NCBI GenBank assembly: GCA_965261735.1
Contig: OZ253470.1
Location: 3,584,001-3,648,000, forward strand
Direction of reading: 5' to 3'
Origin: Alphaproteobacteria bacterium
Lineage (GTDB): Bacteria; Pseudomonadota; Alphaproteobacteria; SHVV01
Length of the DNA: 64,000 nt
This document shows positions 1 through 64,000 of the stretch, piece after piece. Below the pieces are notes generated by a model. That model was not told where the DNA came from. It did not search any database and was given only the letters and a program-made list of their open reading frames with translations. The number at the start of each line of letters is the position of its first letter. Positions within the stretch are counted from its first letter, which is position 1. The translations under genes and the position numbers were made by a program.

Positions 1-1727
1 CCGGTCACCACATCGTCGAGCAGGCATTCGAGTTCCGCCGTCACCCCTGGATCGACCAAGGCCGGATCGGCACGTTCGAGAACCCCGAACAGCGCCAGCC
101 CGCGGTCGGTCGGTACGATGTTCTGTCTCTGGGCCGTCAGGAATCCCTGCTTCTTCAGCCCGCCGATGATTTCCGCCCGCGTTGCCGGCGTGCCGATCCC
201 CTTGGCCTCCTTGAGGCGGCCCCGCAGGGTCTCGTCCTCGACGAAGCGCCAGGCATTCTGCATCGCCTCGATCAGCGTGCCTTCCTTGTAGCGCGGCGGC
301 GGACGGGTCTCCTTGTCCTCGATCTCCAGACCGCGCAACCGTGCGGCTTCCTTGTCGCGGAAGGCGGGCAGGACCTGCGCTGCCTCGCCCTTTTCCTCGG
401 CGGGCCGCCAATCGGGGAAGGCGTCGCGCCATCCAGCTTCAATGGGCTGACGCCCGGCTGCGCGGAACCCGAAGCCGCGAGCATCCAGCGTCACGGTCGT
501 CTGCCGGTAGCGGTAATCGGGCATGACCGATGCGAGGTACGACCGCGCCACGGCGTCGAACAGCTTCTTCTCGTCGCCCGACAGGCGCGGCCAGATCTCG
601 CCCAGATCGCCGATCGTGTTGACGTTGGGGATGACCGCGTGATGGCTAGCGCCTTCGAGCCCCTTATCATGGAAGCTGCCGTTCCGGCCCTCGCGGATCA
701 CCGGTGGCGACGGTACGGAGACGGTGCCGTAGGATCTCCCCGCTTGCAGCCCGGCGACTATCTTCGGTACGTCCCCGATCGCACTCTCCGGCAGGTATCG
801 CACCTCGGCGCGTGGATAGGTCAGGATCTTCTTGCCCGCGCCGTCATAGAGTTCCTGCGCGACCTCCAGGGTCTTGGAGGCCGGCCAGCCGAACCGGGCA
901 CTGCAAAGCTTCTGCAGCGAAGGCAAATCGTGAAGCCTGGGCGGGCGTTGCCGCTTGTCCTCGACCCGCACGCCGAGCGGACCCTCGAAGTCCCGCGCCG
1001 CGGTTACGACCTTTTCTGCGTTCTCGCGCTTGAGGATGCGGTCTTTCGGTGCGTGCCGCATCCGGAACGTGCCGCCTTCGACATGGGCCGCGGCCACGAC
1101 CTCGAAGTAGGGGACCGGCACGAAGTCGCGGATTTCCAGTTCGCGCTTGCACGCGATCGCTAGGGTCGGTGTCTTGACCCGGCCCACACCGATCACGCCG
1201 CGCGCGCCCCGGCCAAGCGTGACGGTCGCGGTGCGGGTCAGCGACAGGTTGTAGATCTGATCGGCCTGCCGGCGCGCCACGGCGGCGGCGTAGAGGCGGG
1301 CATGGTCGCTGTTGGGCCGGGCGCGCCCGAACGCTTCGCGGATGGTCTGCGCGTCCTGCGCGGTGAACAGCACCCGCAAAACCTCGCCGCGATAGCCGCA
1401 ATGCTCGAGGATCTCCTGGCCGATGAGCTGTCCCTCACGGTCACAATCGGTGGCCAGCCAGACGCGTGTGGCGGTGCGCAACGCCGTGCCAATGGCCTTC
1501 AGTTTCGCGGCTTTGTTGCCGCCCGAGGCCGGTTTGGTGCCGTATAGCTCGTCGGGCCTCAGCAATACCGCCGACCAGCGTTTCCAGGCCGGGTTCACGT
1601 CCTCCGGCTCGCACAGATCGAGCAAGTGACCCTCGGCCGGAAGGACGGCGCCATAGCGGGACCCGACGGCGGCGCGGACATCCTTCGCCTGGCTGGATTT
1701 CTCTGTGATGACGATCTGATCGGTCAT
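1..1727 (-). CDS. topB: Type IA DNA topoisomerase III, plasmid/ICE-type; runs off the left edge
   Basis: Not in the ORF track because it is open-ended. Minus-strand translation from ATG at 1727 gives MTDQIVITEKSSQAKDV...PAEGHLL...ATDCDREGQLIG...GRVKTPTLAI...TYPR...GIGTPATRA, which are TOPRIM and type IA motifs. Confidence 0.9.
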   Translation of the reverse strand, partial: MTDQIVITEKSSQAKDVRAAVGSRYGAVLPAEGHLLDLCEPEDVNPAWKRWSAVLLRPDELYGTKPASGGNKAAKLKAIGTALRTATRVWLATDCDREGQLIGQEILEHCGYRGEVLRVLFTAQDAQTIREAFGRARPNSDHARLYAAAVARRQADQIYNLSLTRTATVTLGRGARGVIGVGRVKTPTLAIACKRELEIRDFVPVPYFEVVAAAHVEGGTFRMRHAPKDRILKRENAEKVVTAARDFEGPLGVRVEDKRQRPPRLHDLPSLQKLCSARFGWPASKTLEVAQELYDGAGKKILTYPRAEVRYLPESAIGDVPKIVAGLQAGRSYGTVSVPSPPVIREGRNGSFHDKGLEGASHHAVIPNVNTIGDLGEIWPRLSGDEKKLFDAVARSYLASVMPDYRYRQTTVTLDARGFGFRAAGRQPIEAGWRDAFPDWRPAEEKGEAAQVLPAFRDKEAARLRGLEIEDKETRPPPRYKEGTLIEAMQNAWRFVEDETLRGRLKEAKGIGTPATRAEIIGGLKKQGFLTAQRQNIVPTDRGLALFGVLERADPALVDPGVTAELECLLDDVVT

Positions 1728-1768
1728 GGCAAACCGTCCGGGAGTATTCTGCGCCGACGAGGCTGGAT

Positions 1769-1798
1769 GAACATAAAGTGAACATCCAGACACGGCAA
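1769..1798 (-). promoter_or_regulatory. Sigma70-like promoter (TTGCCG-N17-TATGTT) overlapped by an alphaproteobacterial LexA box GAAC-N7-GAAC
   Basis: GAACATAAAGTGAAC at 1769-1783; -35 at 1798-1793 and -10 at 1775-1770 on the minus strand, about 40 bp upstream of topB. Confidence 0.65.
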
Positions 1799-1844
1799 GC
1801 CGATCATCGTCGGTAATGCCGAACCGGTTCCGAAGGTCCCTCGC

Positions 1845-3683
1845 TCATCCCGCATCGGCCAGGGCGCTGTCGATGGCGGCGAGAAACGGCGTTGCAAACG
1901 CCTTCAGCTTGGCCGCGCCGACGCCGTTGACCTCAGCGAACTCCTCTTCGGTGCGCGGGCGGCGGCGCGCCATGTCGATCAGCGAGCGGTCCGGGAACAC
2001 GATATAGGCCGGCACGCCGCGCGCCCTGGCGAGTTCCAGCCGCAGGGCCTTCAGCACATCCAGCAGCGCCGCCTGACTATCGTTCAGCGGATGTTCCGAT
2101 TGTTTCTTGCGGGTTTCGCGCGGCGCGGCGGACGGCCGTGCAACCACCGTCTCCCCGCGGTAGAGGAATACGCCTTCGCCCCGCAGCAGCGCGCGGCCCT
2201 TGCCGGTGATCGCAAGCCCGCCATAGCCCGCGATGTCGAGCCGCAGGAACCCGGTCGCCACCATCTGGCGGATCAGCGAGCGCCACTCGTTCTTGCCGCG
2301 TGCCGCGCCAACTCCGAAAGTCGGTAGCCGGTGATGGCCGGTCCGCGTGATCTTTTCAGTCTGCGCCCCACACAGGATATCGATCACATGCGCCGCGCCG
2401 AACCGTTCGCCCGAGCGGTGGACTGCCGACAGGATCTTTTGCGCATCTTCGGTCCCGTCGGCACGCTCGGCCGGGTCGAGACAGGCATCGCAATTGCCGC
2501 AGGCCTCGATTTCCTCTCCGAAGTAATCCAGCAGGGCCACCCGCCGGCAGGCCGGCGCCTCGCAATACCCGAGCAAGGCGTCGAGCCGTTTGTGCTCGCG
2601 GCGCTTGCGCTCAATGCCCGCATCCTCGTCCTCGATGAACACCCGGCGCATGCGGATGTCGGCCAGGCCATAGACCATATGGGCTTCCGCGGGTGCACCG
2701 TCGCGTCCCGCCCGGCCGATCTCCTGGTAATAGGCCTCGATGTTGCCGGGTAGGTCGGTGTGAAAGACATAACGCACGTCCGCCTTGTCGATCCCCATGC
2801 CGAAGGCGATGGTGGCGACGATGACCACCCCCGGATCGGTCATGAAGATATTCTGGTGCGCCTCCCGTTCCTCCTTCTCCATGCCCGCGTGATAGGGAAG
2901 CGCCCGTATACCGTCCGCCGTCAGCAGGGCGGCGGTTTCTTCCGTCTTCTTGCGCGACAGGCAATAGACGATGCCGCTCTCGCCTTCATGGCGTGCAATA
3001 AAGTCCCGCAACTGGCGCTTCCAGTCGCGTTTCATCTCCACCGACAGCTTGATGTTCGGACGGTCGAAGCCGAGGACGAAGGACTCCACCGAGCCCCCGA
3101 ACAGCCGCTCTGCGATGTCCTCGCGGGTCACTTCATCGGCGGTCGCCGTCAGCGCGGCGATTGGAACCCCGGGGAACAGATCCCGCAATCTGCACAGGTC
3201 TTCGTATTCCGGCCTGAAGGCCGGTCCCCATTGCGAGATGCAATGCGCCTCGTCGATGGCGAACAGCTTCACCGGCAATCGTGCCAGTGAGGCCAGCATC
3301 GGCTCGGTCATCAGACGTTCGGGCGCCATGTAGAGTAGCCGCGTCTCGCCTGCCGCGACCCGGCGCCAGGCGGCTATGTTGTCGGCACGCTCATTTGCGG
3401 AATTGATGCTGTCGGCCGCGACGCCGGCAAGCCGTAGGGCGGCGACCTGGTCCTGCATCAGCGCGACCAGCGGAGACACCACGACAGTGAGCCCATCCGT
3501 GATCAGAGCGGGAATCTGAAAACACAGCGACTTGCCCGATCCCGTTGGCATCACGGTGAGCACGTTGCGTCCGGCCAGGAGCGCCTCGATGGCCGCTTCC
3601 TGGCCCGGGCGGAACCCGTCGAACCCAAATACACCCCTCAGCACTTGGCGTGCGGCGGCTGTCTGCTCCTCCAACGTGCGCAT
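1845..3683 (-). CDS. recQ: ATP-dependent DNA helicase RecQ
   Basis: 612 aa; MPTGSGKS, DEAHCISQWG, ATIAFGMGIDK, YYQEIGRAGRDG, Zn/RQC region CGNCD, C-terminal HRDC domain. Confidence 0.97.
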   Translation of the reverse strand: MRTLEEQTAAARQVLRGVFGFDGFRPGQEAAIEALLAGRNVLTVMPTGSGKSLCFQIPALITDGLTVVVSPLVALMQDQVAALRLAGVAADSINSANERADNIAAWRRVAAGETRLLYMAPERLMTEPMLASLARLPVKLFAIDEAHCISQWGPAFRPEYEDLCRLRDLFPGVPIAALTATADEVTREDIAERLFGGSVESFVLGFDRPNIKLSVEMKRDWKRQLRDFIARHEGESGIVYCLSRKKTEETAALLTADGIRALPYHAGMEKEEREAHQNIFMTDPGVVIVATIAFGMGIDKADVRYVFHTDLPGNIEAYYQEIGRAGRDGAPAEAHMVYGLADIRMRRVFIEDEDAGIERKRREHKRLDALLGYCEAPACRRVALLDYFGEEIEACGNCDACLDPAERADGTEDAQKILSAVHRSGERFGAAHVIDILCGAQTEKITRTGHHRLPTFGVGAARGKNEWRSLIRQMVATGFLRLDIAGYGGLAITGKGRALLRGEGVFLYRGETVVARPSAAPRETRKKQSEHPLNDSQAALLDVLKALRLELARARGVPAYIVFPDRSLIDMARRRPRTEEEFAEVNGVGAAKLKAFATPFLAAIDSALADAG

Positions 3684-3715
3684 CAGTGCCGAAACTGGGA
3701 GATGTTAACCAGAGA

Positions 3716-4000
3716 TCAGGCGCCCGCCACCCTCTTCAACGCGGCCGCCGGTCGGAATTTCAGAACCTTGGAGGCCTTGATCCGGATCGCTTCGCCCGTT
3801 TGCGGATTGCGGCCCTTGCGCGCCGGACGCCTGGTGATGGTAAAGGTGCCGAAGTTGCCGATGGTGTAGCGGCCTTCCTTCTTCGACTTCTTCAGCCCAG
3901 CCTCGACCTCGCCCAAGACCAGGTCGACCGTGCGCTTGGCCTCGGCCTTGCTCATGTTGCCCTTCCTGGCGACATTCTCGATGAATGCGGCTCTGCTCAT
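3716..4000 (-). CDS. HU/IHF-family DNA-binding protein
   Basis: 94 aa; NFGTF...RKGRNPQTGEAIRI motif. Confidence 0.93.
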   Translation of the reverse strand: MSRAAFIENVARKGNMSKAEAKRTVDLVLGEVEAGLKKSKKEGRYTIGNFGTFTITRRPARKGRNPQTGEAIRIKASKVLKFRPAAALKRVAGA

Positions 4001-4230
4001 GATGTGTGGCCTCTGTTGTTCCCCGAACCGAAACAGTCTCCTAAGGCCACTACATATAGTGCCCTTTTACCCATGTGTATACTACAGGCGGCTCCAAAGG
4101 CCCTGTTTTAAAGGACTTCGTTGTGGGCAGGCGTTGAAAGCCATCAATGCGGTGGCTTGAGCGTGTTGCCATTCCGCGCGTATGCAGTTGACGCCGGTCG
4201 TGTGGTACACGCGGGTGCCTCGGCGATCGC

Positions 4231-5664
4231 GGTCGTGTCCCAGGACGTGGTGTAGGAGTTGTTGGAGCCTCTGGTAGCTGTGGGTAGGCGGCTTGCCGTA
4301 GCGACCGCCGAGAGTCTGGCGTAGGCAAGCCGGCTATCCACAGCGGAGGCCATCGCGGTTCCGGTTTAGGGTTGGGCTAGTGCAAACCAACCTGACCCGA
4401 AGGAGAACCACGATGACCCAGGACATGATGACCCTGCGCGCGCTTTTGGAGAAGAGCTCCGATGCCGATCTGCTTTGCGAGATGATCGGCTTCACGGCCG
4501 AGCGGCTGATGGCACTGGAGGTTGAGGGCCTGACCGGCGCCGGGCACGGCGAGCGCTCGGCGGATCGTATCACCCATCGCAACGGCTACCGCGACCGGTC
4601 CTGGGAGACGCGGGCCGGCACGGTCGAGCTGAAGATCCCGAAGCTGAGGAAGGGAAGCTACTTCCCGGGCTTCCTGGAGCCGCGGCGGATGGCCGAGAAG
4701 GCGCTGGCTGCGGTGATCCAGGAGGCCTACATCCAGGGGGTGTCGACCCGCTCGGTTGACGATCTGGTTCAGGCGATGGGGATGTCGGGCGCCTCCAAGA
4801 GCCAGGTCTCCAGGCTGTGCGGCGAGATCGACGATAAGGTCAACGGCTTCCTCGATCGACCGCTGGAGGGCGACTGGCCCTATCTGTGGCTCGACGCCAC
4901 CTACGTGAAGGTGCGCCAGACCGGACGCATCGTCTCGGTCGCGGTGACCGTGGCTGTGGCCGTCAACGACCAAGGCCGCCGCGAGGTCCTGGGCGTGGCG
5001 ATCGGCGCGTCGGAGGCCGAGACCTTCTGGACCGAGTTCCTGCGCTCGCTGGCCCGGCGCGGGCTGCGCGGCGTGAAGCTGGTGATCTCCGACGCCCACA
5101 AGGGCCTGAAGGCCGCCGCGACCCGGATCCTCGGCGCCACATGGCAGCGCTGCCGCGTGCACTTCGCCCGCAACCTGCTGGCCCATGCCGGCCGCCAGGG
5201 CCGGCGCGTCGTCTCCGCCTTCGCCCAGGAGGACGCCGACAGCGCGAAGGTCCAGTGGCGCCAGGTCGCCGACCAGCTCAGGCCCAAGGTGCCCAAGCTG
5301 GCAGTTCTCATGGACGAAGCCGAGCACGACGTCCTCGCCTACATGAGCTTCCCCAGGGAGCACCGCCAGAAATTGCACTCCACAAACCCGATCGAACGGC
5401 TCCATGCCGAGGTCAAGCGTCGCACCAACGTCGTCGGTATCTTTCCCAACGAAGCCGCCATCACACGGCTCGTCGGCGCCATCCTTCTCGAGCAGAACGA
5501 CGAGTGGGCCGTCTCAAGGAGATACATGACGCTGGAATCCATCGCTCCGCTGAGCGATGGTGTCCCCATCACGCTGCCCACCGTGGCAGCCTGAACGTCC
5601 CGGCCCTACCCGCCGGGAGCCGCGTAGAGCGCAACGCTCTTACACCACTCCGCGGGACACGATC
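4231..5664 (+). mobile_element. IS256-family element, type 1, complete (1434 bp; transposase ORF 4380-5594, likely start 4413)
   Basis: TIRs GGTCGTGTCCCAGGACGTGGTGTAGGAG / GATCGTGTCCCGCGGAGTGGTGTAAGAG; 8-bp TSD GCGATCGC; motifs [20 protein letters not shown]. Confidence 0.97.
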
Positions 5665-5773
5665 GCGATCGCATGCGCTGTTGCTCGTGAACTGTTGCAT
5701 AACAGTGGTAATTGGTTGTACCGAAGCCACGCCACGCTGCAGTGAGAGAGGCCGGAAATGAGAGGTTCAGGAA

Positions 5774-6050
5774 ATGGCTATCGATGAAACTGGGCTCACC
5801 AAGGGTCGGGTAAGAAAATTAAACGCGCTTCGGAAATCTGTCGGTGACGACCTCGCCGAAGAAGTTTTCGCAAAGTGGTTGGAGCGCCAATCTGCTTCAC
5901 AAGCCAAAGACAAACTCGATCCCGTGGCGGTGAAGATCGTCGTGGCTCTCGCAGGCCTTGAGAATGACCCGAAATTCAATCTCGGCAATCAGGGTTACAC
6001 ACTGTGCCGCGCCAAAGGCAAGGGCGCGTCGGGCTTCATCGCATACAAGA
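5774..6050 (+). CDS. Small hypothetical protein cut at its 3' end by IS1595 and fused in frame to the transposase
   Basis: First ~93 aa of the 397-aa ORF lie upstream of the IS1595 left TIR; RBS-like AGGA precedes the ATG. Confidence 0.55.
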
Positions 6051-7595
6051 ACGCGATTATCAACTTGACACGTCACGCCTCAATCCCCATATGCAGGGGA
6101 CAGGAGGAAATAATGACGACTTTCTACGATTTTCAGCAGCAGTTTCCCGATGACGAGGCGTGCCTTCACCACATAATGGTGAAGCGTTACGGCGGCACCG
6201 AGATTGACTGCCCGAAGTGCGGGGCGCATGGGAAGTTCTACCGCCTGGCACGTGATCGCGCGTATCTCTGCCAGCACTGCAAACACCACATTTATCCGTG
6301 CGCAGGCACATTCATGCACCGCACGCATCTGCCGCTTCACAAGTGGTTCTACGCCATAGTCCTGTTCACCACATCGCGCCACGGCGTCCCCGCGAAGGAA
6401 CTGGAGCGCCAACTTGACGTGTCCTATCCCACGGCTTGGCGCATGGGCCATTTGATCCGCAAGCACATGGCTAATACTGACGGAGAGTGGCCGCTGGACG
6501 GCGATATTGAAGCCGACGAGACCTATGTTGGTGGCCGTACGACCGGTGGCAAGCGCGGTCGCGGCGCTCTGAACAAGACCGTGGTGTTCGGGATGCTGGA
6601 GCGCGACGGCGACGTGATGGCGAACGTTGTCCCGAACGTTCGAAAGCGGACTTTGCAGGCGTTTATCTCCGAGAACGTCGAGCCGGGTAGCACCGTTCAT
6701 ACTGACGAACTCAAGTCTTACAGCGGATTGGCGACGATTGGGTATACGCACCAGACCGTCAACCACAGCGCGGGCCAGTACGCGCGCAGCTCTAGCCATG
6801 TGAACTCGATTGAGGGCTTTTGGGCGCGGTTGAAGCTGTCGATTCGCGGGACGCACGTTCATGTGTCCGGGAAGCACCTTCAGAAGTATGTGAAGGAGTT
6901 TGAGTATCGCTATAACCGCCGGAAGCGGCCTGGAACGATGTTTGGCGATCTGGTGGCCCGCTTCTAAGCATCCGGTCCAAGAGCGCATCGAAGCGTTGCC
7001 ATGCGATCTCGGGCGGATAGGCATTGTCTTTATTCACCGCCCGCCTCCGATTGCATCTTTCCCCATAGGCGCCGAGCGCCGCGTATGTTCCGAACTCTCG
7101 CTTCAGCACCAAGGCGGACGAGAAATCTGTGCCAGCCCGCAGTGATCCCCTTCCCTGTCACAGGTGGATGGGGAATACGTAATCCGTCTAAAGCTCTCGC
7201 TAGTTTGCGAACGTTTTCCTCATCACGCCCTTCTATTTCTACCTGCCCAATTCGGCCGGGGTTCACATACCATTCAAGACTGACCCGCACGCTGGTGAAT
7301 TCATCGGTCATACCTCCCAAGCGATTGGATGGGCGGAAAAGCTGGTGCAGATGCCAGCTCATATAAATGAACGCCACACTGAACATGGCAGTGAAGGCGG
7401 CATATTCCGGTGTGCTCAACTCCTTCAAGCCTCCGCCCCAAATCCATGAGACGACGCTCCATACGAGACCTCCGAAGAACAACAACCAGCCCAGAAGCCG
7501 CACCACGTACAGGGCCTTGCCCAGGAGAATCTTGCTCTGGTCCATGCCCGAAGCGTACTCGCCCGCCGTGACGTGTCAAGTTGATAATCGCGTTC
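6049..7595 (+). mobile_element. IS1595-family element (ISNwi1-like ends) with transposase (~6113-6967) and a convergent passenger gene
   Basis: Perfect TIR GAACGCGATTATCAACTTGACACGTCACG at both ends; CPKC...CQHC Zn ribbon, EADETY, HTDE, NSIEGFW, EFEYRYN. Confidence 0.92.
7030..7545 (-). CDS. Predicted two-TM membrane protein, passenger of the IS1595
   Basis: 171 aa with two hydrophobic stretches; lies wholly inside the TIRs. Confidence 0.6.
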   Translation of the reverse strand: MDQSKILLGKALYVVRLLGWLLFFGGLVWSVVSWIWGGGLKELSTPEYAAFTAMFSVAFIYMSWHLHQLFRPSNRLGGMTDEFTSVRVSLEWYVNPGRIGQVEIEGRDEENVRKLARALDGLRIPHPPVTGKGITAGWHRFLVRLGAEARVRNIRGARRLWGKMQSEAGGE

Positions 7596-7606
7596 GCAAT
7601 TGGGAT

Positions 7607-7936
7607 GCTGGCCGGTTCTATGATTCGCTTCTCGGGGATATCGGAGCGAAGCGGACAAGGGAAGCAGAAACTTTCATCCGGTGGGAGGCCCCATCGGGTG
7701 AAACGACATTCTGCGTAGCCAAGCCCTATGATGGAGACTCGGCTACTGTAGGCAACGGCACAATGATTGCGCTCAAAGTCGAAAGCGAAGAGCAGGTGAA
7801 TGCACTACATGCCAAGGCTCTTGAGCTCGGGGGGAAGGACGAGGGGGCACCCGGCCCGCGTGGCACTAGCGGATTCTACGGCGGGTATTTCAGGGACCTG
7901 GATGGAAACAAGCTGGCTTTCTACATCATGAAATAG
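7607..7936 (+). pseudogene. 5'-truncated VOC/glyoxalase gene, duplicate of 52760-53131
   Basis: AGRFYDSLLG...YGGYFRDLDGNKLAF nearly identical to the intact copy; N-terminus missing. Confidence 0.85.
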
Positions 7937-7984
7937 GGGTTGTGGGAGACCTCGCTCGGTGGCTCAAACCGTTTTTCTCTGACA

Positions 7985-8235
7985 ACGCCGCTGCTGCCGC
8001 TACTGATCGAAGCGGTCCCGGGGAAAAGAGAACACGAAAACCAGCGGCTCCGCGCCGGTGCGCCGGAAGGCGTGCCGGGCCGTGGGCGGGATATAGACCG
8101 CGCACGGCCCGACCGTCGTTGTCGGCCGTCGATCTCCATCTGCCCGCGACCGTTGACGATGCAATAGGTCTCCTCGGGCTCGTGGTGATGAAGCAGGAGC
8201 CGTGCTTCAGGCGGGATTTCCGCGCACAAAGAACT
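7985..8235 (-). pseudogene. Degraded cupin-domain gene
   Basis: LHHHEPEETYCIVNGRGQMEIDG cupin motif 1; frameshifted; a more degraded copy lies at ~52540-52710. Confidence 0.6.
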
Positions 8236-8238
8236 GGG

Positions 8239-10071
8239 CGTCTTATCTGGTCGCCAGTCAGACGCCCGGCATGTCCGCCGTGCAGTTTCAGCGGCAACTT
8301 GGTCTTTCGCGCTACGAGACGGCCTTTCAAATTCTCCACAAGCTCCGCTCGGGCATGGTGCGGCCCAACCAAGACAGGATCGGTGGACAGCCCAAGAACC
8401 ATGTTGAGGTGGACGAAACCTGGGTTGGCGGGCGAACGCGTGGGGAAGGCCGTGGTGTTCACCACAAGGTTCCCGTCTCCTGTGCCATCGAGGTGCGTCA
8501 TCGAAAGCCGGGCACCAAGCTCGACAACCGGAAAGACGGACGCTATGCCGGACGCGTTCGGCTCGCCGTCGTGCTCGACCGTAGCGCCGAGTCGCTCTGT
8601 GGGTTCGTCGAGAGCACCGTCGCGCCGCGATCGCTGATCGTTACTGACGATTGGAGCGGCTATGCTTGCCTATCCGGTTAACGCCCATGACCGCTACATG
8701 TAGGGTGCCGCCACTCTCCCGAGTAAAGCTCGGCATAGGTTGGAGCAGAGGTGTCGCCCGCGATGCCGAGCAATGAGCGGAAGGCGTTGAACGGGTAGAA
8801 CCGCCTGTTGAAGCGGAAGGTGAACTCGTTGAGGTAGGCTTGTAGGTGCTGGTGGCTAACGCCGTGGGTGGATACCGATCAGCCACGTCTTCAGGTTGGC
8901 GAAAACCAGATGGATGATCGGCAGGTATTGCTCGGCAACCTCTGGATCACCACACTCGGCAACAGCGAAGTGCTCATAGCCGCGCTTACCGAGGCCAGCA
9001 TAGCCGCTCCAATCGTCAGTAACGGTCAGCGATCGCGGCGCGACGGTGCTCTCGACGAACCCACAGAGCGACTCGGCGCTACGGTCGAGCACGACGGCGA
9101 GCCGAACGCGTCCGGCATAGCGTCCGTCTTTCCGGTTGTCGAGCTTGGTGCCCGGCTTTCGATGACGCACCTCGATGGCACAGGAGACGGGAACCTTGTG
9201 GTGAACACCACGGCCTTCCCCACGCGTTCGCCCGCCAACCCAGGTTTCGTCCACCTCAACATGGTTCTTGGGCTGTCCACCGATCCTGTCTTGGTTGGGC
9301 CGCACCATGCCCGAGCGGAGCTTGTGGAGAATTTGAAAGGCCGTCTCGTAGCGCGAAAGACCAAGTTGCCGCTGAAACTGCACGGCGGACATGCCGGGCG
9401 TCTGACTGGCGACCAGATAAGCGGCCCAGAACCAGACGTTCAGCGGAGTGTGGCTACGCTCCATCACTGTTCCCACCGTCAGCCCGGTGTTCTGGCGGCA
9501 CTTGCGGCAGCGCAGGACGCCAGGGCGGTTTTCAAAGTGGAACGGCTCTCCCGCCGTGCCGCAGTGCGGGCAGGCAAAGCCGTCTCCCCAGCGGGCTTTC
9601 TCCAGGTAGGCGGCGCAGGCCGCATCATCGGGGAAAAGTCGCTGGAACTCGGGTAGCGAATGCGGGAATGGGAGATCGGCGCGGTCGAGAACATCCATGG
9701 CGCGCTCCCCTATATCCGGGTTGAGGCAAGCGGCTATGCTGGCCTCGGTAAGCGCGGCTATGAGCACTTCGCTGTTGCCGAGTGTGGTGATCCAGAGGTT
9801 GCCGAGCAATACCTGCCGATCATCCATCTGGTTTTCGCCAACCTGAAGACGTGGCTGATCGGTATCCACCACGGCGTTAGCCACCAGCACCTACAAGCCT
9901 ACCTCAACGAGTTCACCTTCCGCTTCAACAGGCGGTTCTACCCGTTCAACGCCTTCCGCTCATTGCTCGGCATCGCGGGCGACACCTCTGCTCCAACCTA
10001 TGCCGAGCTTTACTCGGGAGAGTGGCGGCACCCTACATGTAGCGGTCATGGGCGTTAACCGGATAGGCAAG
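8239..10071 (+). mobile_element. 5'-truncated IS1595 (ISSod11 group) interrupted by an inverted copy of itself
   Basis: Sequence identical to the multicopy element; right TIR CCGGATAGGCAAG ends at 10071. Confidence 0.9.
8665..9730 (-). mobile_element. IS1595 (ISSod11 group) nested copy, frameshifted, with a deletion inside its left end
   Basis: TSD CGGCTATG at 8657-8664 and 9731-9738; ends CTTGCCTATCC / AGGCAAG. Confidence 0.92.
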
Positions 10072-10464
10072 GAATGGACTTATGGGTCTAGAAGTCGCTT
10101 GAAAGGAGCTACCCATGGCCAAGAAGCTGGACGTAGTGATCCCGCCGACAGACAAAACGGCGGAGGAAGTCGCAAAGGCGCTGTTCAAGCTCTCTCCGAG
10201 AGCGACCAAGCCATACAAAGCCACGGCGGCCTCGGCCTCACCTGATCGAGACGAAAGGGGCCGCCCCCGTTCAGAATCGTAGGGGAGCGCGCTAGCCGCT
10301 TCGGTTTGGCCTGTGACCACCCGCAGCGGTGGCCACGCCTTCTCCAACGCCTTCCGCCAAGCCGTTCGCTGCATCGCAGCCAGCCTGGGGATCGGGCTCG
10401 TTCCTGGCCTGCTCCATACCGGCCTTGGCGATGATGCGGAGCGCCTTGGCTTCACGGGGCACGC

Positions 10465-10848
10465 TCACCATGTGATGTTCTCGGCTTCGGGAACCTTGAC
10501 GCCCAGCACGATCTGCCTCTCGCTGGGCCAGCCGTAGACCCCCACCATGTATTCGTAAATGCCCTTGCCGACCCGCTTGGTCGGGTTCGGGCCGGGGCCG
10601 AGGCTCTTGGCCATACGCAAGAAGTTGTCGCCGAGCTGGCGTGCGTTGCGTTTGTTCGTGATATCGGAGACCACCAGAGCGAGCTTGAGCCTGCACCCCT
10701 TCTGCACAATGGCGGCATCTCTAACCAGCAGATGATCCGACTTGAAGGCGTCTTCGACCATCTTCTTCTCCGCAGCTGGATACGCCGGACATTCGCTCCC
10801 CCCGCTGGTGCCACTCGTGAGATCGAGCACGAAGCCGACGAACAACAT
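10465..10848 (-). CDS. Hypothetical protein, possibly exported
   Basis: 127-aa ORF with plausible composition; no recognised motif. Confidence 0.45.
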   Translation of the reverse strand: MLFVGFVLDLTSGTSGGSECPAYPAAEKKMVEDAFKSDHLLVRDAAIVQKGCRLKLALVVSDITNKRNARQLGDNFLRMAKSLGPGPNPTKRVGKGIYEYMVGVYGWPSERQIVLGVKVPEAENITW

Positions 10849-10948
10849 GAAGCCGACGAACAGCGCCTGTCTTGGAGTCCGTTAGACTGAGAAGAGACCT
10901 AATATATTGTAAAAGAACAATAATATTCGTTAGCAGGGAAGTTGTAAT

Positions 10949-12053
10949 CTTGTCTATCCGGTTAACGCCCATGACCGCTACATGTAGGGTGCCGCCACTC
11001 TCCCGAGTAAAGCTCGGCATAGGTTGGAGCAGAGGTGTCGCCCGCGATGCCGAGCAATGAGCGGAAGGCGTTGAACGGGTAGAACCGCCTGTTGAAGCGG
11101 AAGGTGAACTCGTTGAGGTAGGCTTGTAGGTGCTGGTGGCTAACGCCGTGGTGGATACCGATCAGCCACGTCTTCAGGTTGGCGAAAACCAGATGGATGA
11201 TCGGCAGGTATTGCTCGGCAACCTCTGGATCACCACACTCGGCAACAGCGAAGTGCTCATAGCCGCGCTTCCCGAGGCCAGCATAGCCGCTCCAATCGTC
11301 AGTAACGATCAGCGATCGCGGCGCGACGGTGCTCTCGACGAACCCACAGAGCGACTCGGCGCTACGGTCGAGCACGACGGCGAGCCGAACGCGTCCGGCA
11401 TAGCGTCCGTCTTTCCGGTTGTCGAGCTTGGTGTCCGGCTTTCGATGACGCACCTCGATGGCACAGGAGACGGGAACCTTGTGATGAACACCACGGCCTT
11501 CCCCACGCGTTCGCCCGCCAACCCAGGTTTCGTCCACCTCAACATGGTTCTTGGGCTGTCCACCGATCCTGTCTTGGTTGGGCCGCACCATGCCCGAGCG
11601 GAGCTTGTGGAGAATTTGAAAGGCCGTCTCGTAGCGCGAAAGACCAAGTTGCCGCTGAAACTGCACGGCGGACATGCCGGGCGTCTGACTGGCGACCAGA
11701 TAAGCGGCCCAGAACCAGACGTTCAGCGGAGTGTGGCTACGCTCCATCACTGTTCCCACCGTCAGCCCGGTGTTCTGGCGGCACTTGCGGCAGCGCAGGA
11801 CGCCAGGGCGGTTTTCAAAGTGGAACGGCTCTCCCGCCGTGCCGCAGTGCGGGCAGGCAAAGCCGTCTCCCCAGCGGGCTTTCTCCAGGTAGGCGGCGCA
11901 GGCCGCATCATCGGGGAAAAGTCGCTGGAACTCGGGTAGCGAATGCGGGAATGGGAGATCGGCGCGGTCGAGAACATCCATGGCGCGCTCCCCTATATCC
12001 GGGTTGCGCCCATTCTAGCCCTAGTGGGTGTGGGTGTAAACCGGATAGGCAAG
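10949..12053 (-). mobile_element. IS1595 (ISSod11 group), complete; transposase 10962-11981
   Basis: TIR CTTG(C/T)CTATCCGGTT; TSD GTTGTAAT; CPHC...CRKC, EVDETW, VTDDW, YLNEFTFRFN. Confidence 0.96.
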
Positions 12054-12289
12054 GTTGTAATCAAGACGAATGCGGATTTCATCAATCGACTGACCCTCCC
12101 TGAACGCAATTGGCTCCGGATGGCAACGCGGTCGCGCGAGGGGCGTCCGTCCGTTCGCGCGGGGAAGGTCGGGACGAAAGCGCGGGAGCCGGCGGCGCCT
12201 TACGCTGTTCCTTCCGGGGAGTCACGGCACGGGGTGGAGCCCGGACTACAGCCACTTGGCAATACTGCGCCGGAGCCGGCAGGTGGGGG

Positions 12290-13240
12290 CGGCATGCCCT
12301 CTCCGAACGGCTGGAAGCCTGGGGCGCTGCGGGCTACGGCCAGGGCGAGCTCACGGTGACGTCGAAGAAGCCGGGGACCGACGAGGATGGCGCGGCGATC
12401 CGCACCGACCTCGAGCTCGGGATGGCGGCGGCGGGGCTGCGCGGCGTGCTGCTCGACCCGGAATCGGGGTCCGGCTTCCAGCTGACCGGCAAGACCGATG
12501 CGATGGTCGTGCAGACGGCCTCCGGCCGCGGGCGCAGCGCCGACGGCGGCAATCTAGCGCCGGCCCGGGCCACGGTGTCGCGGCTGCGCCTCGGCCTGGA
12601 GGGCTCCTGGCCGATCGGGCTCGGCGGCGGGGCGACCCTCACGCCGAGCCTGGAGATCGGGGTGCGCCACGACGACGGCGACGCCGAGACCGGTTTCGGC
12701 CTCGACCTCGGCGGCGGGCTCGCGCTCAGCGACCCGGGGCGCGGTCTCAAGGCCGAGCTGCGCGGGCGCGGGCTGCTCTCCCACGAGTCGAAGGGCTTCC
12801 GCGACCTCGGCTTCGCGGGTTCGCTCGCCTGGGAAGGGAAGCCGTCCTCGGACCGGGGCGCGAAGCTGACGCTGACCCAGACGGTGGGCGGCACGTCCTC
12901 CGGCGGCGCCGATGCGCTGCTGTCCCGCACCACGCTGGACGGGCTGGCGGCGAACGACAACGGCGAGGGGAACCGAGACCTGAAGAGCCGCCGGCTGGAG
13001 CTGAAGTTCGGCTACGGCTTCTCCGCCTTCGGCGACCGTTTCACCTGGATGCCCGAGGCCCGCGTCGGCCTGTCGGATACGGGGCGCGACTACAGCCTCG
13101 GCTGGCGGCTGGTGCGGGGCGGATCCGGCAGCGAGGGCGGCTCGCTCGAACTCTCCTTCGAGGCGCGCCGTCGCGAGAGCGCCAATGACGACACCCCGCC
13201 GGAGCACGAGGTCGGCCTGCGGCTCACGGCTCGGTTCTGA
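12290..13240 (+). pseudogene. C-terminal autotransporter-like beta-barrel fragment of a large surface protein
   Basis: WGAAGYGQGELT...RLRLGLEGS...LTPSLEIGVRHDDGDAETGFG...ends in aromatic F; N-terminus missing. Confidence 0.75.
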
Positions 13241-13394
13241 CGGGAACGGCAGGAGAGGAGAGTCGGGATGATCGGATTCGAGACGGTGCGGCCGGCGGCC
13301 GGCATTGCCGCGGCGGCGCCTGGGCACGGGAAGGGAGGTCCATGACCGCGGAGGACGATGACGGCAAAGCGGCGGCGGAACCGGGCACCGCCCC

Positions 13395-13530
13395 GGAGGC
13401 GATCGTGGCGGCCGGCTGCGGCGCCGGCAAGACGCTCCGGGAGATCGCCATCGACCTGTTCGGCGCCGCACGGGTGGACGCCGAGTGGCATGCCGACGGC
13501 TGGATGCGCGCAAGGGTGCAGCGGCTGCGC
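13395..13530 (+). pseudogene. DUF2285-like HTH fragment (ICE-associated regulator)
   Basis: GKTLREIAIDLFGAARVDAEW...MRARVQRL recognised by eye. Confidence 0.5.
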
Positions 13531-13569
13531 CGATCCGGGCTGCCGGCCCGGCGGCCCCCTGCCCCGGCC

Positions 13570-14302
13570 CCCGAAGGGCGAGGAGCGGCGGGTGGTCGAG
13601 GTCGATCACCGAAGCGGCGCGGCGATGCTGGAAGGCAGGAATGGGGAGACGGTTTCCTGGAATCCCAACCGCATCGCCGGGCGGACCGGCGGCGCGGAGG
13701 TCTACCGTGCGGAGGCGATCGAGCTGCGCGCCGGCGACCGCGTTCGCTGGACCCGGAACGACATGGGTCTCGGATTGGTCAACAGCCGGACCGCCGAGGT
13801 GGTCTCGGCAAGCGAGGACCCCGTATCGTTCCGGCTCGAGGACGGGCGAACGCTGGCGCTGGGGCGGAACGACCCGCAGTTGCGCCACCTCGATCATGCT
13901 TGGGCATCTACGGTTCACGCGTTCCAGGGGCGCACGGTGGACAATGTGATCGCGGCGATGGAGGCCGACCACCCGCACCTGACGACGCAGAAGAGCCTCT
14001 ACGTCGAGATCAGCTGGGCCAGGGACCGGGCCGAGCTGGTGACGGACGATGCGGAGCGGCTGCGGGAGCGGCTCGAAACGGCGACCGGCGAGCGGATATC
14101 GGCTCTGGAAGGGATCGCGCCGCCGCGGGAGGCATCGGCAAAGGGCGCCGACGCGGTTGGCGATACGACCGTGACACCGCCGGAACGAGACAAGCGGCCG
14201 GCCCCTGAGGCGGAACGGGACGGCGCCGACGCGGTCCGCAGGGTTCGCGAGCCGGCGGCACCGGTCCGCGAGATGGCGGTCGAACTGGAACTGGAGCTGT
14301 GA
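13570..14302 (+). pseudogene. C-terminal helicase fragment of a conjugative relaxase (TraA/TrwC-like)
   Basis: LRAGDRVRWTRND...HLDHAWASTVHAFQGRTVD...SLYVEISWARD helicase motifs V/VI. Confidence 0.85.
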
Positions 14303-14601
14303 CGGCCGGCGGCATGGCGATGGAGCCGGCGCGTATCCAGCGGGTCGTGTCGCCGGCTCCTCGCCACGCGTGGCGGCCCTGCCGGGTTCACCCTCTGCCG
14401 CCCCTGCGCCCTGCCTTCGATCCGGAATGCCGGCCCCCGCTCTCGAGCGCCAGAAGATCGAGCGGCCTGCTCCATGGCCAGCTCCTCCGGCGGCATATCT
14501 TCGGGCAAGGAGGCGTAGCTCCGCCTGTGCGCGACGACCCCAGCCTCACATCAAAGTCAACGCACCAGCCCGAGTGGCAGTCTCTTGCGCTGCCTCTCGG
14601 C

Positions 14602-16149
14602 TTAGTCTCGCGCCGGCGTTGACACCTCGTGCCGCACCAAGCCCGAGTAGGACTCCTGGACGTCGCCGAACTCGCGGAAATAAAGACGCGAAGCGTCGCG
14701 CATCGGCTGGTAGTCCCAGGGAGTGCGAGCGCCGGCGCCGAGCGCCGCGCTCACGAGGCGCCGCGCCGCCTGGCTTTCCCGCACCGCTTGATCCAGGGCA
14801 TCGACATCCCAGGTTTCGGCGGCGATTGCTTCCAGTTCCGCGCGTGCACCGGCGCTGGCGGGACGGTGGGCGAGGTCGTGGAGTTCGTCCGGGTCGGCGC
14901 TGAGGTCGAAGAGCATCGGCGGGTCACCATGACTCACGATGAGCTTGTGCGAGCCCTTTCGGACCATCAGCTGGGGCGCACGCGCGCCCTCGGCCGTGTA
15001 CTCGGCGCACACGAGGTCCGGCCAGTCCGGCGCGCCGGCCGCAGACGCCAGCGGGGCAAGCGAGTGGCCGTCGATCGGCGCCGCCAGCTCCGGCAAGGCG
15101 CCGTCGCCCGCCGCTTCGAGCAGAGTTGGAAAGAGATCGAGGAGAGAGACATTGGCTTGCACCCGGCGCGGCGCGAAGGCGAAGGGTGCGTGCATAATCA
15201 GGGGAACCCGGATCGACCATTCGAAGAAGGACATCTTGAAGAACATGCCGCGCTCGCCGAGCAAGTCGCCGTGATCGGACGTGAAGATGATCATCGTGTC
15301 GTCGGCTGCGCCAATATCGTCGAGGGTTTCCAGTAGCTTGCCGACCTTCGCATCGACATAGCTCGTCATCGCGCAATAGGCGCGGCGCATGCGCAGAACA
15401 TCCGATTCGCCGACCGCGTCGCGGTGTCGCCCCGTGAGGAACCAGTGCCGCCGGCTGTGAGGGTCCCGGTTCTCGAGCGGAATGTCCGCGACCGCCGGGC
15501 GATCCATCTCGACGCCGCGGTACTGCTCCCACCACGAGGGAGGCGCGAGATAGGGATCGTGGGGGGAGATGAACGACACGGTGAGCGCGAATGACTGGTC
15601 GTCGTTGTCGTCGGCTCGCTCGTGCAGCCAGCGTATCGCCTCGAACTCGACCTCGTCGTCGTAGGCGACGTTGACGCTGCGGCGGTGGGGCCCGGCATCG
15701 AGCACCGGGTGCATGCTGTGGTACCACTCAAGCCAGCTCTCGTCATCCAGGCACCAGTCCGGCGACCACAGGAAAGCGGACGGATAGATGTCGGTGGTGA
15801 CGCGCTCCTCGTAGCCGTGAAGCTGATCGGGTCCGACGAAGTGCATCTTGCCGGCGAGACAGGTGCGGTAGCCTGCGACACGCAGATAGTGGTTAAAGGT
15901 CGGGACGGAGGAAGGGAACTCGACCGCGTTGTCGAACGCGCCGACCCGTGAGGGCAGCCGCCCGCTCAACATCGAGAACCTTGCCGGCGCGCAGAGCGGA
16001 AAGTTGCAGTAGGCGTTCTCGAACACGACGCCTTCCTCGGCGAGACGGTCGATATACGGAGTACGCGCCCGGGAGTGGCCGTAGGCGCGCAGCATCTGCG
16101 GGGCGAGCTGGTCGGCCATGATCAGAAGGAGGTTCGGACGGCTTGCCAT
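14602..16149 (-). CDS. betC: Choline-sulfatase
   Basis: 515 aa; NLLLIMADQ, CNFPLCAPAR formylglycine motif, GKMHFVGPDQLHGYEER, SDHGD, PWDYQP. Confidence 0.92.
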   Translation of the reverse strand: MASRPNLLLIMADQLAPQMLRAYGHSRARTPYIDRLAEEGVVFENAYCNFPLCAPARFSMLSGRLPSRVGAFDNAVEFPSSVPTFNHYLRVAGYRTCLAGKMHFVGPDQLHGYEERVTTDIYPSAFLWSPDWCLDDESWLEWYHSMHPVLDAGPHRRSVNVAYDDEVEFEAIRWLHERADDNDDQSFALTVSFISPHDPYLAPPSWWEQYRGVEMDRPAVADIPLENRDPHSRRHWFLTGRHRDAVGESDVLRMRRAYCAMTSYVDAKVGKLLETLDDIGAADDTMIIFTSDHGDLLGERGMFFKMSFFEWSIRVPLIMHAPFAFAPRRVQANVSLLDLFPTLLEAAGDGALPELAAPIDGHSLAPLASAAGAPDWPDLVCAEYTAEGARAPQLMVRKGSHKLIVSHGDPPMLFDLSADPDELHDLAHRPASAGARAELEAIAAETWDVDALDQAVRESQAARRLVSAALGAGARTPWDYQPMRDASRLYFREFGDVQESYSGLVRHEVSTPARD

Positions 16150-16379
16150 CGATTTTCGTGTGGTTGAGTGGCCGCGGATATCAAGCCGCCCTCAATATGA
16201 GGCGCATGGCTGAATGTCAGTGTTTCATGCGCCATCCCGTCACGCCAGCGACAATGAGAAAGGGACGGCAGCACTGTAACGGGTTCCGGCTTCGCGGTCG
16301 CACCTCAGCCCTCACGGTGGTGGATTCGGCGGCGATGTTTGCCGAGTCCCGCGTCGGCAGGCGCAGGTATTCGTGGCGC

Positions 16380-16465
16380 AGATTGCTGACGCGATTGTCT
16401 CTCAGCCAGAGGTGATGGAAAGTTCCGGCGATACCGTCGTCCCAGGTGACGCGGATGGATCGTGA
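16380..16465 (-). pseudogene. Gamma-butyrobetaine/TauD dioxygenase N-terminal fragment
   Basis: IRVTWDDG...FHHLWLRDN motif. Confidence 0.5.
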
Positions 16466-16633
16466 CTGCCGTCTGGAGGTGCGGAGTCGAGGGCCGCGCG
16501 CACCGTCTTGTGGAAGTGAAAAACGCCGCTCTCGTGGCGTGGGCTCAGTGGCCCCCGGTCGTACACGCCGGCGTCGAGATTCTGCTGGATGAGCGGCACG
16601 ATCCATTGGTCCTCCTCCGACACAAGGGTGCCG

Positions 16634-17042
16634 TGGGAACGGCGGTGCGAAATTAGTCCACGGTAGCGGCGGGATTGTCTCGCTGCGGGCGAAGCAAAAC
16701 TCTGCCACTTGAGCCCTTCGCGGCGACGGGGAGGGCGGGGGCATGCATACCGTGGAACTTTATCGGAAGGTCCGTCTCTCCTGCCGGGACGGGATGAGCG
16801 AGCGTGCGGCGGCGCGTCATTTCGGGATTTCGCGCGAGAGCGTGAAGAAGATGCTGTGCTTTTCGGTGCCTCCGGGCTATCGGCGGACGGCACCGGTTCG
16901 GCGCCCGAAGCTGGACGGGTTCAGCGAGATCATCGACCAGTGGCTGAAGGAGGATCTGAAGCAGCTGCGCAAGCAGCGCCACACGGCCAAGCGTATCTTC
17001 GACCGGCTTCGCGCCGAGCACGGGTTTTCCGGCGGCTACACG
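16634..17042 (+). mobile_element. istA: IS21 left end plus istA 5' fragment, cut by IS256
   Basis: MHTVELYRKVR...RKQRHTAKRIFDRLRAEHGFSGGYT; repeated AAAA-CT-GCCAC-type end boxes. Left boundary approximate. Confidence 0.85.
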
Positions 17043-19849
17043 GGTCGTGTCCCAGGACGTGGTGTAGGAGTTGTTGGAGCCTCTGGTAGCTGTGGGTAGG
17101 CGGCTTGCCGTAGCGACCGCCGAGAGTCTGGCGTAGGCAAGCCGGCTATCCACAGCGGAGGCCATCGCGGTTCCGGTTTAGGGTTGGGCTAGTGCAAACC
17201 AACCTGACCCGAAGGAGAACCACGATGACCCAGGACATGATGACCCTGCGCGCGCTTTTGGAGAAGAGCTCCGATGCCGATCTGCTTTGCGAGATGATCG
17301 GCTTCACGGCCGAGCGGCTGATGGCACTGGAGGTTGAGGGCCTGACCGGCGCCGGGCACGGCGAGCGCTCGGCGGATCGTATCACCCATCGCAACGGCTA
17401 CCGCGACCGGTCCTGGGAGACGCGGGCCGGCACGGTCGAGCTGAAGATCCCGAAGCTGAGGAAGGGAAGCTACTTCCCGGGCTTCCTGGAGCCGCGGCGG
17501 ATGGCCGAGAAGGCGCTGGCTGCGGTGATCCAGGAGGCCTACATCCAGGGGGTGTCGACCCGCTCGGTCGACGATCTGGTTCAGGCGATGGGGATGTCGG
17601 GCGCCTCCAAGAGCCAGGTCTCCAGGCTGTGCGGCGAGATCGACGATAAGGTCACCGGCTTCCTCGATCGACCGCTGGAGGGCGACTGGCCCTATCTGTG
17701 GCTCGACGCCACCTACGTGAAGGTGCGCCAGACCGGACGCATCGTCTCGGTCGCGGTGACCGTGGCTGTGGCCGTCAACGACCAAGGCCGCCGCGAGGTC
17801 CTGGGCGTGGCGATCGGCGCGTCGGAGGCCGAGACCTTCTGGACCGAGTTCCTGCGCTCGCTGGCCCGGCGCGGGCTGCGCGGCGTGAAGCTGGTGATCT
17901 CCGACGACCACAAGGGCCTGAAGGCCGCCGCGACCCGGATCCTCGGCGCCACATGGCAGCGCTGCCGCGTGCACTTCGCCCGCAACCTGCTGGCCCATGC
18001 CGGCCGCCAGGGCCGGCGCGTCGTCTCCGCCTTCGCCCAGGAGGACGCCGACAGCGCGAAGGTCCAGTGGCGCCAGGTCGCCGACCAGCTCAGGCCCAAG
18101 GTGCCCAAGCTGGCAGTTCTCATGGACGAAGCCGAGCACGACGTCCTCGCCTACATGAGCTTCCCCAGGGAGCACCGCCAGAAATTGCACTCCACAAACC
18201 CGATCGAACGTGTGTGGACGCCCCCGTTGATGCAAGCAGTTTTTGGTCGGCTCGGTGCATGCGGTCAGGTGCTGTCGTGTGTCCGGCCTCTCTATGCGGC
18301 AGATGACACGCCGCGGGCCCGTATGGAGATACGCGGATTGGGTCCAAATCGGTTACGCGAGCTTGAAAGCTCTCCGTTCGGATGCTGGTTTTCCCAACCC
18401 GGTCTCGTTGACCTTTGCCCTTACCTGTCCTCCGTCCTGCCCACATCCCCGACGGCTTCCCGCACTTCGCCGTTCTCTCAGGCGGTGGCGGGAGCCCGGT
18501 AGCTCTTCTTCTTCGTCAGTAGCACCCAGACGATGCGCGCCATCCTGTTGGCCAGCGCCACCGCGACGAGCATCCTCGGCTTGCGCGCCAGCATCCCGGC
18601 CAGCCAGGGGTCCGTCGTCACGCCGCGCCGAACCGCCCAGCGGACCACAGTCATCGCGCCTGTGATCAGCAGCCGTCTCAGATCGCGCTGGCCCATCTTC
18701 GATATCTTGCCCAGCTTCGGCTTGCCGCCGGTCGTGTGCTGGCGCGGCACGAGGCCGAGCCAAGCGGAGAAGTCGCGGCCGCGCCGGAAACTCTCCATCG
18801 GCGGTGCGAAGGCCTGGATTGCCATCGCGCTGATCGGCCCGATCCCCGGCACGCTCATCAGGCGCCTCGCCTCCTCATCCTGCCGTGCTCTCACGTGGAC
18901 CTCCCTCTCCAGGCCCGCAATCTTCGCATCGAGGCCGGCGATCTGCTCAAGCAGAAGGCCGGCCAGCTCGCGGACCGCTTCCGGCAACCTCGAAGCCGGT
19001 CCCTCAAGCGCCGAGGCCAGCCGGCCGACATGAGCCGGCCCTGTGGGGCAATGACACCGAACTCCGCCAGATGGCCGCGCAGCGCATTAATCGTCTGGGT
19101 GCGCTGGCGCACCAGAAGATCGCGCGTCCGGAACAGCATGCCCCGAGCCTGCTGTTCCTCCGTCTTCACAGCCACAAAGCGCATGGTCGGCCGCGACGAC
19201 GCCTCGCAGATCGCCTCCGCATCCGACGCGTCGTTCTTTTGCCGCTTGACGTACGCTTTGACGTAGATCGGTGGGACCAGTCGCACCGCATGGCCGAGAC
19301 TGCCGATCTCCCGGCCCCAATGGTGCGCGCCGCCGCACGCCTCCATCGCCACCGTGCAGCGTGGCTGCGCAGCCACAAAGTCCAACAGCTTCGCCCGGCT
19401 CAGCTTCTTGCGGAACGCAACCGACCCATCCGCCCGCGCACCGTGCAGCTGAAAGCTGTTCTTCGCCAGATCGATCCCGATCATGTGAACCTGTTCCATG
19501 GACGCCCCCATCCTCGCTTGGCGTTAACAACACCGCCAACCTGGCACATCGCGATGCCGTCGGGAGGGGCGTCCACCCCATCGGCTCCATGCCGAGGTCA
19601 AGCGTCGCACCAACGTCGTCGGTATCTTTCCCAACGAAGCCGCCATCACACGGCTCGTCGGCGCCATCCTTCTCGAGCAGAACGACGAGTGGGCCGTCTC
19701 AAGGAGATACATGACGCTGGAATCCATCGCTCCGCTGAGCGATGGTGTCCCCATCACGCTGCCCACCGTGGCAGCCTGAACGTCCCGGCCCTACCCGCCG
19801 GGAGCCGCGTAGAGCGCAACGCTCTTACACCACTCCGCGGGACACGATC
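17043..19849 (+). mobile_element. IS256 type 1 disrupted by IS1111
   Basis: Both TIRs present; interrupted at TNPIE|RL; flanks GCTACACG / CTGGCTGA do not match. Confidence 0.95.
18211..19583 (-). mobile_element. IS110 family (IS1111 group) copy 1; transposase frameshifted
   Basis: Subterminal IR GTGGACGCCCC, 7 nt from the left end and 3 nt from the right end; CG core; ORF split into 18891-19511 and 18478-18987. Confidence 0.95.
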
Positions 19850-20247
19850 CTGGCTGAAAGGGCTGTTTCCCTCGCGAACGAAAGAGATCCTGAAACGGGA
19901 GAGCCAATACAGACGTTAGTATCCATCACTTCGACGCGATGGCCGGGGGATTTGGGATCCGTCGAGGTGTCCCCGGCTGACACCATTGAATCGGTGATAA
20001 GGCGGGTTCGAGAAGTCCACGAACAGTCGTAAGCGTGTTCAGTGCCGACGATGGCACCGGCGAAAAGCGGAGGTGAGCGTAGGATCGTGGAGGCACAAAC
20101 TCCATAGAGGGGAACGATTGGTGAGGAAGCTGACGCAGATCATTGTTGTTGTCTTGGGGCTGTCGGTTTTCTCGGCGTTAGCCCCGGCCTCGGAGCCCGG
20201 AGCAAACTTGCATTGCACAGAATTGCAGAAGCTTGTTGTCGAGTTGT

Positions 20248-21589
20248 TGAGGTGGCCTCGGTTTGTCGGACAGCTTGGCGGCTTGATTAAGGTGTATTCC
20301 AGTTGTCGTTCATGCCGCCAGAATCCCTTTGCATCGATCTCCTTGCCGTTGTTGTTGCGCCTGTGGGGATGTGGGCAAGGCGCGTAGCGGCTTGTCCATC
20401 ATATCCACAGGCGGGGCGCCGCGGTAGGCCTCGGCCGGCGTTTCCCCCCCGAGCGCCGAGTGCGGCCTCTCGGTGTTGTAGAAGTCGATCCACTCGCCGA
20501 TGACGCGCCGGGCCTCGAAGCCGTCGGCGAGCTCGCGCAGATAGACGGCCTCGTATTTGAGCGAGCGCCACAGCCGCTCAATGAAGATGTTGTCCAGGCA
20601 CCGGCCCCTGCCGTCCATCGAGATCCGGATGCCGGTCTCCCGCAAGCGCCCGGTGAAGGCGAAGCCGGTGAACTGGCTGCCCTGGTCGGTATTGAAGATC
20701 TCCGGCGTGCCATGGCGGGCCAGCGCCTCGTCGAGCGCGTCTGTGCAGAAGCCCGCATCCAGGGTGTTCGACAGACGCCAAGCCAGCACATGCCGGTTGG
20801 CCCAGTCCATGATCGCCACCAGGTAAAGAAAGCCGCGCCGCACCGGGATGTAGGTGATGTCGGCGCACCAGACATGGTTCGCCCGCTCGATCGTCAAGCC
20901 TCTGAGCAGATAGGGGTAGACCCGGTGCTCGGGATGCGGATCGCTGGTGCGCGGCGCCCGATAGATCGCCTGAAGCCCCATCAGGCGCATCAGACGACCG
21001 GCCCGGCGACGACCGACGCGCACGCCCTCGCGGCGTAGATGACGGACCATCTGACGGGCGCCGTAGAACGGATACTTCAGGAACAACTCATCAATGCGCC
21101 GCATCAGCGCCAGGGTCTCCGGGCTCTCGCCCTTGGGCGTGTAATAGAGCGAGGAGCGTCCGATCGACAGCAAACGGCATTGACGGCTCAAGCTCAGCGC
21201 CGGGTGAGCGCGTATCACCATCGTTCGCCTCTCGGCCCGGCTCATCGACCGGACCCTCGAGACAAAAAATCCCGCTCCACCGTCAACTCGCCGATCTTCG
21301 CGTGAAGATCACGGATCTCGCTCTCATGGTCCCGACGGCGGCGCTCGCCCCCGTTCGAAAACACTTCGCCAAGACCATCGATCGCCTGCCGCTTCCATGT
21401 GCTCACTTGGTTCGGATGAACCTGGTGCTGCGAGGCGATCTCCTGAAGCGTCCGGTCGCCACGAAGCGCCTCAAGCGCGATCTTCGCCTTCAGCTCCCCG
21501 GAAAACCTGCGTCTCTTACTCATCGCGTATCCCTCCTCAGTCGGCGGAATACACCTTAAAAACCTGTCCGATTTTCCGGGGCCACCTCA
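20248..21589 (-). mobile_element. IS3-family element, complete (orfA 21242-21523, orfB 20310-21245)
   Basis: TIR TGAGGTGGCC...GGACAG; WCADITY, NTDQGSQF, DNIFIERLWRSLKYE; ATGA overlap between the ORFs; no TSD. Confidence 0.95.
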
Positions 21590-21971
21590 GGCCGGGACGT
21601 TCAGGCTGCCACGGTGGGCAGCGTGATGGGGACACCATCGCTCAGCGGAGCGATGGATTCCAGCGTCATGTATCTCCTTGAGACGGCCCACTCGTCGTTC
21701 TGCTCGAGAAGGATGGCGCCGACGAGCCGTGTGATGGCGGCTTCGTTGGGAAAGATACCGACGACGTTGGTGCGACGCTTGACCTCGGCATGGAGCCGTT
21801 CGATCGGGTTTGTGGAGTGCAATTTCTGACGGTGCTCCCTGGGGAAGCTCATGTAGGCGAGGACGTCGTGCTCGGCTTCGTCCATGAGAACTGCCAGCTT
21901 GGGCACCTTGGGCCTGAGCTGGTCGGCGACCTGGCGCCACTGGACCTTCGCGCTGTCGGCGTCCTCCTGGG
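21590..21971 (-). pseudogene. IS256 type 1 3' fragment with an empty IS1111 target site, followed by a 75-bp IS1595 fragment (~21970-22045)
   Basis: Sequence identity to the resident elements. Confidence 0.9.
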
Positions 21972-22045
21972 TAAGCGCGGCTATGAGCACTTCGCTGTTG
22001 CCGAGTGTGGTGATCCAGAGGTTGCCGAGCAATACCTGCCGATCA

Positions 22046-22989
22046 GGAAGTCCTCTTTCAGGAACCGGTTGGCGGCCGCCATATCGGTGATGCCAGCGAG
22101 CTCGAGTTCCTGCGGCAGGCGTTTCTGCAGGGTGCCGAACATGCGCTCCGAGCGGCCCCGGGCCTCCGGCGAATAGGCCGGGATCAGCTCAATACCGAGT
22201 TGCTGCAGGGCACGTCCGACCTGGGTTGGATTGTCCTTGTCGACCTTGCCGCCGGCCTCCGGCGTGTGCCAATAGTGCGAGGCCCGGTCTGCATAAAGCG
22301 AGCAGAACAGCCCCATGGCCGACCCCACCTCCAGCAGCGCCACAAAGCTCGACATGGTGCCCTCCTCGGCGACGAAGAAGGCGGAATAGATCTCCGAAGT
22401 GGCATCGTCCATGGTCACGATCAGGTCCCAGTACTGACCCGGCACCCATTGGTGCGCGGAGCCGTCCTGGTGCAACATCATGCCGACCATCGGCCGGCGC
22501 GGCCGCTTGCGGCGGTGCACGCCGCGCCGCGGCGCCGGCGCGATCCGGCCGTGCGCCTGGAGCGTCAGCCGCACCCAGTTGTAACTGCGCGTGACGTCGT
22601 GCTTTGCAACCAGCTTCTCCCAGAAGTGCCAGGCGGTGTAATGCCGGTACCTGGTATCGAACAGATCCAACAGTGCCACCACCTCGTCGACCCCGGCGCG
22701 GCGCGCGGAAACCCGACCCAGGCGGCGGTCGTAAAGACCCTCCGCGCCCTCGGCCTCAAAGCGATCGCGCCAGCGTCGGAACGTGCGCTCGGACATGCCC
22801 AGGATCTCGGCTGCCTCCAGCTGACTCAACTCACCCCTGTAGGTGCGTCCGTAAACCTCATCGAACTTCATCAATCTCAACCCCTGTAACAGCTCTGTCC
22901 GGCGCATCAGCTCCGCCACTTTCTGGAGGAGTTCTAATGCCGGACAGATCATTTGTTACATTGACCGGCCATATCACGTGTTATCGACA
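22046..22989 (-). mobile_element. IS1202/ISNCY-like element, 3'-truncated
   Basis: Left end begins TGTCGATAAC; HQDGS, MDDAT, YADR, PEARGRSERMFGTLQKRL. Confidence 0.85.
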
Positions 22990-23039
22990 CGCAGGACGCA
23001 AGCCAGTTGTAATGCGAGCGGTTCCGAGTTACAATTAAC

Positions 23040-24144
23040 CTTGCCTATCCGGTTTACACTCACACCCACTAGGGCTAGAATGGGCGCAAACCGGATATAG
23101 GGGAGCGCGCCATGGATGTTCTCGACCGCGCCGATCTCCCATTCCCGCATTCGCTACCCGAGTTCCAGCGACTTTTCCCCGATGATGCGGCCTGCGCCGC
23201 CTACCTGGAGAAAGCCCGCTGGGGAGACGGCTTTGCCTGCCCGCACTGCGGCACGGCGGGAGAGCCGTTCCACTTTGAAAACCGCCCTGGCGTCCTGCGC
23301 TGCCGCAAGTGCCGCCAGAACACCGGGCTGACGGTGGGAACAGTGATGGAGCGTAGCCACACTCCGCTGAACGTCTGGTTCTGGGCCGCTTATCTGGTCG
23401 CCAGTCAGACGCCCGGCATGTCCGCCGTGCAGTTTCAGCGGCAACTTGGTCTTTCGCGCTACGAGACGGCCTTTCAAATTCTCCACAAGCTCCGCTCGGG
23501 CATGGTGCGGCCCAACCAAGACAGGATCGGTGGACAGCCCAAGAACCATGTTGAGGTGGACGAAACCTGGGTTGGCGGGCGAACGCGTGGGGAAGGCCGT
23601 GGTGTTCACCACAAGGTTCCCGTCTCCTGTGCCATCGAGGTGCGTCATCGAAAGCCGGGCACCAAGCTCGACAACCGGAAAGACGGACGCTATGCCGGAC
23701 GCGTTCGGCTCGCCGTCGTGCTCGACCGTAGCGCCGAGTCGCTCTGTGGGTTCGTCGAGAGCACCGTCGCGCCGGGATCGCTGATCGTTACTGACGATTG
23801 GAGCGGCTATGCTGGCCTCGGTAAGCGCGGCTATGAGCACTTCGCTGTTGCCGAGTGTGGTGATCCAGAGGTTGCCGAGCAATACCTGCCGATCATCCAT
23901 CTGGTTTTCGCCAACCTGAAGACGTGGCTGATCGATATCCACCACGGCGTTAGCCACCAGCACCTACAAGCCTACCTCAACGAGTTCACCTTCCGCTTCA
24001 ACAGGCGGTTCTACCCGTTCAACGCCTTCCGCTCATTGCTCGGCATCGCGGGCGACACCTCTGCTCCAACCTATGCCGAGCTTTACTCGGGAGAGTGGCG
24101 GCACCCTACATGTAGCGGTCATGGGCGTTAACCGGATAGGCAAG
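23040..24144 (+). mobile_element. IS1595 (ISSod11 group), complete; transposase 23112-24131
   Basis: TIRs present; near-perfect TSD CAATTAAC / CAATCAAC. Confidence 0.96.
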
Positions 24145-24265
24145 CAATCAACTCGCCGATAAGGTGTCCAAATGGGAAATCTCGGGCACAATCCCTGCCA
24201 AGGCGCGGGCGGGCCGGACCGGGTGAATCGTATCGGCAATGGCAAAACAGCGAGGGAGAGAACTC

Positions 24266-24763
24266 ATGAAGAAACTCGTCATGACATTGGCGGCTCTTGG
24301 CGCGTCGGTGAGCGTTGCGCACGCCGGCCAGTACTTGCAGGCCTCCTCTTCGGTTACCCAGTGCCCGGGCAAGGCGCCCAAGCTGGTGGAGATGGACATC
24401 GTCGATGCCGCCAACGGCATCACGCTGGCGAACAACAAGGTGACCGTCGGCGAGGCCGGGCCCTATCTGATCGTCGCCGCGCCGCAAGTCGGGCGCGAGG
24501 GCGGGGGGCCCTACGGCTGCTTCGACCTGTGGCTGCGGGTCAACGGCACGGATGTCGCCAACTCCAACGTGCAGCTCTGCCAGGACGAAGGCAGCATGGC
24601 GAAGGACGTCATCATTTCGCAGGGTATCGTTCCCATGGAGGCGGGCGACGTGCTGGAAGTGATGATGTCGGCCAGCAACCCCGACGCCAATATGTGCATC
24701 GAGGCGATTCAGCCGGCCGGCGAGCCGTTGGTACCGGCGATCATTTTCTCCATGATCGAGTAA
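24266..24763 (+). CDS. Secreted protein with a probable C1q/TNF-like (BclA-CTD-like) beta-sandwich
   Basis: RBS GAGGGAG; signal peptide MKKLV...AHA; pattern VTVGEAGPYLI...LWLRVNGTDV...MEAGDVLEV. Confidence 0.65.
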   Translation: MKKLVMTLAALGASVSVAHAGQYLQASSSVTQCPGKAPKLVEMDIVDAANGITLANNKVTVGEAGPYLIVAAPQVGREGGGPYGCFDLWLRVNGTDVANSNVQLCQDEGSMAKDVIISQGIVPMEAGDVLEVMMSASNPDANMCIEAIQPAGEPLVPAIIFSMIE

Positions 24764-24999
24764 GGGGCGGAGGGGCAACCGACAAACGCGCCGGAATGCG
24801 GCGCGCGCCTGTCCGCGCTGATTCGAGGCAGAGCGGCGGTCACGGCGTGTCGGAAGGATTACCGGGCCGTATCCCTTCTGTCACGCTGTGGAGGCGTCCG
24901 ACCAGCGGGTGAGGGTCCGAGTGTCGAGCCGCACGGTTTCCTGCCACAGCGGCCATTCGCTGTCTCCGCGCATCCGGGCAGCCACGGCTTGGCCGAACG

Positions 25000-26373
25000 T
25001 GTGTGGACGCCCCCGTTGATGCAAGCAGTTTTTGGTCGGCTCGGTGCATGCGGTCAGGTGCTGTCGTGTGTCCGGCCTCTCTATGCGGCAGATGACACGC
25101 CGCGGGCTCGTATGGAGATACGCGGATTGGGTCCAAATCGGTTACGCGAGCTTGAAAGCTCTCCGTTCGGATGCTGGTTTTCCCAACCCGGTCTCGTTGA
25201 CCTTTGCCCTTACCTGTCCTCCGTCCTGCCCACATCCCCGACGGCTTCCCGCACTTCGCCGTTCTCTCAGGCGGTGGCGGGAGCCCGGTAGCTCTTCTTC
25301 TTCGTCAGTAGCGCCCAGACGATGCGCGCCATCCTGTTGGCCAGCGCCACCGCGACGAGCATCCTCGGCTTGCGCGCCAGCATCCCGGCCAGCCAGGGGT
25401 CCGTCGTCACGCCGCGCCGAACCGCCCAGCGGACCACAGTCATCGCGCCTGTGATCAGCAGCCGTCTCAGATCGCGCTGGCCCATCTTCGATATCTTGCC
25501 CAGCTTCGGCTTGCCGCCGGTCGTGTGCTGGCGCGGCACGAGGCCGAGCCAAGCGGAGAAGTCGCGGCCGCGCCGGAAACTCTCCATCGGCGGTGCGAAG
25601 GCCTGGATTGCCATCGCGCTGATCGGCCCGATCCCCGGCACGCTCATCAGGCGCCTCGCCTCCTCATCCTGCCGTGCTCTCACGTGGACCTCCCTCTCCA
25701 GGCCCGCAATCTTCGCATCGAGGCCGGCGATCTGCTCAAGCAGAAGGCCGGCCAGCTCGCGGACCGCTTCCGGCAACATCGAAGCCGGTCCCCCAAGCGC
25801 CGAGGCCAGCCGGCCGACATGAGCCGGCCCCTGCGGGGCAATGACACCGAACTCCGCCAGATGGCCGCGCAGCGCATTAATCGTCTGGGTGCGCTGGCGC
25901 ACCAGAAGATCGCGCGTCCGGAACAGCATGCCCCGAGCCTGCTGTTCCTCCGTCTTCACAGCCACAAAGCGCATGGTCGGCCGCGACGACGTCTCGCAGA
26001 TCGCCTCCGCATCCGACGCGTCGTTCTTTTGCCGCTTGACGTACGCTTTGACGTAGATCGGTGGGACCAGTCGCACCGCATGGCCGAGACTGCCGATCTC
26101 CCGGCCCCAATGGTGCGCGCCGCCGCACGCCTCCATCGCCACCGTGCAGCGTGGCTGCGCAGCCACAAAGTCCAACAGCTTCGCCCGGCTCAGCTTCTTG
26201 CGGAACGCAACCAACCCATCCGCCCGCGCACCGTGCAGCTGAAAGCTGTTCTTCGCCAGATCGATCCCGATCATGTGAACCTGTTCCATGGACGCCCCCT
26301 TCCTCGCTTGGCGTTAACAACACCGCCAACCTGGCACATCGCGATGCCGTCGGGAGGGGCGTCCACCCCATCG
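25000..26373 (-). mobile_element. IS1111-group element copy 2, intact (recombinase 25267-26289)
   Basis: GIDLAK, MEAC, KNDASDAEAI (DEDD RuvC-like domain), GLVP...TTGGK; inserted in CCGAA-CG-GTTAC. Confidence 0.97.
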
Positions 26374-26375
26374 GT

Positions 26376-28286
26376 TACCGGCCGGACGGCGTGACCGCCG
26401 CCGGTCTCGGCCTCGGTGTCGGGGCGGCGCTGATCGCCTACATGGCGAGCGACCGCAAGGACGCCGGCGTCTGGCTGCGCTTCGGCCCTTACGGCGCGGG
26501 GCTGGCGGTGTGTGCGGCCTCGCTCTGGACCGGCATCGTCCGTCCCCTGCAAGGCGCGGGCTCCTTCGGCGCCGCGATGGCCTGGCTCAAGGATCTCGAC
26601 GGCCTGGGGCTGGTGCTGCTCGCCGTGCCGCCGCCGGCCCTCATGCTGCTGACCGTGCTCTGGTTCGAGGTGGCGGTCGGCAGCGTCAAGTACCTCGACA
26701 GCGGGCGCCGGCGGCGGCGGGCCGAGTCCGATCTTCACGGCCACGCGCGGCTGCTCGGCCGCCGCTTCCTGCGCAGGCTCGTGCGGCGCAAGGGGATTCT
26801 GCTCGGCCAGTGGGGCGCGGGCCGCAACGCGAGATTGATCGGCTGGTCCCTCGAAGGCTCCGCCATCACCGTCGCCCCGCCGCGCGCGGGCAAGGGCGCA
26901 ACCATCGCGCTCAACCTTCTCTCGCCGGACGACCGGGGTTTCCAGGGCTCGACCGTCACCATAGACCCGCGCGGCGAGCTTTGGTGCATTGCCGCCCGGC
27001 GCCGCCGCCAGATGGGGCGCAACGTCCTGCTGCTCGACCCCTTCGGCGTGGTGGGCGGCCACAAGGAAGCGTTCCCGAAATGCCATCTGCCGGACGTTAC
27101 GAGTGCGACCTACAACCCGCTGGAGTTCATACGGAAGGATGAGAACCTTGCCGTGCGCGATATCAACGTGCTGCTCGACGCCTTGCTCACCCCGCCGCGC
27201 CCGGACGCGCACCAGAACAGCCGGCACTTCTACGAGTCCGCCCGCGCCATCATCGCCGGCTACATGGCCTGGGTGCGCTTCAAGGCCGAGCCGCCCCAGC
27301 GCAGCCTGGCCACCCTCTACCGGATGCTGTCGATGACGCCGGAGGAATGGGAGGCATTCGCGGGGCGGGTCCTGGACACGGACCGCTTCACCGGCGGGCT
27401 CACCCATATCGCGGTCGAGCGCCAGGCCCAGGTCGGCCGGGAGGAAGGCGGCTCCACCTTCACCACGGTCGCCAACCAGCTCGCCTTCCTCAACTACCCC
27501 GAGCTGTTGGCTCACACCTCGGCCTCCAGCTTCGATCCCTTGGATCTGGCCAAGGGCGATACCGACCTCTTCGTGGTCGCACCGGAAGAGACCATTGAGC
27601 ACGTCAAGGGCTGGCTCCGCCTCTGGGTCGCCATCCCCAACGCCGTCGCCGGCATCCAGCCGCTGGAGCGCGACCTACTCATCGTCATCGACGAGATGCC
27701 CCGCCTCGGCTACCTCAAGCCGGTCATGGACGGCTACACCATGGCCGCCGGCAAGGGCGTGCATTTCTGGTGCTTCGCGCAGTCGATTTCCGCCCTCGAT
27801 TCGAGCTGGGGCAAGGAGCACCGCAAGACGCTGCTGCACCTCGCCGAGGTCGTCCAGGTCCTGGGTTTCCCGCGCACCGACGCCGAGGGTGCCGAGGAGC
27901 TCTCCAAGGCCATCGGCACCGCCACCTTCGAGGGTCGCACCGAGAGCCGCTCGGGCACCATCGCCGAGAGCCGCATCGTCACCGCCAATACCCAGTGGCA
28001 GGCGGGAGACTCCAGATCCCTGGTCCGCGAGCGTCTGGTCACCCCGGACGAGTTGATGACGCTGGGGCCCGACCGCCAATACGTGATCGCGGCCGCCAAG
28101 GACATGCCGCGCGACGCGCTCCATCTCCATCACGCCCACTACTGGCGCCGCCGCGACGCGGAACATCTCGCCGATCCCAACCCGTTCGTGCTGCGCAAGC
28201 AACGCGCGGCAGGGGCTGGGTCTGGTAGTGCGGAGAGGCGGACGGGGCCGGGTTCGATACTGACAGCCGGAAGGAGGGTGACATGA
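26376..28286 (+). pseudogene. traG: Type IV coupling protein TraG/VirD4; 5' end interrupted by IS1111
   Basis: DLHGHAR, Walker A APPRAGKG, IDPRGEL, YNPLEFI, IDEMPRLG, AQSISAL, RLVTPDELM. Confidence 0.88.
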
Positions 28287-28412
28287 CCGGAAAGAAACCC
28301 TTGGGGCTGGAATGACGAGTCCGGGGACGGCACGGTCCCGCCGGTCTCGGAAGCGGCCGCCCCGCCCGGCGGCGGCACTGAGGCCGACACGGATGCCAAT
28401 GGCCCGTCGCCC

Positions 28413-29033
28413 GTGACTACGGCGGCGCCCGCAAATCGGGGCGGGGGCAGGCGTGGCGGCAGCAGGGGGCAGGCGGCCGGCGGAACGGATGCGCCGCAGA
28501 AATCCGGGGATGAAGACGGTACGGCGGGGGACAGCGACGGGATTGCGCAATTGCGTCATCTGGTCAGCGAGCTCATCAAGGGCGCCGAGAAGAAAACGGC
28601 GAGCAAGCTAGCTCGCCTGGAGAAGCAGGGGAAGACGCTGGCCGAGAGCGCGGAGGCTAACGCCATCATGCTGCGGCAACTGGTGGAGCGACAGCCGGGA
28701 GCCGGAGCGGAGAGCGAGGCAGCGGCCGAGGGGGCGGCGAAGCTCTTGGCGCGGATCGGGACCCATGCGGCGGATTTTGGGCGATGGGTGGAGTTGGAAC
28801 GGCGCGGGCGCAGGCGCTGGTGGGCGCTGGCCATCGCCGCCGGGTTCCCGGCGTTCCTCCTTCTCGGCCTGCTGGTGGAACAGCAGTTCCAGGTCATCCC
28901 GATGCACGACCCGACCGGAGGCTGGCGCGGCCATGTCTGGGAACAGTACGGACGAACCGTCGTCGATTGCGCGGTCGAGGCGATGAGGACTGATGCGAAG
29001 GTCGACTGCCCGCTCGTAGTCCGCAGGCCGTAG
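28413..29033 (+). CDS. Hypothetical membrane protein downstream of traG; start uncertain
   Basis: Coiled-coil-like region followed by one TM helix. Confidence 0.5.
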   Translation: MTTAAPANRGGGRRGGSRGQAAGGTDAPQKSGDEDGTAGDSDGIAQLRHLVSELIKGAEKKTASKLARLEKQGKTLAESAEANAIMLRQLVERQPGAGAESEAAAEGAAKLLARIGTHAADFGRWVELERRGRRRWWALAIAAGFPAFLLLGLLVEQQFQVIPMHDPTGGWRGHVWEQYGRTVVDCAVEAMRTDAKVDCPLVVRRP

Positions 29034-29321
29034 GCGGACGCTGTCCAAGGAAATGGATAAGACCGTGCCTTTATCGACGGTCGTGGTTACGTTGGTCGGG
29101 GCTGGATAGACGGCGCAGTAGGTGCCGGACGGAGCGTGGATACGAGTGTGAAGGCAGCGGCTCGGGAGACCGGTTCGGCCGCGCGGGCCCCTTGGTAGTA
29201 GGGAAGAGAGACGGACCGGCCGCCGGGTACTGTAAGCGGCCCGCGCCTACGCACGGGAAACGAGCGGAGATGGATCTTGGCCTGTAAGACGTGAGCGTGG
29301 GTGTGGTACTTAACGCGATGG

Positions 29322-29861
29322 TTACGCGCGTATCGCCTTCAAGCGTTGCCGGAGCGTTTTCAGTTCAGACGTTGGCATGGTTCTCGCCACGGCCACTATC
29401 AGGTCGAGAAACGGAGCGTCCGCGTTATCCGGCTTGGTTCCGAGATTTTCGTCATACACCTCGTTGAGGACGCTGATACGCATTTTCCGGCTGGGTGCCT
29501 TCCCAAAATGGGCCAGGAAAGCCGATAGCTCCGAACTGAGACGTCGATAAAGTTCGGAAGACGGATCGAGCTCCCTGAACCATTGCTGAAGCTGGGCCTC
29601 GGTTCTTCGTCCATCGAGCCCCCTTCGCGATAGTCTGATGTACGTTCGGGCATCGATTCCCTCGTAGCCGACGAATTTCGACGGACCAAACTGCCACCGC
29701 CCGTCCTCGCCTTGCTGAGCGTACCACGCACGCGCGTAGGCCAAGCGGCTAGACAGTGCGGGACTCCGCCGGACTTCATCCGCGAAGCGGTGGATGGCAT
29801 CGGATACAGTGCTAGGTGACAAAGCGAGTGAGGGCATGTTCATTTTCCTCGTGTTGATCAT
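29322..29861 (-). CDS. Hypothetical protein
   Basis: 179-aa ORF with a WQFGPSKFVGY motif; AT-rich upstream region. Confidence 0.65.
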   Translation of the reverse strand: MINTRKMNMPSLALSPSTVSDAIHRFADEVRRSPALSSRLAYARAWYAQQGEDGRWQFGPSKFVGYEGIDARTYIRLSRRGLDGRRTEAQLQQWFRELDPSSELYRRLSSELSAFLAHFGKAPSRKMRISVLNEVYDENLGTKPDNADAPFLDLIVAVARTMPTSELKTLRQRLKAIRA

Positions 29862-30236
29862 TGCATAAGATGTAGAATATGAGAGCCAATTATGTTATGC
29901 AAAATATTTATGAATAAAATGATGAACATCAAAACACAAGGTGGAATCAATATGTTACCTAATTGTTCGCGAGTAGGTTTCTGGCATGGACGAGATCGGC
30001 GCGACGATGAGGACCGGCCACCGGTATCTGTCGATGCGGAAGCCTCTAAGTGGAGATGGGCACACCCGCGACCGGGCTGGCCAGGACGACTCGACTCGGT
30101 AGTGAGAGTAACCGGGAACGGTCACGGTGATCTGTGCTGAAGGGGGTCGCCAGGACGCGCGGGAGAGGGAGGTTTGGCTCTGCGACACGCCTGAACACAT
30201 GATCCACTACGACGGTGAGCGGTTCCTAGGTTCTAG

Positions 30237-30495
30237 TGACCTGCCCCCGTCGACTGGTCCGGTTTGAATGTTAGTGCATTGACGGTTTCTCGGCCACGCT
30301 GGGTGGCCGGCGGAGCGTAGCGGAGCCGGGTGGGCAGCTTGGCATGACGATCGTTTCCGGGGCCGGCGGCCGGTATCCCAGGCTGCCGTGTGGGCGGAAG
30401 GCGTTGTAATGGCGCCGCCAGGATTCGATGAGAACCTGGGCTTCCCTCAGGGTGTAGAACCGAGGCGCGCCGTAGCACCTCTTGCTCTGCTCGAA
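30237..30495 (-). pseudogene. IS3-family right end and orfB scraps
   Basis: TGACCTGCCCCC end; FYTLREAQVLIESWRRHYN..RPHGSLGY; short YGAPR piece. Confidence 0.8.
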
Positions 30496-30639
30496 GATCG
30501 ACAGCGCCGCCGACGGCACTCCAGGCGCGAAGGCGCCGCACACAAACCGTCGCTGCCAGGGCAGAACCGAGAACGTCTGCCCGGCTAGCCGCCCTTGCGT
30601 TACCGGCAGGCCCCGGAGATAGGGGAGTAGGGCTATCAT
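30495..30639 (-). pseudogene. Possible phage terminase large-subunit N-terminal fragment
   Basis: FSVLPWQRRFV...AALSI resembles the Q-motif region preceding Walker A. Confidence 0.4.
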
Positions 30640-30769
30640 GCTCTACCGAGCCCTTGCCCCCTTCCACTTGTAGGACGGATTGCCCAGTTTCTCCCAGAAG
30701 TCCAACCAAATAGTGCCATCCGGCTCGGTGCCGAAAGACAGTATTACGGCCTTCAGTCGTTCATCCTTT

Positions 30770-31875
30770 CTTGCCTATCCGGTTAACGCCCATGACCGCT
30801 ACATGTAGGGTGCCGCCACTCTCCCGAGTAAAGCTCGGCATAGGTTGGAGCAGAGGTGTCGCCCGCGATGCCGAGCAATGAGCGGAAGGCGTTGAACGGG
30901 TAGAACCGCCTGTTGAAGCGGAAGGTGAACTCGTTGAGGTAGGCTTGTAGGTGCTGGTGGCTAACGCCGTGGTGAGATACCGATCAGCCACGTCTTCAGG
31001 TTGGCGAAAACCAGATGGATGATCGGCAGGTATTGCTCGGCAACCTCTGGATCACCACACTCGGCAACAGCGAAGTGCTCATAGCCGCGCTTCCCGAGGC
31101 CAGCATAGCCGCTCCAATCGTCAGTAACGATCAGCGATCGCGGCGCGACGGTGCTCTCGACGAACCCACAGAGCGACTCGGCGCTACGGTCGAGCACGAC
31201 GGCGAGCCGAACGCGTCCGGCATAGCGTCCGTCTTTCCGGTTGTCGAGCTTGGTGCCCGGCTTTCGATGACGCACCTCGATGGCACAGGAGACGGGAACC
31301 TTGTGGTGAACACCACGGCCTTCCCCACGCGTTCGCCCGCCAACCCAGGTTTCGTCCACCTCAACATGGTTCTTGGGCTGTCCACCGATCCTGTCTTGGT
31401 TGGGCCGCACCATGCCCGAGCGGAGCTTGTGGAGAATTTGAAAGGCCGTCTCGTAGCGCGAAAGACCAAGTTGCCGCTGAAACTGCACGGCGGACATGCC
31501 GGGCGTCTGACTGGCGACCAGATAAGCGGCCCAGAACCAGACGTTCAGCGGAGTGTGGCTACGCTCCATCACTGTTCCCACCGTCAGCCCGGTGTTCTGG
31601 CGGCACTTGCGGCAGCGCAGGACGCCAGGGCGGTTTTCAAAGTGGAACGGCTCTCCCGCCGTGCCGCAGTGCGGGCAGGCAAAGCCGTCTCCCCAGCGGG
31701 CTTTCTCCAGGTAGGCGGCGCAGGCCGCATCATCGGGGAAAAGTCGCTGGAACTCGGGTAGCGAATGCGGGAATGGGAGATCGGCGCGGTCGAGAACATC
31801 CATGGCGCGCTCCCCTATATCCGGGTTGCGCCCATTCTCACCCTAGTGGGTGTGGGTGTAAACCGGATAGGCAAG
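30770..31875 (-). mobile_element. IS1595 (ISSod11 group), frameshifted near the 3' end
   Basis: TIRs present; ORF shortened to 280 aa; flanks do not match. Confidence 0.94.
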
Positions 31876-31883
31876 GACGGAAC

Positions 31884-32184
31884 TAAGGTGGCTTCGGTTT
31901 GTCGGACAGCTTGGCGGCTCAGTTAAGGTGTATTCCAGTTGTCGTTCATGCCGCCAGAATCCCTTTGAATAGATCTCCTTGCCGTTGTTGTTGCGCCTGT
32001 GGGGATGTGGGCAAGGCGCGTAGCGACTTGTCCATCATATCCACAGGCGGGGCGCCGCGGTAGGCCTCGGCCGGCGTTTTTCCCCCGAGCGCCGAGTGCG
32101 GCCTCTCGGTGTTGTAGAAGTCGATCCACTCGCCGATGACGCGCCGGGCCTCGAAGCCGTCGGCGAGCTCGCGCAGATAGACGG
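31884..32184 (-). pseudogene. 3' fragment of an IS3 closely related to 20248-21589
   Basis: Near identity to 20248-20548. Confidence 0.88.
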
Positions 32185-32734
32185 TGGAGTGACCCCCTAA
32201 AAGGGGTCCAGATTTATTAAAGAGTTTGGCGCATTTTGCCCCCTCGAAAGGAGGACAAAATGAGCCGTAAACGCTACACCTCAGAACAGATTATCAGCAT
32301 GTTGCGCGAAGCCGAGGTGGCTTTGGCGCAGGGCCAGTCCGTTGGTCAAGCTTGTCGCACACTCGGCGTATCGGAGCAGAGTTGCTATCGCTGGCGCAAG
32401 GAATATGGCGGCCTTCGTACTGACCAGGCCAAGCGTCTGAAGGACCTGGAGAAGGAGAATGGCCGTCTCCGGAAGGCGATCTCGGATCTGACGTTGGATA
32501 AGCTGATCTTGCAAGAGGCGCTTGAGGGAAATTGCTAAGCCCCGCCCGTCGCCGGCAGTGTGTTGATCATCTCCAGGCCGAACTGGGAATCTCCGAGCGA
32601 CGTGCCTGTGCTGTTGCAGGCCAACATCGCTCAACCCAGCCCAAGAGACCCCGTGGTCGGGATGATGAAGAGGCACTCACGGCCGCGATCATCCGCTTGG
32701 CCAGCCAGTATGGCAGATATGGCTATCGGCGGAT
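32185..32734 (+). mobile_element. IS3 (IS407-group-like) left part: orfA 32260-32538 and start of orfB, cut by IS256
   Basis: MSRKRYTSEQII...RLKDLEKENGRL; GGGAAAT slippery site; RYGYRR. Confidence 0.88.
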
Positions 32735-33000
32735 GATCGTGTCCCGCGGAGTGGTGTAAGAGCGTTGCGCTCTACGCGGCTCCCGGCGGGTAGGGCCGGG
32801 ACGTTCAGGCTGCCACGGTGGGCAGCGTGATGGGGACACCATCGCTCAGCGGAGCGATGGATTCCAGCGTCATGTATCTCCTTGAGACGGCCCACTCGTC
32901 GTTCTGCTCGAGAAGGATGGCGCCGACGAGCCGTGTGATGGCGGCTTCGTTGGGAAAGATACCGACGACGTTGGTGCGACGCTTGACCTCGGCATGGAGC

Positions 33001-34374
33001 CGATGGGGTGGACGCCCCTCCCGACGGCATCGCGATGTGCCAGGTTGGCGGTGTTGTTAACGCCAAGCGAGGAAGGGGGCGTCCATGGAACAGGTTCACA
33101 TGATCGGGATCGATCTGGCGAAGAACAGCTTTCAGCTGCACGGTGCGCGGGCGGATGGGTTGGTTGCGTTCCGCAAGAAGCTGAGCCGGGCGAAGCTGTT
33201 GGACTTTGTGGCTGCGCAGCCACGCTGCACGGTGGCGATGGAGGCGTGCGGCGGCGCGCACCATTGGGGCCGGGAGATCGGCAGTCTCGGCCATGCGGTG
33301 CGACTGGTCCCACCGATCTACGTCAAAGCGTACGTCAAGCGGCAAAAGAACGACGCGTCGGATGCGGAGGCGATCTGCGAGGCGTCGTCGCGGCCGACCA
33401 TGCGCTTTGTGGCTGTGAAGACGGAGGAACAGCAGGCTCGGGGCATGCTGTTCCGGACGCGCGATCTTCTGGTGCGCCAGCGCACCCAGACGATTAATGC
33501 GCTGCGCGGCCATCTGGCGGAGTTCGGTGTCATTGCCCCACAGGGGCCGGCTCATGTCGGCCGGCTGACCTCGGCGCTTGAGGGACCGGCTTCGAGGTTG
33601 CCGGAAGCGGTCCGCGAGCTGGCCGGCCTTCTGCTTGAGCAGATCGCCGGCCTCGATGCGAAGATTGCGGGCCTGGAGAGGGAGGTCCACGTGAGAGCAC
33701 GGCAGGATGAGGAGGCGAGGCGCCTGATGAGCGTGCCGGGGATCGGGCCGATCAGCGCGATGGCAATCCAGGCCTTCGCACCGCCGATGGAGAGTTTCCG
33801 GCGCGGCCGCGACTTCTCCGCTTGGCTCGGCCTCGTGCCGCGCCAGCACACGACCGGCGGCAAGCCGAAGCTGGGCAAGATATCGAAGATGGGCCAGCGC
33901 GATCTGAGACGGCTGCTGATCACAGGCGCGATGACTGTGGTCCGCTGGGCGGTTCGGCGCGGCGTGACGACGGACCCCTGGCTGGCCGGGATGCTGGCGC
34001 GCAAGCCGAGGATGCTCGTCGCGGTGGCGCTGGCCAACAGGATGGCGCGCATCGTCTGGGTGCTACTGACGAAGAAGAAGAGCTACCGGGCTCCCGCCAC
34101 CGCCTGAGAGAACGGCGAAGTGCGGGAAGCCGTCGGGGATGTGGGCAGGACGGAGGACAGGTAAGGGCAAAGGTCAACGAGACCGGGTTGGGAAAACCAG
34201 CATCCGAACGGAGAGCTTTCAAGCTCGCGTAACCGATTTGGACCCAATCCGCGTATCTCCATACGGGCCCGCGGCGTGTCATCTGCCGCATAGAGAGGCC
34301 GGACACACGACAGCACCTGACCGCATGCACCGAGCCGACCAAAAACTGCTTGCATCAACGGGGGCGTCCACACA
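33001..34374 (+). mobile_element. IS1111-group element copy 3, intact (recombinase 33085-34107)
   Basis: CGATGGG-GTGGACGCCCC ... GGGGCGTCCAC-ACA ends. Confidence 0.97.
34108..34374 (+). ncRNA. Predicted bridge/seek RNA of the IS1111 element; exact RNA ends unknown; also on the minus strand at 18211-18477, 25000-25266 and 50575-50841
   Basis: Stem GGGTTGGG/CCCAATCC encloses CCGAACG - hairpin GAGCT-TTCA-AGCTC - GTAACCG; a second loop carries CCATACG and ACACACGA, matching the element-end junction. Confidence 0.85.
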
Positions 34375-35652
34375 CGTTCGATCGGGTTTGTGGAGTGCAA
34401 TTTCTGGCGGTGCTCCCTGGGGAAGCTCATGTAGGCGAGGACGTCGTGCTCGGCTTCGTCCATGAGAACTGCCAGCTTGGGCACCTTGGGCCTGAGCTGG
34501 TCGGCGACCTGGCGCCACTGGACCTTCGCGCTGTCGGCGTCCTCCTGGGCGAAGGCGGAGACGACGCGCCGGCCCTGGCGGCCGGCATGGGCCAGCAGGT
34601 TGCGGGCGAAGTGCACGCGGCAGCGCTGCCATGTGGCGCCGAGGATCCGGGTCGCGGCGGCCTTCAGGCCCTTGTGGTCGTCGGAGATCACCAGCTTCAC
34701 GCCGCGCAGCCCGCGCCGGGCCAGCGAGCGCAGGAACTCGGTCCAGAAGGTCTCGGCCTCCGACGCGCCGATCGCCACGCCCAGGACCTCGCGGCGGCCT
34801 TGGTCGTTGACGGCCACAGCCACGGTCACCGCGACCGAGACGATGCGTCCGGTCTGGCGCACCTTCACGTAGGTGGCGTCGAGCCACAGATAGGGCCAGT
34901 CGCCCTCCAGCGGTCGATCGAGGAAGCCGGTGACCTTATCGTCGATCTCGCCGCACAGCCTGGAGACCTGGCTCTTGGAGGCGCCCGACATCCCCATCGC
35001 CTGAACCAGATCGTCGACCGAGCGGGTCGACACCCCCTGGATGTAGGCCTCCTGGATCACCGCAGCCAGCGCCTTCTCGGCCATCCGCCGCGGCTCCAGG
35101 AAGCCCGGGAAGTAGCTTCCCTTCCTCAGCTTCGGGATCTTCAGCTCGACCGTGCCGGCCCGCGTCTCCCAGGACCGGTCGCGGTAGCCGTTGCGATGGG
35201 TGATACGATCCGCCGAGCGCTCGCCGTGCCCGGCGCCGGTCAGGCCCTCAACCTCCAGTGCCATCAGCCGCTCGGCCGTGAAGCCGATCATCTCGCAAAG
35301 CAGATCGGCATCGGAGCTCTTCTCCAAAAGCGCGCGCAGGGTCATCATGTCCTGGGTCATCGTGGTTCTCCTTCGGGTCAGGTTGGTTTGCACTAGCCCA
35401 ACCCTAAACCGGAACCGCGATGGCCTCCGCTGTGGATAGCCGGCTTGCCTACGCCAGACTCTCGGCGGTCGCTACGGCAAGCCGCCTACCCACAGCTAAC
35501 AGAGGCTCCAACAACTCCTACACCACGTCCTGGGACACGACCTTCCTCCTTTGCTCAGCAGCCACTGCGGTACCACGCTTTGCGATCCGCGCACTCATTT
35601 TTTGTATATTATTTGGAAGCGGAAAAAGGTTTCGTAAAGCAGCGGAACTAGC

Positions 35653-35967
35653 TTATGCCAGTGCAGGCACTTGTAGTTCCACCGCGTCACCTTTTACGGT
35701 CACATCGAATTTCTGTACCGGTTTGCCGGCGTTGCCAACGCCCTTCCAGACATCGACACGGAATGCGTGCAGGGGGCACTGGACCTCGGTGCCGTCGAAC
35801 TCGCCTTCACCCAGTGATCCACCGGCATGCGGGCAACGATTGTTGATCGCCGCGCAATGCTCGCCAACTCGGAACACGGCAACCCTCAAACGTTCATTAA
35901 CGTCGATGATTTTCGCGCCGTTGTCCGGGATATCGCTCAGTTGCAGATTAATCGTTTGGTCGCCCAC
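35653..35967 (-). CDS. Rieske 2Fe-2S ferredoxin
   Basis: CPHAGGSL...QCPLH motifs. Confidence 0.92.
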   Translation of the reverse strand: MGDQTINLQLSDIPDNGAKIIDVNERLRVAVFRVGEHCAAINNRCPHAGGSLGEGEFDGTEVQCPLHAFRVDVWKGVGNAGKPVQKFDVTVKGDAVELQVPALA

Positions 35968-36230
35968 GCACTTACCTCACTACTAATTCCGGTGGAGAGA
36001 CTGCCACCAGATGCCCCGCGCGGCAATCTAACGTTGTAGGCGCCCTCGCCGGTCTGATCCCGCGCAATCTGGGCTTTGATGGCGTGCTGGGCTTCCTTCA
36101 GCTCGCGGGCAATAGGGTCGAAGAAGTGAAGGCGCGGGCGGCACGGCGGTGGGCGTCCGAGAAATTCGCAGGCGCCGCCGACGGGGCGGCAGCGAACGCC
36201 ACCCCGCCGGTCGCACACCGCAAAGACCCT

Positions 36231-36479
36231 CTACAGGCCGTTGAGAATGATCCGCATCGCTTTTGCCAAGGCGAGCTGGGCCTCAGTGTGCGAGCCGGAC
36301 TTATGCAAGGATTCACCCTCATCGCGCAGTTGCTTGACTTCGCTGGACTGCGAGGCGTTGAGGCTGACCTTCGACATGGCGGCGTCGATGGCCTTGACGT
36401 CTGCTGGACAATGGAATGCGAGCGCGGGCGCGGAGATCGCAAGCGTGAGCGCCCCGGCAAGGAAAATACGTCCGATCAT
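36231..36479 (-). CDS. Small secreted helical protein
   Basis: RBS AGGAGG; signal peptide ending PALA; FHCPADVKAIDAA. Confidence 0.75.
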   Translation of the reverse strand: MIGRIFLAGALTLAISAPALAFHCPADVKAIDAAMSKVSLNASQSSEVKQLRDEGESLHKSGSHTEAQLALAKAMRIILNGL

Positions 36480-36687
36480 GGCTTCCTCCTGTTTGAACCG
36501 CCGACGGTTTTGCGGGCTTTGAAACTCGTCGAAGGTTAAACACGCGCCGTAGCCGTCTATTCCCGGGCCCGCACGGGCGGGTACGCGGCCGCCACTGACC
36601 CCCAGTTAACGCCTGCGCCTCGAGGAACGCCCTGGACGTGCCGGCGCTGACGGCGGCCGGTGTCCCGACCGCCGATTCAAGCGATAC

Positions 36688-37731
36688 TTACTTTTTGCCG
36701 AAAATCTCCCTGATATTCTCCTGGAAGTACTCCTCCGACACGACCTCGTTCGGCATGGCGTTGGGCACGAGCTTGGCGTCCTTGAGCTTGGCGTAGCCAC
36801 CGCCGATCAGTTCCGGCTTGGCGGGGACTCTTCCTGAGTCGCCGAGGATCTTCTGCGCCGAGTCCGACATCATATAGTCGATGAACAGTTTGCCCGCATT
36901 GGGGTGCGGCGCGTTGGCCGACAGGCTGGTAACCAGGCCCAAGACCGTCATCCATTCCGGCACTCCCCAATCGACGGGAGCCCCGTCGGCCTTCACCGGC
37001 TCGGTGAATTGGGGATAGGCGGCGACGTGAATGGCGATCTCGCCCGACATGAGCATCTCGCGCACCTGCATGTAGCGCCCATATTTGGGCTTCTGAGCGG
37101 CGAGCTTATTCATGTAGTCGAGCCACTTCTGTTCGCCGAGCTCTTGACGCATCGTGACGGCCCAGCTGCGGGCACCGCCGGTCCCCAATGGATCCTGCAT
37201 GCCGATCCTGCCCTTCCACTTCGGATCGAGCAGGTCGTTCCAGGTCTTGGGCTCCTCGCCGGGCTTCACCAGGTTGGTGTTCCAGGCGAAGCTCGTGTTG
37301 TTCATGGCGTACGGATTGTTGTAGCCGTTGGCGTCCCTAAGCGCGGGCGGATAGTTCGCCTGCTGCGGCGAAACGTACTGTGCCAGCAAGTTCTGTTCCA
37401 CCCAGCCCGGCGTGGTCACGACGGTCGACAGCATCACGTCGACGACGTGGCGGCCGGTCTTCGATTCGGTCTCGAAGCGCTGGGCGTATTGGCGGGTGTC
37501 GCCGCGGAAGAAGTCGACGTCGATACCCGGGTACTTGCTCTGGAAATCGTTCTTCAGAGTCTGCAGCAGCTCGATCGGCTGGCCGGAATAGAAGACGAGC
37601 TTGCCCTCTTTCTTAGCGGCTTCGTAAGTGGCCTGCGCATCAGCCGCAGGCGCCGTGAACAGGCCCCCGATAGCCGCAAACACCGCTGCGGCGCCAAGCC
37701 AGCGCCAGCGAATCGGCGAAGTGGTTAGCAT
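36688..37731 (-). CDS. ABC transporter solute-binding protein (AfuA/FutA-like); no permease adjacent
   Basis: Signal peptide; AAKKEGKLVFYS; PKTWNDLLDPKWKG; APHPNAGKLFIDY. Confidence 0.9.
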   Translation of the reverse strand: MLTTSPIRWRWLGAAAVFAAIGGLFTAPAADAQATYEAAKKEGKLVFYSGQPIELLQTLKNDFQSKYPGIDVDFFRGDTRQYAQRFETESKTGRHVVDVMLSTVVTTPGWVEQNLLAQYVSPQQANYPPALRDANGYNNPYAMNNTSFAWNTNLVKPGEEPKTWNDLLDPKWKGRIGMQDPLGTGGARSWAVTMRQELGEQKWLDYMNKLAAQKPKYGRYMQVREMLMSGEIAIHVAAYPQFTEPVKADGAPVDWGVPEWMTVLGLVTSLSANAPHPNAGKLFIDYMMSDSAQKILGDSGRVPAKPELIGGGYAKLKDAKLVPNAMPNEVVSEEYFQENIREIFGKK

Positions 37732-38228
37732 TGGTATTTCTCCCTTGTTCTCGTAATTTGCCTCGATCGCGCAACAACGCTCCGCAGATTAGGCGGTCCA
37801 TGTGACCGGCGCAAGCCTGCGGCCTCGAGGCGCCAAACGCAACTGATTTGCGCCACACTTGGCACTTCCGGACTCGTCCTCTTGGATGGTGAAGTCCTAA
37901 TTTGAAACAGCTCGGTTGTAATTGGCACGACCTTTTCGACTTCAAGAAGCTCTGTCGACCTGACCTATCCGATCGACGGAGGCGAGACGTTCGCCTGAGA
38001 GGCGGGACGTCCAGGTGAAGGGGGGGCGCATCCGGAGTCGGCGACCGCGGCGAGCGTATGAAGCGGCCGGTCATCGGTGAGCCGGTCGGATCTCGGCCCG
38101 GCTACGCGCGCGGATGATCGGAGTGTCGTTCATATGCGCTCTCCGTGATGGATGCGGAAAATGAAGCGCCTGCCCGGAGGGGTTCCGGACGGGGTGCTTG
38201 CCGTGGCGGGCGGTCAGTGGACGAGGCT

Positions 38229-39069
38229 GCGCATTCCGACAAAAGCGGCCACTGATTCCGATCCAAAACGGCCACTTTGGCCGGGGGTCGAAATTGGCGT
38301 CGTGATCGTCGCCGTTGGGTGCTTCCTTGATGTCATTTTCGTTCGGCGTGGTCAACGTCGTTGGCGTTGAAGTTTTCGGCGATGGTCTTTCGCATGGAGG
38401 GCCCGTCGAGGTTGATTCTGTGGGAGTTGTGGACGATACGGTCGAGGATGGCGTCGGCGAATGTGGGTTCGCCGATGACGTCGTGCCATTTGTCGACGGG
38501 CAGTTGGCTGGTGATCAGGATGGCGGCGTTTTGGTACCGGTCCTCGACGATTTCCATGAGGTCGCGTCGCTGATCGGCGCTGAGGCGGTCGGGTCCCCAA
38601 TCGTCGAGGATGAGGAGATTGGCCTTGGTGAGCGCGCGGAACAGGCGGGGGTAGCGTCCGTCGGCGCGCCCTGTTTCGAGCTCGGCTAACATCCTGGGGA
38701 CGCGCTTGTAGAGAACGGAGAAGTCGTCGCGGCAGGCCTTTTGGCCGAGCGCGCAGGCGAGCCATGATTTTCCGACGCCACAGGGACCAGTGACGATCAG
38801 GTTCTGTTTGCCGGCGATCCATTTGCCGCGCGCCAGTTGCTGGAAGAGGGCTTTGTCGAGGCGTCGGGAAGCCCGGTAATCGACATCCTCGATACAGGCG
38901 TCTGGATGGCGCAGGCGGGCGTTGCGGAGCCTGTAGGTCAGTCGCCGGTCGTCGCGTTCGGCTTCCTCGCGGTCGAGCAGCAAGGCCAGCCATTGGCTAT
39001 GGTCGAGCTCGCCGGCCTGGGGATTGTCGTTGAGCTCGGCGAAAGCGCGGGCCATGCCGTGCAGCTTGA
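38229..39069 (-). mobile_element. istB: IS21 right end plus near-complete istB ATPase
   Basis: LKLHGM, GPCGVGKS, LLILDDWG, ITSQLP, ADAILDR; end TGCGCATTCCG with repeated CGGCCAC boxes. Confidence 0.92.
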
Positions 39070-40503
39070 GGTCGTGTCCCAGGACGTGGTGTAGGAGTTG
39101 TTGGAGCCTCTGTTAGCTGTGGGTAGGCGGCTTGCCGTAGCGACCGCCGAGAGTCTGGCGTAGGCAAGCCGGCTATCCACAGCGGAGGCCATCGCGGTTC
39201 CGGTTTAGGGTTGGGCTAGTGCAAACCAACCTGACCCGAAGGAGAACCACGATGACCCAGGACATGATGACCCTGCGCGCGCTTTTGGAGAAGAGCTCCG
39301 ATGCCGATCTGCTTTGCGAGATGATCGGCTTCACGGCCGAGCGGCTGATGGCACTGGAGGTTGAGGGCCTGACCGGCGCCGGGCACGGCGAGCGCTCGGC
39401 GGATCGTATCACCCATCGCAACGGCTACCGCGACCGGTCCTGGGAGACGCGGGCCGGCACGGTCGAGCTGAAGATCCCGAAGTTGAGGAAGGGAAGCTAC
39501 TTCCCGGGCTTCCTGGAGCCGCGGCGGATGGCCGAGAAGGCGCTGGCTGCGGTGATCCAGGAGGCCTACATCCAGGGGGTGTCGACCCGCTCGGTCGACG
39601 ATCTGGTTCAGGCGATGGGGATGTCGGGCGCCTCCAAGAGCCAGGTCTCCAGGCTGTGCGGCGAGATCGACGATAAGGTCACCGGCTTCCTCGATCGACC
39701 GCTGGAGGGCGACTGGCCCTATCTGTGGCTCGACGCCACCTACGTGAAGGTGCGCCAGATCGGACGCATCGTCTCGGTCGCGGTGACCGTGGCTGTGGCC
39801 GTCAACGACCAAGGCCGCCGCGAGGTCCTGGGCGTGGCGATCGGCGCGTCGGAGGCCGAGACCTTCTGGACCGAGTTCCTGCGCTCGCTGGCCCGGCGCG
39901 GGCTGCGCGGCGTGAAGCTGGTGATCTCCGACGACCACAAGGGCCTGAAGGCCGCCGCGACCCGGATCCTCGGCGCCACATGGCAGCGCTGCCGCGTGCA
40001 CTTCGCCCGCAACCTGCTGGCCCATGCCGGCCGCCAGGGCCGGCGCGTCGTCTCCGCCTTCGCCCAGGAGGACGCCGACAGCGCGAAGGTCCAGTGGCGC
40101 CAGGTCGCCGACCAGCTCAGGCCCAAGGTGCCCAAGCTGGCAGTTCTCATGGACGAAGCCGAGCACGACGTCCTCGCCTACATGAGCTTCCCCAGGGAGC
40201 ACCGCCAGAAATTGCACTCCACAAACCCGATCGAACGGCTCCATGCCGAGGTCAAGCGTCGCACCAACGTCGTCGGTATCTTTCCCAACGAAGCCGCCAT
40301 CACACGGCTCGTCGGCGCCATCCTTCTCGAGCAGAACGACGAGTGGGCCGTCTCAAGGAGATACATGACGCTGGAATCCATCGCTCCGCTGAGCGATGGT
40401 GTCCCCATCACGCTGCCCACCGTGGCAGCCTGAACGTCCCGGCCCTACCCGCCGGGAGCCGCGTAGAGCGCAACGCTCTTACACCACTCCGCGGGACACG
40501 ATC
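39070..40503 (+). mobile_element. IS256 type 1, complete
   Basis: TIRs; flanks CAGCTTGA / CCTCAATG. Confidence 0.97.
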
Positions 40504-40804
40504 CCTCAATGCCATCGTTATCGATAATTTGGCGGAGCCCCCGCGTCATCTGGTAGTCGGCCGTGCGGCTCTTCTCAACGAAGATTGTGTGCGCCATGTT
40601 GAGACGCCCGGTCCTCGCCTCATGGTCGTCGGACTTTTCATAGACAAAGATGATGAGGTGGTAACCGAGCCCATAAATCTTTTGGCGCGCCGACTTGAAT
40701 GGACAAGAGGACTGAGGTTGCCGGATGCTTGTGACCTTGATATCCAAATCGAGGCTCGGAATGTCGATGCCGCTAGCGGAGTTGCCCTCAGGCATCTCAA
40801 GCTG
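40504..40804 (-). pseudogene. Inverted middle fragment of a type II restriction endonuclease
   Basis: GNSASGID...DIKVTSIRQPQSSCPF (PD-(D/E)xK-like); the reading frame continues at 42239. Confidence 0.82.
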
Positions 40805-42238
40805 GATCGTGTCCCGCGGAGTGGTGTAAGAGCGTTGCGCTCTACGCGGCTCCCGGCGGGTAGGGCCGGGACGTTCAGGCTGCCACGGTGGGCAGCGTGA
40901 TGGGGACACCATCGCTCAGCGGAGCGATGGATTCCAGCGTCATGTATCTCCTTGAGACGGCCCACTCGTCGTTCTGCTCGAGAAGGATGGCGCCGACGAG
41001 CCGTGTGATGGCGGCTTCGTTGGGAAAGATACCGACGACGTTGGTGCGACGCTTGACCTCGGCATGGAGCCGTTCGATCGGGTTTGTGGAGTGCAATTTC
41101 TGGCGGTGCTCCCTGGGGAAGCTCATGTAGGCGAGGACGTCGTGCTCGGCTTCGTCCATGAGAACTGCCAGCTTGGGCACCTTGGGCCTGAGCTGGTCGG
41201 CGACCTGGCGCCACTGGACCTTCGCGCTGTCGGCGTCCTCCTGGGCGAAGGCGGAGACGACGCGCCGGCCCTGGCGGCCGGCATGGGCCAGCAGGTTGCG
41301 GGCGAAGTGCACGCGGCAGCGCTGCCATGTGGCGCCGAGGATCCGGGTCGCGGCGGCCTTCAGGCCCTTGTGGTCGTCGGAGATCACCAGCTTCACGCCG
41401 CGCAGCCCGCGCCGGGCCAGCGAGCGCAGGAACTCGGTCCAGAAGGTCTCGGCCTCCGACGCGCCGATCGCCACGCCCAGGACCTCGCGGCGGCCTTGGT
41501 CGTTGACGGCCACAGCCACGGTCACCGCGACCGAGACGATGCGTCCGGTCTGGCGCACCTTCACGTAGGTGGCGTCGAGCCACAGATAGGGCCAGTCGCC
41601 CTCCAGCGGTCGATCGAGGAAGCCGGTGACCTTATCGTCGATCTCGCCGCACAGCCTGGAGACCTGGCTCTTGGAGGCGCCCGACATCCCCATCGCCTGA
41701 ACCAGATCGTCGACCGAGCGGGTCGACACCCCCTGGATGTAGGCCTCCTGGATCACCGCAGCCAGCGCCTTCTCGGCCATCCGCCGCGGCTCCAGGAAGC
41801 CCGGGAAGTAGCTTCCCTTCCTCAGCTTCGGGATCTTCAGCTCGACCGTGCCGGCCCGCGTCTCCCAGGACCGGTCGCGGTAGCCGTTGCGATGGGTGAT
41901 ACGATCCGCCGAGCGCTCGCCGTGCCCGGCGCCGGTCAGGCCCTCAACCTCCAGTGCCATCAGCCGCTCGGCCGTGAAGCCGATCATCTCGCAAAGCAGA
42001 TCGGCATCGGAGCTCTTCTCCAAAAGCGCGCGCAGGGTCATCATGTCCTGGGTCATCGTGGTTCTCCTTCGGGTCAGGTTGGTTTGCACTAGCCCAACCC
42101 TAAACCGGAACCGCGATGGCCTCCGCTGTGGATAGCCGGCTTGCCTACGCCAGACTCTCGGCGGTCGCTACGGCAAGCCGCCTACCCACAGCTACCAGAG
42201 GCTCCAACAACTCCTACACCACGTCCTGGGACACGACC
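40805..42238 (-). mobile_element. IS256 type 1, complete
   Basis: TIRs; flanks TCAAGCTG / CATTGAGG. Confidence 0.97.
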
Positions 42239-42443
42239 CATTGAGGACGACATAGTTGCCTTCCTTCAGGACAAAAACCTTCCGGTGGATTAAATCGAAG
42301 CTCGGAAGCTTGCAGCGGACATCCTTCGGGAGCCGCCACTTCAGGGCTACCTAACTATTTCCAACGCCCTGCAATGGCGGCTTCAGTACGGGCGTGTCAT
42401 CGCACAGGCCGGGGGCATCACGGGCATCGATAGGGTGCGCTAA
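42239..42443 (+). pseudogene. Restriction endonuclease C-terminal fragment with an internal stop
   Basis: IEDDIVAFLQDKNLPVD*...GYLTISNALQWRLQY; ends 4 bp before the MTase start. Confidence 0.78.
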
Positions 42444-42447
42444 CGTG

Positions 42448-45253
42448 ATGGGTCGGAAAGAGCGCGAGATCTGGCAGTACGGTGACTTTCAGACGCCTCA
42501 GCAGTTAGCGGCCCAGGTTTGCAGGCGACTCCGCCTTATGGGCATTGAGCCATCGGCTATTCTAGAACCCACCTGCGGGCGCGGTTCCTTTCTCGTGGCG
42601 GCCGCGGAGGCGTTCCCGGATGCCGGAGACATCCTTGGTGTGGAAATCAACGAGCGGTACGTTGCGGAGGCGCGCGAGGCTTGCGGTGGTAGGGCGAAGG
42701 TCGAACAGGGAGACTTCTTCCAAACAGACTGGTCGCGCGTCTTGGACAAAGAAGGAGGAAGCTGGCTTGTGTTGGGAAATCCGCCTTGGGTTACCAACGC
42801 GGAGCTGGGCCTGCTTAGCAGCACGAATTTGCCTACCAAGAGCAACTTTCAAGGTCACCGAGGGCTTGATGCGATCACCGGCAAGGCGAACTTTGATATC
42901 TCTGAGTGGATGCTGCTGAAACAGGTTGGTTGGCTCAAGGAACGGTCCGGCTGGATCACAATGCTGGTTAAGACGGCAGTGGCCCGTAAGGTTCTTCGAC
43001 AGATGTGGAAGGTGGGCGAACCTGTCGGAAGAGCTGCGATCTTCAAGGTGGACGCGATGCGCCATTTTGGGGCTGCTGTGGACGCCTGCCTATTCGTGCT
43101 GCCTGTCTGCCTGGGCGAGCCATCAAGGATTTGCGATGTATTCGATGGCTTGGAGGAGCCCAAGCCCAGCGGGACAATTGGCTACCATGATGGGGTCTTG
43201 GTCGCGGACGTCGATAAGTTCCTGCAGTACCGCCATCTTCTCGGGTCTAATGTCGAGTATGTTTGGCGCTCAGGGGTCAAGCACGACTGTGCGAGAGTCA
43301 TGGACCTGAAGCGAGTCGAGAACGGCGGGCTTGAAAACGGACTCGGCGAGGCGGTGGAAGTTGAAGACATCTACCTGTACCCAATGCTGAAGAGTTCAGA
43401 CGTTGCCAATGGGCGGAAACGCTCCGACCGACTGATGGTTGTTCCACAGCGCGAGATTGGTGAGGACACATTGCACATTCGTGAGGACGCGCCGCGAACA
43501 TGGGCCTACCTTAGCGCAAACGGGGGGAGGCTTGACGGGAGGGGAAGCGTTATTTATCGGCGCAAACCTCGCTTCTCCATCTTCGGGGTGGGCACGTACA
43601 CGTTTGCGCCCTGGAAGGTCGCCATTTCCGGCTTCTACAAGGCCATGCGTTTCGTAAAGGTGGGTCCAGTCAGCGAAAAACCCGTGGTGTTCGATGACAC
43701 AGTGTACTTCCTCCCTTGTTGGGGTTGTGTCTCGAAAGTGGTGGAAATTGGTTTTGGCGCCTCTCCGAGCGGGTTGAGTTTTGCGGCGGTCAGGCTGCGC
43801 GGTCAAGGGTTTCGTCGGCGATTAGCTGATCGAGGGTTTCCCATCCATCGACTTTGCGCATCTGGATTTGGCCGGAAGCGAGGAGTGCCCAGAGGAGCAT
43901 CGGCACTGTTTCGGGACACGGCAGCACGGTCTGTGTTTTGATCCGGCGCTTGAACTCCTCGTTGAGACGCTCAATGGCGTTGGTCGTTCGGGCTGATTTC
44001 CATTGGCTCTTGGACAGGCGCGTGAAGGTAAAGAGCTTGTCGCCCGCTTCTGCGAGGCTGTCCGCGACGGCCCTGCATTTCAGCCGCCACTTGCGGACAA
44101 ACGCCTTGCGGCGGGTTTCCACCTCGGAGGCAGTGTCAGCATAGATCATATCGCGGTAATCTTCGCTCAGCTCGTCATGCATGTGTTTGGGAGCATGACC
44201 CAGAAGGTTGCGGTGCTTGTGCACGGTGCAGCGTTGAACGGGAAGGTCATCGCCCCAAAGCGCCGACAGAGCCGCCTCCAGTCCCGGCGCGCCATCGACG
44301 ATGACAAACCCGGGCCGTTTCAGTCCACGCGCATCAAGGTCGTCGAGGAACTGGCGCCACGCCGCCTGGCTTTCTCCGCCCATATTCCCGATCGAAAGCA
44401 AGACCTTCTGGCCATCCCGGCGCACCCCTATAGCCGCGAGAACCGAGATGTTGGTGGCCTTGCGGTCCAGTCGGGTCTTGATCACAGTGCCGTCAAGGAT
44501 CAGCCGAACGATATCCTCATCCGCGAGGCCACGGCTGCACCAGGCGTCCCAATCGACCTTCACCTTGCGCCACGCCCGGCTCACAACGTCCTTGCTCACA
44601 GCACCCCGGAAGAGCCCGAACAGCGCGCGTTTCACCCGCCGCGTGTTGGTTCCGGACAGATACACCGAAGCGATCAGCGCCTCGGCCTTTCTGGTCAGCC
44701 GCTGGTAGCGCGGCAGCGCCCGCGAACGCCATTCCGACGCCCGACCGTCTTCCTCAACGATCCGCGCACGCGGCACGCTCACCCTCTCGGTCCCGAATGT
44801 CCCCGTCAGTTGCCGCTCCCGGTGCCCGTTCCGATACCCTTGCCGAAGCGCGTCCTCTCGACCGTATCGGCAGCGCCCGAGAAACTGCGCAAGTTCCTCC
44901 TCAAAAACGGCCTCGATCGTGGATCTGATGTTCTCCCGCAGCCGGTCCTCGAGCGGATCATAGCCGGCGTCATTGGCCAGTAGCGAAAGCGCGGAAGTCT
45001 CGGTAGTGTTCTTCATGGCGTGATCTCCTTGGCGGTGCTAGCCGCCGATTGGGTGGTTGTCTTGTCACCCGGAGATTACGCCATCCTCAAATTTCCACCA
45101 CTTTCGAGACACAGCCCTTGTTGGTCGGAGGAGGAGGCCAATTTTGTCTATACCCTTGTCCAGTCCATGCCCTACTCTCGGCTACTCGCTGCCATGATTT
45201 TCGTCGAGGAGAAGCGAGCCATTCGTCGCCAAACTGGATCACTTCGCCAGTGA
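42448..45253 (+). pseudogene. Amino (N6A/N4C) DNA methyltransferase of the RM pair, interrupted by IS256 type 2
   Basis: YGDFQTP, ILEPTCGRGSFL, GNPPW; the frame resumes after the TSD at 45117 (PCWSEEEA). Confidence 0.9.
43723..45116 (-). mobile_element. IS256-family element type 2, complete (transposase 43790-45016)
   Basis: TIR GG(C/T)TGTGTCTCGAAAGTGGTGGAAATT; TSD CTTGTTGG; LDGT, VDGAPG, QRCTVH, TTNAIER. Confidence 0.97.
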
Positions 45254-45279
45254 CCGGCATGACAAACCAACCGTTGGCA

Positions 45280-45481
45280 CGGCGTCGCGGCTGTTCCAGT
45301 AGGCGCGGTTCAGGCAGGAGACGATGCCCTGATGCTTGACCTGACCATCCTTCGCCTGCTCCTCGGTGATCTTCAGATTTTCGAGGAGCGCCTGAAAGCG
45401 CGGCCGGACGTAGTACCAGCGAATTGGTCGGCCGAGCGGAAGCGGGGGAAGTGCAGCTGCCAGTCCGCTATGAAAGTTCAT
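45280..45481 (-). pseudogene. N-terminal fragment of a SMODS/CD-NTase (CBASS cyclase-like)
   Basis: RFQALLENLKITEEQAKDGQVKHQGIVSCLNRAYWNS resembles the CD-NTase N-terminal helix; cut before the GS motif. Confidence 0.6.
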
Positions 45482-45493
45482 CGGCCCGCCACC

Positions 45494-46714
45494 TCAGGAC
45501 GCCATGGTGAACTGCCGCCGGACGTCGCCGGTCCCAACGAATTGCGATAGCAGCCGGTAGTTCTTCCGTTCGTAGCGAACCCTGCCGGCGACGATCGCCG
45601 GATGAACTTGCAGAGCCCTGGCGAGATTCATCACGGCCGCGGTCGTCGGCCGATCCCGCACTGCGCTCGCTTCCCAATCCATGCGCGGGATGAGCGCTTC
45701 TTCCGCCCATTCGTCGGCCTGCGCCTCCCTGGGATCTTCCCGTCTTCCGTCGAGTTTGCGCAGCGTAAAGTCGTCGACGAAGGCGTCCCCCCTGTCGTTG
45801 TCCATGTGTCGGCCGACATGGGCCAGCTCGTGCAACAGGCAGAACCAGAAATTGTCGATTCTGTCGTAGCGCAGAGTGAGGCCGATCACCGGTGTGCCAT
45901 CACCGAGCCGGAGTGCCACCCCGTCGAGATAGGTCTTTGGCAGGTGCTTTTCGATCACCAGCGGAATGCCATGCCTGGCCAGCGATTCCTTCGCCAGCCG
46001 CGGGCCGTCTTCGGACCAGCTCAGCCGCGCGACCTTCGTCAGGAATTCCAGGGTTACGGTGCCACGCTCATAGTCCGTCTTCGGGCGATCCTCGTTGGCT
46101 CTTGCAAGGACCTGCCAGCACCACGCCTTGAGGGCATGGGGGTCCATTTTGGCATTCGCACGAACATGGTCGTTCTTTCGGTAGAGCGTAGCGCCTGCGA
46201 CATCCAGCCCGCCTGCGCGATCGATCAAGTCTCGCATGATCCGGTCGGCGGATCCGGCCAGATCGGGGCCGTCCGGAATCCAGCCCAACCTTGCCATTGA
46301 CTTGACGGGAAACCGGTTCCATTCGATATCGGCCAGCGGATCGTCGAGATCGACATCCGGCCCCTGCAGCAGCACGTCCGCCGGAATCCCGAGATGCTCA
46401 TGCAGTGCACGCGCCATCGGCATGGTGATCGCACGCTTGCAGGAGAGAACCTCGGAGACCTTCGCGCGGCTTCCGATGAACGAGACGAGATCGCGGGGGC
46501 GCAGGCCCGCCTGTTCCATGCGAAACTCTATCGCGGCGATCGGATTCGGATATCCCATCGGCACATGCTTGCTTTCATACAGTTCAACGAGATCGACCAG
46601 TATATCGAGCTCATCGCCCTCCAGACTGTCGGGTTCCGTATCCATGAGCCCGGAGATCCGGGCCAATGCTGCCTCATAGTCCGCTTCAGACCGAATTGGC
46701 TTGATATTGGCCAT
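45494..46714 (-). CDS. higA: HigA-type HTH antitoxin fused to an IrrE/ImmA Zn-metallopeptidase
   Basis: IKPIRSEADYEAAL...PIAAIEFRMEQ HigA domain; LRYDRIDNFWFCLLHELAH; EAQADEWA. Confidence 0.92.
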   Translation of the reverse strand: MANIKPIRSEADYEAALARISGLMDTEPDSLEGDELDILVDLVELYESKHVPMGYPNPIAAIEFRMEQAGLRPRDLVSFIGSRAKVSEVLSCKRAITMPMARALHEHLGIPADVLLQGPDVDLDDPLADIEWNRFPVKSMARLGWIPDGPDLAGSADRIMRDLIDRAGGLDVAGATLYRKNDHVRANAKMDPHALKAWCWQVLARANEDRPKTDYERGTVTLEFLTKVARLSWSEDGPRLAKESLARHGIPLVIEKHLPKTYLDGVALRLGDGTPVIGLTLRYDRIDNFWFCLLHELAHVGRHMDNDRGDAFVDDFTLRKLDGRREDPREAQADEWAEEALIPRMDWEASAVRDRPTTAAVMNLARALQVHPAIVAGRVRYERKNYRLLSQFVGTGDVRRQFTMAS

Positions 46715-46715
46715 C

Positions 46716-47009
46716 TCACACCTCCTCCACGTCTACGGCGTCATACTCTGCATGTGTGCCCACGAAGCGTATGTAGACGACGCGGTACGGGTAATTGATT
46801 TTGACGACGAGCCGGTAGTCGTTGCCCTTGATGTTGAAGATCACCCGGTTGTCACCAACGATGCTCGCGCTGCCGTACATCTCCTTCAGGCTGGCCGGTG
46901 TATCCCAATCCGCCTGCTTCGCTTCCCGATACCAGGCGAGAAGCGGTTCTTCTGCATCTGAGTGATGCTCCCAGAACTCCCGGAGCCTCTTCTTGGCGAT
47001 GATCCGCAT
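46716..47009 (-). CDS. higB: HigB mRNA interferase toxin
   Basis: MRIIAKKRLREFW...FNIKGNDYRL...FVGTHAEYD. Confidence 0.95.
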   Translation of the reverse strand: MRIIAKKRLREFWEHHSDAEEPLLAWYREAKQADWDTPASLKEMYGSASIVGDNRVIFNIKGNDYRLVVKINYPYRVVYIRFVGTHAEYDAVDVEEV

Positions 47010-47013
47010 AGGG

Positions 47014-47068
47014 TATATACATCGTTCCCATTTTCATGTCAAGTATAGTGGTCCCAAAACGAGAACCA
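47014..47068 (-). promoter_or_regulatory. higBA promoter (TTGACA-N17-TATATA, probably leaderless) with operator-like imperfect palindromes
   Basis: -35 at 47042-47037; -10 ends 4 nt before the ATG; GTTCCCA and TGGTCCCA-AAAC-GAGAACCA motifs. Confidence 0.55.
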
Positions 47069-47101
47069 TCCTATAGCGGGACGCAGTAGGGAAGTACAGC
47101 G

Positions 47102-47134
47102 GAGGTCACGAGGTCACGAGGTCACGAGAGGTCA
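47102..47134. repeat. Tandem 8-mer GAGGTCAC x3 plus a degenerate fourth copy
   Basis: Read directly from the sequence. Confidence 0.85.
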
Positions 47135-47212
47135 GGAGATGCCTGGGGTTCTCCCAAAAACCATTCCGAGGACATTCCGAAACGTGTATTGGAAGAGATT
47201 GCCTAGAAACAG

Positions 47213-47246
47213 AAACGCCGCTAAGATGTTGTCTTAGTGGCGTTTT
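47213..47246 (-). terminator. Rho-independent terminator downstream of the tRNA fragment
   Basis: Hairpin AAACGCCGCTAAGA / TCTTAGTGGCGTTT. Confidence 0.75.
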
Positions 47247-47249
47247 ATT

Positions 47250-47294
47250 TGGTTGCGGGGGTTGGATTTGAACCATCGACCTTCAGGTTATGAG
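47250..47294 (-). other. 3' half of tRNA-fMet (att-site remnant), not a full tRNA
   Basis: CTCATAACCTGAAGGTCGATGGTTCAAATCCAACCCCCGCAACCA; 5' half absent; lies next to the integrase. Confidence 0.88.
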
Positions 47295-47513
47295 TTTGCG
47301 TAAGAGTTAAGACGACAATTGCAGTCATGCGTGCGCATGGATGCGCTGGTGTGTGATAATTGGCTATTTTACAAGGTGTTTGTGGACGGTACAAGAGCTT
47401 ATTACCATGACAATCGTGCGCACGGATGCGCAGAGTTTGTAATCCCGATGATTCCCATGTGATTCCCAGTATGATATGGTGCTTCCCATTGCCGGACACA
47501 CCGGGGATCCGCC

Positions 47514-48072
47514 ATGCCCGCTCAGATCAAGATCACCAAGCGAACCGTTGACAGGATCACTGGCGACGGATCGGACAGGTTCTATTGGGACGACGATCTC
47601 CCCGGTTTCGGCCTGCGCGTCCGCGCCTCGGGACGCAAGTATTATGTCGTCCAGTTCCGCGCCAACGGGCGGCTGCGCCGCATGACCCTGGGTCGTCATG
47701 GGGCAGTGACGCCGGAGACCGCACGGCGGCGTGCCATGGCGCTGATCTCGGAGGCCAAGGGCGGTAAGGACCCGGCTGCCCTTCGGGACAAAGGCCGCAA
47801 GGCGGCAACGATGAAGGTGCTCGGCAGGCGGTTTCTGGAAGAGTACGTCCCGGTTCATTGCAAGCCGAGCACGGCCTACGAGTACCAGCGTTCAGTGAAG
47901 TTATTCATCGACCCCAGGATCGGAACCCGCAAGGTGACGGAGATCCAGCGGAGCGACATCGCCGAACTACACCATGGCATGCGGGAAACGCCCTACCAGG
48001 CCAACCGGACCCTCGGGGTGCTTTCAAAGATGTTCAACTTGGCCGAGTTGTGGGGTCTGCGTCCGGACGGCT
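47514..48072 (+). pseudogene. Tyrosine integrase (arm-binding N-terminal type), truncated before the catalytic domain
   Basis: WDDDLPGFGLRV...MTLGRHG...PYQANRTL...LRPDGS, then the homology breaks. Confidence 0.88.
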
Positions 48073-48122
48073 CAATGCGGATACTCCGGCCTAACCGGCA
48101 ACTCCAATAACCCTGGAGGTTC

Positions 48123-48740
48123 AATCGCAATGTCCCGGATGCCGACGCGGAACACGAACATACTCACCAGGATGAAGAGAGTGCAGGCGGCCAGCAGCGC
48201 GAGCGAATAGGCAGAGCCGCTGTTCCAGTTCCCCGCCTCGAAGAAGTTCCGATAGATCACCTGGCTGAACCATTCGGGGTGGAGACCGGGGCCGACCAGG
48301 CCGGGAACGGCGATGGAGCCCGCGGCCAGCATGAAGGTCATGATCGAACCCACGGCGATGCCCGGCTTGGCGTGTGGCAGGACAACACGCAGATGGGTCC
48401 TCAGTGTCGAGGCGCCGAGATCCTTGGCGGCCTCGATCTGGTTGGGATCGAGCGTCTCGATCGTGTTGTAGACCGGGAACACCATGAACAGGATGTAGGC
48501 GTAGACCTCGTCGTCGGCCAGCGGCAGGACCGAGGAGTTGAAGGTGACTGCCTCGGTTCGCCGGAACTGTCTCACCGCCGGGCCGGGCTCGCCGCGCGCG
48601 AGGTGGGCGAGGCCGAGCAGGTGTCGCGCGATCGGATCGCGCGGCCGCGACTTCAGATGTTTCTTCAGTTTGCGCTCGGCAGAACCATGCCGGCCGGCCC
48701 TGAGTTCGGCGGCTGCGGTTTCTAGCGGGCCAACTTTCAA
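48123..48740 (-). pseudogene. Chimera of a TPR fragment and a PotB-like ABC permease C-terminus
   Basis: ARHLLGLAHL (TPR) joined to IEAAKDLGA...VVLPHAKPG (EAA loop). Confidence 0.7.
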
Positions 48741-48748
48741 TCGAGGCC

Positions 48749-49780
48749 TCAGACCGCCTGCGCGGCCTCGACGAGACGGCCGAGCTTGGCACGCGTCAGT
48801 TCGATTCCCAACATGATGAGCCCGCAGTCGGGCGCGGCCATCAGCCGGTCAGCGTCGATGCGGTCGAGCGCCGCCCGCAGGCGTGCGACGATCTCGTCGA
48901 CCGTCTCAACCCGGCTGGAGGCGATCTCGACGACGCCGAGGATGACCGTGGTGCGGGAAAACGCGTCGAGCAGGGCAAGATCGTTGTGCCGGTGCGCATC
49001 CTCGATGGAGACAGCGTCCACGATGCTGGCGTCCACCGCGCGGGCGAGCCGTCGGTAGACCTCCGGATCGGCCTTCACGTAGTCGGTCTCGTCCAGCATG
49101 TCGGGATAGCCGCAGCACATGTGCATGGTACGGGTCACGCCGCCGGGGACGCCGTGGAAGCAGCGCTCGAGATTTTCGACCCCGAAGTCGAGCGCCTGGT
49201 CCGGCAGGCGCGCGAAGAGCGGCTCGTCGACCTGGATGTGGCGGCACCCCGCCTCCGCCAGGCGTCTGATCTCCACGTTGAGCGCCCCGGCCAGATCGGC
49301 GCACCAGGAACGGTGGTTGGCATAGAAGACGTTGGCGGTCGAGTCCGCGATCGTGAGCGGTCCGGGCACGGTGATCTTGACGGGCCTGTTCGTCGCCGCC
49401 TGCGCGACCTCCCAATCGCGCACCAGGAACGGTTCGCGCGCCGCGACTTTGCCCGTGAAGGTGGGCATCTCGGCCGTCCAGGCACCGTTGCGCATGGTGC
49501 ACTCGGTTAACGTATCGAGTTCGAAGCCGTCGAGATGGCTGCAGTGGTAGCGGATGTAGTTCGCCCGCCGGATCTCGCCGTCGGTCGGGATGTCGATTCC
49601 GATAGCGGCCTGCTCGGCCACGACCTCTCGTGTCGCACGGTCGAAAGCGGCCCGCCGCTCCTCCGGCGACAAGTCCCCGGCCTCGACCTCGCCGACCTCG
49701 ACGTTCTCGTGCATCCAGGCAGTGCGCGGCACATAGCGCGGTTTGGGATAGGAGCCGATGCAGGTGGTCACGAGCGGCAT
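48749..49780 (-). CDS. Cobalamin-independent methionine synthase II-like (core catalytic domain)
   Basis: TTCIGSYPKP, TDGEIRR, IQVDEP, HMCCGY, PDCGL Zn ligands. Confidence 0.92.
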   Translation of the reverse strand: MPLVTTCIGSYPKPRYVPRTAWMHENVEVGEVEAGDLSPEERRAAFDRATREVVAEQAAIGIDIPTDGEIRRANYIRYHCSHLDGFELDTLTECTMRNGAWTAEMPTFTGKVAAREPFLVRDWEVAQAATNRPVKITVPGPLTIADSTANVFYANHRSWCADLAGALNVEIRRLAEAGCRHIQVDEPLFARLPDQALDFGVENLERCFHGVPGGVTRTMHMCCGYPDMLDETDYVKADPEVYRRLARAVDASIVDAVSIEDAHRHNDLALLDAFSRTTVILGVVEIASSRVETVDEIVARLRAALDRIDADRLMAAPDCGLIMLGIELTRAKLGRLVEAAQAV

Positions 49781-49867
49781 GGACGGCCCCCTGGGTTGTG
49801 GCTCGGTTCCGAATTTTGATCCCCACGGTCTACACGAATTCAATAACCGAGGGGGCCGCTCCAAGCA

Positions 49868-50420
49868 TCAACTCTTCGCTCGCTTCATCTCAGGGTCGTA
49901 GAGCGGACCGCTTTGCAGCTTGCACGGGACGCGTTCGTCCGCCACTTCGAGCTCGAAGTCCAGCTTCGATCCCCTGATCCTGGCAGACGGCAAGACCGAC
50001 CTCTTCGTGGTCGCGCCCGAGGAGACCATCGAGCACGTCGAGGGCTGGCTGCGCCTGTGGGTCGCCATCCCCAACGCCGTCGCCGGTATCAACGGGAACT
50101 CGCCTTCTTCCGCAAGCACCGCCAGCGCATGCGTTACCACGCCCTGAAGGCAGAGGGCGTCGCCATCGGCTCAGGCGTGGTCGAGGCGGCCAACAAGACC
50201 CTGGTGACCCAGCGCATGAAGCGCTCCGGCATGCGCTGGCGGATCGCCGGCGGACAGGCTGTGCTGACCTTCCGCGCCCTGATCAAATCCGCTCGCTTCG
50301 ACCGGGCATGGAAGGCCATCATCGGCGCAACCGACACACCAGCCAACGACAACATCAATCCCTGTGCCGTCATCGCCATCGCTGCCTGAACTCAATGAAC
50401 GAAGCCACTGCTATCAACTG
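49868..50420. pseudogene. Three fused scraps: GcvT-family C-terminus (-), traG paralogue (+, ~49959-50090), ISKra4-like 3' end (+, ~50091-50420)
   Basis: PLYDPEMKRAKS; FDPLILADGKTDLFVVAPEET; IGSGVVEAANK...KRSGMRW. Confidence 0.8.
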
Positions 50421-50449
50421 GGATTCCCCATGTTGGAACCGATCCACGC

Positions 50450-52003
50450 GGTCGTGTCCCAGGACGTGGTGTAGGAGTTGTTGGAGCCTCTGGTAGCTGT
50501 GGGTAGGCGGCTTGCCGTAGCGACCGCCGAGAGTCTGGCGTAGGCAAGCCGGCTATCCACAGCGGAGGCCATCGTGTGTGGACGCCCCCGTTGATGCAAG
50601 CAGTTTTTGGTCGGCTCGGTGCATGCGGTCAGGTGCTGTCGTGTGTCCGGCCTCTCTATGCGGCAGATGACACGCCGCGGGCCCGTATGGAGATACGCGG
50701 ATTGGGTCCAAATCGGTTACGCGAGCTTGAAAGCTCTCCGTTCGGATGCTGGTTTTCCCAACCCGGTCTCGTTGACCTTTGCCCTTACCTGTCCTCCGTC
50801 CTGCCCACATCCCCGACGGCTTCCCGCACTTCGCCGTTCTCTCAGGCGGTGGCGGGAGCCCGGTAGCTCTTCTTCTTCGTCAGTAGCGCCCAGACGATGC
50901 GCGCCATCCTGTTGGCCAGCGCCACCGCGACGAGCATCCTCGGCTTGCGCGCCAGCATCCCGGCCAGCCAGGGGTCCGTCGTCACGCCGCGCCGAACCGC
51001 CCAGCGGACCACAGTCATCGCGCCTGTGATCAGCAGCCGTCTCAGATCGCGCTGGCCCATCTTCGATATCTTGCCCAGCTTCGGCTTGCCGCCGGTCGTG
51101 TGCTGGCGCGGCACGAGGCCGAGCCAAGCGGAGAAGTCGCGGCCGCGCCGGAAACTCTCCATCGGCGGTGCGAAGGCCTGGATTGCCATCGCGCTGATCG
51201 GCCCGATCCCCGGCACGCTCATCAGGCGCCTCGCCTCCTCATCCTGCCGTGCTCTCACGTGGACCTCCCTCTCCAGGCCCGCAATCTTCGCATCGAGGCC
51301 GGCGATCTGCTCAAGCAGAAGGCCGGCCAGCTCGCGGACCGCTTCCGGCAACCTCGAAGCCGGTCCCTCAAGCGCCGAGGCCAGCCGGCCGACATGAGCC
51401 GGCCCCTGCGGGGCAATGACACCGAACTCCGCCAGATGGCCGCGCAGCGCATTAATCGTCTGGGTGCGCTGGCGCACCAGAAGATCGCGCGTCCGGAACA
51501 GCATGCCCCGAGCCTGCTGTTCCTCCGTCTTCACAGCCACAAAGCGCATGGTCGGCCGCGACGACGCCTCGCAGATCGCCTCCGCATCCGACGCGTCGTT
51601 CTTTTGCCGCTTGACGTACGCTTTGACGTAGATCGGTGGGACCAGTCGCACCGCATGGCCGAGACTGCCGATCTCCCGGCCCCAATGGTGCGCGCCGCCG
51701 CACGCCTCCATCGCCACCGTGCAGCGTGGCTGCGCAGCCACAAAGTCCAACAGCTTCGCCCGGCTCAGCTTCTTGCGGAACGCAACCAACCCATCCGCCC
51801 GCGCACCGTGCAGCTGAAAGCTGTTCTTCGCCAGATCGATCCCGATCATGTGAACCTGTTCCATGGACGCCCCCTTCCTCGCTTGGCGTTAACAACACCG
51901 CCAACCTGGCACATCGCGATGCCGTCGGGAGGGGCGTCCACCCCATCGGCTCCATGCCGAGGTCAAGCGTCGCACCAACGTCGTCGGTATCTTTCCCAAC
52001 GAG
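50450..52003 (+). mobile_element. Deleted IS256::IS1111 composite (IS256 left 125 bp + IS1111 + ~55 bp of IS256)
   Basis: IS256 left TIR at 50450; sequence jumps from GGCCATCG straight into the IS1111 end. Confidence 0.92.
50575..51948 (-). mobile_element. IS1111-group element copy 4, intact (recombinase 50842-51864)
   Basis: Same ends and 340-aa ORF as the other copies. Confidence 0.96.
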
Positions 52004-52109
52004 GCCCGCCCTGACAAAGCAGCGAGTGTCGCACCCCCGAGACCGAAGGGATCAGCGGATACCGCCGAACCCGGCCGCGAGGTCCTCGCGCGCGATGACG
52101 CCACCCATG

Positions 52110-52205
52110 ATCGGCGCGGTCGAGAACATCCATGGCGCGCTCCCCTATATCCGGTTTGCGCCCATTCTAGCCCTAGTGGGTGTGGGTGTAAACCGGATAG
52201 GCAAG
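52110..52205 (-). mobile_element. IS1595 (ISSod11 group) left-end fragment
   Basis: TIR plus the first codons MDVLDRAD. Confidence 0.88.
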
Positions 52206-52759
52206 GCTCATTCGTCTATGGTTTTCTTGCTGCCTATGACCGCGCACTCCGGAAGGCCGGGGACATCTTCGCCCGGAGGATGTCTTCTGTCTCGAACCGT
52301 CAACCTCACGACAATCCCGGATCTTGCAAGGTGCAGCCACCGCCTACGACGCCTTCGGGTCGACAATCCACACTGACTCCCTGAGGACCGTACAATCCGA
52401 GACGATCATGTCCACAACTGCGGTAATCCTCGAGAAATCATAGTCACCGCTCACCTCGGATTGGGCCAGGAACGCCCTCATGACATCGCTCTTGCCAACC
52501 AGTTCGCCATGATAGACGCCCAGTTCTTTGTGCGCGTCTTTGTGCGCGGAAATCCCGCCTGAAGCACAGCTCCTGCTTCATCACCACGAGCCCTAGGAGA
52601 CCTATTGCATCGTCAGCGGCCGCAGGCAGATGAAGATCGACGGCCGGTCGGGCCGGGCTGCGCGGTCTATACCCCGCCCACGGCCCGGCACGCCTTCCGG
52701 CGCACCGGCGTTGTCAGAGGAAAACGGTTTGAGCCACCGAGCGAGGTCTCCCACAACTC

Positions 52760-53131
52760 CTATTTCATGATGTAGAAAGCCAGCTTGTTTCCATCCAGGT
52801 CCCTGAAATACCCGCCGTAGAATCCGCTAGTGCCACGCGGGCCGGGTGCCCCCTCGTCCTTCCCCCCGAGCTCAAGAGCCTTGGCATGTAATGCATTCAC
52901 CTGCTCTTCGCTTTCGACTTTGAGCGCAATCATTGTGCCGTTGCCTACAGTAGCCGGGTCTCCATCGTAGGGCTTGGCTACGCAGAATGTCGTTTCACCC
53001 GATGGGGCCTCCCACCGGATGAAAGTTTCTGCTTCCGTTGTCCGCTTCGCTCCGATATCCCCGAGAAGCGAATCATAGAACCGGCCAGCGCGTTCAATAT
53101 CGTTTGCACCTAGAATCAAGTTTCCGATCAT
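52760..53131 (-). CDS. VOC/glyoxalase-family protein
   Basis: MIGNLILGANDIERAGRFYD...GNGTMIAL...YFRDLDGNKL. Confidence 0.9.
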   Translation of the reverse strand: MIGNLILGANDIERAGRFYDSLLGDIGAKRTTEAETFIRWEAPSGETTFCVAKPYDGDPATVGNGTMIALKVESEEQVNALHAKALELGGKDEGAPGPRGTSGFYGGYFRDLDGNKLAFYIMK

Positions 53132-53263
53132 TTCGCGATCCTTCCTCAAAATGCGGGAGCAACCCAGGAATTCCAGCTGCTTTAAGAGGTATATCAAAAA
53201 TTAGCTTATATCAATCAGTTACCAATACGGCGCACCCTAGCACCCCCCCTGCTGATCAGATGG

Positions 53264-53305
53264 TGGGGTGGCTCCGGAAAATCCGACAGGTGTTGAAGTT
53301 CAGGT
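53264..53305 (+). mobile_element. IS3 left-end remnant
   Basis: TGGGGTGGCTCCGGAAAATCCGACAGG resembles the left TIR at 21589. Confidence 0.6.
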
Positions 53306-54410
53306 CTTGCCTATCCGGTTTACACCCACACCCACTAGGGCTAGAATGGGCGCAACCCGGATATAGGGGAGCGCGCCATGGATGTTCTCGACCGCGCCGA
53401 TCTCCCATTCCCGCATTCGCTACCCGAGTTCCAGCGACTTTTCCCCGATGATGCGGCCTGCGCCGCCTACCTGGAGAAAGCCCGCTGGGGAGACGGCTTT
53501 GCCTGCCCGCACTGCGGCACGGCGGGAGAGCCGTTCCACTTTGAAAACCGCCCTGGCGTCCTGCGCTGCCGCAAGTGCCGCCAGAACACCGGGCTGACGG
53601 TGGGAACAGTGATGGAGCGTAGCCACACTCCGCTGAACGTCTGGTTCTGGGCCGCTTATCTGGTCGCCAGTCAGACGCCCGGCATGTCCGCCGTGCAGTT
53701 TCAGCGGCAACTTGGTCTTTCGCGCTACGAGACGGCCTTTCAAATTCTCCACAAGCTCCGCTCGGGCATGGTGCGGCCCAACCAAGACAGGATCGGTGGA
53801 CAGCCCAAGAACCATGTTGAGGTGGACGAAACCTGGGTTGGCGGGCGAACGCGTGGGGAAGGCCGTGGTGTTCACCACAAGGTTCCCGTCTCCTGTGCCA
53901 TCGAAGTGCGTCATCGAAAGCCGGGCACCAAGCTCGACAACCGGAAAGACGGACGCTATGCCGGACGCGTTCGGCTCGCCGTCGTGCTCGACCGTAGCGC
54001 CGAGTCGCTCTGTGGGTTCGTCGAGAGCACCGTCGCGCCGCGATCGCTGATCGTTACTGACGATTGGAGCGGCTATGCTGGCCTCGGTAAGCGCGGCTAT
54101 GAGCACTTCGCTGTTGCCGAGTGTGGTGATCCAGAGGTTGCCGAGCAATACCTGCCGATCATCCATCTGGTTTTCGCCAACCTGAAGACGTGGCTGATCG
54201 GTATCCACCACGGCGTTAGCCACCAGCACCTACAAGCCTACCTCAACGAGTTCACCTTCCGCTTCAACAGGCGGTTCTACCCGTTCAACGCCTTCCGCTC
54301 ATTGCTCGGCATCGCGGGCGACACCTCTGCTCCAACCTATGCCGAGCTTTACTCGGGAGAGTGGCGGCACCCTACATGTAGCGGTCATGGACGTTAACCG
54401 GATAGGCAAG
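53306..54410 (+). mobile_element. IS1595 (ISSod11 group), complete; transposase 53378-54397
   Basis: TIRs present; flanks do not match. Confidence 0.96.
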
Positions 54411-54464
54411 AAACGAGTCAGTAAATAGAAACCGTCGGTGTCTCAAAGTCGTTGACAGGTTCCG

Positions 54465-55125
54465 GAGCGCGAGGCAACGGAGAACCGTGCTCTTGCCCGA
54501 GCCGGGTGCGCCGGAGAGCAGCAACGCGCGCTCGCCTTGCAACAGCCAGTCGTCGAACGCGACCGCAGGCGTCACGGGCAATTCGTTTGGCGGTCTGCGA
54601 AAGTCAACGGGTTTCCCGGGATCGCTGTATTCGTCGAACTGCCAGGCATGGTCGTGCTCTCCGTAGGCCTCGACGGAACCGTCCTCCGGCTCCAGCGGCG
54701 GCTCAAGGAACGGATTGACCGGATCGACATTGGGAAGCACGAAGCGCTTGCGGATGTCGCGCGTATCCCGCCGTGCCGGGTCAACATTCAACCCCGGGTC
54801 CAGTTGCTGGATCCGCGCCTCGTAGATCTCCGCCAGACGTCTCCGCAGTGCAGTCACGCGTTGCACCTCCAGCGGCCGTTTCAGGTTCGCCGCGACTTCC
54901 TCGCCGGCAAAGGCTTTGAGCCAGATCGGACCGAAAAAGTCGTGGATGATCTCCGGATGGGACCTCAGCTTCTCGCTGAGCTGGGTACCGTCCACAGCTT
55001 CGAACACGATGTCTCGTTCAAGAAGCCGTGCGGCCTGTGTTTCGATCGTGTCCTGCAGCGCGGTGTCCGCAAGGCTTGCCTGGACGCAAAGGACGAAGCA
55101 CCGCGCCGACGCAGCCCATTTACCT
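54465..55125 (-). pseudogene. NACHT/STAND NTPase fragment with a nuclease-like N-terminal region
   Basis: LSEKLRSHPEIIHDFFG; LLLSGAPGSGKSTVLRCLAL Walker A. Confidence 0.75.
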
Positions 55126-55580
55126 TCCCCTCTTGGAACCGTCCTTCGGCGATGGCGACTTTCTACTCGCGGCCGTCGAGCGCCTCCTCGCGGCTTGGCG
55201 CAATCTCGGGGAAGCCGTCCCGGCGGCAGCTCTCGCGAACTGCATCCGTGCCGTCGAACTGCACCAGACCTCATTCGAATCCACGCGCGCCAAACTGGCC
55301 CAGCTCCTCCAAGACGCAGGAATTCGTCGAATCGATGCCTCGTCACTCCTCGATACCTGGCTGATCCACGATGATTTCCTGCTCGCCGATTTGCCACTCC
55401 CTGTCCATTTCGTCGTCGGCAATCCGCCTTATGTACGGCACGAACTCATTCCTGACGCGTTGGTCACCGAGTACCGGAACCGGTACAGCACGATCTTCGA
55501 TCGCGCCGATATCTACATTCCATTTATCGAACGATCACTGAACCAATTGTGCGACGGCGGCAAGCTGGGCTTCATCTGTG
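55125..55580 (+). pseudogene. PaeR7I/TaqI-like adenine methyltransferase fragment
   Basis: LLEPSFGDGDFL; VVGNPPYVR; RADIYIPFIERSL. Confidence 0.85.
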
Positions 55581-55750
55581 CGGCTTGAGCAACGGTTGCT
55601 CGCATCCTCTCGAAGCCGTCCGTATGGCTGCTTTCGGCTATGTCGATCACCCCGTGGTAGAGCTCATCTTGGAGATCTCTAAACGTCCCCTCCGGAACTG
55701 TGTCCCGAGCAAAATTCCGTAGCGATTCTGCATGATAGAATCGTTCATGG
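55580..55750 (-). pseudogene. ABC-three-component system C-terminal-domain-like fragment
   Basis: [14 protein letters not shown]...[12 protein letters not shown]...GFERM recognised by eye. Confidence 0.55.
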
Positions 55751-55855
55751 CGGCACCGGGCACGACCCAGAGCGGGCTGTGCCCGAGGCGAAGCCACGCC
55801 CAGAAGGCGAAGCAACCCGAGATCTCGGCGATCGCGCAGGCGACATAGAATGCAA
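55750..55855 (-). pseudogene. ynfA: YnfA-family membrane protein N-terminal fragment
   Basis: [25 protein letters not shown]. Confidence 0.8.
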
Positions 55856-55924
55856 ACGACATCGTTCCGCCCTATAGCGAGCCTATGCCGGCGCCTCGAT
55901 ACCGAAACGCGCGCCCGCGTGCGC

Positions 55925-56269
55925 TCAGCCTTCGACGAGGCCGACGTTGTTGCCCGCGGGGTCGGTGAAGATCGCCATCGTGACCGCGTCCGGTATCTCC
56001 GTCCTCGGCATCACCGTCTTGCCGCCCGCCGCCTCGATCTTCGCGAGATGCGCGTTGATGTCGGGAACCTGAACGTACACCATGGTCGCCGGCGCCATGT
56101 CGCTGGCGGTGATGCCGCCGTTGATCCCCGTCTCGCTCCCGGTTTTGGTGAAGCCGTAGTTCATCGGCTGCATGACCTCGATGTCCCAGTCGAACAACTC
56201 GCGGTAAAACCCGCTGAGTTTGGTCGCGTCCTCGCCGTGAATCTCGAAGTGAACCACCGGATTCCCCAT
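55925..56269 (-). CDS. VOC/glyoxalase-family protein
   Basis: PVVHFEI...FYRELFDW...GINGG...FTDPAGN. Confidence 0.93.
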   Translation of the reverse strand: MGNPVVHFEIHGEDATKLSGFYRELFDWDIEVMQPMNYGFTKTGSETGINGGITASDMAPATMVYVQVPDINAHLAKIEAAGGKTVMPRTEIPDAVTMAIFTDPAGNNVGLVEG

Positions 56270-56385
56270 CGCGCCCTCCCCTATTGTCGTGCTTCGAGTA
56301 TGGCATGGCCGCCCTCCGGCGCAACCGCCAACTTGGGCCTCGGTAGCCGCCCAAGCCAGGCGTTTTCGGCGCCAGTTGTTAAGGC

Positions 56386-57490
56386 CTTGCCTATCCGGTT
56401 AACGCCCATGACCGCTACATGTAGGGTGCCGCCACTCTCCCGAGTAAAGCTCGGCATAGGTTGGAGCAGAGGTGTCGCCCGCGATGCCGAGCAATGAGCG
56501 GAAGGCGTTGAACGGGTAGAACCGCCTGTTGAAGCGGAAGGTGAACTCGTTGAGGTAGGCTTGTAGGTGCTGGTGGCTAACGCCGTGGTGGATACCGATC
56601 AGCCACGTCTTCAGGTTGGCGAAAACCAGATGGATGATCGGCAGGTATTGCTCGGCAACCTCTGGATCACCACACTCGGCAACAGCGAAGTGCTCATAGC
56701 CGCGCTTACCGAGGCCAGCATAGCCGCTCCAATCGTCAGTAACGATCAGCGATCGCGGCGCGACGGTGCTCTCGACGAACCCACAGAGCGACTCGGCGCT
56801 ACGGTCGAGCACGACGGCGAGCCGAACGCGTCCGGCATAGCGTCCGTCTTTCCGGTTGTCGAGCTTGGTGCCCGGCTTTCGATGACGCACCTCGATGGCA
56901 CAGGAGACGGGAACCTTGTGGTGAACACCACGGCCTTCCCCACGCGTTCGCCCGCCAACCCAGGTTTCGTCCACCTCAACATGGTTCTTGGGCTGTCCAC
57001 CGATCCTGTCTTGGTTGGGCCGCACCATGCCCGAGCGGAGCTTGTGGAGAATTTGAAAGGCCGTCTCGTAGCGCGAAAGACCAAGTTGCCGCTGAAACTG
57101 CACGGCGGACATGCCGGGCGTCTGACTGGCGACCAGATAAGCGGCCCAGAACCAGACGTTCAGCGGAGTGTGGCTACGCTCCATCACTGTTCCCACCGTC
57201 AGCCCGGTGTTCTGGCGGCACTTGCGGCAGCGCAGGACGCCAGGGCGGTTTTCAAAGTGGAACGGCTCTCCCGCCGTGCCGCAGTGCGGGCAGGCAAAGC
57301 CGTCTCCCCAGCGGGCTTTCTCCAGGTAGGCGGCGCAGGCCGCATCATCGGGGAAAAGTCGCTGGAACTCGGGTAGCGAATGCGGGAATGGGAGACCGGC
57401 GCGGTCGAGAACATCCATGGCGCGCTCCCCTATATCCGGGTTGCGCCCATTCTAGCCCTAGTGGGTGTGGGTGTAAACCGGATAGGCAAG
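56386..57490 (-). mobile_element. IS1595 (ISSod11 group), complete; transposase 56399-57418
   Basis: TIRs; TSD GTTAAGGC. Confidence 0.97.
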
Positions 57491-57544
57491 GTTAAGGCGT
57501 TAGGAGTATGGTGTTAACTGCCACCGGAGTCTGCGGGATTGAAA

Positions 57545-58951
57545 ATGACCAATTACGATTACGACCTCTTCGTCATCGGCTCCGGCCCGGCCGGGCAGCG
57601 CGCCGCGATCCAGGCCGCCAAGCTCGGCAAGAGGGCGGCTGTTGCCGAGCACAAGGCGGTGATCGGTGGCGCCTGCATCAACACCGGCACGATCCCGAGT
57701 AAGACGCTGCGCGAAGCGGCGCTTCACCTTTCCGGATTCCGCGAGCGCAGCATCTACGGCGCCTCGTACTCGGTAAAAAAGAATATCACGATGACCGACC
57801 TGCTCTACCGCGCCGAGCACGTCATCAAGAACGAGCTGGACGTCACCCGACACCAGCTTCAGCGCAACGGAGTCGAGGTCATTCAGGCGGACGCCGCTTT
57901 CGTCGATCCGCACACGTTGCGCCTCGTCGATATCGATGGGCACGGCGCGCACGAGGTGACCGCGGCCAGCGTCGTGATCGCGGTCGGTACCACAACCACC
58001 CAGGACAGCCATATCCCCTTCGATGGCCAGCGCGTCTTTACCAGCGATGAAATCCTCGGCCTCGACGAACTGCCGCGCTCGCTCGCCGTCATCGGCGCCG
58101 GCGTCATCGGCTGCGAGTACGCGACCATCTTTGCGGCGCTGGGCGTGCGCGTCACGCTGGTCGACAAGCGCCCGCGCCTCCTCGAATTCATCGACAACGA
58201 GATCATCGATTCGCTTGTCTATCAGATGCGCCAAACCCGCATGACGATGCGGCTGGGGGAAGAGGTGAGCGGTATCGAGCCCTGCATCGACGAGAAAAAC
58301 GGCGAGCGCGTCAGCATCACTCTCGAGAGCGGCAAGCACATCACCGCCGAAAAGGCCCTCTACAGCATCGGCCGGACGGGCGCGACCGCCGGCCTCAACC
58401 TGGAGCCGGCGCAGATTTCAAGCGACGAGCGCGGCCGCATCCCGGTCAACAAGAACTACCAGACGGAGATGCCTCACATCTACGCGGTTGGCGACGTCAT
58501 CGGCTTCCCGAGCCTCGCCTCGACCTCGATGGAGCAGGGTCGGCTCGCCGCGTGTCATGCCTTCAATGCCGATGCGCAAAGTGTGCCAGAGCTCTTTCCC
58601 TACGGCATCTACACGATCCCCGAGATCTCGACCGTCGGCAAGAACGAGGAAGAGCTGACCGCGGACGAGATTCCCTATGAGGTCGGTAAGGCTGCGTACC
58701 GCGAAATCGCGCGGGGCCAGATCATTGGCGATTCAAGCGGGCTCCTCAAGCTCCTGTTCCATCCTGAGACGCACGATCTGCTGGGTGTCCACATCCTCGG
58801 CGAGGGGGCCAGCGAACTCATCCACATCGGCCAGGCGGTGCTCGCCCTGGGCGGGCCGATCGACTATTTCGTCAACACCGTGTTCAACTACCCGACTCTC
58901 GCCGAGTGCTACAAGACGGCGGCCTTCGACGGTATTAACCGGCTGGCGTGA
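57545..58951 (+). CDS. sthA: Soluble pyridine nucleotide transhydrogenase
   Basis: IGSGPAG, GGACINTGTIPSKTLREA, GAGVIGCEY, FNYPTLAECYK, GINRL. Confidence 0.95.
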   Translation: MTNYDYDLFVIGSGPAGQRAAIQAAKLGKRAAVAEHKAVIGGACINTGTIPSKTLREAALHLSGFRERSIYGASYSVKKNITMTDLLYRAEHVIKNELDVTRHQLQRNGVEVIQADAAFVDPHTLRLVDIDGHGAHEVTAASVVIAVGTTTTQDSHIPFDGQRVFTSDEILGLDELPRSLAVIGAGVIGCEYATIFAALGVRVTLVDKRPRLLEFIDNEIIDSLVYQMRQTRMTMRLGEEVSGIEPCIDEKNGERVSITLESGKHITAEKALYSIGRTGATAGLNLEPAQISSDERGRIPVNKNYQTEMPHIYAVGDVIGFPSLASTSMEQGRLAACHAFNADAQSVPELFPYGIYTIPEISTVGKNEEELTADEIPYEVGKAAYREIARGQIIGDSSGLLKLLFHPETHDLLGVHILGEGASELIHIGQAVLALGGPIDYFVNTVFNYPTLAECYKTAAFDGINRLA

Positions 58952-58952
58952 G

Positions 58953-60323
58953 TTAGCCGTCGTAGAGTGGGGCGCCCGCGGTAAAACCGCTCCAGGCGAA
59001 CCAATAGGCGATGTGGCCCGGGAGCCGCGCGAGCCGCGCCGCGCCCGCGACCAGCGCCTCCTCCTCGACCCGCCAGGACTCGCCGTCCGCGACAACGCTC
59101 GCGGCGCCATCGGGACCGGCGGCGAACGTGCGGCCGCCGGCGTCATAGGCTCGCACCGTGTGCGAGTCGGCATCGCCGATGAGCACGATATCGCGCTCGC
59201 CGACGCGATCGTTGATCACCCGCCCGCCGGCGAACGCCGTCAGCGGCCAGGCCTTGTCGGCTCCATCGACGCGCAGGGCGAAGACCTGGTCCTTGGGCTT
59301 CAACCGCTTGTCGCCGACGACCGCCGGGAACATCAGCGTGGGGCTCGCGAAATACTCCTTGTAGTAGGCACCGGGCCGGTAGTCGCGCACGTGCCCGGTC
59401 CGCAGCGACAGGACCTTGGTGTCGGGATGGCGCTCGAGCCAGTGGCGCCACTTGGTGATCGCGACCGGCAGCACCTTGAGCACAATCCCCGAGCCGGTGA
59501 GCTCTCCGACCACAGGGCGGCCGGTAAACTGATTCCACAGCGAGTTGGTCTCGCGGTCGTACATCAGCTTGTTGGAGCGGTAGAGAAAGCCCGAGGAGCC
59601 GAACACGAACGGCTCCGCGCGGTCGGGCAGCTTGGTTTCATACAGGATGCCCGACCCACACAGGGTGCAGTAGGCGAGCGCCACCGGAACGCCACCGACC
59701 ACGTCGTTGAACATTTCGTGCGGGTTCATGATGCGCAGCGGATAAGCGCGGGCGTCGCCGTTGATCTGGACCCCGAACACGAGCTCCTCGTCGAGCAGGT
59801 AGTCGGCCTCGGCCGGCGTGATGTGCGGGGGGTTCACCAGCGCCGGGATGCCGTCCTTGACGACGCCGCCCCAGGCGATCTCCTCGAGCCTGATCTCGTG
59901 CTTGACGCCGGGCTGGAGGAAGAGCCGGAAGTTCTCATCGATCGTCGCCATGACGTCGGCCTTGAAGCCGTCGAAACCCTCATACGGGGTGATTTCCGGA
60001 TGGGCTTCCTGCCACAGCATCCAGTCCTTCCAGTCATCACCGAGCTTCTCGCCGGTCAAGGCATAGAGGGAGGCCAATATCCCGCCGCCGTCGTCGCGGA
60101 CGAATCTCATCGACTGGATGAGGGCCGCCACGATGTCGGGATTCCCGCGCGCCCGAAACTGCGCCAGGATCCAATTCCGGGACGCGGGCTCGGCGTTGAA
60201 CATGGCGAGGCGCATGAGCTGATCGACCACCTTGGCGGGCATCGGGGGTGTGGTTTCCGCCCGTGCGGCCGCGAACGCCATAACCCCGACGGCGACGACG
60301 GCCGCCGCCATGATCTGTCTCAT
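58953..60323 (-). CDS. DUF3179-family exported protein
   Basis: Signal peptide; GGVVKDGIPAL, RAYPL, YCTLCGS, SNKLMYD..T.SLW, YWFAW. Confidence 0.88.
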   Translation of the reverse strand: MRQIMAAAVVAVGVMAFAAARAETTPPMPAKVVDQLMRLAMFNAEPASRNWILAQFRARGNPDIVAALIQSMRFVRDDGGGILASLYALTGEKLGDDWKDWMLWQEAHPEITPYEGFDGFKADVMATIDENFRLFLQPGVKHEIRLEEIAWGGVVKDGIPALVNPPHITPAEADYLLDEELVFGVQINGDARAYPLRIMNPHEMFNDVVGGVPVALAYCTLCGSGILYETKLPDRAEPFVFGSSGFLYRSNKLMYDRETNSLWNQFTGRPVVGELTGSGIVLKVLPVAITKWRHWLERHPDTKVLSLRTGHVRDYRPGAYYKEYFASPTLMFPAVVGDKRLKPKDQVFALRVDGADKAWPLTAFAGGRVINDRVGERDIVLIGDADSHTVRAYDAGGRTFAAGPDGAASVVADGESWRVEEEALVAGAARLARLPGHIAYWFAWSGFTAGAPLYDG

Positions 60324-60441
60324 CGGTCTGCCTCCCTTGAGTGGCGTTAAGTATAGGAATGCGGGAAGGGAGCGCAAAAACACGGCCTTTCACGTTGGCG
60401 TGACAAGGTGGGCGCAACCGGTGGAAGGGGTCGGCGGCAGA

Positions 60442-61122
60442 TCAGCCCGGTCCAACCGCTGCGCCCGCCGCGTCCTCCGGCCCGGCGCGTTGATGCAGGC
60501 GCGCGCCCAGCGTTGCCAGCTCCTCCCCGCCCAGCGTTTCCTTCGCCAGCAGCGCCCGAGCGCCGTCCTCGAGGACGCCTCGGCTGGCCTCGAGGATGGC
60601 GATGGAACCCTCGAACGCGGCCCCGATGACGGCACGGACAGCGCAATCGATCTCGCGCGCGGTCTCCTCGCTATAGCGCCGCGGCTGCGGAGTCCATCCC
60701 GGGGGCACACCCAGCAGGGGCGCCTGCTCGGACTCGTAGGCCACGTTGCCGAGCTTCTCGTCCATGCCGTAGCGCATCACCATGCTCATCGCGATATCGG
60801 TCGCCTTGCCCTGGCGGTCGAAACGGCCGGCACGCAACAGCGCCGGGTCGAGGATTTCGGGCCGATTGGTCGCCGCCAGGAGGACGATGCCACCGCTCGG
60901 GTCGAAGCCATCGAGCTCGGCGAGGAGCTGGTTGAGCGTCTGCTCCTTTTCGTCGTGCCCGCCCGACAGGGGGCCGAAGCCGCGCGCCCGACCAAGAGCG
61001 TCGAGCTCGTCGATGAAGATGATGCAAGGGGCGTTCGCGCGGGCCTGCTCGAACAGGTCGCGCACGCGCGCCGCACCGACGCCGACGAACATCTCGACGA
61101 ACTCGGACCCGTTGATCGCAAA
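60442..61122 (-). pseudogene. ftsH: FtsH remnant: 5' cut by IS1595 and internally deleted
   Basis: [47 protein letters not shown] fused directly to KATDIA; the HEXXH region is missing. Confidence 0.92.
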
Positions 61123-63832
61123 GGGGATTATATACCGGAGTCACAATTTCCTATTGCTCACCGCCTTGCGCCATGTTACAACGGAGTCACAATATAGGAG
61201 ACAGAGACATGGCAAACAAGGCACCGGGAAGGCTCACCGCAAGGGTATCTCGCTAATCGAGATCGCTGCCATGTTCCCGACCGATGGGGCGGCGGAGAGG
61301 TGGATTGAAGCCCAGCGCTGGCCCAAAGGCCCGTATTGCCCATATTGCGGCTCCTTGAACGTCCAGGTGGACATCAAACACAGTTCCATGACGCACCGTT
61401 GCCGGGACTGCCCAACCCGGCCCATGTTCTCCCTCAAAACTGGCACCGCCATGCACCGCACCCAGCTCGGTTATCGGGAATGGGCCATCGCCATTTATCT
61501 GCTGGCGACCAATCTCAAGGGCGTGTCGAGCATGAAGCTGCATCGAGACCTGAACATCACGCAAAAATCGGCATGGTATCTGGCCCATCGGCTTCGCGAG
61601 GGGTGGAAGGCCGGAAACGGCGGCATGTTCTCTGGGCCAGCAGAGGCCGATGAGACGTACCTCGGCGGGAAGCGGGCCAACATGCCTAAATCCAAGCGGA
61701 AGGCGCTGAAGGGTCGCGGAGCCATTGGGAAGACGGCGGTGGTTGGCGTAAAGGATCGGATCACGAAGCGGGTCCACGCTCAAGTTACCCCTTTCACAGA
61801 CGCAGCAACTCTGCAGTCCTTCATCCACAATCATGTCATGAGGGGGGCTGAGGTGTACACGGATGAGCATGGGGGATACAGGAATCTTAAGGGTTTCGAG
61901 CATGCATCAGTCAATCATAGCGTCGGCGAATACGTCCGAGGCATGGCGCACACCAATGGGATCGAGTCGTTTTGGAGCATGCTCAAGCGGGCGCATAAGG
62001 GCACTTTCCACAAACTTTCGGCCAAGCATCTTAACCGCTATGTGACGGAGTTCGCGGGCCATCACAACGATCGCGAGTATGATACGTTGGCAATCATGGA
62101 GCGGATCGCGTCGGGGCTGTCCGGCAAGCGGCTAGGGTGCGAGTCTCGCATGGCAGTGATGTCTGCGGCTTGGTTCGTTGAGTTCAGGCAGCGATTGCCA
62201 TGGCTGCTGCACGTGGACTGATGTTGTCGTTGGCCGGTGTGTCGGTTGCGCTGATCAGGGCCTTCCATGCGCGCTCGAAGCGGCCGGATTTGATCAGGGC
62301 GCGGAAGGTCAGAACAGCCTGTCCGCCGACGATCCGCCAGCGCATGCCGGAGCGCTTCATGCGCTGTGTCACCAGGGATCTTGTTGGCAGCCTCGACCAC
62401 GCCTGAGCCGATGGCGATGCCCTCTTCCTTCAGGGCGTGGTAGCGCATGCGATGGCGATGCTTGCGGAAGAAGGCGAGTTCCCGCTCGGTCTCGGCCCGG
62501 TCCGGCGCAGCGGCGGCATCGCGAAGGTGGCGCAGCGCCCGGATCACCTTGGCGACGCCACGGGGATCGTGACGGAGGATCTCGCGGTACTTCTCGAACC
62601 AGCCGGGCGCCACGGCATGGTCGGACGCGGTTTGCAGATGTTCGCAAGCATGCCAGAAGTCGATCACCTCGGTTTCGGGCGACAGGGTCTCCAGGAAGGT
62701 CCAGTTGTCGGCGGCGCCATCGGCGATAGCGACGATCCCGATCTCGGGGCGTGCTCGCCTGATGTGTGCGACTTCGCTTGCAAGCTGCGCCTTCAGCGTG
62801 AGCTTGCCGCTCTCCGGCATGGGGCCGAGATAGAGGGTCTTCAGGCGCTTGCCCTCGGCGTCGTGGAAGGAGACCGTGCCGCAGGCGGCCTCGCGCCAGG
62901 AGGCCTTGGCGCGACCGTCCTCGCCGGGTCTCAGCGGCACCATGACGCCGTCGAGGGAGACCGAGGCGGTGGTCGCGTCCTGCGGTATGCCCTCGGCCTC
63001 ACGGATGCTGCCCAGCGTCTCCGGGCCGAGGCTCTCCCAGCATTCGTGCATGCTCAGGGTCAGGCGCTCACCGACGGCGTCATGGCGCCGGTCTTCGCAA
63101 AGAACGCCGCCGCTTCCCGGGCCGTGCAGCGACCCATCATCAGCAGACCGAGCTCGGCCGCCGGCCGCGTCAGGTAATCGTCGACGAGGCCCAGGCTCTC
63201 GTCGACCGGCACCGGCGATGCCCCGCTCGCGCCGCTGCGGTAACGCGCTCGCCGGTAGGCGAGCGAGGTCATGATCGTCTTCGGCGTCACCGCGACCCGG
63301 AACCAGCTCTGCCCGTCCCGCTCGATCCGGGAAGCGCCATCGTCCCGGTTCTCGATGACGGCGCCCATGACATCGCGAGCGAACTCGTTCGTGGCCTCAC
63401 GCACCCGCAACTCGACCTCCTCGGGCACCTCGGGGCGCGGCTCGGAACGAAGCTCCTCGCGACACAGTGCGAGCACCCGGGCGGCCGCCTCGACGACCCG
63501 AGGAGGCAGGCCGGAAAGATCGATGGACGAAGGCGCCGGAGGCGGGGATACTGCCATGGGAATGCTCCCGATGTTGGGTTTCGAGACACGGCATCGTACC
63601 GCTTCTGGCGGTGCGGAGCGTTCCCACCTTCCCCTGCTCGACCCTGCCGTCGTGACAAAATCCTGCCTTGGAGCGGCCCATTGTCACGAATAGCCGTTTT
63701 CGGCCGTTCGTCTCGACACAAAAACCGCACTAAATCAATGACTTGGATTTTCCATACCAGACCCACACCCGGCGGCTACGCTATAGAGACCTAATCGCCG
63801 ACAATGGGCTGGACTCGGGAGCGCGGGCGTGA
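61123..63832 (+). mobile_element. IS1595 (ISNwi1-like), frameshifted and interrupted by the ISKra4-like element; right end not seen in the window
   Basis: Left end GGGGATTAT; [22 protein letters not shown]; C-terminus RYRDLIADNG resumes at 63779. Confidence 0.88.
62135..63770 (-). mobile_element. ISKra4-like element with multiple frameshifts
   Basis: Imperfect TIR GGGTGYGRGTCT; TSD AGCGGCTA / GGCGGCTA; SLDG, ADGA, DFWHACEHL, IGSGVVEAANK. Confidence 0.87.
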
Positions 63833-64000
63833 ACGGCCCCAACTGGTCTAACCAGACGCTCTGGACAGGCGACAATCTCGACATCATGCGAGGCATGAAC
63901 AGTGCCTCAGTCGACCTGATCTATCTGGACCCTCCTTTCAACTCCAAAGCCGACTACGCCGCCCCTATCGGATCAATGGCTGCCGGAGCAGCGTTCAAGG
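63829..64000 (+). CDS. N4/N6 DNA methyltransferase N-terminus; runs off the right edge
   Basis: TLWTGDNLDIMRGMNSASVDLIYLDPPFNS; GTG overlaps the transposase stop (GTGA). Confidence 0.88.
   Translation, partial: MNGPNWSNQTLWTGDNLDIMRGMNSASVDLIYLDPPFNSKADYAAPIGSMAAGAAFK

Follow-up and report, generated by a model that had tools for sequence, protein, structure and literature searches.

IS4321 and IS5075, both IS1111-type elements, are reportedly found essentially only in their mobile-element target. IS256-family elements are recognized by terminal inverted repeats and by 8-bp (8-9) target duplications. In the seekRNA study PMC11187229, members of the IS1111 group encode a 330-350 aa transposase that bears a GL-P----S(t)G motif; their subterminal inverted repeats measure 11-13 bp and have extensions of 7 (or 6) and 3 bp, and in their seekRNAs guide T precedes guide B. 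Donor-arm-only recombination is reported for IS621 in a preprint (Xie et al. 2026, 10.64898/2026.08.31.748434).

Here we analyse a window (the whole stretch of 64,000 nucleotides under study) in which three copies of an IS256-family element, termed COMP1, COMP2 and COMP3, are interrupted by a second insertion sequence. Taken as a whole, the locus is probably best explained by near-cognate, opportunistic insertion of an RNA-guided IS1111-group element.

Results

The host element is 1,434 bp long, with the ends GGTCGTGTCCC... / ...GGGACACGATC. It has terminal inverted repeats, and a perfect 8-bp duplication flanks 22 of its 47 full copies, as in the IS256 family. Its transposase is a Mutator-type DDE enzyme (Pfam PF00872, E=4.3e-117 on an intact copy). 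Residues D161, D227 and E328 align to D175, D241 and E348 of ISCth4, a solved IS256-family transposase (E348 is chain index 351; the +3 offset was verified on D175 and D241). The catalytic E348 has its counterpart in the E of TNPIE, which bears out the proposal, made from the sequence alone, that the E of TNxxER is the DDE glutamate. IS256 fragments at genome positions 1186282 and 3648329/3648328 were considered as scars; their breaks lie 4 and 8 nt past the CG, and they were set aside as unclear.

Comparison of occupied and empty copies by BLAST places the insert of all three window copies at the same CG (IS256 positions 1167-1168, ...ATCGAA-CG-GCTCC...). The insert is antiparallel to the IS256 transposase gene, at the same nucleotide and in the same orientation three times, and splits the Arg codon following the DDE glutamate. 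Four further IS256 sites in the window are empty (at about 5397, 21797, 40236 and 41071), and exact 20-mer counts over the genome give 58 empty and 3 occupied sites (n=61). The window counts uphold the earlier observation of one nucleotide occupied in three copies and empty in four. Occupied sites read GGAGC-CG-[IS]-CG-TTCG and empty sites GGAGC-CG-TTCG, without target-site duplication beyond the shared core, as in the IS1111 group. The identical placement is not due to chance; by itself it is no proof of independent events. Since the last 64 residues of the IS256 transposase are removed, truncation by the insert very probably disables the interrupted copies. We infer that they have lost activity and, with the Arg codon after the catalytic Glu split and the C-terminus missing, they would rely on transposase provided in trans. 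In COMP3, the IS256 site is kept at the 51.9-kb junction only, past which the IS256 sequence ends about 60 bp on; the other side of the insert adjoins IS256 position ~125.

Table 1. Coordinates of the features in the window. RE, right end of the insert.
Feature	Position	Strand	Remarks
Predicted target guide T (RNA 5'-CAUCCGAACGGA), 3' non-coding RNA region	18373..18384	-	predicted pairing with top strand C-CG-TTCGG
Predicted target guide B (RNA 5'-GC-GUAAC-CG-AU)	18348..18358	-	equals left flank + core sequence; covaries with left flank in 5 variants
Predicted donor guide, right end (RNA ACACACG = RE ...ACACA-CG)	18276..18282	-	covaries with RE + core
COMP1 IS256	17043-19849	+	insert 18209-19583; BLAST against 47 full copies
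COMP1 IS256 left part, positions 1-1166, transposase codons to ...TNPIE	17043..18208	+	BLAST against 47 full copies; Pfam PF00872 on intact copy
CG core at insert RE, part of split IS256 Arg codon	18209..18210	.	occupied/empty comparison
COMP1 IS256 right part, positions 1169-1434, last 64 aa including K at E+7	19584..19849	+	
COMP1 IS1111-group element	18211..19583	-	1,373 bp including left-end CG at 19582-19583; 14-copy comparison
DEDD transposase gene of COMP1 insert	18478..19499	-	broken by private 1-nt deletion near 19038-19041
Right subterminal inverted repeat GGGGCGTCCAC (element strand)	18215..18225	.	3 nt from end; read directly
Left subterminal inverted repeat GTGGACGCCCC (element strand)	19566..19576	.	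7 nt from end counting CG
COMP2, complete IS256	32735..35542	-	insert 33001-34376 (+ strand), transposase intact
COMP3 remnant	50450..52010	+	IS256 positions 1-125, insert, ~60 bp IS256 from position 1169
COMP3 insert	50573-51948	-	transposase intact
COMP3 deletion joint, RE-CG joined to IS256 ATGGCC	50567..50574	.	mimic of element left end (CG-ATGGGG)
Fourth window copy of the element, outside IS256	24998..26373	-	in only 12/12 site (GGTAAC|CG|TTCGG)
Empty IS256 reference copy	4231..5664	+	8-bp duplication GCGATCGC; site at 5397-5398
Two empty IS256 copies, inverted	39070-40503, 40805-42238	.	sites ~40236, ~41071
IS256 fragment, positions 994-1375	21590..21971	-	empty site ~21797; BLAST

The insert belongs to a set of 14 full genome copies (99.3-100% identity), 1,374 bp long in all but the slightly shorter COMP1 copy. 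A DEDD transposase of 340 aa is intact in 13 of the 14. The ORF at 25270-26289 of the window matches Pfam PF01548 (E=8.7e-15) and PF02371 (E=4e-22), that is, a DEDD (RuvC-like) N-terminal domain and a PF02371 C-terminal domain, and reads GLVPRQHTTG; domains, size and motif are those of the IS1111 group. The 11-bp subterminal repeats carry extensions of 7 nt (CGATGGG, CG counted) on the left and 3 nt (ACA) on the right, and the non-coding sequence amounts to about 270 nt past the transposase stop and 84 nt before the start, the long downstream region being another trait of the group. No Rfam match at E<=1 was obtained for 18100-19700, which puts the RNA outside every curated family.

Five natural variants of the element were compared (A; A' at 94%; B and B' at about 81%; C at 79%). 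In each of them, both target guides and the donor segment for the right end follow the variant's own flanks, and it is this covariation that fixes the two target guides. Both target guides fall within an internal loop bounded by conserved stems, and guide T varies together with the right flank in all five. The right-end donor guide takes the forms ACACACG, AUAGACG and ACAGAUG among the variants; no left-end donor guide could be assigned consistently, as the candidate, CUCCAUACG/ACA, fails to track the core across the five. The ideal target read from the guides is GTAAC|CG|TTCGG. T precedes B and the predicted top-strand match lies 5' of the bottom-strand match, the two overlapping at the insertion point, as in seekRNAs. 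We propose that two guide segments in one internal loop would specify this target, B providing the left arm and core and T the core and right arm; production and use of the RNA are deduced from these features. Pfam domains, subterminal repeats and guide covariation together support the sequence-only reading of the insert as an RNA-guided IS1111-type element, a member of the IS1111 group of the IS110 family with a DEDD recombinase and a predicted downstream seekRNA/bridge-type RNA.

With the guides fixed by covariation, the IS256 site GGAGC|CG|TTCGA scores 9/12 against the ideal target, reproducing the match first proposed. The right arm and core form 8 contiguous pairs with guide T, and the left arm matches at 3/5. 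The insertion sites of all 14 full copies were tabulated: 3 lie in IS256 and 11 elsewhere, the latter scoring 8-12/12. AAC occupies positions -3..-1 in 11/11 non-IS256 sites, and the IS256 site breaks the otherwise invariant A at -2. In a genome search with the relaxed motif G.AACCGTTCG, 9 sites match perfectly and are empty, and another 415 differ at one position, of which 58 belong to IS256; 32 AACCGTTCG sites are still empty, including 2 perfect 11-mers. As IS256 is present in about 61 copies, its site is the most abundant near-match sequence of the genome. The probability that three independent random near-match insertions all fall in IS256 is (58/415)^3, or about 0.3%; so low a figure, like the matching sites left empty, weighs against the opportunistic reading. 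All four window copies carry 1078A/1148G, a haplotype of 6/14 copies, and one of the four sits in the 12/12 site outside IS256. We favour a reading without specialised targeting: the element seems to have taken advantage of a near-cognate site that happens to be abundant, within some 34 kb dense in ISs in which one and the same sub-lineage of it would have been active.

COMP3 may record a further activity of the element. The endpoint of its deletion is one of only two CGATGG among 137 CG in the 1,166 bp beside the right end, and it mimics the left end, as half-match recombination would predict. A better mimic (CGATGGG) nearer the right end was skipped, which counts against the deletion model. 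The most likely course is nevertheless donor-arm-only (half-match) recombination, in which the element's own recombinase would have joined the right end to the left-end mimic (CG-ATGG) in IS256, deleting 1,039 bp.

The SNPs do not discriminate between repeated local insertion and the spread of a single composite, and at least two insertion events are only slightly easier to credit than one. A single insertion, to which we give somewhat less than an even chance, would consist of one off-target event, after which the composite or the insert spread to two more places, by IS256-type transposition with transposase in trans from the 47 intact copies or by gene conversion or double-strand-break repair between neighbouring IS256 copies; it concerns event number only and is compatible with the proposed mechanism. 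The three occupied sites lie within 33.7 kb, a clustering equalled by 34/35,990 random triples, so that local bias or copying of one composite is needed. COMP1-COMP2 homology ends exactly at the IS256 ends (17043-19849). The two backbones differ at 1/1,434 positions, but at this position (column 44) the family as a whole is polymorphic, with G in 22 copies and T in 25. The two SNPs said to be common to the first and third window copies were recovered as 540A and 1061T in COMP1 and COMP2; the pair is absent from the 25-kb copy and COMP3, is unique to these two composites and fits common descent. A single event would also suit a site that departs from an invariant target position and the absence of occupied sites among 16 in the related genome G002, as well as the commonness of ectopic IS256 exchange, to which the loss of the duplication in all but 22/47 full copies and the inversion pair at 39-42 kb bear witness. 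However, similarity among the three inserts does not exceed that of three copies drawn at random from the 14 (distances sum to 12, 40th percentile). The COMP3 insert is identical to a non-IS256 copy (genome 1547537) and differs from that of COMP2 at 3 sites and from that of COMP1 at 5. Because the insert differences involve alleles present in other copies, they seem to reflect standing variation rather than recent mutation. The 18 variable columns of the 14 copies include four-gamete conflicts (e.g. 540/1061 and 161/1148), and with recombination or homoplasy evident no SNP tree was built. Among 61 left and 61 right IS256 ends, no target-site duplications or partner flanks of COMP1, COMP2 or COMP3 were found, which counts against spread by composite transposition, and flank BLAST of the composites returned scrambled IS fragments on all sides. 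The suggestion that the insert may travel inside intact IS256 ends thus finds no support, no composite having an 8-bp duplication or a partner flank in the genome.

A bolder version of the events is unlikely in our view. IS256 catalytic codons would have served repeatedly and locally as a safe harbour through one-arm pairing, followed by erosion of IS256 by guide-directed pseudo-excision; together with the 94% sibling, this would amount to guides drifting onto other ISs, an IS-against-IS warfare with built-in self-immunity. The sibling resides in G002, which holds both elements at 99-100% identity and whose IS256 sites are 16 empty and 0 occupied. Its guides show a 12/12 match to a site where another IS1111-type element encodes its RNA, and the sibling's own copy of that targeted site is without the CG core.

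It is improbable that the element is a dedicated hyperparasite that evolved to seek the catalytic-motif codons of IS256, curbs its spread and rides inside its ends. The repeated nucleotide and orientation, the location within the most constrained IS256 codons, insert haplotypes that permit more than one event and the G002 sibling, by which IS-aimed guides do arise in the lineage, would all suit such an element. A different 12-mer, however, suits the guides better, and the 25-kb copy sits in just that 12/12 site; moreover, 3/14 full copies are in IS256 and 58/61 IS256 sites are empty. The guides are not fully complementary to the IS256 site, with 9/12 pairs and a mismatch at the otherwise invariant -2, and the composites lack duplications. 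Nor does the nesting recur elsewhere: composite junctions were not found in G001, G002, G004 or the species-genome, metagenome and plasmid collections scanned. The notion that the cognate 12-mer comes from the E-R-L codons of a different IS256 relative was rejected: no such gene occurs in G000, and a pattern search over 401 genomes of the class gave 2 matches, as many as the control (2). The hyperparasite proposal of the sequence-only reading stands in part: the insertion after the DDE glutamate, very probably disabling, and the 9/12 guides hold, while specialisation on IS256 and travel in its ends are not supported. That the composites are unreal products of mis-joined repeats in a very repeat-rich region is scarcely credible, as the genome is one contig, the composites differ in flanks and private SNPs and include a private frameshift and a private deletion, and COMP1 and COMP2 each have both junctions.

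Relatives of both elements (95-100%) occur in four public runs, each from a different study, and contigs of X15, X16 and X17 carry the empty IS256 joint (18208 to 19582). Among the matches listed from public runs, no contig runs from IS256 into the insert; given that rare forms are lost from contigs, this does not argue for absence.

Discussion

The locus is a clean natural record of site choice by an RNA-guided recombinase, with five re-aimed siblings, sites from 8/12 to 12/12 and one arm dominating, to which one deletion joint resembling donor-arm-only recombination adds. For genome engineering with bridge/seek RNAs, it offers field evidence that multi-copy near-matches and half-matches get used in nature. 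For transposon ecology, it shows that an IS with many copies can come to serve as the principal off-target sink for one that is RNA-guided; the effect on IS256 is small here (3/61 copies).

The element is a new sequence with a new target within the known IS1111 seekRNA type. It shares several traits with ISEc11, ISKpn4, ISPst6 and ISPa11 (Siddiquee et al. 2024, PMC11187229). The DEDD transposase falls within 330-350 aa, the subterminal repeats span 11-13 bp and have extensions of 7 and 3 nt, and an extended non-coding stretch follows the gene; two short matches to the target, of which the top-strand one comes 5', overlap where the element inserts, and changes in the guides redirect it naturally. 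The element differs in its sequence and target GTAAC|CG|TTCGG, in an RNA that is predicted, and in many sites that match one arm only.

The host resembles ISCth4 (Kosek et al., PMC7780238; PDB 6xg8) in its Mutator-type DDE family, 8-bp duplications and aligned catalytic residues. The host protein is just 26-30% identical to the solved one.

IS621 of the IS110 group (Durrant et al. 2024; 10.64898/2026.08.31.748434) likewise has separate target and donor guide loops and a shared core dinucleotide, recombination at the core with one-arm matches, and donor-arm-only excision. Its RNA lies upstream and its core is CT, whereas here the RNA is downstream and the core CG; half-match use is suggested here by natural insertion sites and one deletion joint.

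Like IS4321 and IS5075, the insert is an IS1111-type element at one fixed position in another transposable element, which should cripple the target. Unlike them, it has 3/14 copies in IS256, a 9/12 match, and a target inside a transposase gene and not at an end.

Occupation of IS256 by element A

The genome (G000; one contig of 5.03 Mb) carries an IS256-family element of 1,434 bp in 47 full uninterrupted copies and about 25 fragments, and repeated elements crowd the 64-kb window at G000:C1:3584001-3648000. Its 393-aa product matches Pfam PF00872 (E=4e-117), and a perfect 8-bp target duplication is kept by 22 of the 47 full copies. In an alignment with ISCth4, a solved IS256-family transposase, the E of TNPIE falls on the catalytic E348, as the sequence-only reading of a DDE glutamate had it; both aspartates align too. 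That reading also placed an IS1111-group element, here element A, at the same nucleotide of three window IS256 copies (COMP1 to COMP3). The CG occupied is indeed identical in all three, and the four window sites named as empty are real. Across the genome, 58 exact IS256 sites are empty and 3 are occupied. The insertion splits the Arg codon after TNPIE and replaces the last 64 IS256 residues, among them the Lys at E+7. A basic residue at this position is conserved in the IS256 family.

Window coordinates of the interrupted IS256 copies
Copy	IS256	Insert of element A	Insert relative to IS256 gene	State
COMP1	17043-19849	18209-19583	antiparallel	
COMP2	32735-35542	33001-34376	antiparallel	
COMP3		50573-51948	antiparallel	remnant

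The left end of COMP1 cuts an IS21-type istA-like ORF (window 16743-17042; 91-95% paralogue at G000:C1:378882-379298). This gene is not continued on the other side, so one COMP1 flank was lost. Elsewhere in the window, the inverted IS256 pair at 39070-40503 and 40805-42238 has 8-bp flanks CAGCTTGA and CCTCAATG swapped, each once per copy; therefore the 300 bp between them were inverted by inter-copy exchange. Two IS256 fragments, at G000:C1:1186282 and just past the window end at G000:C1:3648258-3649503, break 4 and 8 nt beyond the insertion CG, one by truncation and the other by internal deletion of positions 1176-1363. These breaks near, not at, the CG may be coincidence.

Element A (1,374 bp) is present in 14 full and 2 partial copies of 99.3-100% identity and encodes a 340-aa protein with Pfam PF01548 and PF02371. 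Its 11-bp subterminal inverted repeats (GTGGACGCCCC / GGGGCGTCCAC) have extensions of 7 nt and 3 nt, and just 84 nt lie 5′ of the gene versus about 270 nt 3′ of it. Comparison of occupied (GGAGC-CG-[IS]-CG-TTCG) with empty (GGAGC-CG-TTCG) sites gives a CG core without further duplication. Subterminal repeats with 7-nt/3-nt extensions and a long non-coding region 3′ of the gene are among the IS1111-group marks described in PMC11187229, and in all applicable sequence tests element A reads as a member of that group. A private 1-nt deletion breaks the transposase gene of the COMP1 insert, which is intact in the other 13 of 14 copies. An Rfam scan gave no match to the non-coding region.

The 25-kb copy lies immediately 5′ of a 741-aa ORF (window 26061-28286), or within its start. 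By eye this ORF looks like one for a conjugative coupling protein, and the stretch may be part of an integrated conjugative element. With window 17043-19849 as query, the matches listed in public runs X1, X15, X16 and X17 (four studies, one a sponge metagenome) include sequences related to both elements, 95-100% identical and at high contig depth; both are therefore widespread beyond this genome.

Guides in the predicted RNA

Element A was aligned to family B of the same genome (about 82% identity), and to further variants from two related genomes: B′ in G001 (14 copies listed), and in G002 both A′ (94%) and C (79%). Between A and B, the non-coding region differs in short blocks and is otherwise conserved. 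Three such blocks covary with the variant's own flanks in all five variants.

Guide blocks and flanks of the five variants (blocks 1 and 3 as DNA; block 2 written as GC-[5 nt]-core-AU)
Variant	Block 1	Complemented by block 1	Block 2	Left flank	Block 3	Right end + core
A	CATCCGAACGGA	right flank C-CG-TTCGG	GC-GTAAC-CG-AT	GTAAC	ACACACG	ACACA-CG
A′	contains TTGACCG	CG-GTCAA	GC-GCAAA-CG-AA	GCAAA	ATAGACG	ATAGA-CG
B	contains GTGGTACA	TG-TACCAC	GC-AAAAA-TG-AT	AAAAA	ACAGATG	ACAGA-TG
B′	contains GGGTCAA	T-TG-ACCC	GC-AAAAT-TG-AT	AAAAT	ACAGATG	ACAGA-TG
C	TGGCCGGACATGG	CG-TTCGGCC (7 of 8)	GC-GGGGA-CG-AT	GGGA	ATAGACG	ATAGA-CG

A small conserved hairpin lies between blocks 1 and 2, within a stem with some compensatory change. 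The predicted RNA has the order of the IS1111-type seekRNAs described in PMC11187229, the top-strand match being 5′ of the bottom-strand match. No left-end donor guide could be assigned consistently across the variants compared. Four of the five full copies of family B (core TG; G000:C1:439467-440841 and four more) lie in a repeated sequence of roughly 110 bp, of which one empty copy is at G000:C1:2249732-2249825.

Target sites of element A

From these guides the ideal target of element A is predicted as GTAAC-CG-TTCGG. The sites of the 11 copies outside IS256 score between 8 and 12 of 12, and the 25-kb copy occupies the one 12/12 site seen. AAC at -3 to -1 is present in 11/11 of these sites and T or C at -4 in 10, which a G-U pair would permit. 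TTCG follows the core immediately in four and after an extra G in three more; the remaining four have no right-arm match at all. The IS256 site, GGAGC-CG-TTCGA, scores 9 of 12, the value first proposed for it; it alone breaks -2, and it is strong on the right arm. Empty sites in G000 number 2 for the motif G[TC]AACCGTTCG, 9 for G.AACCGTTCG and 32 for AACCGTTCG. With one mismatch to the relaxed motif there are 415, 58 of them in IS256, which thus contributes the largest group of near-cognate sites.

The copies at G000:C1:1544441, 1699254, 3689047 and 4466649, all outside the window, have a left arm that fits perfectly or by wobble (GTAAC or GCAAC) and no right-arm match, and look like left-arm half-match insertions; the right flanks of two of them start with AT, as after the core in block 2 of element A. 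Recombination at the core and one arm, termed half-match, is described for IS621 in a 2026 preprint (10.64898/2026.08.31.748434), and the site pattern of element A is alike.

In G002, A′ lies within the non-coding region of a B′-type element, another of IS1111 type (locus L022:1380-3120; G002:C4, around 1629211-1630583). The insertion point is AAGGGCAAA-CG-GTCAATCGAG, and both A′ guides match it 12/12. Unoccupied copies of the 21-mer of this target number 15 in G001, 6-7 in G000 and one in G002. At the homologous place A and A′ themselves read GGGCAAA--GGTCAACGAG; since the CG core is absent there, both would be immune to themselves.

Number of insertions into IS256

The balance tips slightly towards at least two insertions rather than one. 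A single event behind all three composites, only a little less probable, would account for their proximity: the occupied sites lie within 33.7 kb, and of the 35,990 triples that the 61 sites can form, just 34 cluster as closely. COMP1 and COMP2 also share 540A and 1061T in their inserts (columns of the 14-copy alignment), and the homology between them extends precisely to the IS256 ends and no further. The two backbones show a single difference; this difference, however, is a standing polymorphism of the IS256 family. The three inserts resemble one another no more than triples drawn at random do (summed distance 12, at the 40th percentile), the alleles distinguishing them occur in other copies too, and the COMP3 insert has an identical counterpart outside IS256. 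Moreover, the fourth window copy, at a non-IS256 site, shares with them 1078A/1148G, a combination carried by 6 of 14 copies; element A itself has therefore moved locally at least once. A tree of the copies would mislead, because four-gamete conflicts among them indicate recombination or homoplasy.

Deletion in COMP3

The right end of the COMP3 insert adjoins IS256 at position ~125, and IS256 past the other junction stops after about 60 bp. The joint reads ...GGAACCG-CG-ATGGCC, and the left junction of element A reads ...AAC-CG-ATGGGG. The 1,166 bp adjoining the right end contain 137 CG dinucleotides, and ATGG comes after just 2 of these. Recombination of the right-end junction with this left-end mimic (CG-ATGG) would remove exactly the missing 1,039 bp. 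We infer from this one joint a donor-arm-only recombination, a reaction of the type described for IS621 in the same preprint (10.64898/2026.08.31.748434).

Relationship between element A and IS256

Of the hyperparasite originally proposed, same-site nesting in IS256 stands and specialisation does not: 11 of the 14 copies occupy other sites, and 58 of the 61 IS256 sites have no insert. G002 holds both elements at 99-100% identity, with 16 empty IS256 sites and none occupied; G001 has 32 empty sites, but its family is B′ only. Both composite junction strings are absent from the species-genome collection, from metagenome contigs and from genomes G001, G002 and G004. Plasmid records hold just 73-79% relatives of either element, none covering 80% of the composite. 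No composite is bordered by an 8-bp duplication, and none has a partner flank anywhere in G000, so the suggested travel inside the IS256 ends is unsupported.

Element A is thus an IS1111-group member with a near-cognate target in IS256. Most useful here are the natural record of guides and sites and the nested sibling A′ in G002. Literature searches, not on that exact question, found no report of an IS256 transposase gene that contains an IS110/IS1111 element; the IS1111 group is known to land in other mobile elements, namely Tn21-type transposon ends, attC sites of cassettes and REP repeats.

Follow-up and report, generated by a model that had tools for sequence, protein, structure and literature searches.

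RNA-guided insertion sequences have been known as a class since 2024, under the names bridge RNA and seekRNA, and the IS1111-type systems among them are much less studied than IS621 and ISCro4. Durrant 2024 defines the IS1111 group by subterminal inverted repeats of 7-17 bp that are inset from the ends, and Siddiquee 2024 describes its transposases as proteins of 330-350 aa with the motif GL-P----S/T-G, encoded by a gene with a short left end and a long non-coding region downstream. For four IS1111 members an RNase-sensitive species is reported to come from that region, to co-purify with the transposase and to act in trans from a plasmid; for ISEc11, an 82-nt RNA with target matches only sufficed for transposition, the role of the long form being left open (Siddiquee 2024). 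In ISPa11, ISKpn4 and ISPst6 the insertion point is listed as lying directly before CG (Table 1, 2026 review). Donor loops have been predicted in IS1111 elements (Durrant 2024), and whether these elements read their donor by RNA was left open by the seekRNA paper (Siddiquee 2024).

Here we describe such an element in a window (the whole stretch of alphaproteobacterial DNA that was analysed) of 64,000 nucleotides. The segment 33003-34376 is very probably an active member of the IS1111 group (IS110), in which a DEDD recombinase works with a predicted sense-strand RNA from the 3' non-coding region. What carries this reading is directly observed: the anatomy of the element, the concordance of its guides with flanks and ends, and the covariation of both guides and stems.

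The element and its recombinase

The copy studied here (copy A) occupies 33003-34376 on the plus strand and is 1374 bp long when one CG core is counted, that of the right end (34375-34376); a second CG, on the target side, stands at 33001-33002. It consists of subterminal inverted repeats, a gene for a 340-aa DEDD recombinase and a 3' non-coding region with two stem-enclosed loops, and its host site is the interior of an IS256-family element, uninterrupted copies of which read GGAGC-CG-TTCGA. The ends were set by the point at which the flanks of 14 copies diverge. The left end (33003-33016, plus strand) starts with the 5-nt extension ATGGG, followed by the left subterminal inverted repeat GTGGACGCC (33008-33016), and 66 of 84 sequences keep the pattern [CT]G-ATGG[GA]-GTGGACGCC. 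The right end (34348-34376, plus strand) comprises the conserved GCTTGCATC (34348-34356), the right subterminal inverted repeat GGCGTCCAC (34363-34371), the extension ACA and the core CG. Both repeats are 9 bp long and lie 5 nt from their end, counting ACA and CG together on the right; the left end measures 82 nt and the right non-coding end 269 nt. The circle junction deduced from these ends is CCACACA-CG-ATGGGG. Insertion occurs without target duplication, the CG being common to both joints and present in a single copy after removal of the element, and the left-flank consensus has the same orientation in 14 of 14 copies.

A metatranscriptome contig omits exactly 1374 nt, with a 2-nt ambiguity, in agreement with the element ends. 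As a sign of excision this contig was rejected: 58 uninterrupted IS256 copies account for it, so it is no evidence of excision.

The recombinase gene (33085-34107, plus strand) encodes 340 aa of the DEDD/RuvC-like type. In an alignment to the ISCro4 and IS621 chains its residues D10, E53, D90 and D93 line up with the ISCro4 chain, and the C-terminal motif GLVPRQHTTG (residues 249-258, with T257-G258) is the TG variant of GL-P----S/T-G. Two Pfam domains, DEDD_Tnp_IS110 (PF01548, 6.6e-15) and Transposase_20 (PF02371, 4e-22), both exceed their curated cut-offs. The protein shares 40.2% amino acid identity with the IS4321/IS5075 transposases over residues 1-336, and it is distantly related to IS621 and ISCro4 (phmmer E = 1.2e-12 and 7.3e-10), chiefly through the C-terminal domain. 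The original prediction had presented the 340-aa length and the CG core as marks of this recombinase; both are present, but neither is distinctive, as they are ordinary for IS1111 elements.

Target guides and the sites they match

Loop 1 carries two target guides on the plus strand. The right target guide (RTG), CCGAACG at 34204-34210, is complementary to the top strand CG-TTCGG, that is, to the core and the right flank; the left target guide (LTG), GTAACCG at 34229-34235, equals the top strand GTAAC-CG of left flank and core and, since it is identical to the top strand, would pair with the bottom one. The guides match the restored site over 7+7 nt on opposite strands and overlap at the core. 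The match to the top strand comes first, on the 5' side of that to the bottom strand, in the order described for IS1111 seekRNAs (Siddiquee 2024).

The site itself is provided by a second copy in the window. Copy B (25000-26373, minus strand) sits in the sole perfect 12-bp target of the genome (GTAAC-CG-TTCGG), and taking it out leaves ttggCCGAACGGTTACcgg, just as predicted; it carries a G>A change at the position equivalent to 34266. A search of the whole genome for unoccupied perfect targets, as 10-, 11- and 12-mers, returned none, with 0.6-1.9 expected for the 11- and 12-mers. Altogether the genome holds 14 near-identical full copies (at least 99.5% identity), 13 of them with an intact 340-aa frame, and the guides are identical across all 13 copies of equal length. 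The anticipated recurrence of the target consensus at other genomic sites is seen in the left flanks, 11 of 14 of which read AAC-CG and 5 of 14 the full GTAAC-CG. The right flanks agree less often: 6 of 14 start with TTCG, 3 more have TTCG after one extra G, and 5 are without any RTG match. Megablast of the element against plasmids gave no close copy, the best match having 74% identity over 62% of the element, and pointed to no named insertion sequence.

Natural off-target sites had also been expected within the window. They are present, but come down to one weak IS256 site (GGAGC-CG-TTCGA), which holds an insertion in 3 cases and is uninterrupted in 58 copies across the genome, one of the three occupants having a deletion next to its right end. 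Copy C (18209-19581, minus strand) lies at the IS256 position that copy A also occupies, is 1373 bp long and has a broken frame with a stop at aa 203. Copies A and C may be independent hits of one IS256 site or parts of a composite copied by IS256 transposition.

In the same genome two sister lineages, B (B1 and B2) and C, have other guides and correspondingly other flanks. In B1, whose core is TG, the guides GTGGTACA and AAAAATG go with the flanks CAAAAA-TG-TACCAC; in B2 the guides GGGTCA and CAAAATTG go with CAAAAT-TG-ACCCC. Lineage C carries GGCATTGT in its RNA, and in 9 of its 10 copies the right flank matches ACAATGCC with no more than one mismatch. Beyond this genome, relatives are found in uncultured Alphaproteobacteria and other hosts. 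The 84 sequences examined for their ends (80 loci and 4 copies from the genome itself) include 66 with clear ends, among which 42 distinct guide pairs occur; 2 without a repeat pair and 16 with a spurious automatic pairing, 18 in all, stand outside the counts. When an exact match of at least 5 nt to the right flank is required, core excluded, the RTG matches its cognate flank in 42 of 63 cases and non-cognate flanks in 79 of 1664 (4.7%). The LTG matches the cognate left flank in 45 of 63 cases, against 34 of 1664 (2.0%) for non-cognate ones. This covariation of guides and flanks, in the genome and among relatives, supports what had been proposed about guides that overlap at a CG core and about recent activity. 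The natural series A, B1, B2 and C, like the relatives, also speaks for the idea that a change of guides would change the target.

Segments of merely 7-8 nt invite the objection that the matches arose by chance or as a by-product of end duplication and have no function, the more so as 1118 of 20000 dinucleotide shuffles, made from the 255-nt non-coding region, contained the RTG 7-mer alone. Only 17 of the 20000 contained both target 7-mers, and the guides change along with the flanks in 42 guide pairs and over three lineages of one genome, which leaves this explanation hardly credible. Guides that act on the target are the reading followed below.

The predicted RNA scaffold

The guides are embedded in a conserved scaffold at 34161-34353 on the plus strand, the likely extent of a long guide RNA, for which a consensus structure was derived from 48 relatives. 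Its outer stem joins 34161-34167 to 34347-34353. Among the relatives 98% of cells are paired, compared with 26-40% when the partners are slid, and double-sided changes at 9 scaffold pairs were matched by none of 500 shuffles. The compensatory changes that a functional RNA was predicted to show across homologues are found in the stems. The target-binding stem-loop (34185-34250, plus strand) is closed by GGGTTGGG (34185-34192) and CCCAATCC (34243-34250), which form 8 pairs, one of them G-U, together with CC/GG (34197-98 with 34240-41). In this stem (helix 4) both sides have changed in 5 of 8 pairs, for example from GC to AU in 8 sequences, and 98.7% of cells are paired. Between the two target guides stands a small hairpin, GAGCT-TTCA-AGCTC (34213-34226, plus strand; helix 6), whose second pair is AU, GC, UA, GU or CG, 21 sequences being altered on both sides. 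The inner stems of the donor loop (34266-34300, plus strand), GGCC/GGCC (34266-69 with 34297-300) and GCGGC/GCCGC (34271-75 with 34285-89), are mostly invariant (helices 7 and 8; 99.0% and 99.6% of cells paired), with double-sided changes at one pair.

The structure of the guide-RNA region is thus founded on comparison with relatives. Single-sequence folding was unremarkable for 34108-34376 (z = -2.4) and not significant for 34161-34353 (z = -0.62 on the plus and -0.33 on the minus strand), so folding energy was abandoned as an argument. An Rfam scan of 32500-35000 with E up to 10 gave chance hits only, the best (E 3.4) to unrelated miRNA/snoRNA models. Because G-U pairs are frequent in the scaffold (UG in 21 sequences, GU in 12, for example), an RNA strand equal to the gene strand is the only fit. 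Together with the covariation of guides and flanks, the stems point, as had been proposed, to a recombinase of the IS110/IS1111 type whose bispecific guide RNA is encoded downstream of it.

By analogy with the family, the molecule would be an RNA that binds the recombinase, and the strand-exchange chemistry would be that of the family. A junction promoter would drive its transcription, or it would form the tail of the recombinase mRNA, or both. GCTTGCATC is possibly the -35 half of such a promoter, a role suggested by ISEc11 (Siddiquee 2024), and/or the 3' half of the outer stem; a scan of the linear element (32950-34430) for sigma-70-like promoters gave 0 sites. Contigs from RNA libraries of two studies (X1, X2, X5 and X6) cover 34035-34322; they attest the presence of the sequence but may contain DNA, and they do not reveal transcription, RNA ends or strand. 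Nothing in the contigs or in the promoter scan points directly to an RNA, and G-T pairs are possible in DNA too, so that one may ask whether the guide segments act as the element's own single-stranded DNA, in a recognition of the IS200/IS605 type. Against this stand the RNase-sensitive, transposase-co-purifying and trans-acting species described for four IS1111 members (Siddiquee 2024) and the recombinase itself, which is related to the seekRNA family over its full length. We consider a DNA guide very improbable and continue with a guide RNA.

Predicted donor guides

Loop 2 holds the predicted donor guides. The left donor guide (LDG), ACACACGA at 34303-34310 on the plus strand, equals the right-end tip ACACA, the core CG and the left end's first base. 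In the 20000 shuffles of the non-coding region this 8-mer arose 275 times by chance; among relatives the LDG agrees with the junction of its own element exactly, 8/8, in 55 of 66, through 12 distinct guide variants. In lineage B the donor guide has changed from ACACACGA to ACAGATGA, the right end changing in step. The right donor guide (RDG), CTCCATACG at 34257-34265 on the plus strand, contains CTCCAT, the complement of the left end ATGGGG save for one G-U pair. All strings reported earlier were confirmed at their coordinates, including CCATACG at 34259-34265, which had been taken as CCATCG with one bulge. That suggestion holds in part: CCAT would pair with ATGG, which never varies at the left end, but the final base differs among relatives independently of the core. 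The AC-G tail has an uncertain role, and covariation lends no support to a pairing of the RDG (CCATACG) with the core. CCAT is itself as invariant as ATGG and so gives covariation nothing to act on.

It could be argued that loop 1 is the sole guide of a target-only seekRNA and that the recombinase recognises the ends through the subterminal inverted repeats, the identity of loop 2 with the right tip reflecting RNA processing, protein binding or a second binding site at the DNA level. Long conserved subterminal repeats are indeed present, the 82-nt RNA of ISEc11 with only target matches was enough, and half of loop 2 is without covariation, given an RDG whose last base is independent of the core and a CCAT/ATGG pair that never varies. 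The other half of the loop speaks against it, however, since an LDG that follows the right-end tip over 12 variants, and in lineage B shifts along with the core, is hard to explain without pairing or a shared-recognition constraint; donor loops in IS1111 elements are, moreover, what Durrant 2024 predicts. We therefore hold a target-only RNA to be unlikely, if the least unlikely of the alternatives. The close tracking of the right-end tip by the LDG argues that IS1111 elements, like IS110 ones, may read their donor by RNA.

Discussion

In the mechanism that we propose, an RNA scaffold with two loops would serve the recombinase. Loop 1 would direct the element to GTAAC-CG-TTCGG, and in loop 2 ACACACGA (LDG) and CUCCAU (RDG) would pair with both strands of the circle's joined ends, CACACA-CG-ATGGGG. 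Recombination at the common CG would then insert the circle in a single orientation and without target duplication.

The same complex of recombinase and RNA might also remodel the host genome. Copy D (50573-51946, minus strand) has its left end at the IS256 site and its right end joined to a different IS256 position: 1043 bp of IS256 are missing beside the right end, and the new joint reads right end-CG-ATGGCC. We speculate that a real right joint (right end-CG-flank) can recombine with a downstream lookalike of the left joint (CG-ATGG), with deletion of the intervening DNA, an event that may be called pseudo-excision. The joint of copy D is exactly the product that this predicts, and four of the five right flanks without a guide match share an initial A with the left end. 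Copy D might instead stem from homologous recombination, with two insertions at different sites of IS256 as partners, but the other flank that this requires is absent among all 14 copies. Pseudo-excision is a tentative proposal, and we would sooner doubt it than rely on it. If it were general, fixed copies in poor sites would be trapped (excision-incapable) copies or deletion scars, and the left guide would be the chief determinant of where copies persist.

The element clearly adds a new example to a known kind of RNA-guided element and brings no new mechanism; as the mechanism is already established, its value is that of a resource. Natural guide pairs on the one conserved scaffold number at least 42, and a single genome holds three of them next to each other. 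Together with the occupied sites, a perfect site, a weak one (3 occupied versus 58 empty) and register-shifted ones, they form a natural specificity data set for an IS1111-type recombinase. A search of the literature from 2025 on gave no papers on orthologues of IS1111 bridge recombinases; the supplementary bridge RNA predictions per insertion sequence of Durrant 2024 and the target logos of Siddiquee 2024 may already include this insertion sequence or a near relative.

Comparison with known systems

The recombinase has the same domain layout as those of IS4321/IS5075, classic IS1111-family elements of enterobacterial plasmids. These elements reportedly target the terminal repeats of Tn21-family transposons, as the title of Partridge and Hall 2003 has it.

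With IS621 and ISCro4, as they are described (Durrant 2024, Hiraizumi 2024, 2026), the element shares a DEDD recombinase with a C-terminal Ser/Thr-Gly finger, and it would share a two-loop bispecific RNA with LTG/RTG and LDG/RDG in which each loop reads both strands around a 2-nt core. IS621 differs in having its RNA upstream of the gene, within the left end, and its guides in the opposite order; its core is CT and its subterminal repeats measure only 2-3 bp.

The element also resembles the IS1111 seekRNA elements ISEc11/ISXne4, ISPa11, ISKpn4 and ISPst6 (Siddiquee 2024, Nat Commun 15:5235), which like this one combine a transposase of ~340 aa with subterminal inverted repeats, a downstream non-coding region and two short target matches that overlap at the insertion point. 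Close relatives among them are re-directed by replacement of the guides on a conserved stem, as in lineages A, B1 and B2 here. The target GTAAC-CG-TTCGG and the host clade differ, and the comparison is one of described features.

Copies of the element and the sites they occupy

Copy A of the element (33003-34376, + strand, 1374 bp) is inserted in an IS256-family element, whose transposase gene (Pfam Transposase_mut) it interrupts. Its left end reads ATGGG and then the 9-bp repeat GTGGACGCC (33008-33016, + strand), and its right end carries the repeat GGCGTCCAC (34363-34371, + strand) followed by ACA and CG. The only ORF that it carries (33085-34107, + strand) encodes a recombinase of 340 aa, which matches both DEDD_Tnp_IS110 and Transposase_20 of Pfam above their cut-offs, and the 269 nt 3' of this ORF hold no plausible gene. 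The recombinase shares 68.8% identity with an unnamed IS110-family transposase from a Methylocystis plasmid and, over residues 1-336, 40.2% identity with the transposases of IS4321/IS5075; its similarity to the structurally solved recombinases IS621 and ISCro4 is distant (E = 7.3e-10 and 1.2e-12, respectively).

A blastn search of the element against the single 5.03-Mb contig that holds the window gave 46 matches, comprising 14 full-length copies (99.49-100% identity), two right-end fragments (>99%), five full-length copies of a sister lineage (81-82%) and shorter matches to more distant relatives. Besides copy A, the window contains the full-length copies B (25000-26373) and D (50573-51946) and copy C (18209-19581), all on the minus strand; copy C lacks one base, meets a stop at aa 203 and is the one exception to the 340-aa frame kept in the other 13. 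The guides described below are identical in all 13 copies of equal length, whose non-coding regions differ only at 34148 (six copies), 34339 (one copy) and 34266 (copy B). The last of these, a G>A in the region of 26106 in copy B, changes GGCC to AGCC at the first pair of the stem in the donor loop and would break one conserved pair in that copy's own predicted RNA.

All the strings and coordinates quoted in the original prediction are present, and removal of copy B does restore ttggCCGAACGGTTACcgg, which in the orientation of the element reads GTAAC-CG-TTCGG around the 2-nt core. In the terms of Durrant et al., the left target guide (LTG) GTAACCG (34229-34235, + strand) equals the top strand of the left flank plus core, and the right target guide (RTG) CCGAACG (34204-34210, + strand) is the reverse complement of the core plus right flank. 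Of 20000 dinucleotide shuffles of the non-coding region, 17 contain both of these 7-mers and 275 contain the second-loop 8-mer ACACACGA, the left donor guide (LDG).

Among the 14 copies, the left flank ends in AAC-CG in 11 and in GTAAC-CG in five; the three copies at the IS256 site have GGAGC-CG. On the right, TTCG follows the core directly in six copies, five flanks are unrelated, and three copies (genome sites 374884, 1280067 and 1548909) have an extra G between the core and a TTCG or TTGA half-site, which suggests that recognition on the two sides can tolerate an offset of one base. No unoccupied 10-, 11- or 12-mer target exists in the genome, so copy B fills the only perfect site; G[TC]AACCGTTCG is found unoccupied twice. 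The IS256 site, GGAGC-CG-TTCGA, matches the target at 3/5 left and 4/5 right positions, and is occupied three times against 58 uninterrupted copies in the genome.

Guides change together with flanks

The sister lineage at 82% identity has an almost unchanged scaffold, and its differences fall exactly in the guide segments. Its five copies, all outside the window (genome G000:C1, 439468-440845, 647573-648955, 3421879-3423256, 4173239-4174616 and 4347336-4348713), have a TG core. The four copies of lineage B1 lie between the flanks CAAAAA-TG-TACCAC and carry the RTG GTGGTACA and the LTG AAAAATG; the single copy of lineage B2 lies in CAAAAT-TG-ACCCC and carries GGGTCA and CAAAATTG, respectively. 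The LDG of both is ACAGATGA instead of ACACACGA, tracking the altered right end CCACAGA-TG. A third IS1111-type lineage shares the RNA scaffold, has the right end CCATACA-TG and gave 10 nhmmer matches in the genome (among them G000:C1 368816-369003 and 1965014-1965201, outside the window). Its RNA region carries the RTG-like GGCATTGT, facing right flanks that resemble ACAATGCC (at most one mismatch in 9/10 copies, exact in 5/10). The scaffold has six further single matches in the genome.

Genome contigs scanned with the recombinase yielded 80 related loci whose recombinases are 65-98% identical in amino-acid sequence. Their labels include Alphaproteobacteria, Binatia and Longimicrobiales; 79 are titled MAG, and the remaining one (L080) comes from a cultured strain of Salipiger thiooxidans. 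With four copies from the own genome this made 84 sequences, from which two without a repeat pair and 16 with a spurious automatic end call were left out. The 66 with clear ends share the form [CT]G-ATGG[GA]-repeat ... repeat-NNN-[CT]G and, on a scaffold that hardly varies, bear 42 different guide pairs. Counting exact runs of at least 5 nt with the core excluded, the LTG matches its own left flank in 45/63 cases, compared with 34/1664 (2.0%) for non-cognate pairs, and the RTG its own right flank in 42/63, compared with 79/1664 (4.7%). In two relatives, L013 and L014, the two joints carry different "cores", as the dinucleotide is CG on the left and CA on the right; the RTG there holds the complement of CA.

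The second loop behaves similarly at its left guide: in 55 of the 66 sequences the LDG homologue equals the sequence's own right-end tip, core and first left-end base at 8/8 positions, and it has 12 distinct variants among relatives. In the segment of the right donor guide (RDG), CTCCATACG, CCAT is always present, facing ATGG, which is invariant in the left end. The last base of this segment (G, A, T or C) does not track the core type, CG or TG, among relatives, so the proposed pairing of CCATACG through one bulge and then the core, though possible in copy A, is without comparative support.

Predicted structure and possible transcription of the RNA

An alignment of 48 distinct non-coding regions gave a consensus of 32 pairs in eight helices. 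An outer stem (34161-34167 with 34347-34353) encloses a small hairpin (34173-34183), the target-loop stem already proposed (34185-34192 with 34243-34250, extended by 34197-98 with 34240-41), the hairpin that separates the target guides (34213-34226) and a second unit of two stems (34266-69 with 34297-300; 34271-75 with 34285-89) with donor segments on both sides. Standard pairs fill 98.0% of cells, against 26-40% with partners slid by 1-3 columns, and nine pairs show two-sided changes (shuffled mean 3.7; 0/500 shuffles reach nine), both figures being for a structure derived from the same alignment. Most of this signal comes from the target-loop stem (double changes in 5/8 pairs); the donor stems are almost invariant and carry little information. 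The single-sequence folding energy is not unusual. The frequent G-U pairs (21 sequences have UG at one pair and 12 have GU at another) fit only the gene's strand.

Metatranscriptomic contigs from two studies overlap the region, though they show neither transcription, strand nor ends: 34035-34322 in run X1 (four differences), 34067-34188 and 34190-34322 in X2 (the latter without differences) and 34181-34292 in X6 (five differences). A C>G at 34233 in X2 and X6 turns the LTG into GTAAGCG, the guide of the 95%-identical relative L003, whose left flank is GTAAG-CG; guide variants therefore coexist in nature. No sigma-70-like promoter was found inside the linear element. By analogy with ISEc11, a promoter completed on end joining could take its -35 half from the nearly invariant GCTTGCATC (34348-34356), which is also where the 3' half of the predicted outer stem lies.

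Taken together, covariation of guides with flanks and of stems supports the original prediction with minor corrections. We hold the RNA-guided reading as a whole to be very probable and a donor-guiding role of the second loop to be likely.

A deletion at copy D and the neighbouring repeats

The left end of copy D lies against the canonical IS256 flank, but the right end joins a point in IS256 that is 1043 bp distant, and these 1043 bp are missing (50447-52006 compared with the intact IS256 at 4231-5664). The new joint, right end-CG-ATGGCC, mimics the circle junction (right end-CG-ATGG), and the intact IS256 reads AAACCGGAACCG-CG-ATGGCC at this place in element orientation. Such a product would arise if the real right joint recombined with a downstream sequence resembling a left joint, so that copy D may be a pseudo-excision deletion. 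Deletions of this kind are plausible by analogy, as is the idea that copies become trapped in poor sites, since in IS621 both loops act across two joints during excision (Hiraizumi et al. 2026), ISEc11 excision requires correct flanks on both sides (Siddiquee et al. 2024) and 4/5 non-matching right flanks begin with A, as the left end does; copy D is the one example reconstructed. An LTG-like GGAACCG adjoins the joint in intact IS256, 2 nt out of register.

Most of the window is made up of nested insertion sequences. The IS256-family element is abundant, with 47 full-length copies in the genome (among them 4231-5664, 39070-40504 and 40805-42238 in the window). Another repeat of about 0.9-1.1 kb, probably a further insertion sequence, has at least six copies (8867-9723, 11150-12056, 30972-31884 and 56386-57495; inverted near 23037-24153 and 53297-54411) and contains a 280-aa ORF (30961-31803). 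A 100-aa ORF (32236-32759) with an IS3-type HTH_Tnp_1 domain (2.6e-19), adjoining the interrupted IS256, is likely a fragment of yet another.

Comparison with known systems

The element shows all the structural characters of the IS1111 group, which is defined by subterminal inverted repeats, transposases of 330-350 aa and, 3' of the gene, a long non-coding region. Siddiquee et al. (2024) found an RNA that co-purifies with the transposase in a short form (82-96 nt) and a long form (~150-170 nt), with two target matches of which the top-strand one lies 5'; bridge RNAs are predicted in the right end of 93.0% of the IS1111 elements in ISfinder (Durrant et al. 2024). A size of 340 aa is typical of IS1111 transposases, and the CG core is not new, as ISPa11, ISKpn4 and ISPst6 have insertion points directly before CG in Table 1 of a 2026 review. 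The available text of Siddiquee 2024, Durrant 2024, Hiraizumi 2026, Pares-Guillen 2025 and that review does not contain this element, the target it uses or its series of natural guides on a shared scaffold.

Follow-up and report, generated by a model that had tools for sequence, protein, structure and literature searches.

A chromosomal joint resembling a natural footprint of donor-arm half-match recombination beside an IS1111-type element

Described half-match reactions and related elements

Half-match and DBL-DBL recombination have been described for bridge RNA-guided elements (PMC13626964; bioRxiv 10.64898/2026.08.31.748434; Perry et al. 2025, bioRxiv 10.1101/2025.05.14.653916), and the reaction at a donor-arm (RD) half-match was experimentally shown for IS621 and IS622 (ISCro4). 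The donor-binding loop (DBL) alone was reported to mediate IS621 excision (Hiraizumi et al. 2026, PMC13626964). Excision reportedly needs the donor arms only, and a single half-site, even a 5-bp RD motif, suffices (Xie et al. 2026, bioRxiv 10.64898/2026.08.31.748434). In the same study, RD-only matches formed the commonest class of IS621 off-target insertions (29.8% of sites). The IS621/IS622 reports deal with excision in vitro or on plasmids and with off-target insertions, and with IS110-type elements that have the bRNA upstream. Here, we describe a locus in a 64,000-nt window of an alphaproteobacterial genome (contig OZ253470.1, positions 3,584,001 to 3,648,000; positions below are those of the window unless given as genome positions). 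As in the IS621/IS622 half-match, a canonical donor half (LD-core, from the true right junction) is joined to a partner with the core and one donor arm (ATGG), the product is of the form LD-core-RD', and target-arm complementarity appears to be dispensable. In contrast to these systems, the element is of the IS1111 type with its RNA downstream, the host is an uncultured alphaproteobacterium, and the product is a fixed deletion in the chromosomal flank, in which the role of the recombinase is presumed.

Reuse of one true terminus has also been observed in circles. Partial circles from expanded IS110 loci keep one canonical boundary (Hu et al. 2026, bioRxiv 10.64898/2026.08.14.744561), and ISPpu9 can use alternative core dinucleotides that lie beyond its ends (Pares-Guillen et al. 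2025, PMC12288879). Our locus is similar in that a true terminus is combined with a non-canonical second boundary. The reported products are circles, with this boundary within the expanded element or a few tens of bp beyond it, whereas here it lies 1043 bp outside the element and the chromosomal scar is seen. Classical IS-adjacent deletions, such as those made by IS1, IS903 and other DDE elements, result from intramolecular transposition, which has no sequence requirement at the far end. These deletions also start exactly at one IS end and remove the flank while the IS stays. At the focal locus, on the other hand, the far end mimics the other end of the element, and recombination would be RNA-guided, of the serine/DEDD type and at a 2-bp core.

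The element itself resembles the IS1111-group seekRNA elements ISEc11, ISPa11 and ISKpn4 (Siddiquee et al. 2024, PMC11187229). It shares with them a DEDD transposase, subterminal inverted repeats, a non-coding region (NCR) downstream of the gene and a top-strand-complementary guide located 5′ of a bottom-strand-complementary guide. It belongs to another lineage, with the target GNAAC-CG-TTCG and its best amino acid identities to copies in marine metagenome-assembled genomes (MAGs). That study describes target matches; the donor-loop guides were mapped in the present analysis.

Papers from 2025-2026 already cover half-match, DBL-DBL and alternative-end reactions, and the novelty is therefore modest: we regard the joint as a probable natural footprint of 'half-match' off-target recombination and not as a new kind of system. 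No natural flanking deletion by an IS110/IS1111 element was found in the literature searched; such events may be reported in the supplements to Xie 2026, Hu 2026 and Durrant 2024.

The IS1111-type element and its guide map

The IS1111-type element is intact, 1372 bp long and located on the minus strand at 50575-51946, with a core CG on each side. It is 100% identical to genome positions 1547538-1548910. Its IS110-family DEDD transposase/recombinase gene (50842-51864, minus strand) encodes 340 amino acids that contain both the DEDD RuvC-like N-terminal domain (PF01548, E 5.7e-15) and the C-terminal Transposase_20 domain (PF02371, E 3.9e-22), as in the IS1111 subgroup. In transposase orientation, the left end (51865-51948, minus strand) reads CG-ATGGG-GTGGACGCCCC.., with the core CG at 51947-51948, and forms the usual IS256 junction. 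The subterminal inverted repeats are found 5 nt from the left end (GTGGACGCCCC) and 3 nt from the right end (GGGGCGTCCAC). All 14 full IS1111 copies are flanked by the core CG at both ends, with a sequence-specific target and without further target duplication, as in the IS1111 subgroup. The left target (LT) is GNAAC in 11 of the 14 and GGAGC in the three copies inserted in IS256. More than 60 copies of the 1.4-kb IS sit in a single 5.03-Mb contig.

The 267-bp NCR (50575-50841, minus strand) holds a two-loop bridge/seekRNA together with the right subterminal repeat, as judged from guide covariation and from a consensus fold with two internal loops. The guides were mapped by covariation in 56 resolved loci out of 80 related ones, with mismatched controls. 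The right target guide (RTG) CCGAACG (50739-50745, minus strand) is complementary to the core and right target (RT; CG-TTCGG); the reverse complement of the core plus five RT bases was present in the own NCR at 16 of 56 loci, compared to 50 of 2978 controls (1.7%). The left target guide (LTG) is located at 50712-50720 (minus strand) and reads GUAACCG and then AU, in the same sense as LT-core (GTAAC-CG). It matched in the own NCR at 39 of 56 loci (controls: 132 of 2934, 4.5%). Guides to both target strands, with the RTG 5′ of the LTG, are thus found in a downstream NCR, as is characteristic of the IS1111 subgroup. For the left donor guide (LDG) ACACACG (50640-50646, minus strand), which has the same sense as LD-core (..ACACA-CG), 55 of 56 loci matched in their own NCR against 36 of 2382 controls (1.5%), and its variants CACA-CG, CATA-CG, CAGA-TG and TAGA-CG covary with the ends. 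Covariation of guides with flanks and ends was also observed between families A and B within the source genome.

As right donor guide (RDG) we propose CUCCAU (50687-50692, minus strand), based on position and complementarity: in the second loop it occupies the position that mirrors the RTG, and its CCAU would pair with the invariant left-end ATGG. The RD is ATGG[G/A/T]G in all 56 resolved loci except two L021/L022-type loci (AGGGAG), and the RDG reads C[U/A]CCAU. Since ATGG/CCAU is invariant in the resolved loci, no covariation is possible for this guide; position 5 of the RD is often mismatched and does not covary. Rfam gave nothing at the gathering threshold in the whole window and two sub-threshold matches in 50300-52200, which places the RNA outside every curated family of that library.

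The joint, the missing segment and the pseudo-site

On both sides, the element is flanked by pieces of an IS256-family element of 1434 bp, for which 87 BLAST segments were found in the genome. In the intact copy, the Mutator-type DDE transposase of this family is a Transposase_mut protein of 404 aa (PF00872, E 1.6e-117). Nucleotides 1-125 (the 5′ leader) are present at 50450-50574 (plus strand), are 100% identical to 4231-4355 of the intact copy and terminate in CCAT (50569-50572), which is donor-like, followed by the core CG at 50573-50574. Beyond the focal IS1111, IS256 nt 1169-1222 follow at 51949-52002 (plus strand) with 54 identical bases, after which the sequences diverge; the cut at nt 1222 is an event unrelated to the focal deletion. 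The standard IS1111 target inside IS256, GATCGAA-CG-GCTCCAT (5390-5405, plus strand, core 5397-5398), has 58 empty copies in the genome. Two intact IS256::IS1111 composites, at 17043-19849 (plus strand) and 35542-32735 (minus strand), share the left junction GATCGAA-CG-TGTGTGG and both lie within 35 kb; three IS256 copies hold IS1111 at this same site. The focal IS cluster spans ~49865-52760 (~2.9 kb) between unique genes; a MetE-like gene and a glyoxalase gene flank it.

At 50574|50575, IS256 nt 125 (..GGCCAT-CG) abuts the IS1111-type right end TGTGTGGACG..; the letters are ..CAGCGGAGGCCAT-CG ending at 50574, directly followed by TGTGTGGACGCCCCC from 50575. The core CG with the first right-end bases (50573-50576, no strand assigned) is unique in the genome as a joint. 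In transposase orientation, it reads as LD-core-RD' (CCACACA-CG-ATGGCC, 50588-50567, minus strand). The second junction of the element is the usual IS256 site, GTCCACCCCAT-CG-GCTCCATGCC, and is identical in both intact composites. In a self-BLAST, 50447-50574 aligned to 4228-4355 and 51947-52010 to 5397-5459. These alignment ends define the missing segment as 4356-5398, so that exactly 1043 bp are absent relative to the two intact composites. The equivalent segment (4356-5398, plus strand) carries the RBS, the start codon and ~330 codons of IS256. The initial annotation had described the IS256 leader as fused straight to the IS1111 end with 1043 bp gone and the other junction as the usual one, and the junction letters, the self-BLAST and the composites all agree with this. 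Its statement that host DNA is deleted was an overstatement, as what was lost is IS256 sequence, from the leader and the greater part of the transposase gene, and no host gene.

The lost pseudo-site has the reference copy CCAT-CG-CGGTTCC (4350-4362, plus strand; GGAAC-CG-CG-ATGG in transposase orientation). The genome contains 59 such sites, and GGCCAT-CG-CGGTTCC is present at this position in five intact IS256 copies of the window. The core CG and ATGG, i.e. four of four invariant right-donor bases, are in register with the element's own left end, which bears out the earlier description of CCAT as donor-like. The LT arm in register does not match (AACCG against GUAAC, 0/5). A target-like GGAAC-CG is found one core (2 nt) out of register, and GGAACCG matches the guide GUAACCG at 6 of 7 positions, the same offset match that had been noted for CGGTTCC. 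With the core and ATGG in register and the target-like arm out of register, the pseudo-site is an 'RD-only half-match'. Since ATGG-CCAU is invariant and position 5 often unpaired, it would hold all four constant RD pairings plus the core. Thus, as in the described half-matches, the core and one loop arm are matched while the other arm is non-complementary, and in the product the canonical LD-core is joined to the matching arm.

Among the 136 CG dinucleotides of IS256 nt 1-1168, only two have at least four contiguous donor-arm matches, and CCAT precedes 0.54% of CG genome-wide; the donor-arm match statistics are post hoc. The used pseudo-site has four contiguous matches and the unused ACCCAT-CG at 4574-4579 has five. 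The LT triplet next to the core is AAC in 11 of the 14 full copies and AGC in the three in IS256, compared to CCG in register at the pseudo-site, and the LT+RT guide match of the focal copy (5/10) is the lowest of the 14. Both observations argue against an ordinary insertion at the focal joint. In total, motif counts across the genome gave 59 intact pseudo-sites and 58 empty standard targets in IS256, three left-end junctions in IS256, two normal right-end junctions and one focal joint, which is the single occurrence of a right end-core-ATGG joint in 5.03 Mb. When the source genome and 35 other genomes were searched with a 251-bp query across the junction, the focal locus gave the sole end-to-end match.

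The initial annotation had also proposed that a promoter was created. The circle-junction-type hexamers TTGCAT (50599-50594) and CACGAT (50576-50571) are indeed present with an N17 spacer (50571-50599, minus strand) and face outward to lower coordinates; TTGCAT-N17-CACGAT would also form at the IS1111 circle junction. Each hexamer matches the sigma-70 consensus at 3 of 6 positions (6/12 in all), a promoter scan called nothing there, and the hexamers face IS debris, with the next same-strand gene starting ~790 nt away, which makes promoter creation at the focal joint a weak proposal. The −35-like TTGCAT is kept in families A and B and in relatives.

Possible routes to the joint

In our favoured reading, which we hold to be fairly probable, the recombinase joined the true right junction to the pseudo-left junction in cis via the donor-arm half-match. 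The two composites that persist in the window would resemble the parent. In transposase orientation, the true right junction of this parent (CCACACA-CG-TTCGATCG, LD-core-RT) would synapse in cis with the IS256-leader site 1043 bp away, GGAACCG-CG-ATGGCC, which through its core CG and four invariant right-donor bases looks like a left junction. After strand exchange at the core, LD-core-RD' would remain on the chromosome, and the intervening 1043 bp would be lost as a circle or a displaced strand. As the target arm of the pseudo-site is unpaired in register, recognition would probably involve the donor-binding loop alone (a DBL-DBL type synapse). While the structure of the locus, the guide map and both the rarity and the register of the match were observed, we infer the recombinase dependence, the one-step course and the loops that were engaged. 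The action of the recombinase is favoured by an endpoint that coincides exactly with the IS1111 right terminus and retains one core CG, and by the normal sequence of the other junction. Against it, the event is single and without recurrence, and the better donor-arm match in the same IS256 was left unused.

No second right end-core-ATGG joint was found in the source genome or in five related genomes, and the exact 29-nt joint had 0 matches in JGI metagenome contigs. In the same contigs, the right end-core-ATGG pattern gave eight matches and no pseudo-site event: seven are unrelated and matched by chance, and the eighth, at locus L101, is an ordinary insertion, since the RTG of that locus expects CG-ATTGA. 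Neither an IS256 deletion lacking the IS nor the reciprocal circle joint GATCGAA-CG-CGGTTCC was present in the source genome. Of 18 variable sites, the focal IS1111 differs at 3 from one extant composite copy and at 5 from the other, and the focal IS256 piece is one SNP apart from the composite IS256 copies; the focal locus is therefore not directly descended from either composite.

An unlikely alternative, which yields the identical product by construction, has two steps. IS1111 would first insert off-target at the leader pseudo-site of a composite, as an RD-only half-match insertion, and homologous recombination between the direct IS copies would then remove one 1.37-kb copy and the 1043 bp. 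In a variant, IS1111 would insert into a plain IS256, and the recombinase would then react locally with the standard target. RD-only is the commonest off-target insertion class reported for IS621, and the focal IS is identical to the distant copy at genome position 1547538, unlike the composite copies, which fits an incoming copy. Direct repeats of 1.37 kb are good recombination substrates. However, two rare events are needed where one suffices, all 59 intact pseudo-sites are free of insertions, and the intermediate junction CCCCAT-CG-CGGTTCC was absent both from the source genome and from five related genomes (at most two mismatches). Tracing of the parent by SNPs did not discriminate between the one-step and two-step routes. 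Of the excision-type reaction via a pseudo-end in the initial annotation, the exact terminus and the in-register core and ATGG thus stand, whereas the single step is indistinguishable from insertion followed by recombination.

Within the favoured recombination in cis, it is doubtful that both loops engaged the pseudo-site, with the LTG docking GGAAC-CG and the RDG setting the cleavage register on the second CG. The leader GGAAC-CG-CG-ATGG, in transposase orientation, comes close to a perfect left junction, with 4/5 matches in LT, 4/4 in RD and two copies of the core. If both loops were engaged, a natural bridge recombinase would tolerate a 2-nt shift between target and donor half-sites, and in each of the 59 IS256 copies the preferred IS1111 target would have an inherent deletion partner at a distance of 1043 bp. 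IS1111 insertion would then predispose IS256 to self-destruction, as would already have happened in one of three occupied copies, and cis deletions beside integrated cargo would be predicted in bridge editing.

A deletion between the two CGs independent of the recombinase, by replication slippage or illegitimate recombination, would have met the terminus by coincidence or through stalling at the subterminal repeat, and we consider this quite improbable. Strictly, it needs only 2 bp of microhomology, which is there: CG is common to both endpoints (4354-4355 and 5397-5398), and one copy was kept. This fits a microhomology deletion, but the recombinase model requires it equally. The locus is an IS graveyard with further truncations, namely the IS256 end at nt 1222 and a transposase fragment (49913-50389), in which such a deletion would not be out of place. 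On the other hand, an exact IS boundary with the core kept would be a coincidence of ~1 in 1000 per deletion in this 1.4-kb context, and the partner endpoint carries the 4-nt donor arm found at 2 of 136 CG sites. The endpoints are thus related to a mobile-element terminus and to a recognition sequence, and with one of them at the exact IS terminus plain 2-bp microhomology is unlikely. A prior internal deletion of IS256 that was later hit by IS1111 was rejected, as the earlier deletion would have to end exactly at the IS1111 core.

Logan contigs from 4 of 24 runs, compared with 50300-50900, all break at the repeats and weigh neither for nor against the joint in the source sample. Among the pieces listed, none extends by at least 31 letters to either side of 50574|50575; where they end loosely at 50574 they run on into intact IS256, and loose ends before 50573 show other insertion sites. 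An assembly artefact, or a minority variant raised to consensus in a metagenome-assembled genome, is very improbable: the relatives are such genomes, so the source may be one too, and no Logan contig bridged the joint, but repeat misjoins fall in shared sequence and the two sides here share only CG, the IS cluster is short and lies between unique genes, and a single contig with that many IS copies would imply long reads spanning the cluster.

If the recombination in cis is correct, donor-arm half-match recombination by a member of the IS1111 branch would have left a fixed natural footprint in an environmental genome, and the promiscuity of IS621/IS622 known from in vitro and plasmid work would leave permanent deletions beside integrated copies. 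In IS-rich genomes, such elements would need neither a second copy nor RecA to erode adjacent DNA, in this case another IS. In bridge editing, the LD-core-RT junction present after insertion could recombine in cis with RD-like motifs (core plus 4 nt), and cis off-target deletions of this class would escape insertion-site profiling. The guide map predicts that compensatory changes in the pseudo-site ATGG and the RNA CCAU should restore the reaction.

Four further IS1111 copies with an RT mismatch (genome positions 1545814, 1700627, 3690420 and 4466650) were considered as additional adjacent deletions and rejected, as in silico removal of the IS restores long open frames; at 4466650, the frame across the site is 505 + at least 1499 nt. 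These copies look like simple LT-guided insertions, for which the open-frame test is suggestive in a genome of 66% GC.

The joint and the missing IS256 segment

In the single 5.03-Mb contig of the source genome (G000; the window is G000:C1:3584001-3648000), we found more than 60 copies of a 1434-bp IS256-family element (87 BLAST segments), 14 full and 2 partial copies of a 1372-bp IS110-family element (family A; 99.6-100% identity) and 5 copies of a sister family, B, 81-82% identical to the latter. The focal IS110-family copy (50575-51946) carries its transposase gene on the minus strand (50842-51864; PF01548 and PF02371 in the protein), with a 267-bp non-coding region 3′ of the gene. In transposase orientation, the ends read CG-ATGGG-GTGGACGCCCC.. 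(left) and ..GGGGCGTCCAC-ACA-CG (right), where GTGGACGCCCC and GGGGCGTCCAC are subterminal inverted repeats, and CG is present on both sides in 14/14 full copies. The element thus shares the layout of IS1111-type elements, namely subterminal inverted repeats and a non-coding region 3′ of the gene, as described in the available text of Siddiquee et al. (2024).

All sequence statements of the initial annotation at the joint 50574|50575 were confirmed by sequence and by self-comparison of the window. IS256 nt 1-125 (50450-50574), ending GGAGGCCAT-CG, directly adjoin the IS1111 right end TGTGTGGACG, and the other junction, CCCCAT-CG-GCTCCATGCC, recurs in both intact IS256::IS1111 composites (17043-19849 and 35542-32735; right-end junction GATCGAA-CG-TGTGTGG). 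Compared with intact IS256, which has GGCCAT-CG-CGGTTCC at 4348-4362 and GATCGAA-CG-GCTCC at 5390-5403, the focal locus lacks exactly 1043 bp (the equivalent of 4356-5398), with CG common to both endpoints. The deleted DNA comprises the IS256 ribosome-binding site, the start codon and most of the Mutator-type transposase gene. In total, G000 holds 59 intact copies of the lost leader site (the pseudo-site), 58 empty standard IS256 targets, 3 IS-occupied IS256 copies and this joint, which occurs only once. Sequence searches did not find it in 35 other genomes with the same two IS types, and JGI metagenome contigs gave 0 matches.

The IS256 remnant has a separate truncation at nt 1222 (52002). 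A repeat of ~98 bp, probably an end of a further IS, is located at 52109-52206 and also at 11957, 23033, 31779, 53306, 57394 and 9674 (at least 6 copies, 97-99% identical); one copy adjoins an IS1595-type transposase gene (53378-54397). When the whole window was scanned, no Rfam model exceeded its threshold, including a match to the 3′ part of permuted tmRNA at 50300-50389 (+; 26 bits against a gathering threshold of 47, E 0.0073), which overlaps the end of an ORF (49913-50389) that is itself 91% identical to 62167-62484.

Guide segments of the IS1111 RNA

Because no Rfam model reached threshold for the focal IS RNA, the guides were derived from covariation. Family B has another core (TG in transposase orientation), other ends and two other targets than family A, and three short segments of the aligned non-coding regions vary in step with these. 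The right-target guide (RTG; CCGAACG in A, GGTACA or GGGTCA in B) is the complement of core plus right target (RT). The left-target guide (LTG; GUAACCG in A, CAAAAATG or CAAAATTG in B) and the left-donor guide (ACACACG in A, ACAGATG in B) have the same sense as left target (LT) plus core and left donor (LD) plus core, respectively.

The related-locus set consisted of 80 loci (66-99% amino acid identity) drawn from metagenome-assembled genomes (MAGs) in several phyla, and the counts rest on the 56 with both IS ends recognisable. Each 7-mer was sought in the locus's own non-coding region, with loci of different flank as control. LT5 plus core was found in 39/56 own regions (controls 132/2934), the complement of core plus RT5 in 16/56 (50/2978) and LD plus core in 55/56 (36/2382). 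The right-donor guide, CUCCAU (50692-50687) opposite ATGGGG, was assigned by position and complementarity only. Among the loci resolved, the right donor (RD) is ATGG[G/A/T]G and its guide C[U/A]CCAU; position 5 does not covary, which leaves ATGG with CCAU as the dependable pairing. In the consensus fold, the three covarying guides are predicted to lie within two internal loops bounded by conserved stems; as these stems hardly vary, compensatory change is seen at only 3/33 pairs. The guide complementary to the top strand is placed 5′ of the bottom-strand one, the order reported for IS1111-type seekRNAs in the available text of Siddiquee et al. (2024).

The pseudo-site and routes to the deletion

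In transposase orientation, the lost site reads GGAACCG-CG-ATGGCC, its register being set by the observed product CCACACA-CG-ATGGCC. Its right arm has all 4 invariant RD bases, and its left arm, AACCG, matches LTG at 0/5 positions. The target-like GGAAC-CG claimed earlier does match GUAACCG at 6/7 positions, offset one core-length from the register. The base triplet adjoining the core in natural insertions is AAC in 11/14 copies and AGC in the 3 IS256-inserted ones. Judged from its sequence, the joint is a donor-arm (RD-only) half-match and not the product of ordinary target-guided insertion, since the right arm fits RD, the left arm misfits LTG and the combined LT and RT guide match (5/10) is the lowest of the 14 copies. 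Among these, LT and RT matches compensate (with LT at 3/5, RT is at least 4/5; with RT at 3/5 or less, LT is at least 4/5), with the focal copy as sole exception.

Donor-arm matches of at least 4 contiguous bases occur at 2/136 candidate CG dinucleotides of the IS256 segment (4 at the pseudo-site, 5 at the unused 4574-4579), and 0.54% of CG genome-wide are preceded by CCAT; these figures are post hoc, and the exact IS terminus at the other endpoint is additional to them. Every IS256 also contains a better mimic, ACCCAT-CG (4574-4581), 224 bp closer to the IS1111 target, and we saw no deletion via this site. Furthermore, GTGGATAGCC in the leader (50546-50555, transposase orientation), 9 nt beyond the pseudo-arm, resembles GTGGACGCC, the subterminal repeat of the true left end, a likeness that may have arisen by chance (a 5-mer within 20 nt).

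In the available portions of the literature, IS621 excision recombines a left half (LT-RD) with a right half (LD-RT) and is supported by the donor-binding loop alone (PMC13626964). Target-arm mutations did not reduce excision, a single half-site sufficed, down to a 5-bp RD motif, and RD-only sites formed the largest class of off-target insertions (Xie et al. 2026 preprint). DBL-DBL recombination (donor-binding loops) with donor-like genomic sites is described for IS621 and IS622 (Perry et al. 2025 preprint), partial circles in which one true terminus is reused and the second boundary is non-canonical for natural IS110 loci (Hu et al. 2026 preprint), and recombination at alternative core dinucleotides outside the ends for ISPpu9 with mutated ends (PMC12288879). 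These reports make recombinase use of a donor-like pseudo-end plausible here.

Given these precedents, one cis reaction is probably the most economical account: the true right junction would recombine with a pseudo-left junction 1043 bp away, leaving LD-core-RD′ in the chromosome. In a copy-out variant (models outlined in Sun et al. 2025 and Xie et al. 2026, as available), exchange of the top strand only would, after replication, leave one daughter with the same deletion. A two-step route would yield an identical structure: an RD-only insertion off target at the pseudo-site, and then homologous recombination of the two IS copies in direct orientation. We consider this route less likely; its intermediate was not found in G000 or in 5 related genomes. 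The SNP pattern is compatible with both routes: the focal IS has the same sequence as the copy at genome 1547538, and 3 and 5 of the 18 variable sites separate it from the two composite copies. Recombinase-independent microhomology deletion is still less probable, requiring a coincidence of exact IS terminus and donor arm. Misassembly is very improbable, as CG alone is common to both sides and the whole IS cluster spans just ~2.9 kb between unique genes (MetE-like, 48749-49864; glyoxalase-family, 52760-53197).

Of the proposal that the recombinase made this deletion through a pseudo-end, the use of a donor-like pseudo-end is thus well supported by the sequence (exact terminus, RD arm), while the one-step course is not singled out, the two-step product being identical. 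The mechanism class is already published for IS110-type elements; new here is an apparent natural case from the IS1111 branch, whose outcome is a deletion of flanking chromosomal DNA.

The candidate promoter and related elements

A promoter had also been proposed at the joint. TTGCAT-N17-CACGAT is indeed recreated, simply because the pseudo-arm begins with AT; TTGCAT is kept among relatives, and the family is known to have junction promoters (PMC13626964 and PMC12288879, available portions). Each hexamer, however, agrees with the consensus at 3/6 positions and a scan of 50300-52100 called no promoter, so promoter creation is speculative. A transcript starting here would cross IS256 nt 125-1 and a transposase fragment in antisense and would not reach the MetE-like gene until ~790 nt downstream.

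An IS relative with 78% amino acid identity is present as four copies in the leader of an IS256-type element, ~40 bp from the pseudo-site equivalent (another genome, G033:C2 98737, 1800771, 2246859 and 3418306; related loci L021, 787-820, and L022, 2192-2246). It has LT GCCAGACT, core CG, RD AGGGAG and RT AGGGCGG, RT and RD alike beginning with AGGG. From these sequences, IS256-family leaders seem to be repeatedly targeted by IS1111 relatives. Transposases 66-99% identical to the focal one were found in MAGs labelled Alphaproteobacteria, Binatia, Longimicrobiales/Gemmatimonadetes, Acidobacteria, Nitrospinota, Chloroflexota, Vicinamibacterales and Gammaproteobacteria (L001-L080). Genomes of other genera carry the IS256 first 125 nt and the IS1111 last 128 nt at 99-100% identity, which suggests recent spread of both across distant hosts. 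Outside the window, solo bridge-RNA/right-end modules without a transposase gene are located at genome 1967389-1967620 and 2960513-2960720. They resemble the free-standing ssr9 module of ISPpu9, and their RTG (AUGAGACG vs ACGAGACG) covaries with the right flank (CG-TCTCAT vs CG-TCTCGT).
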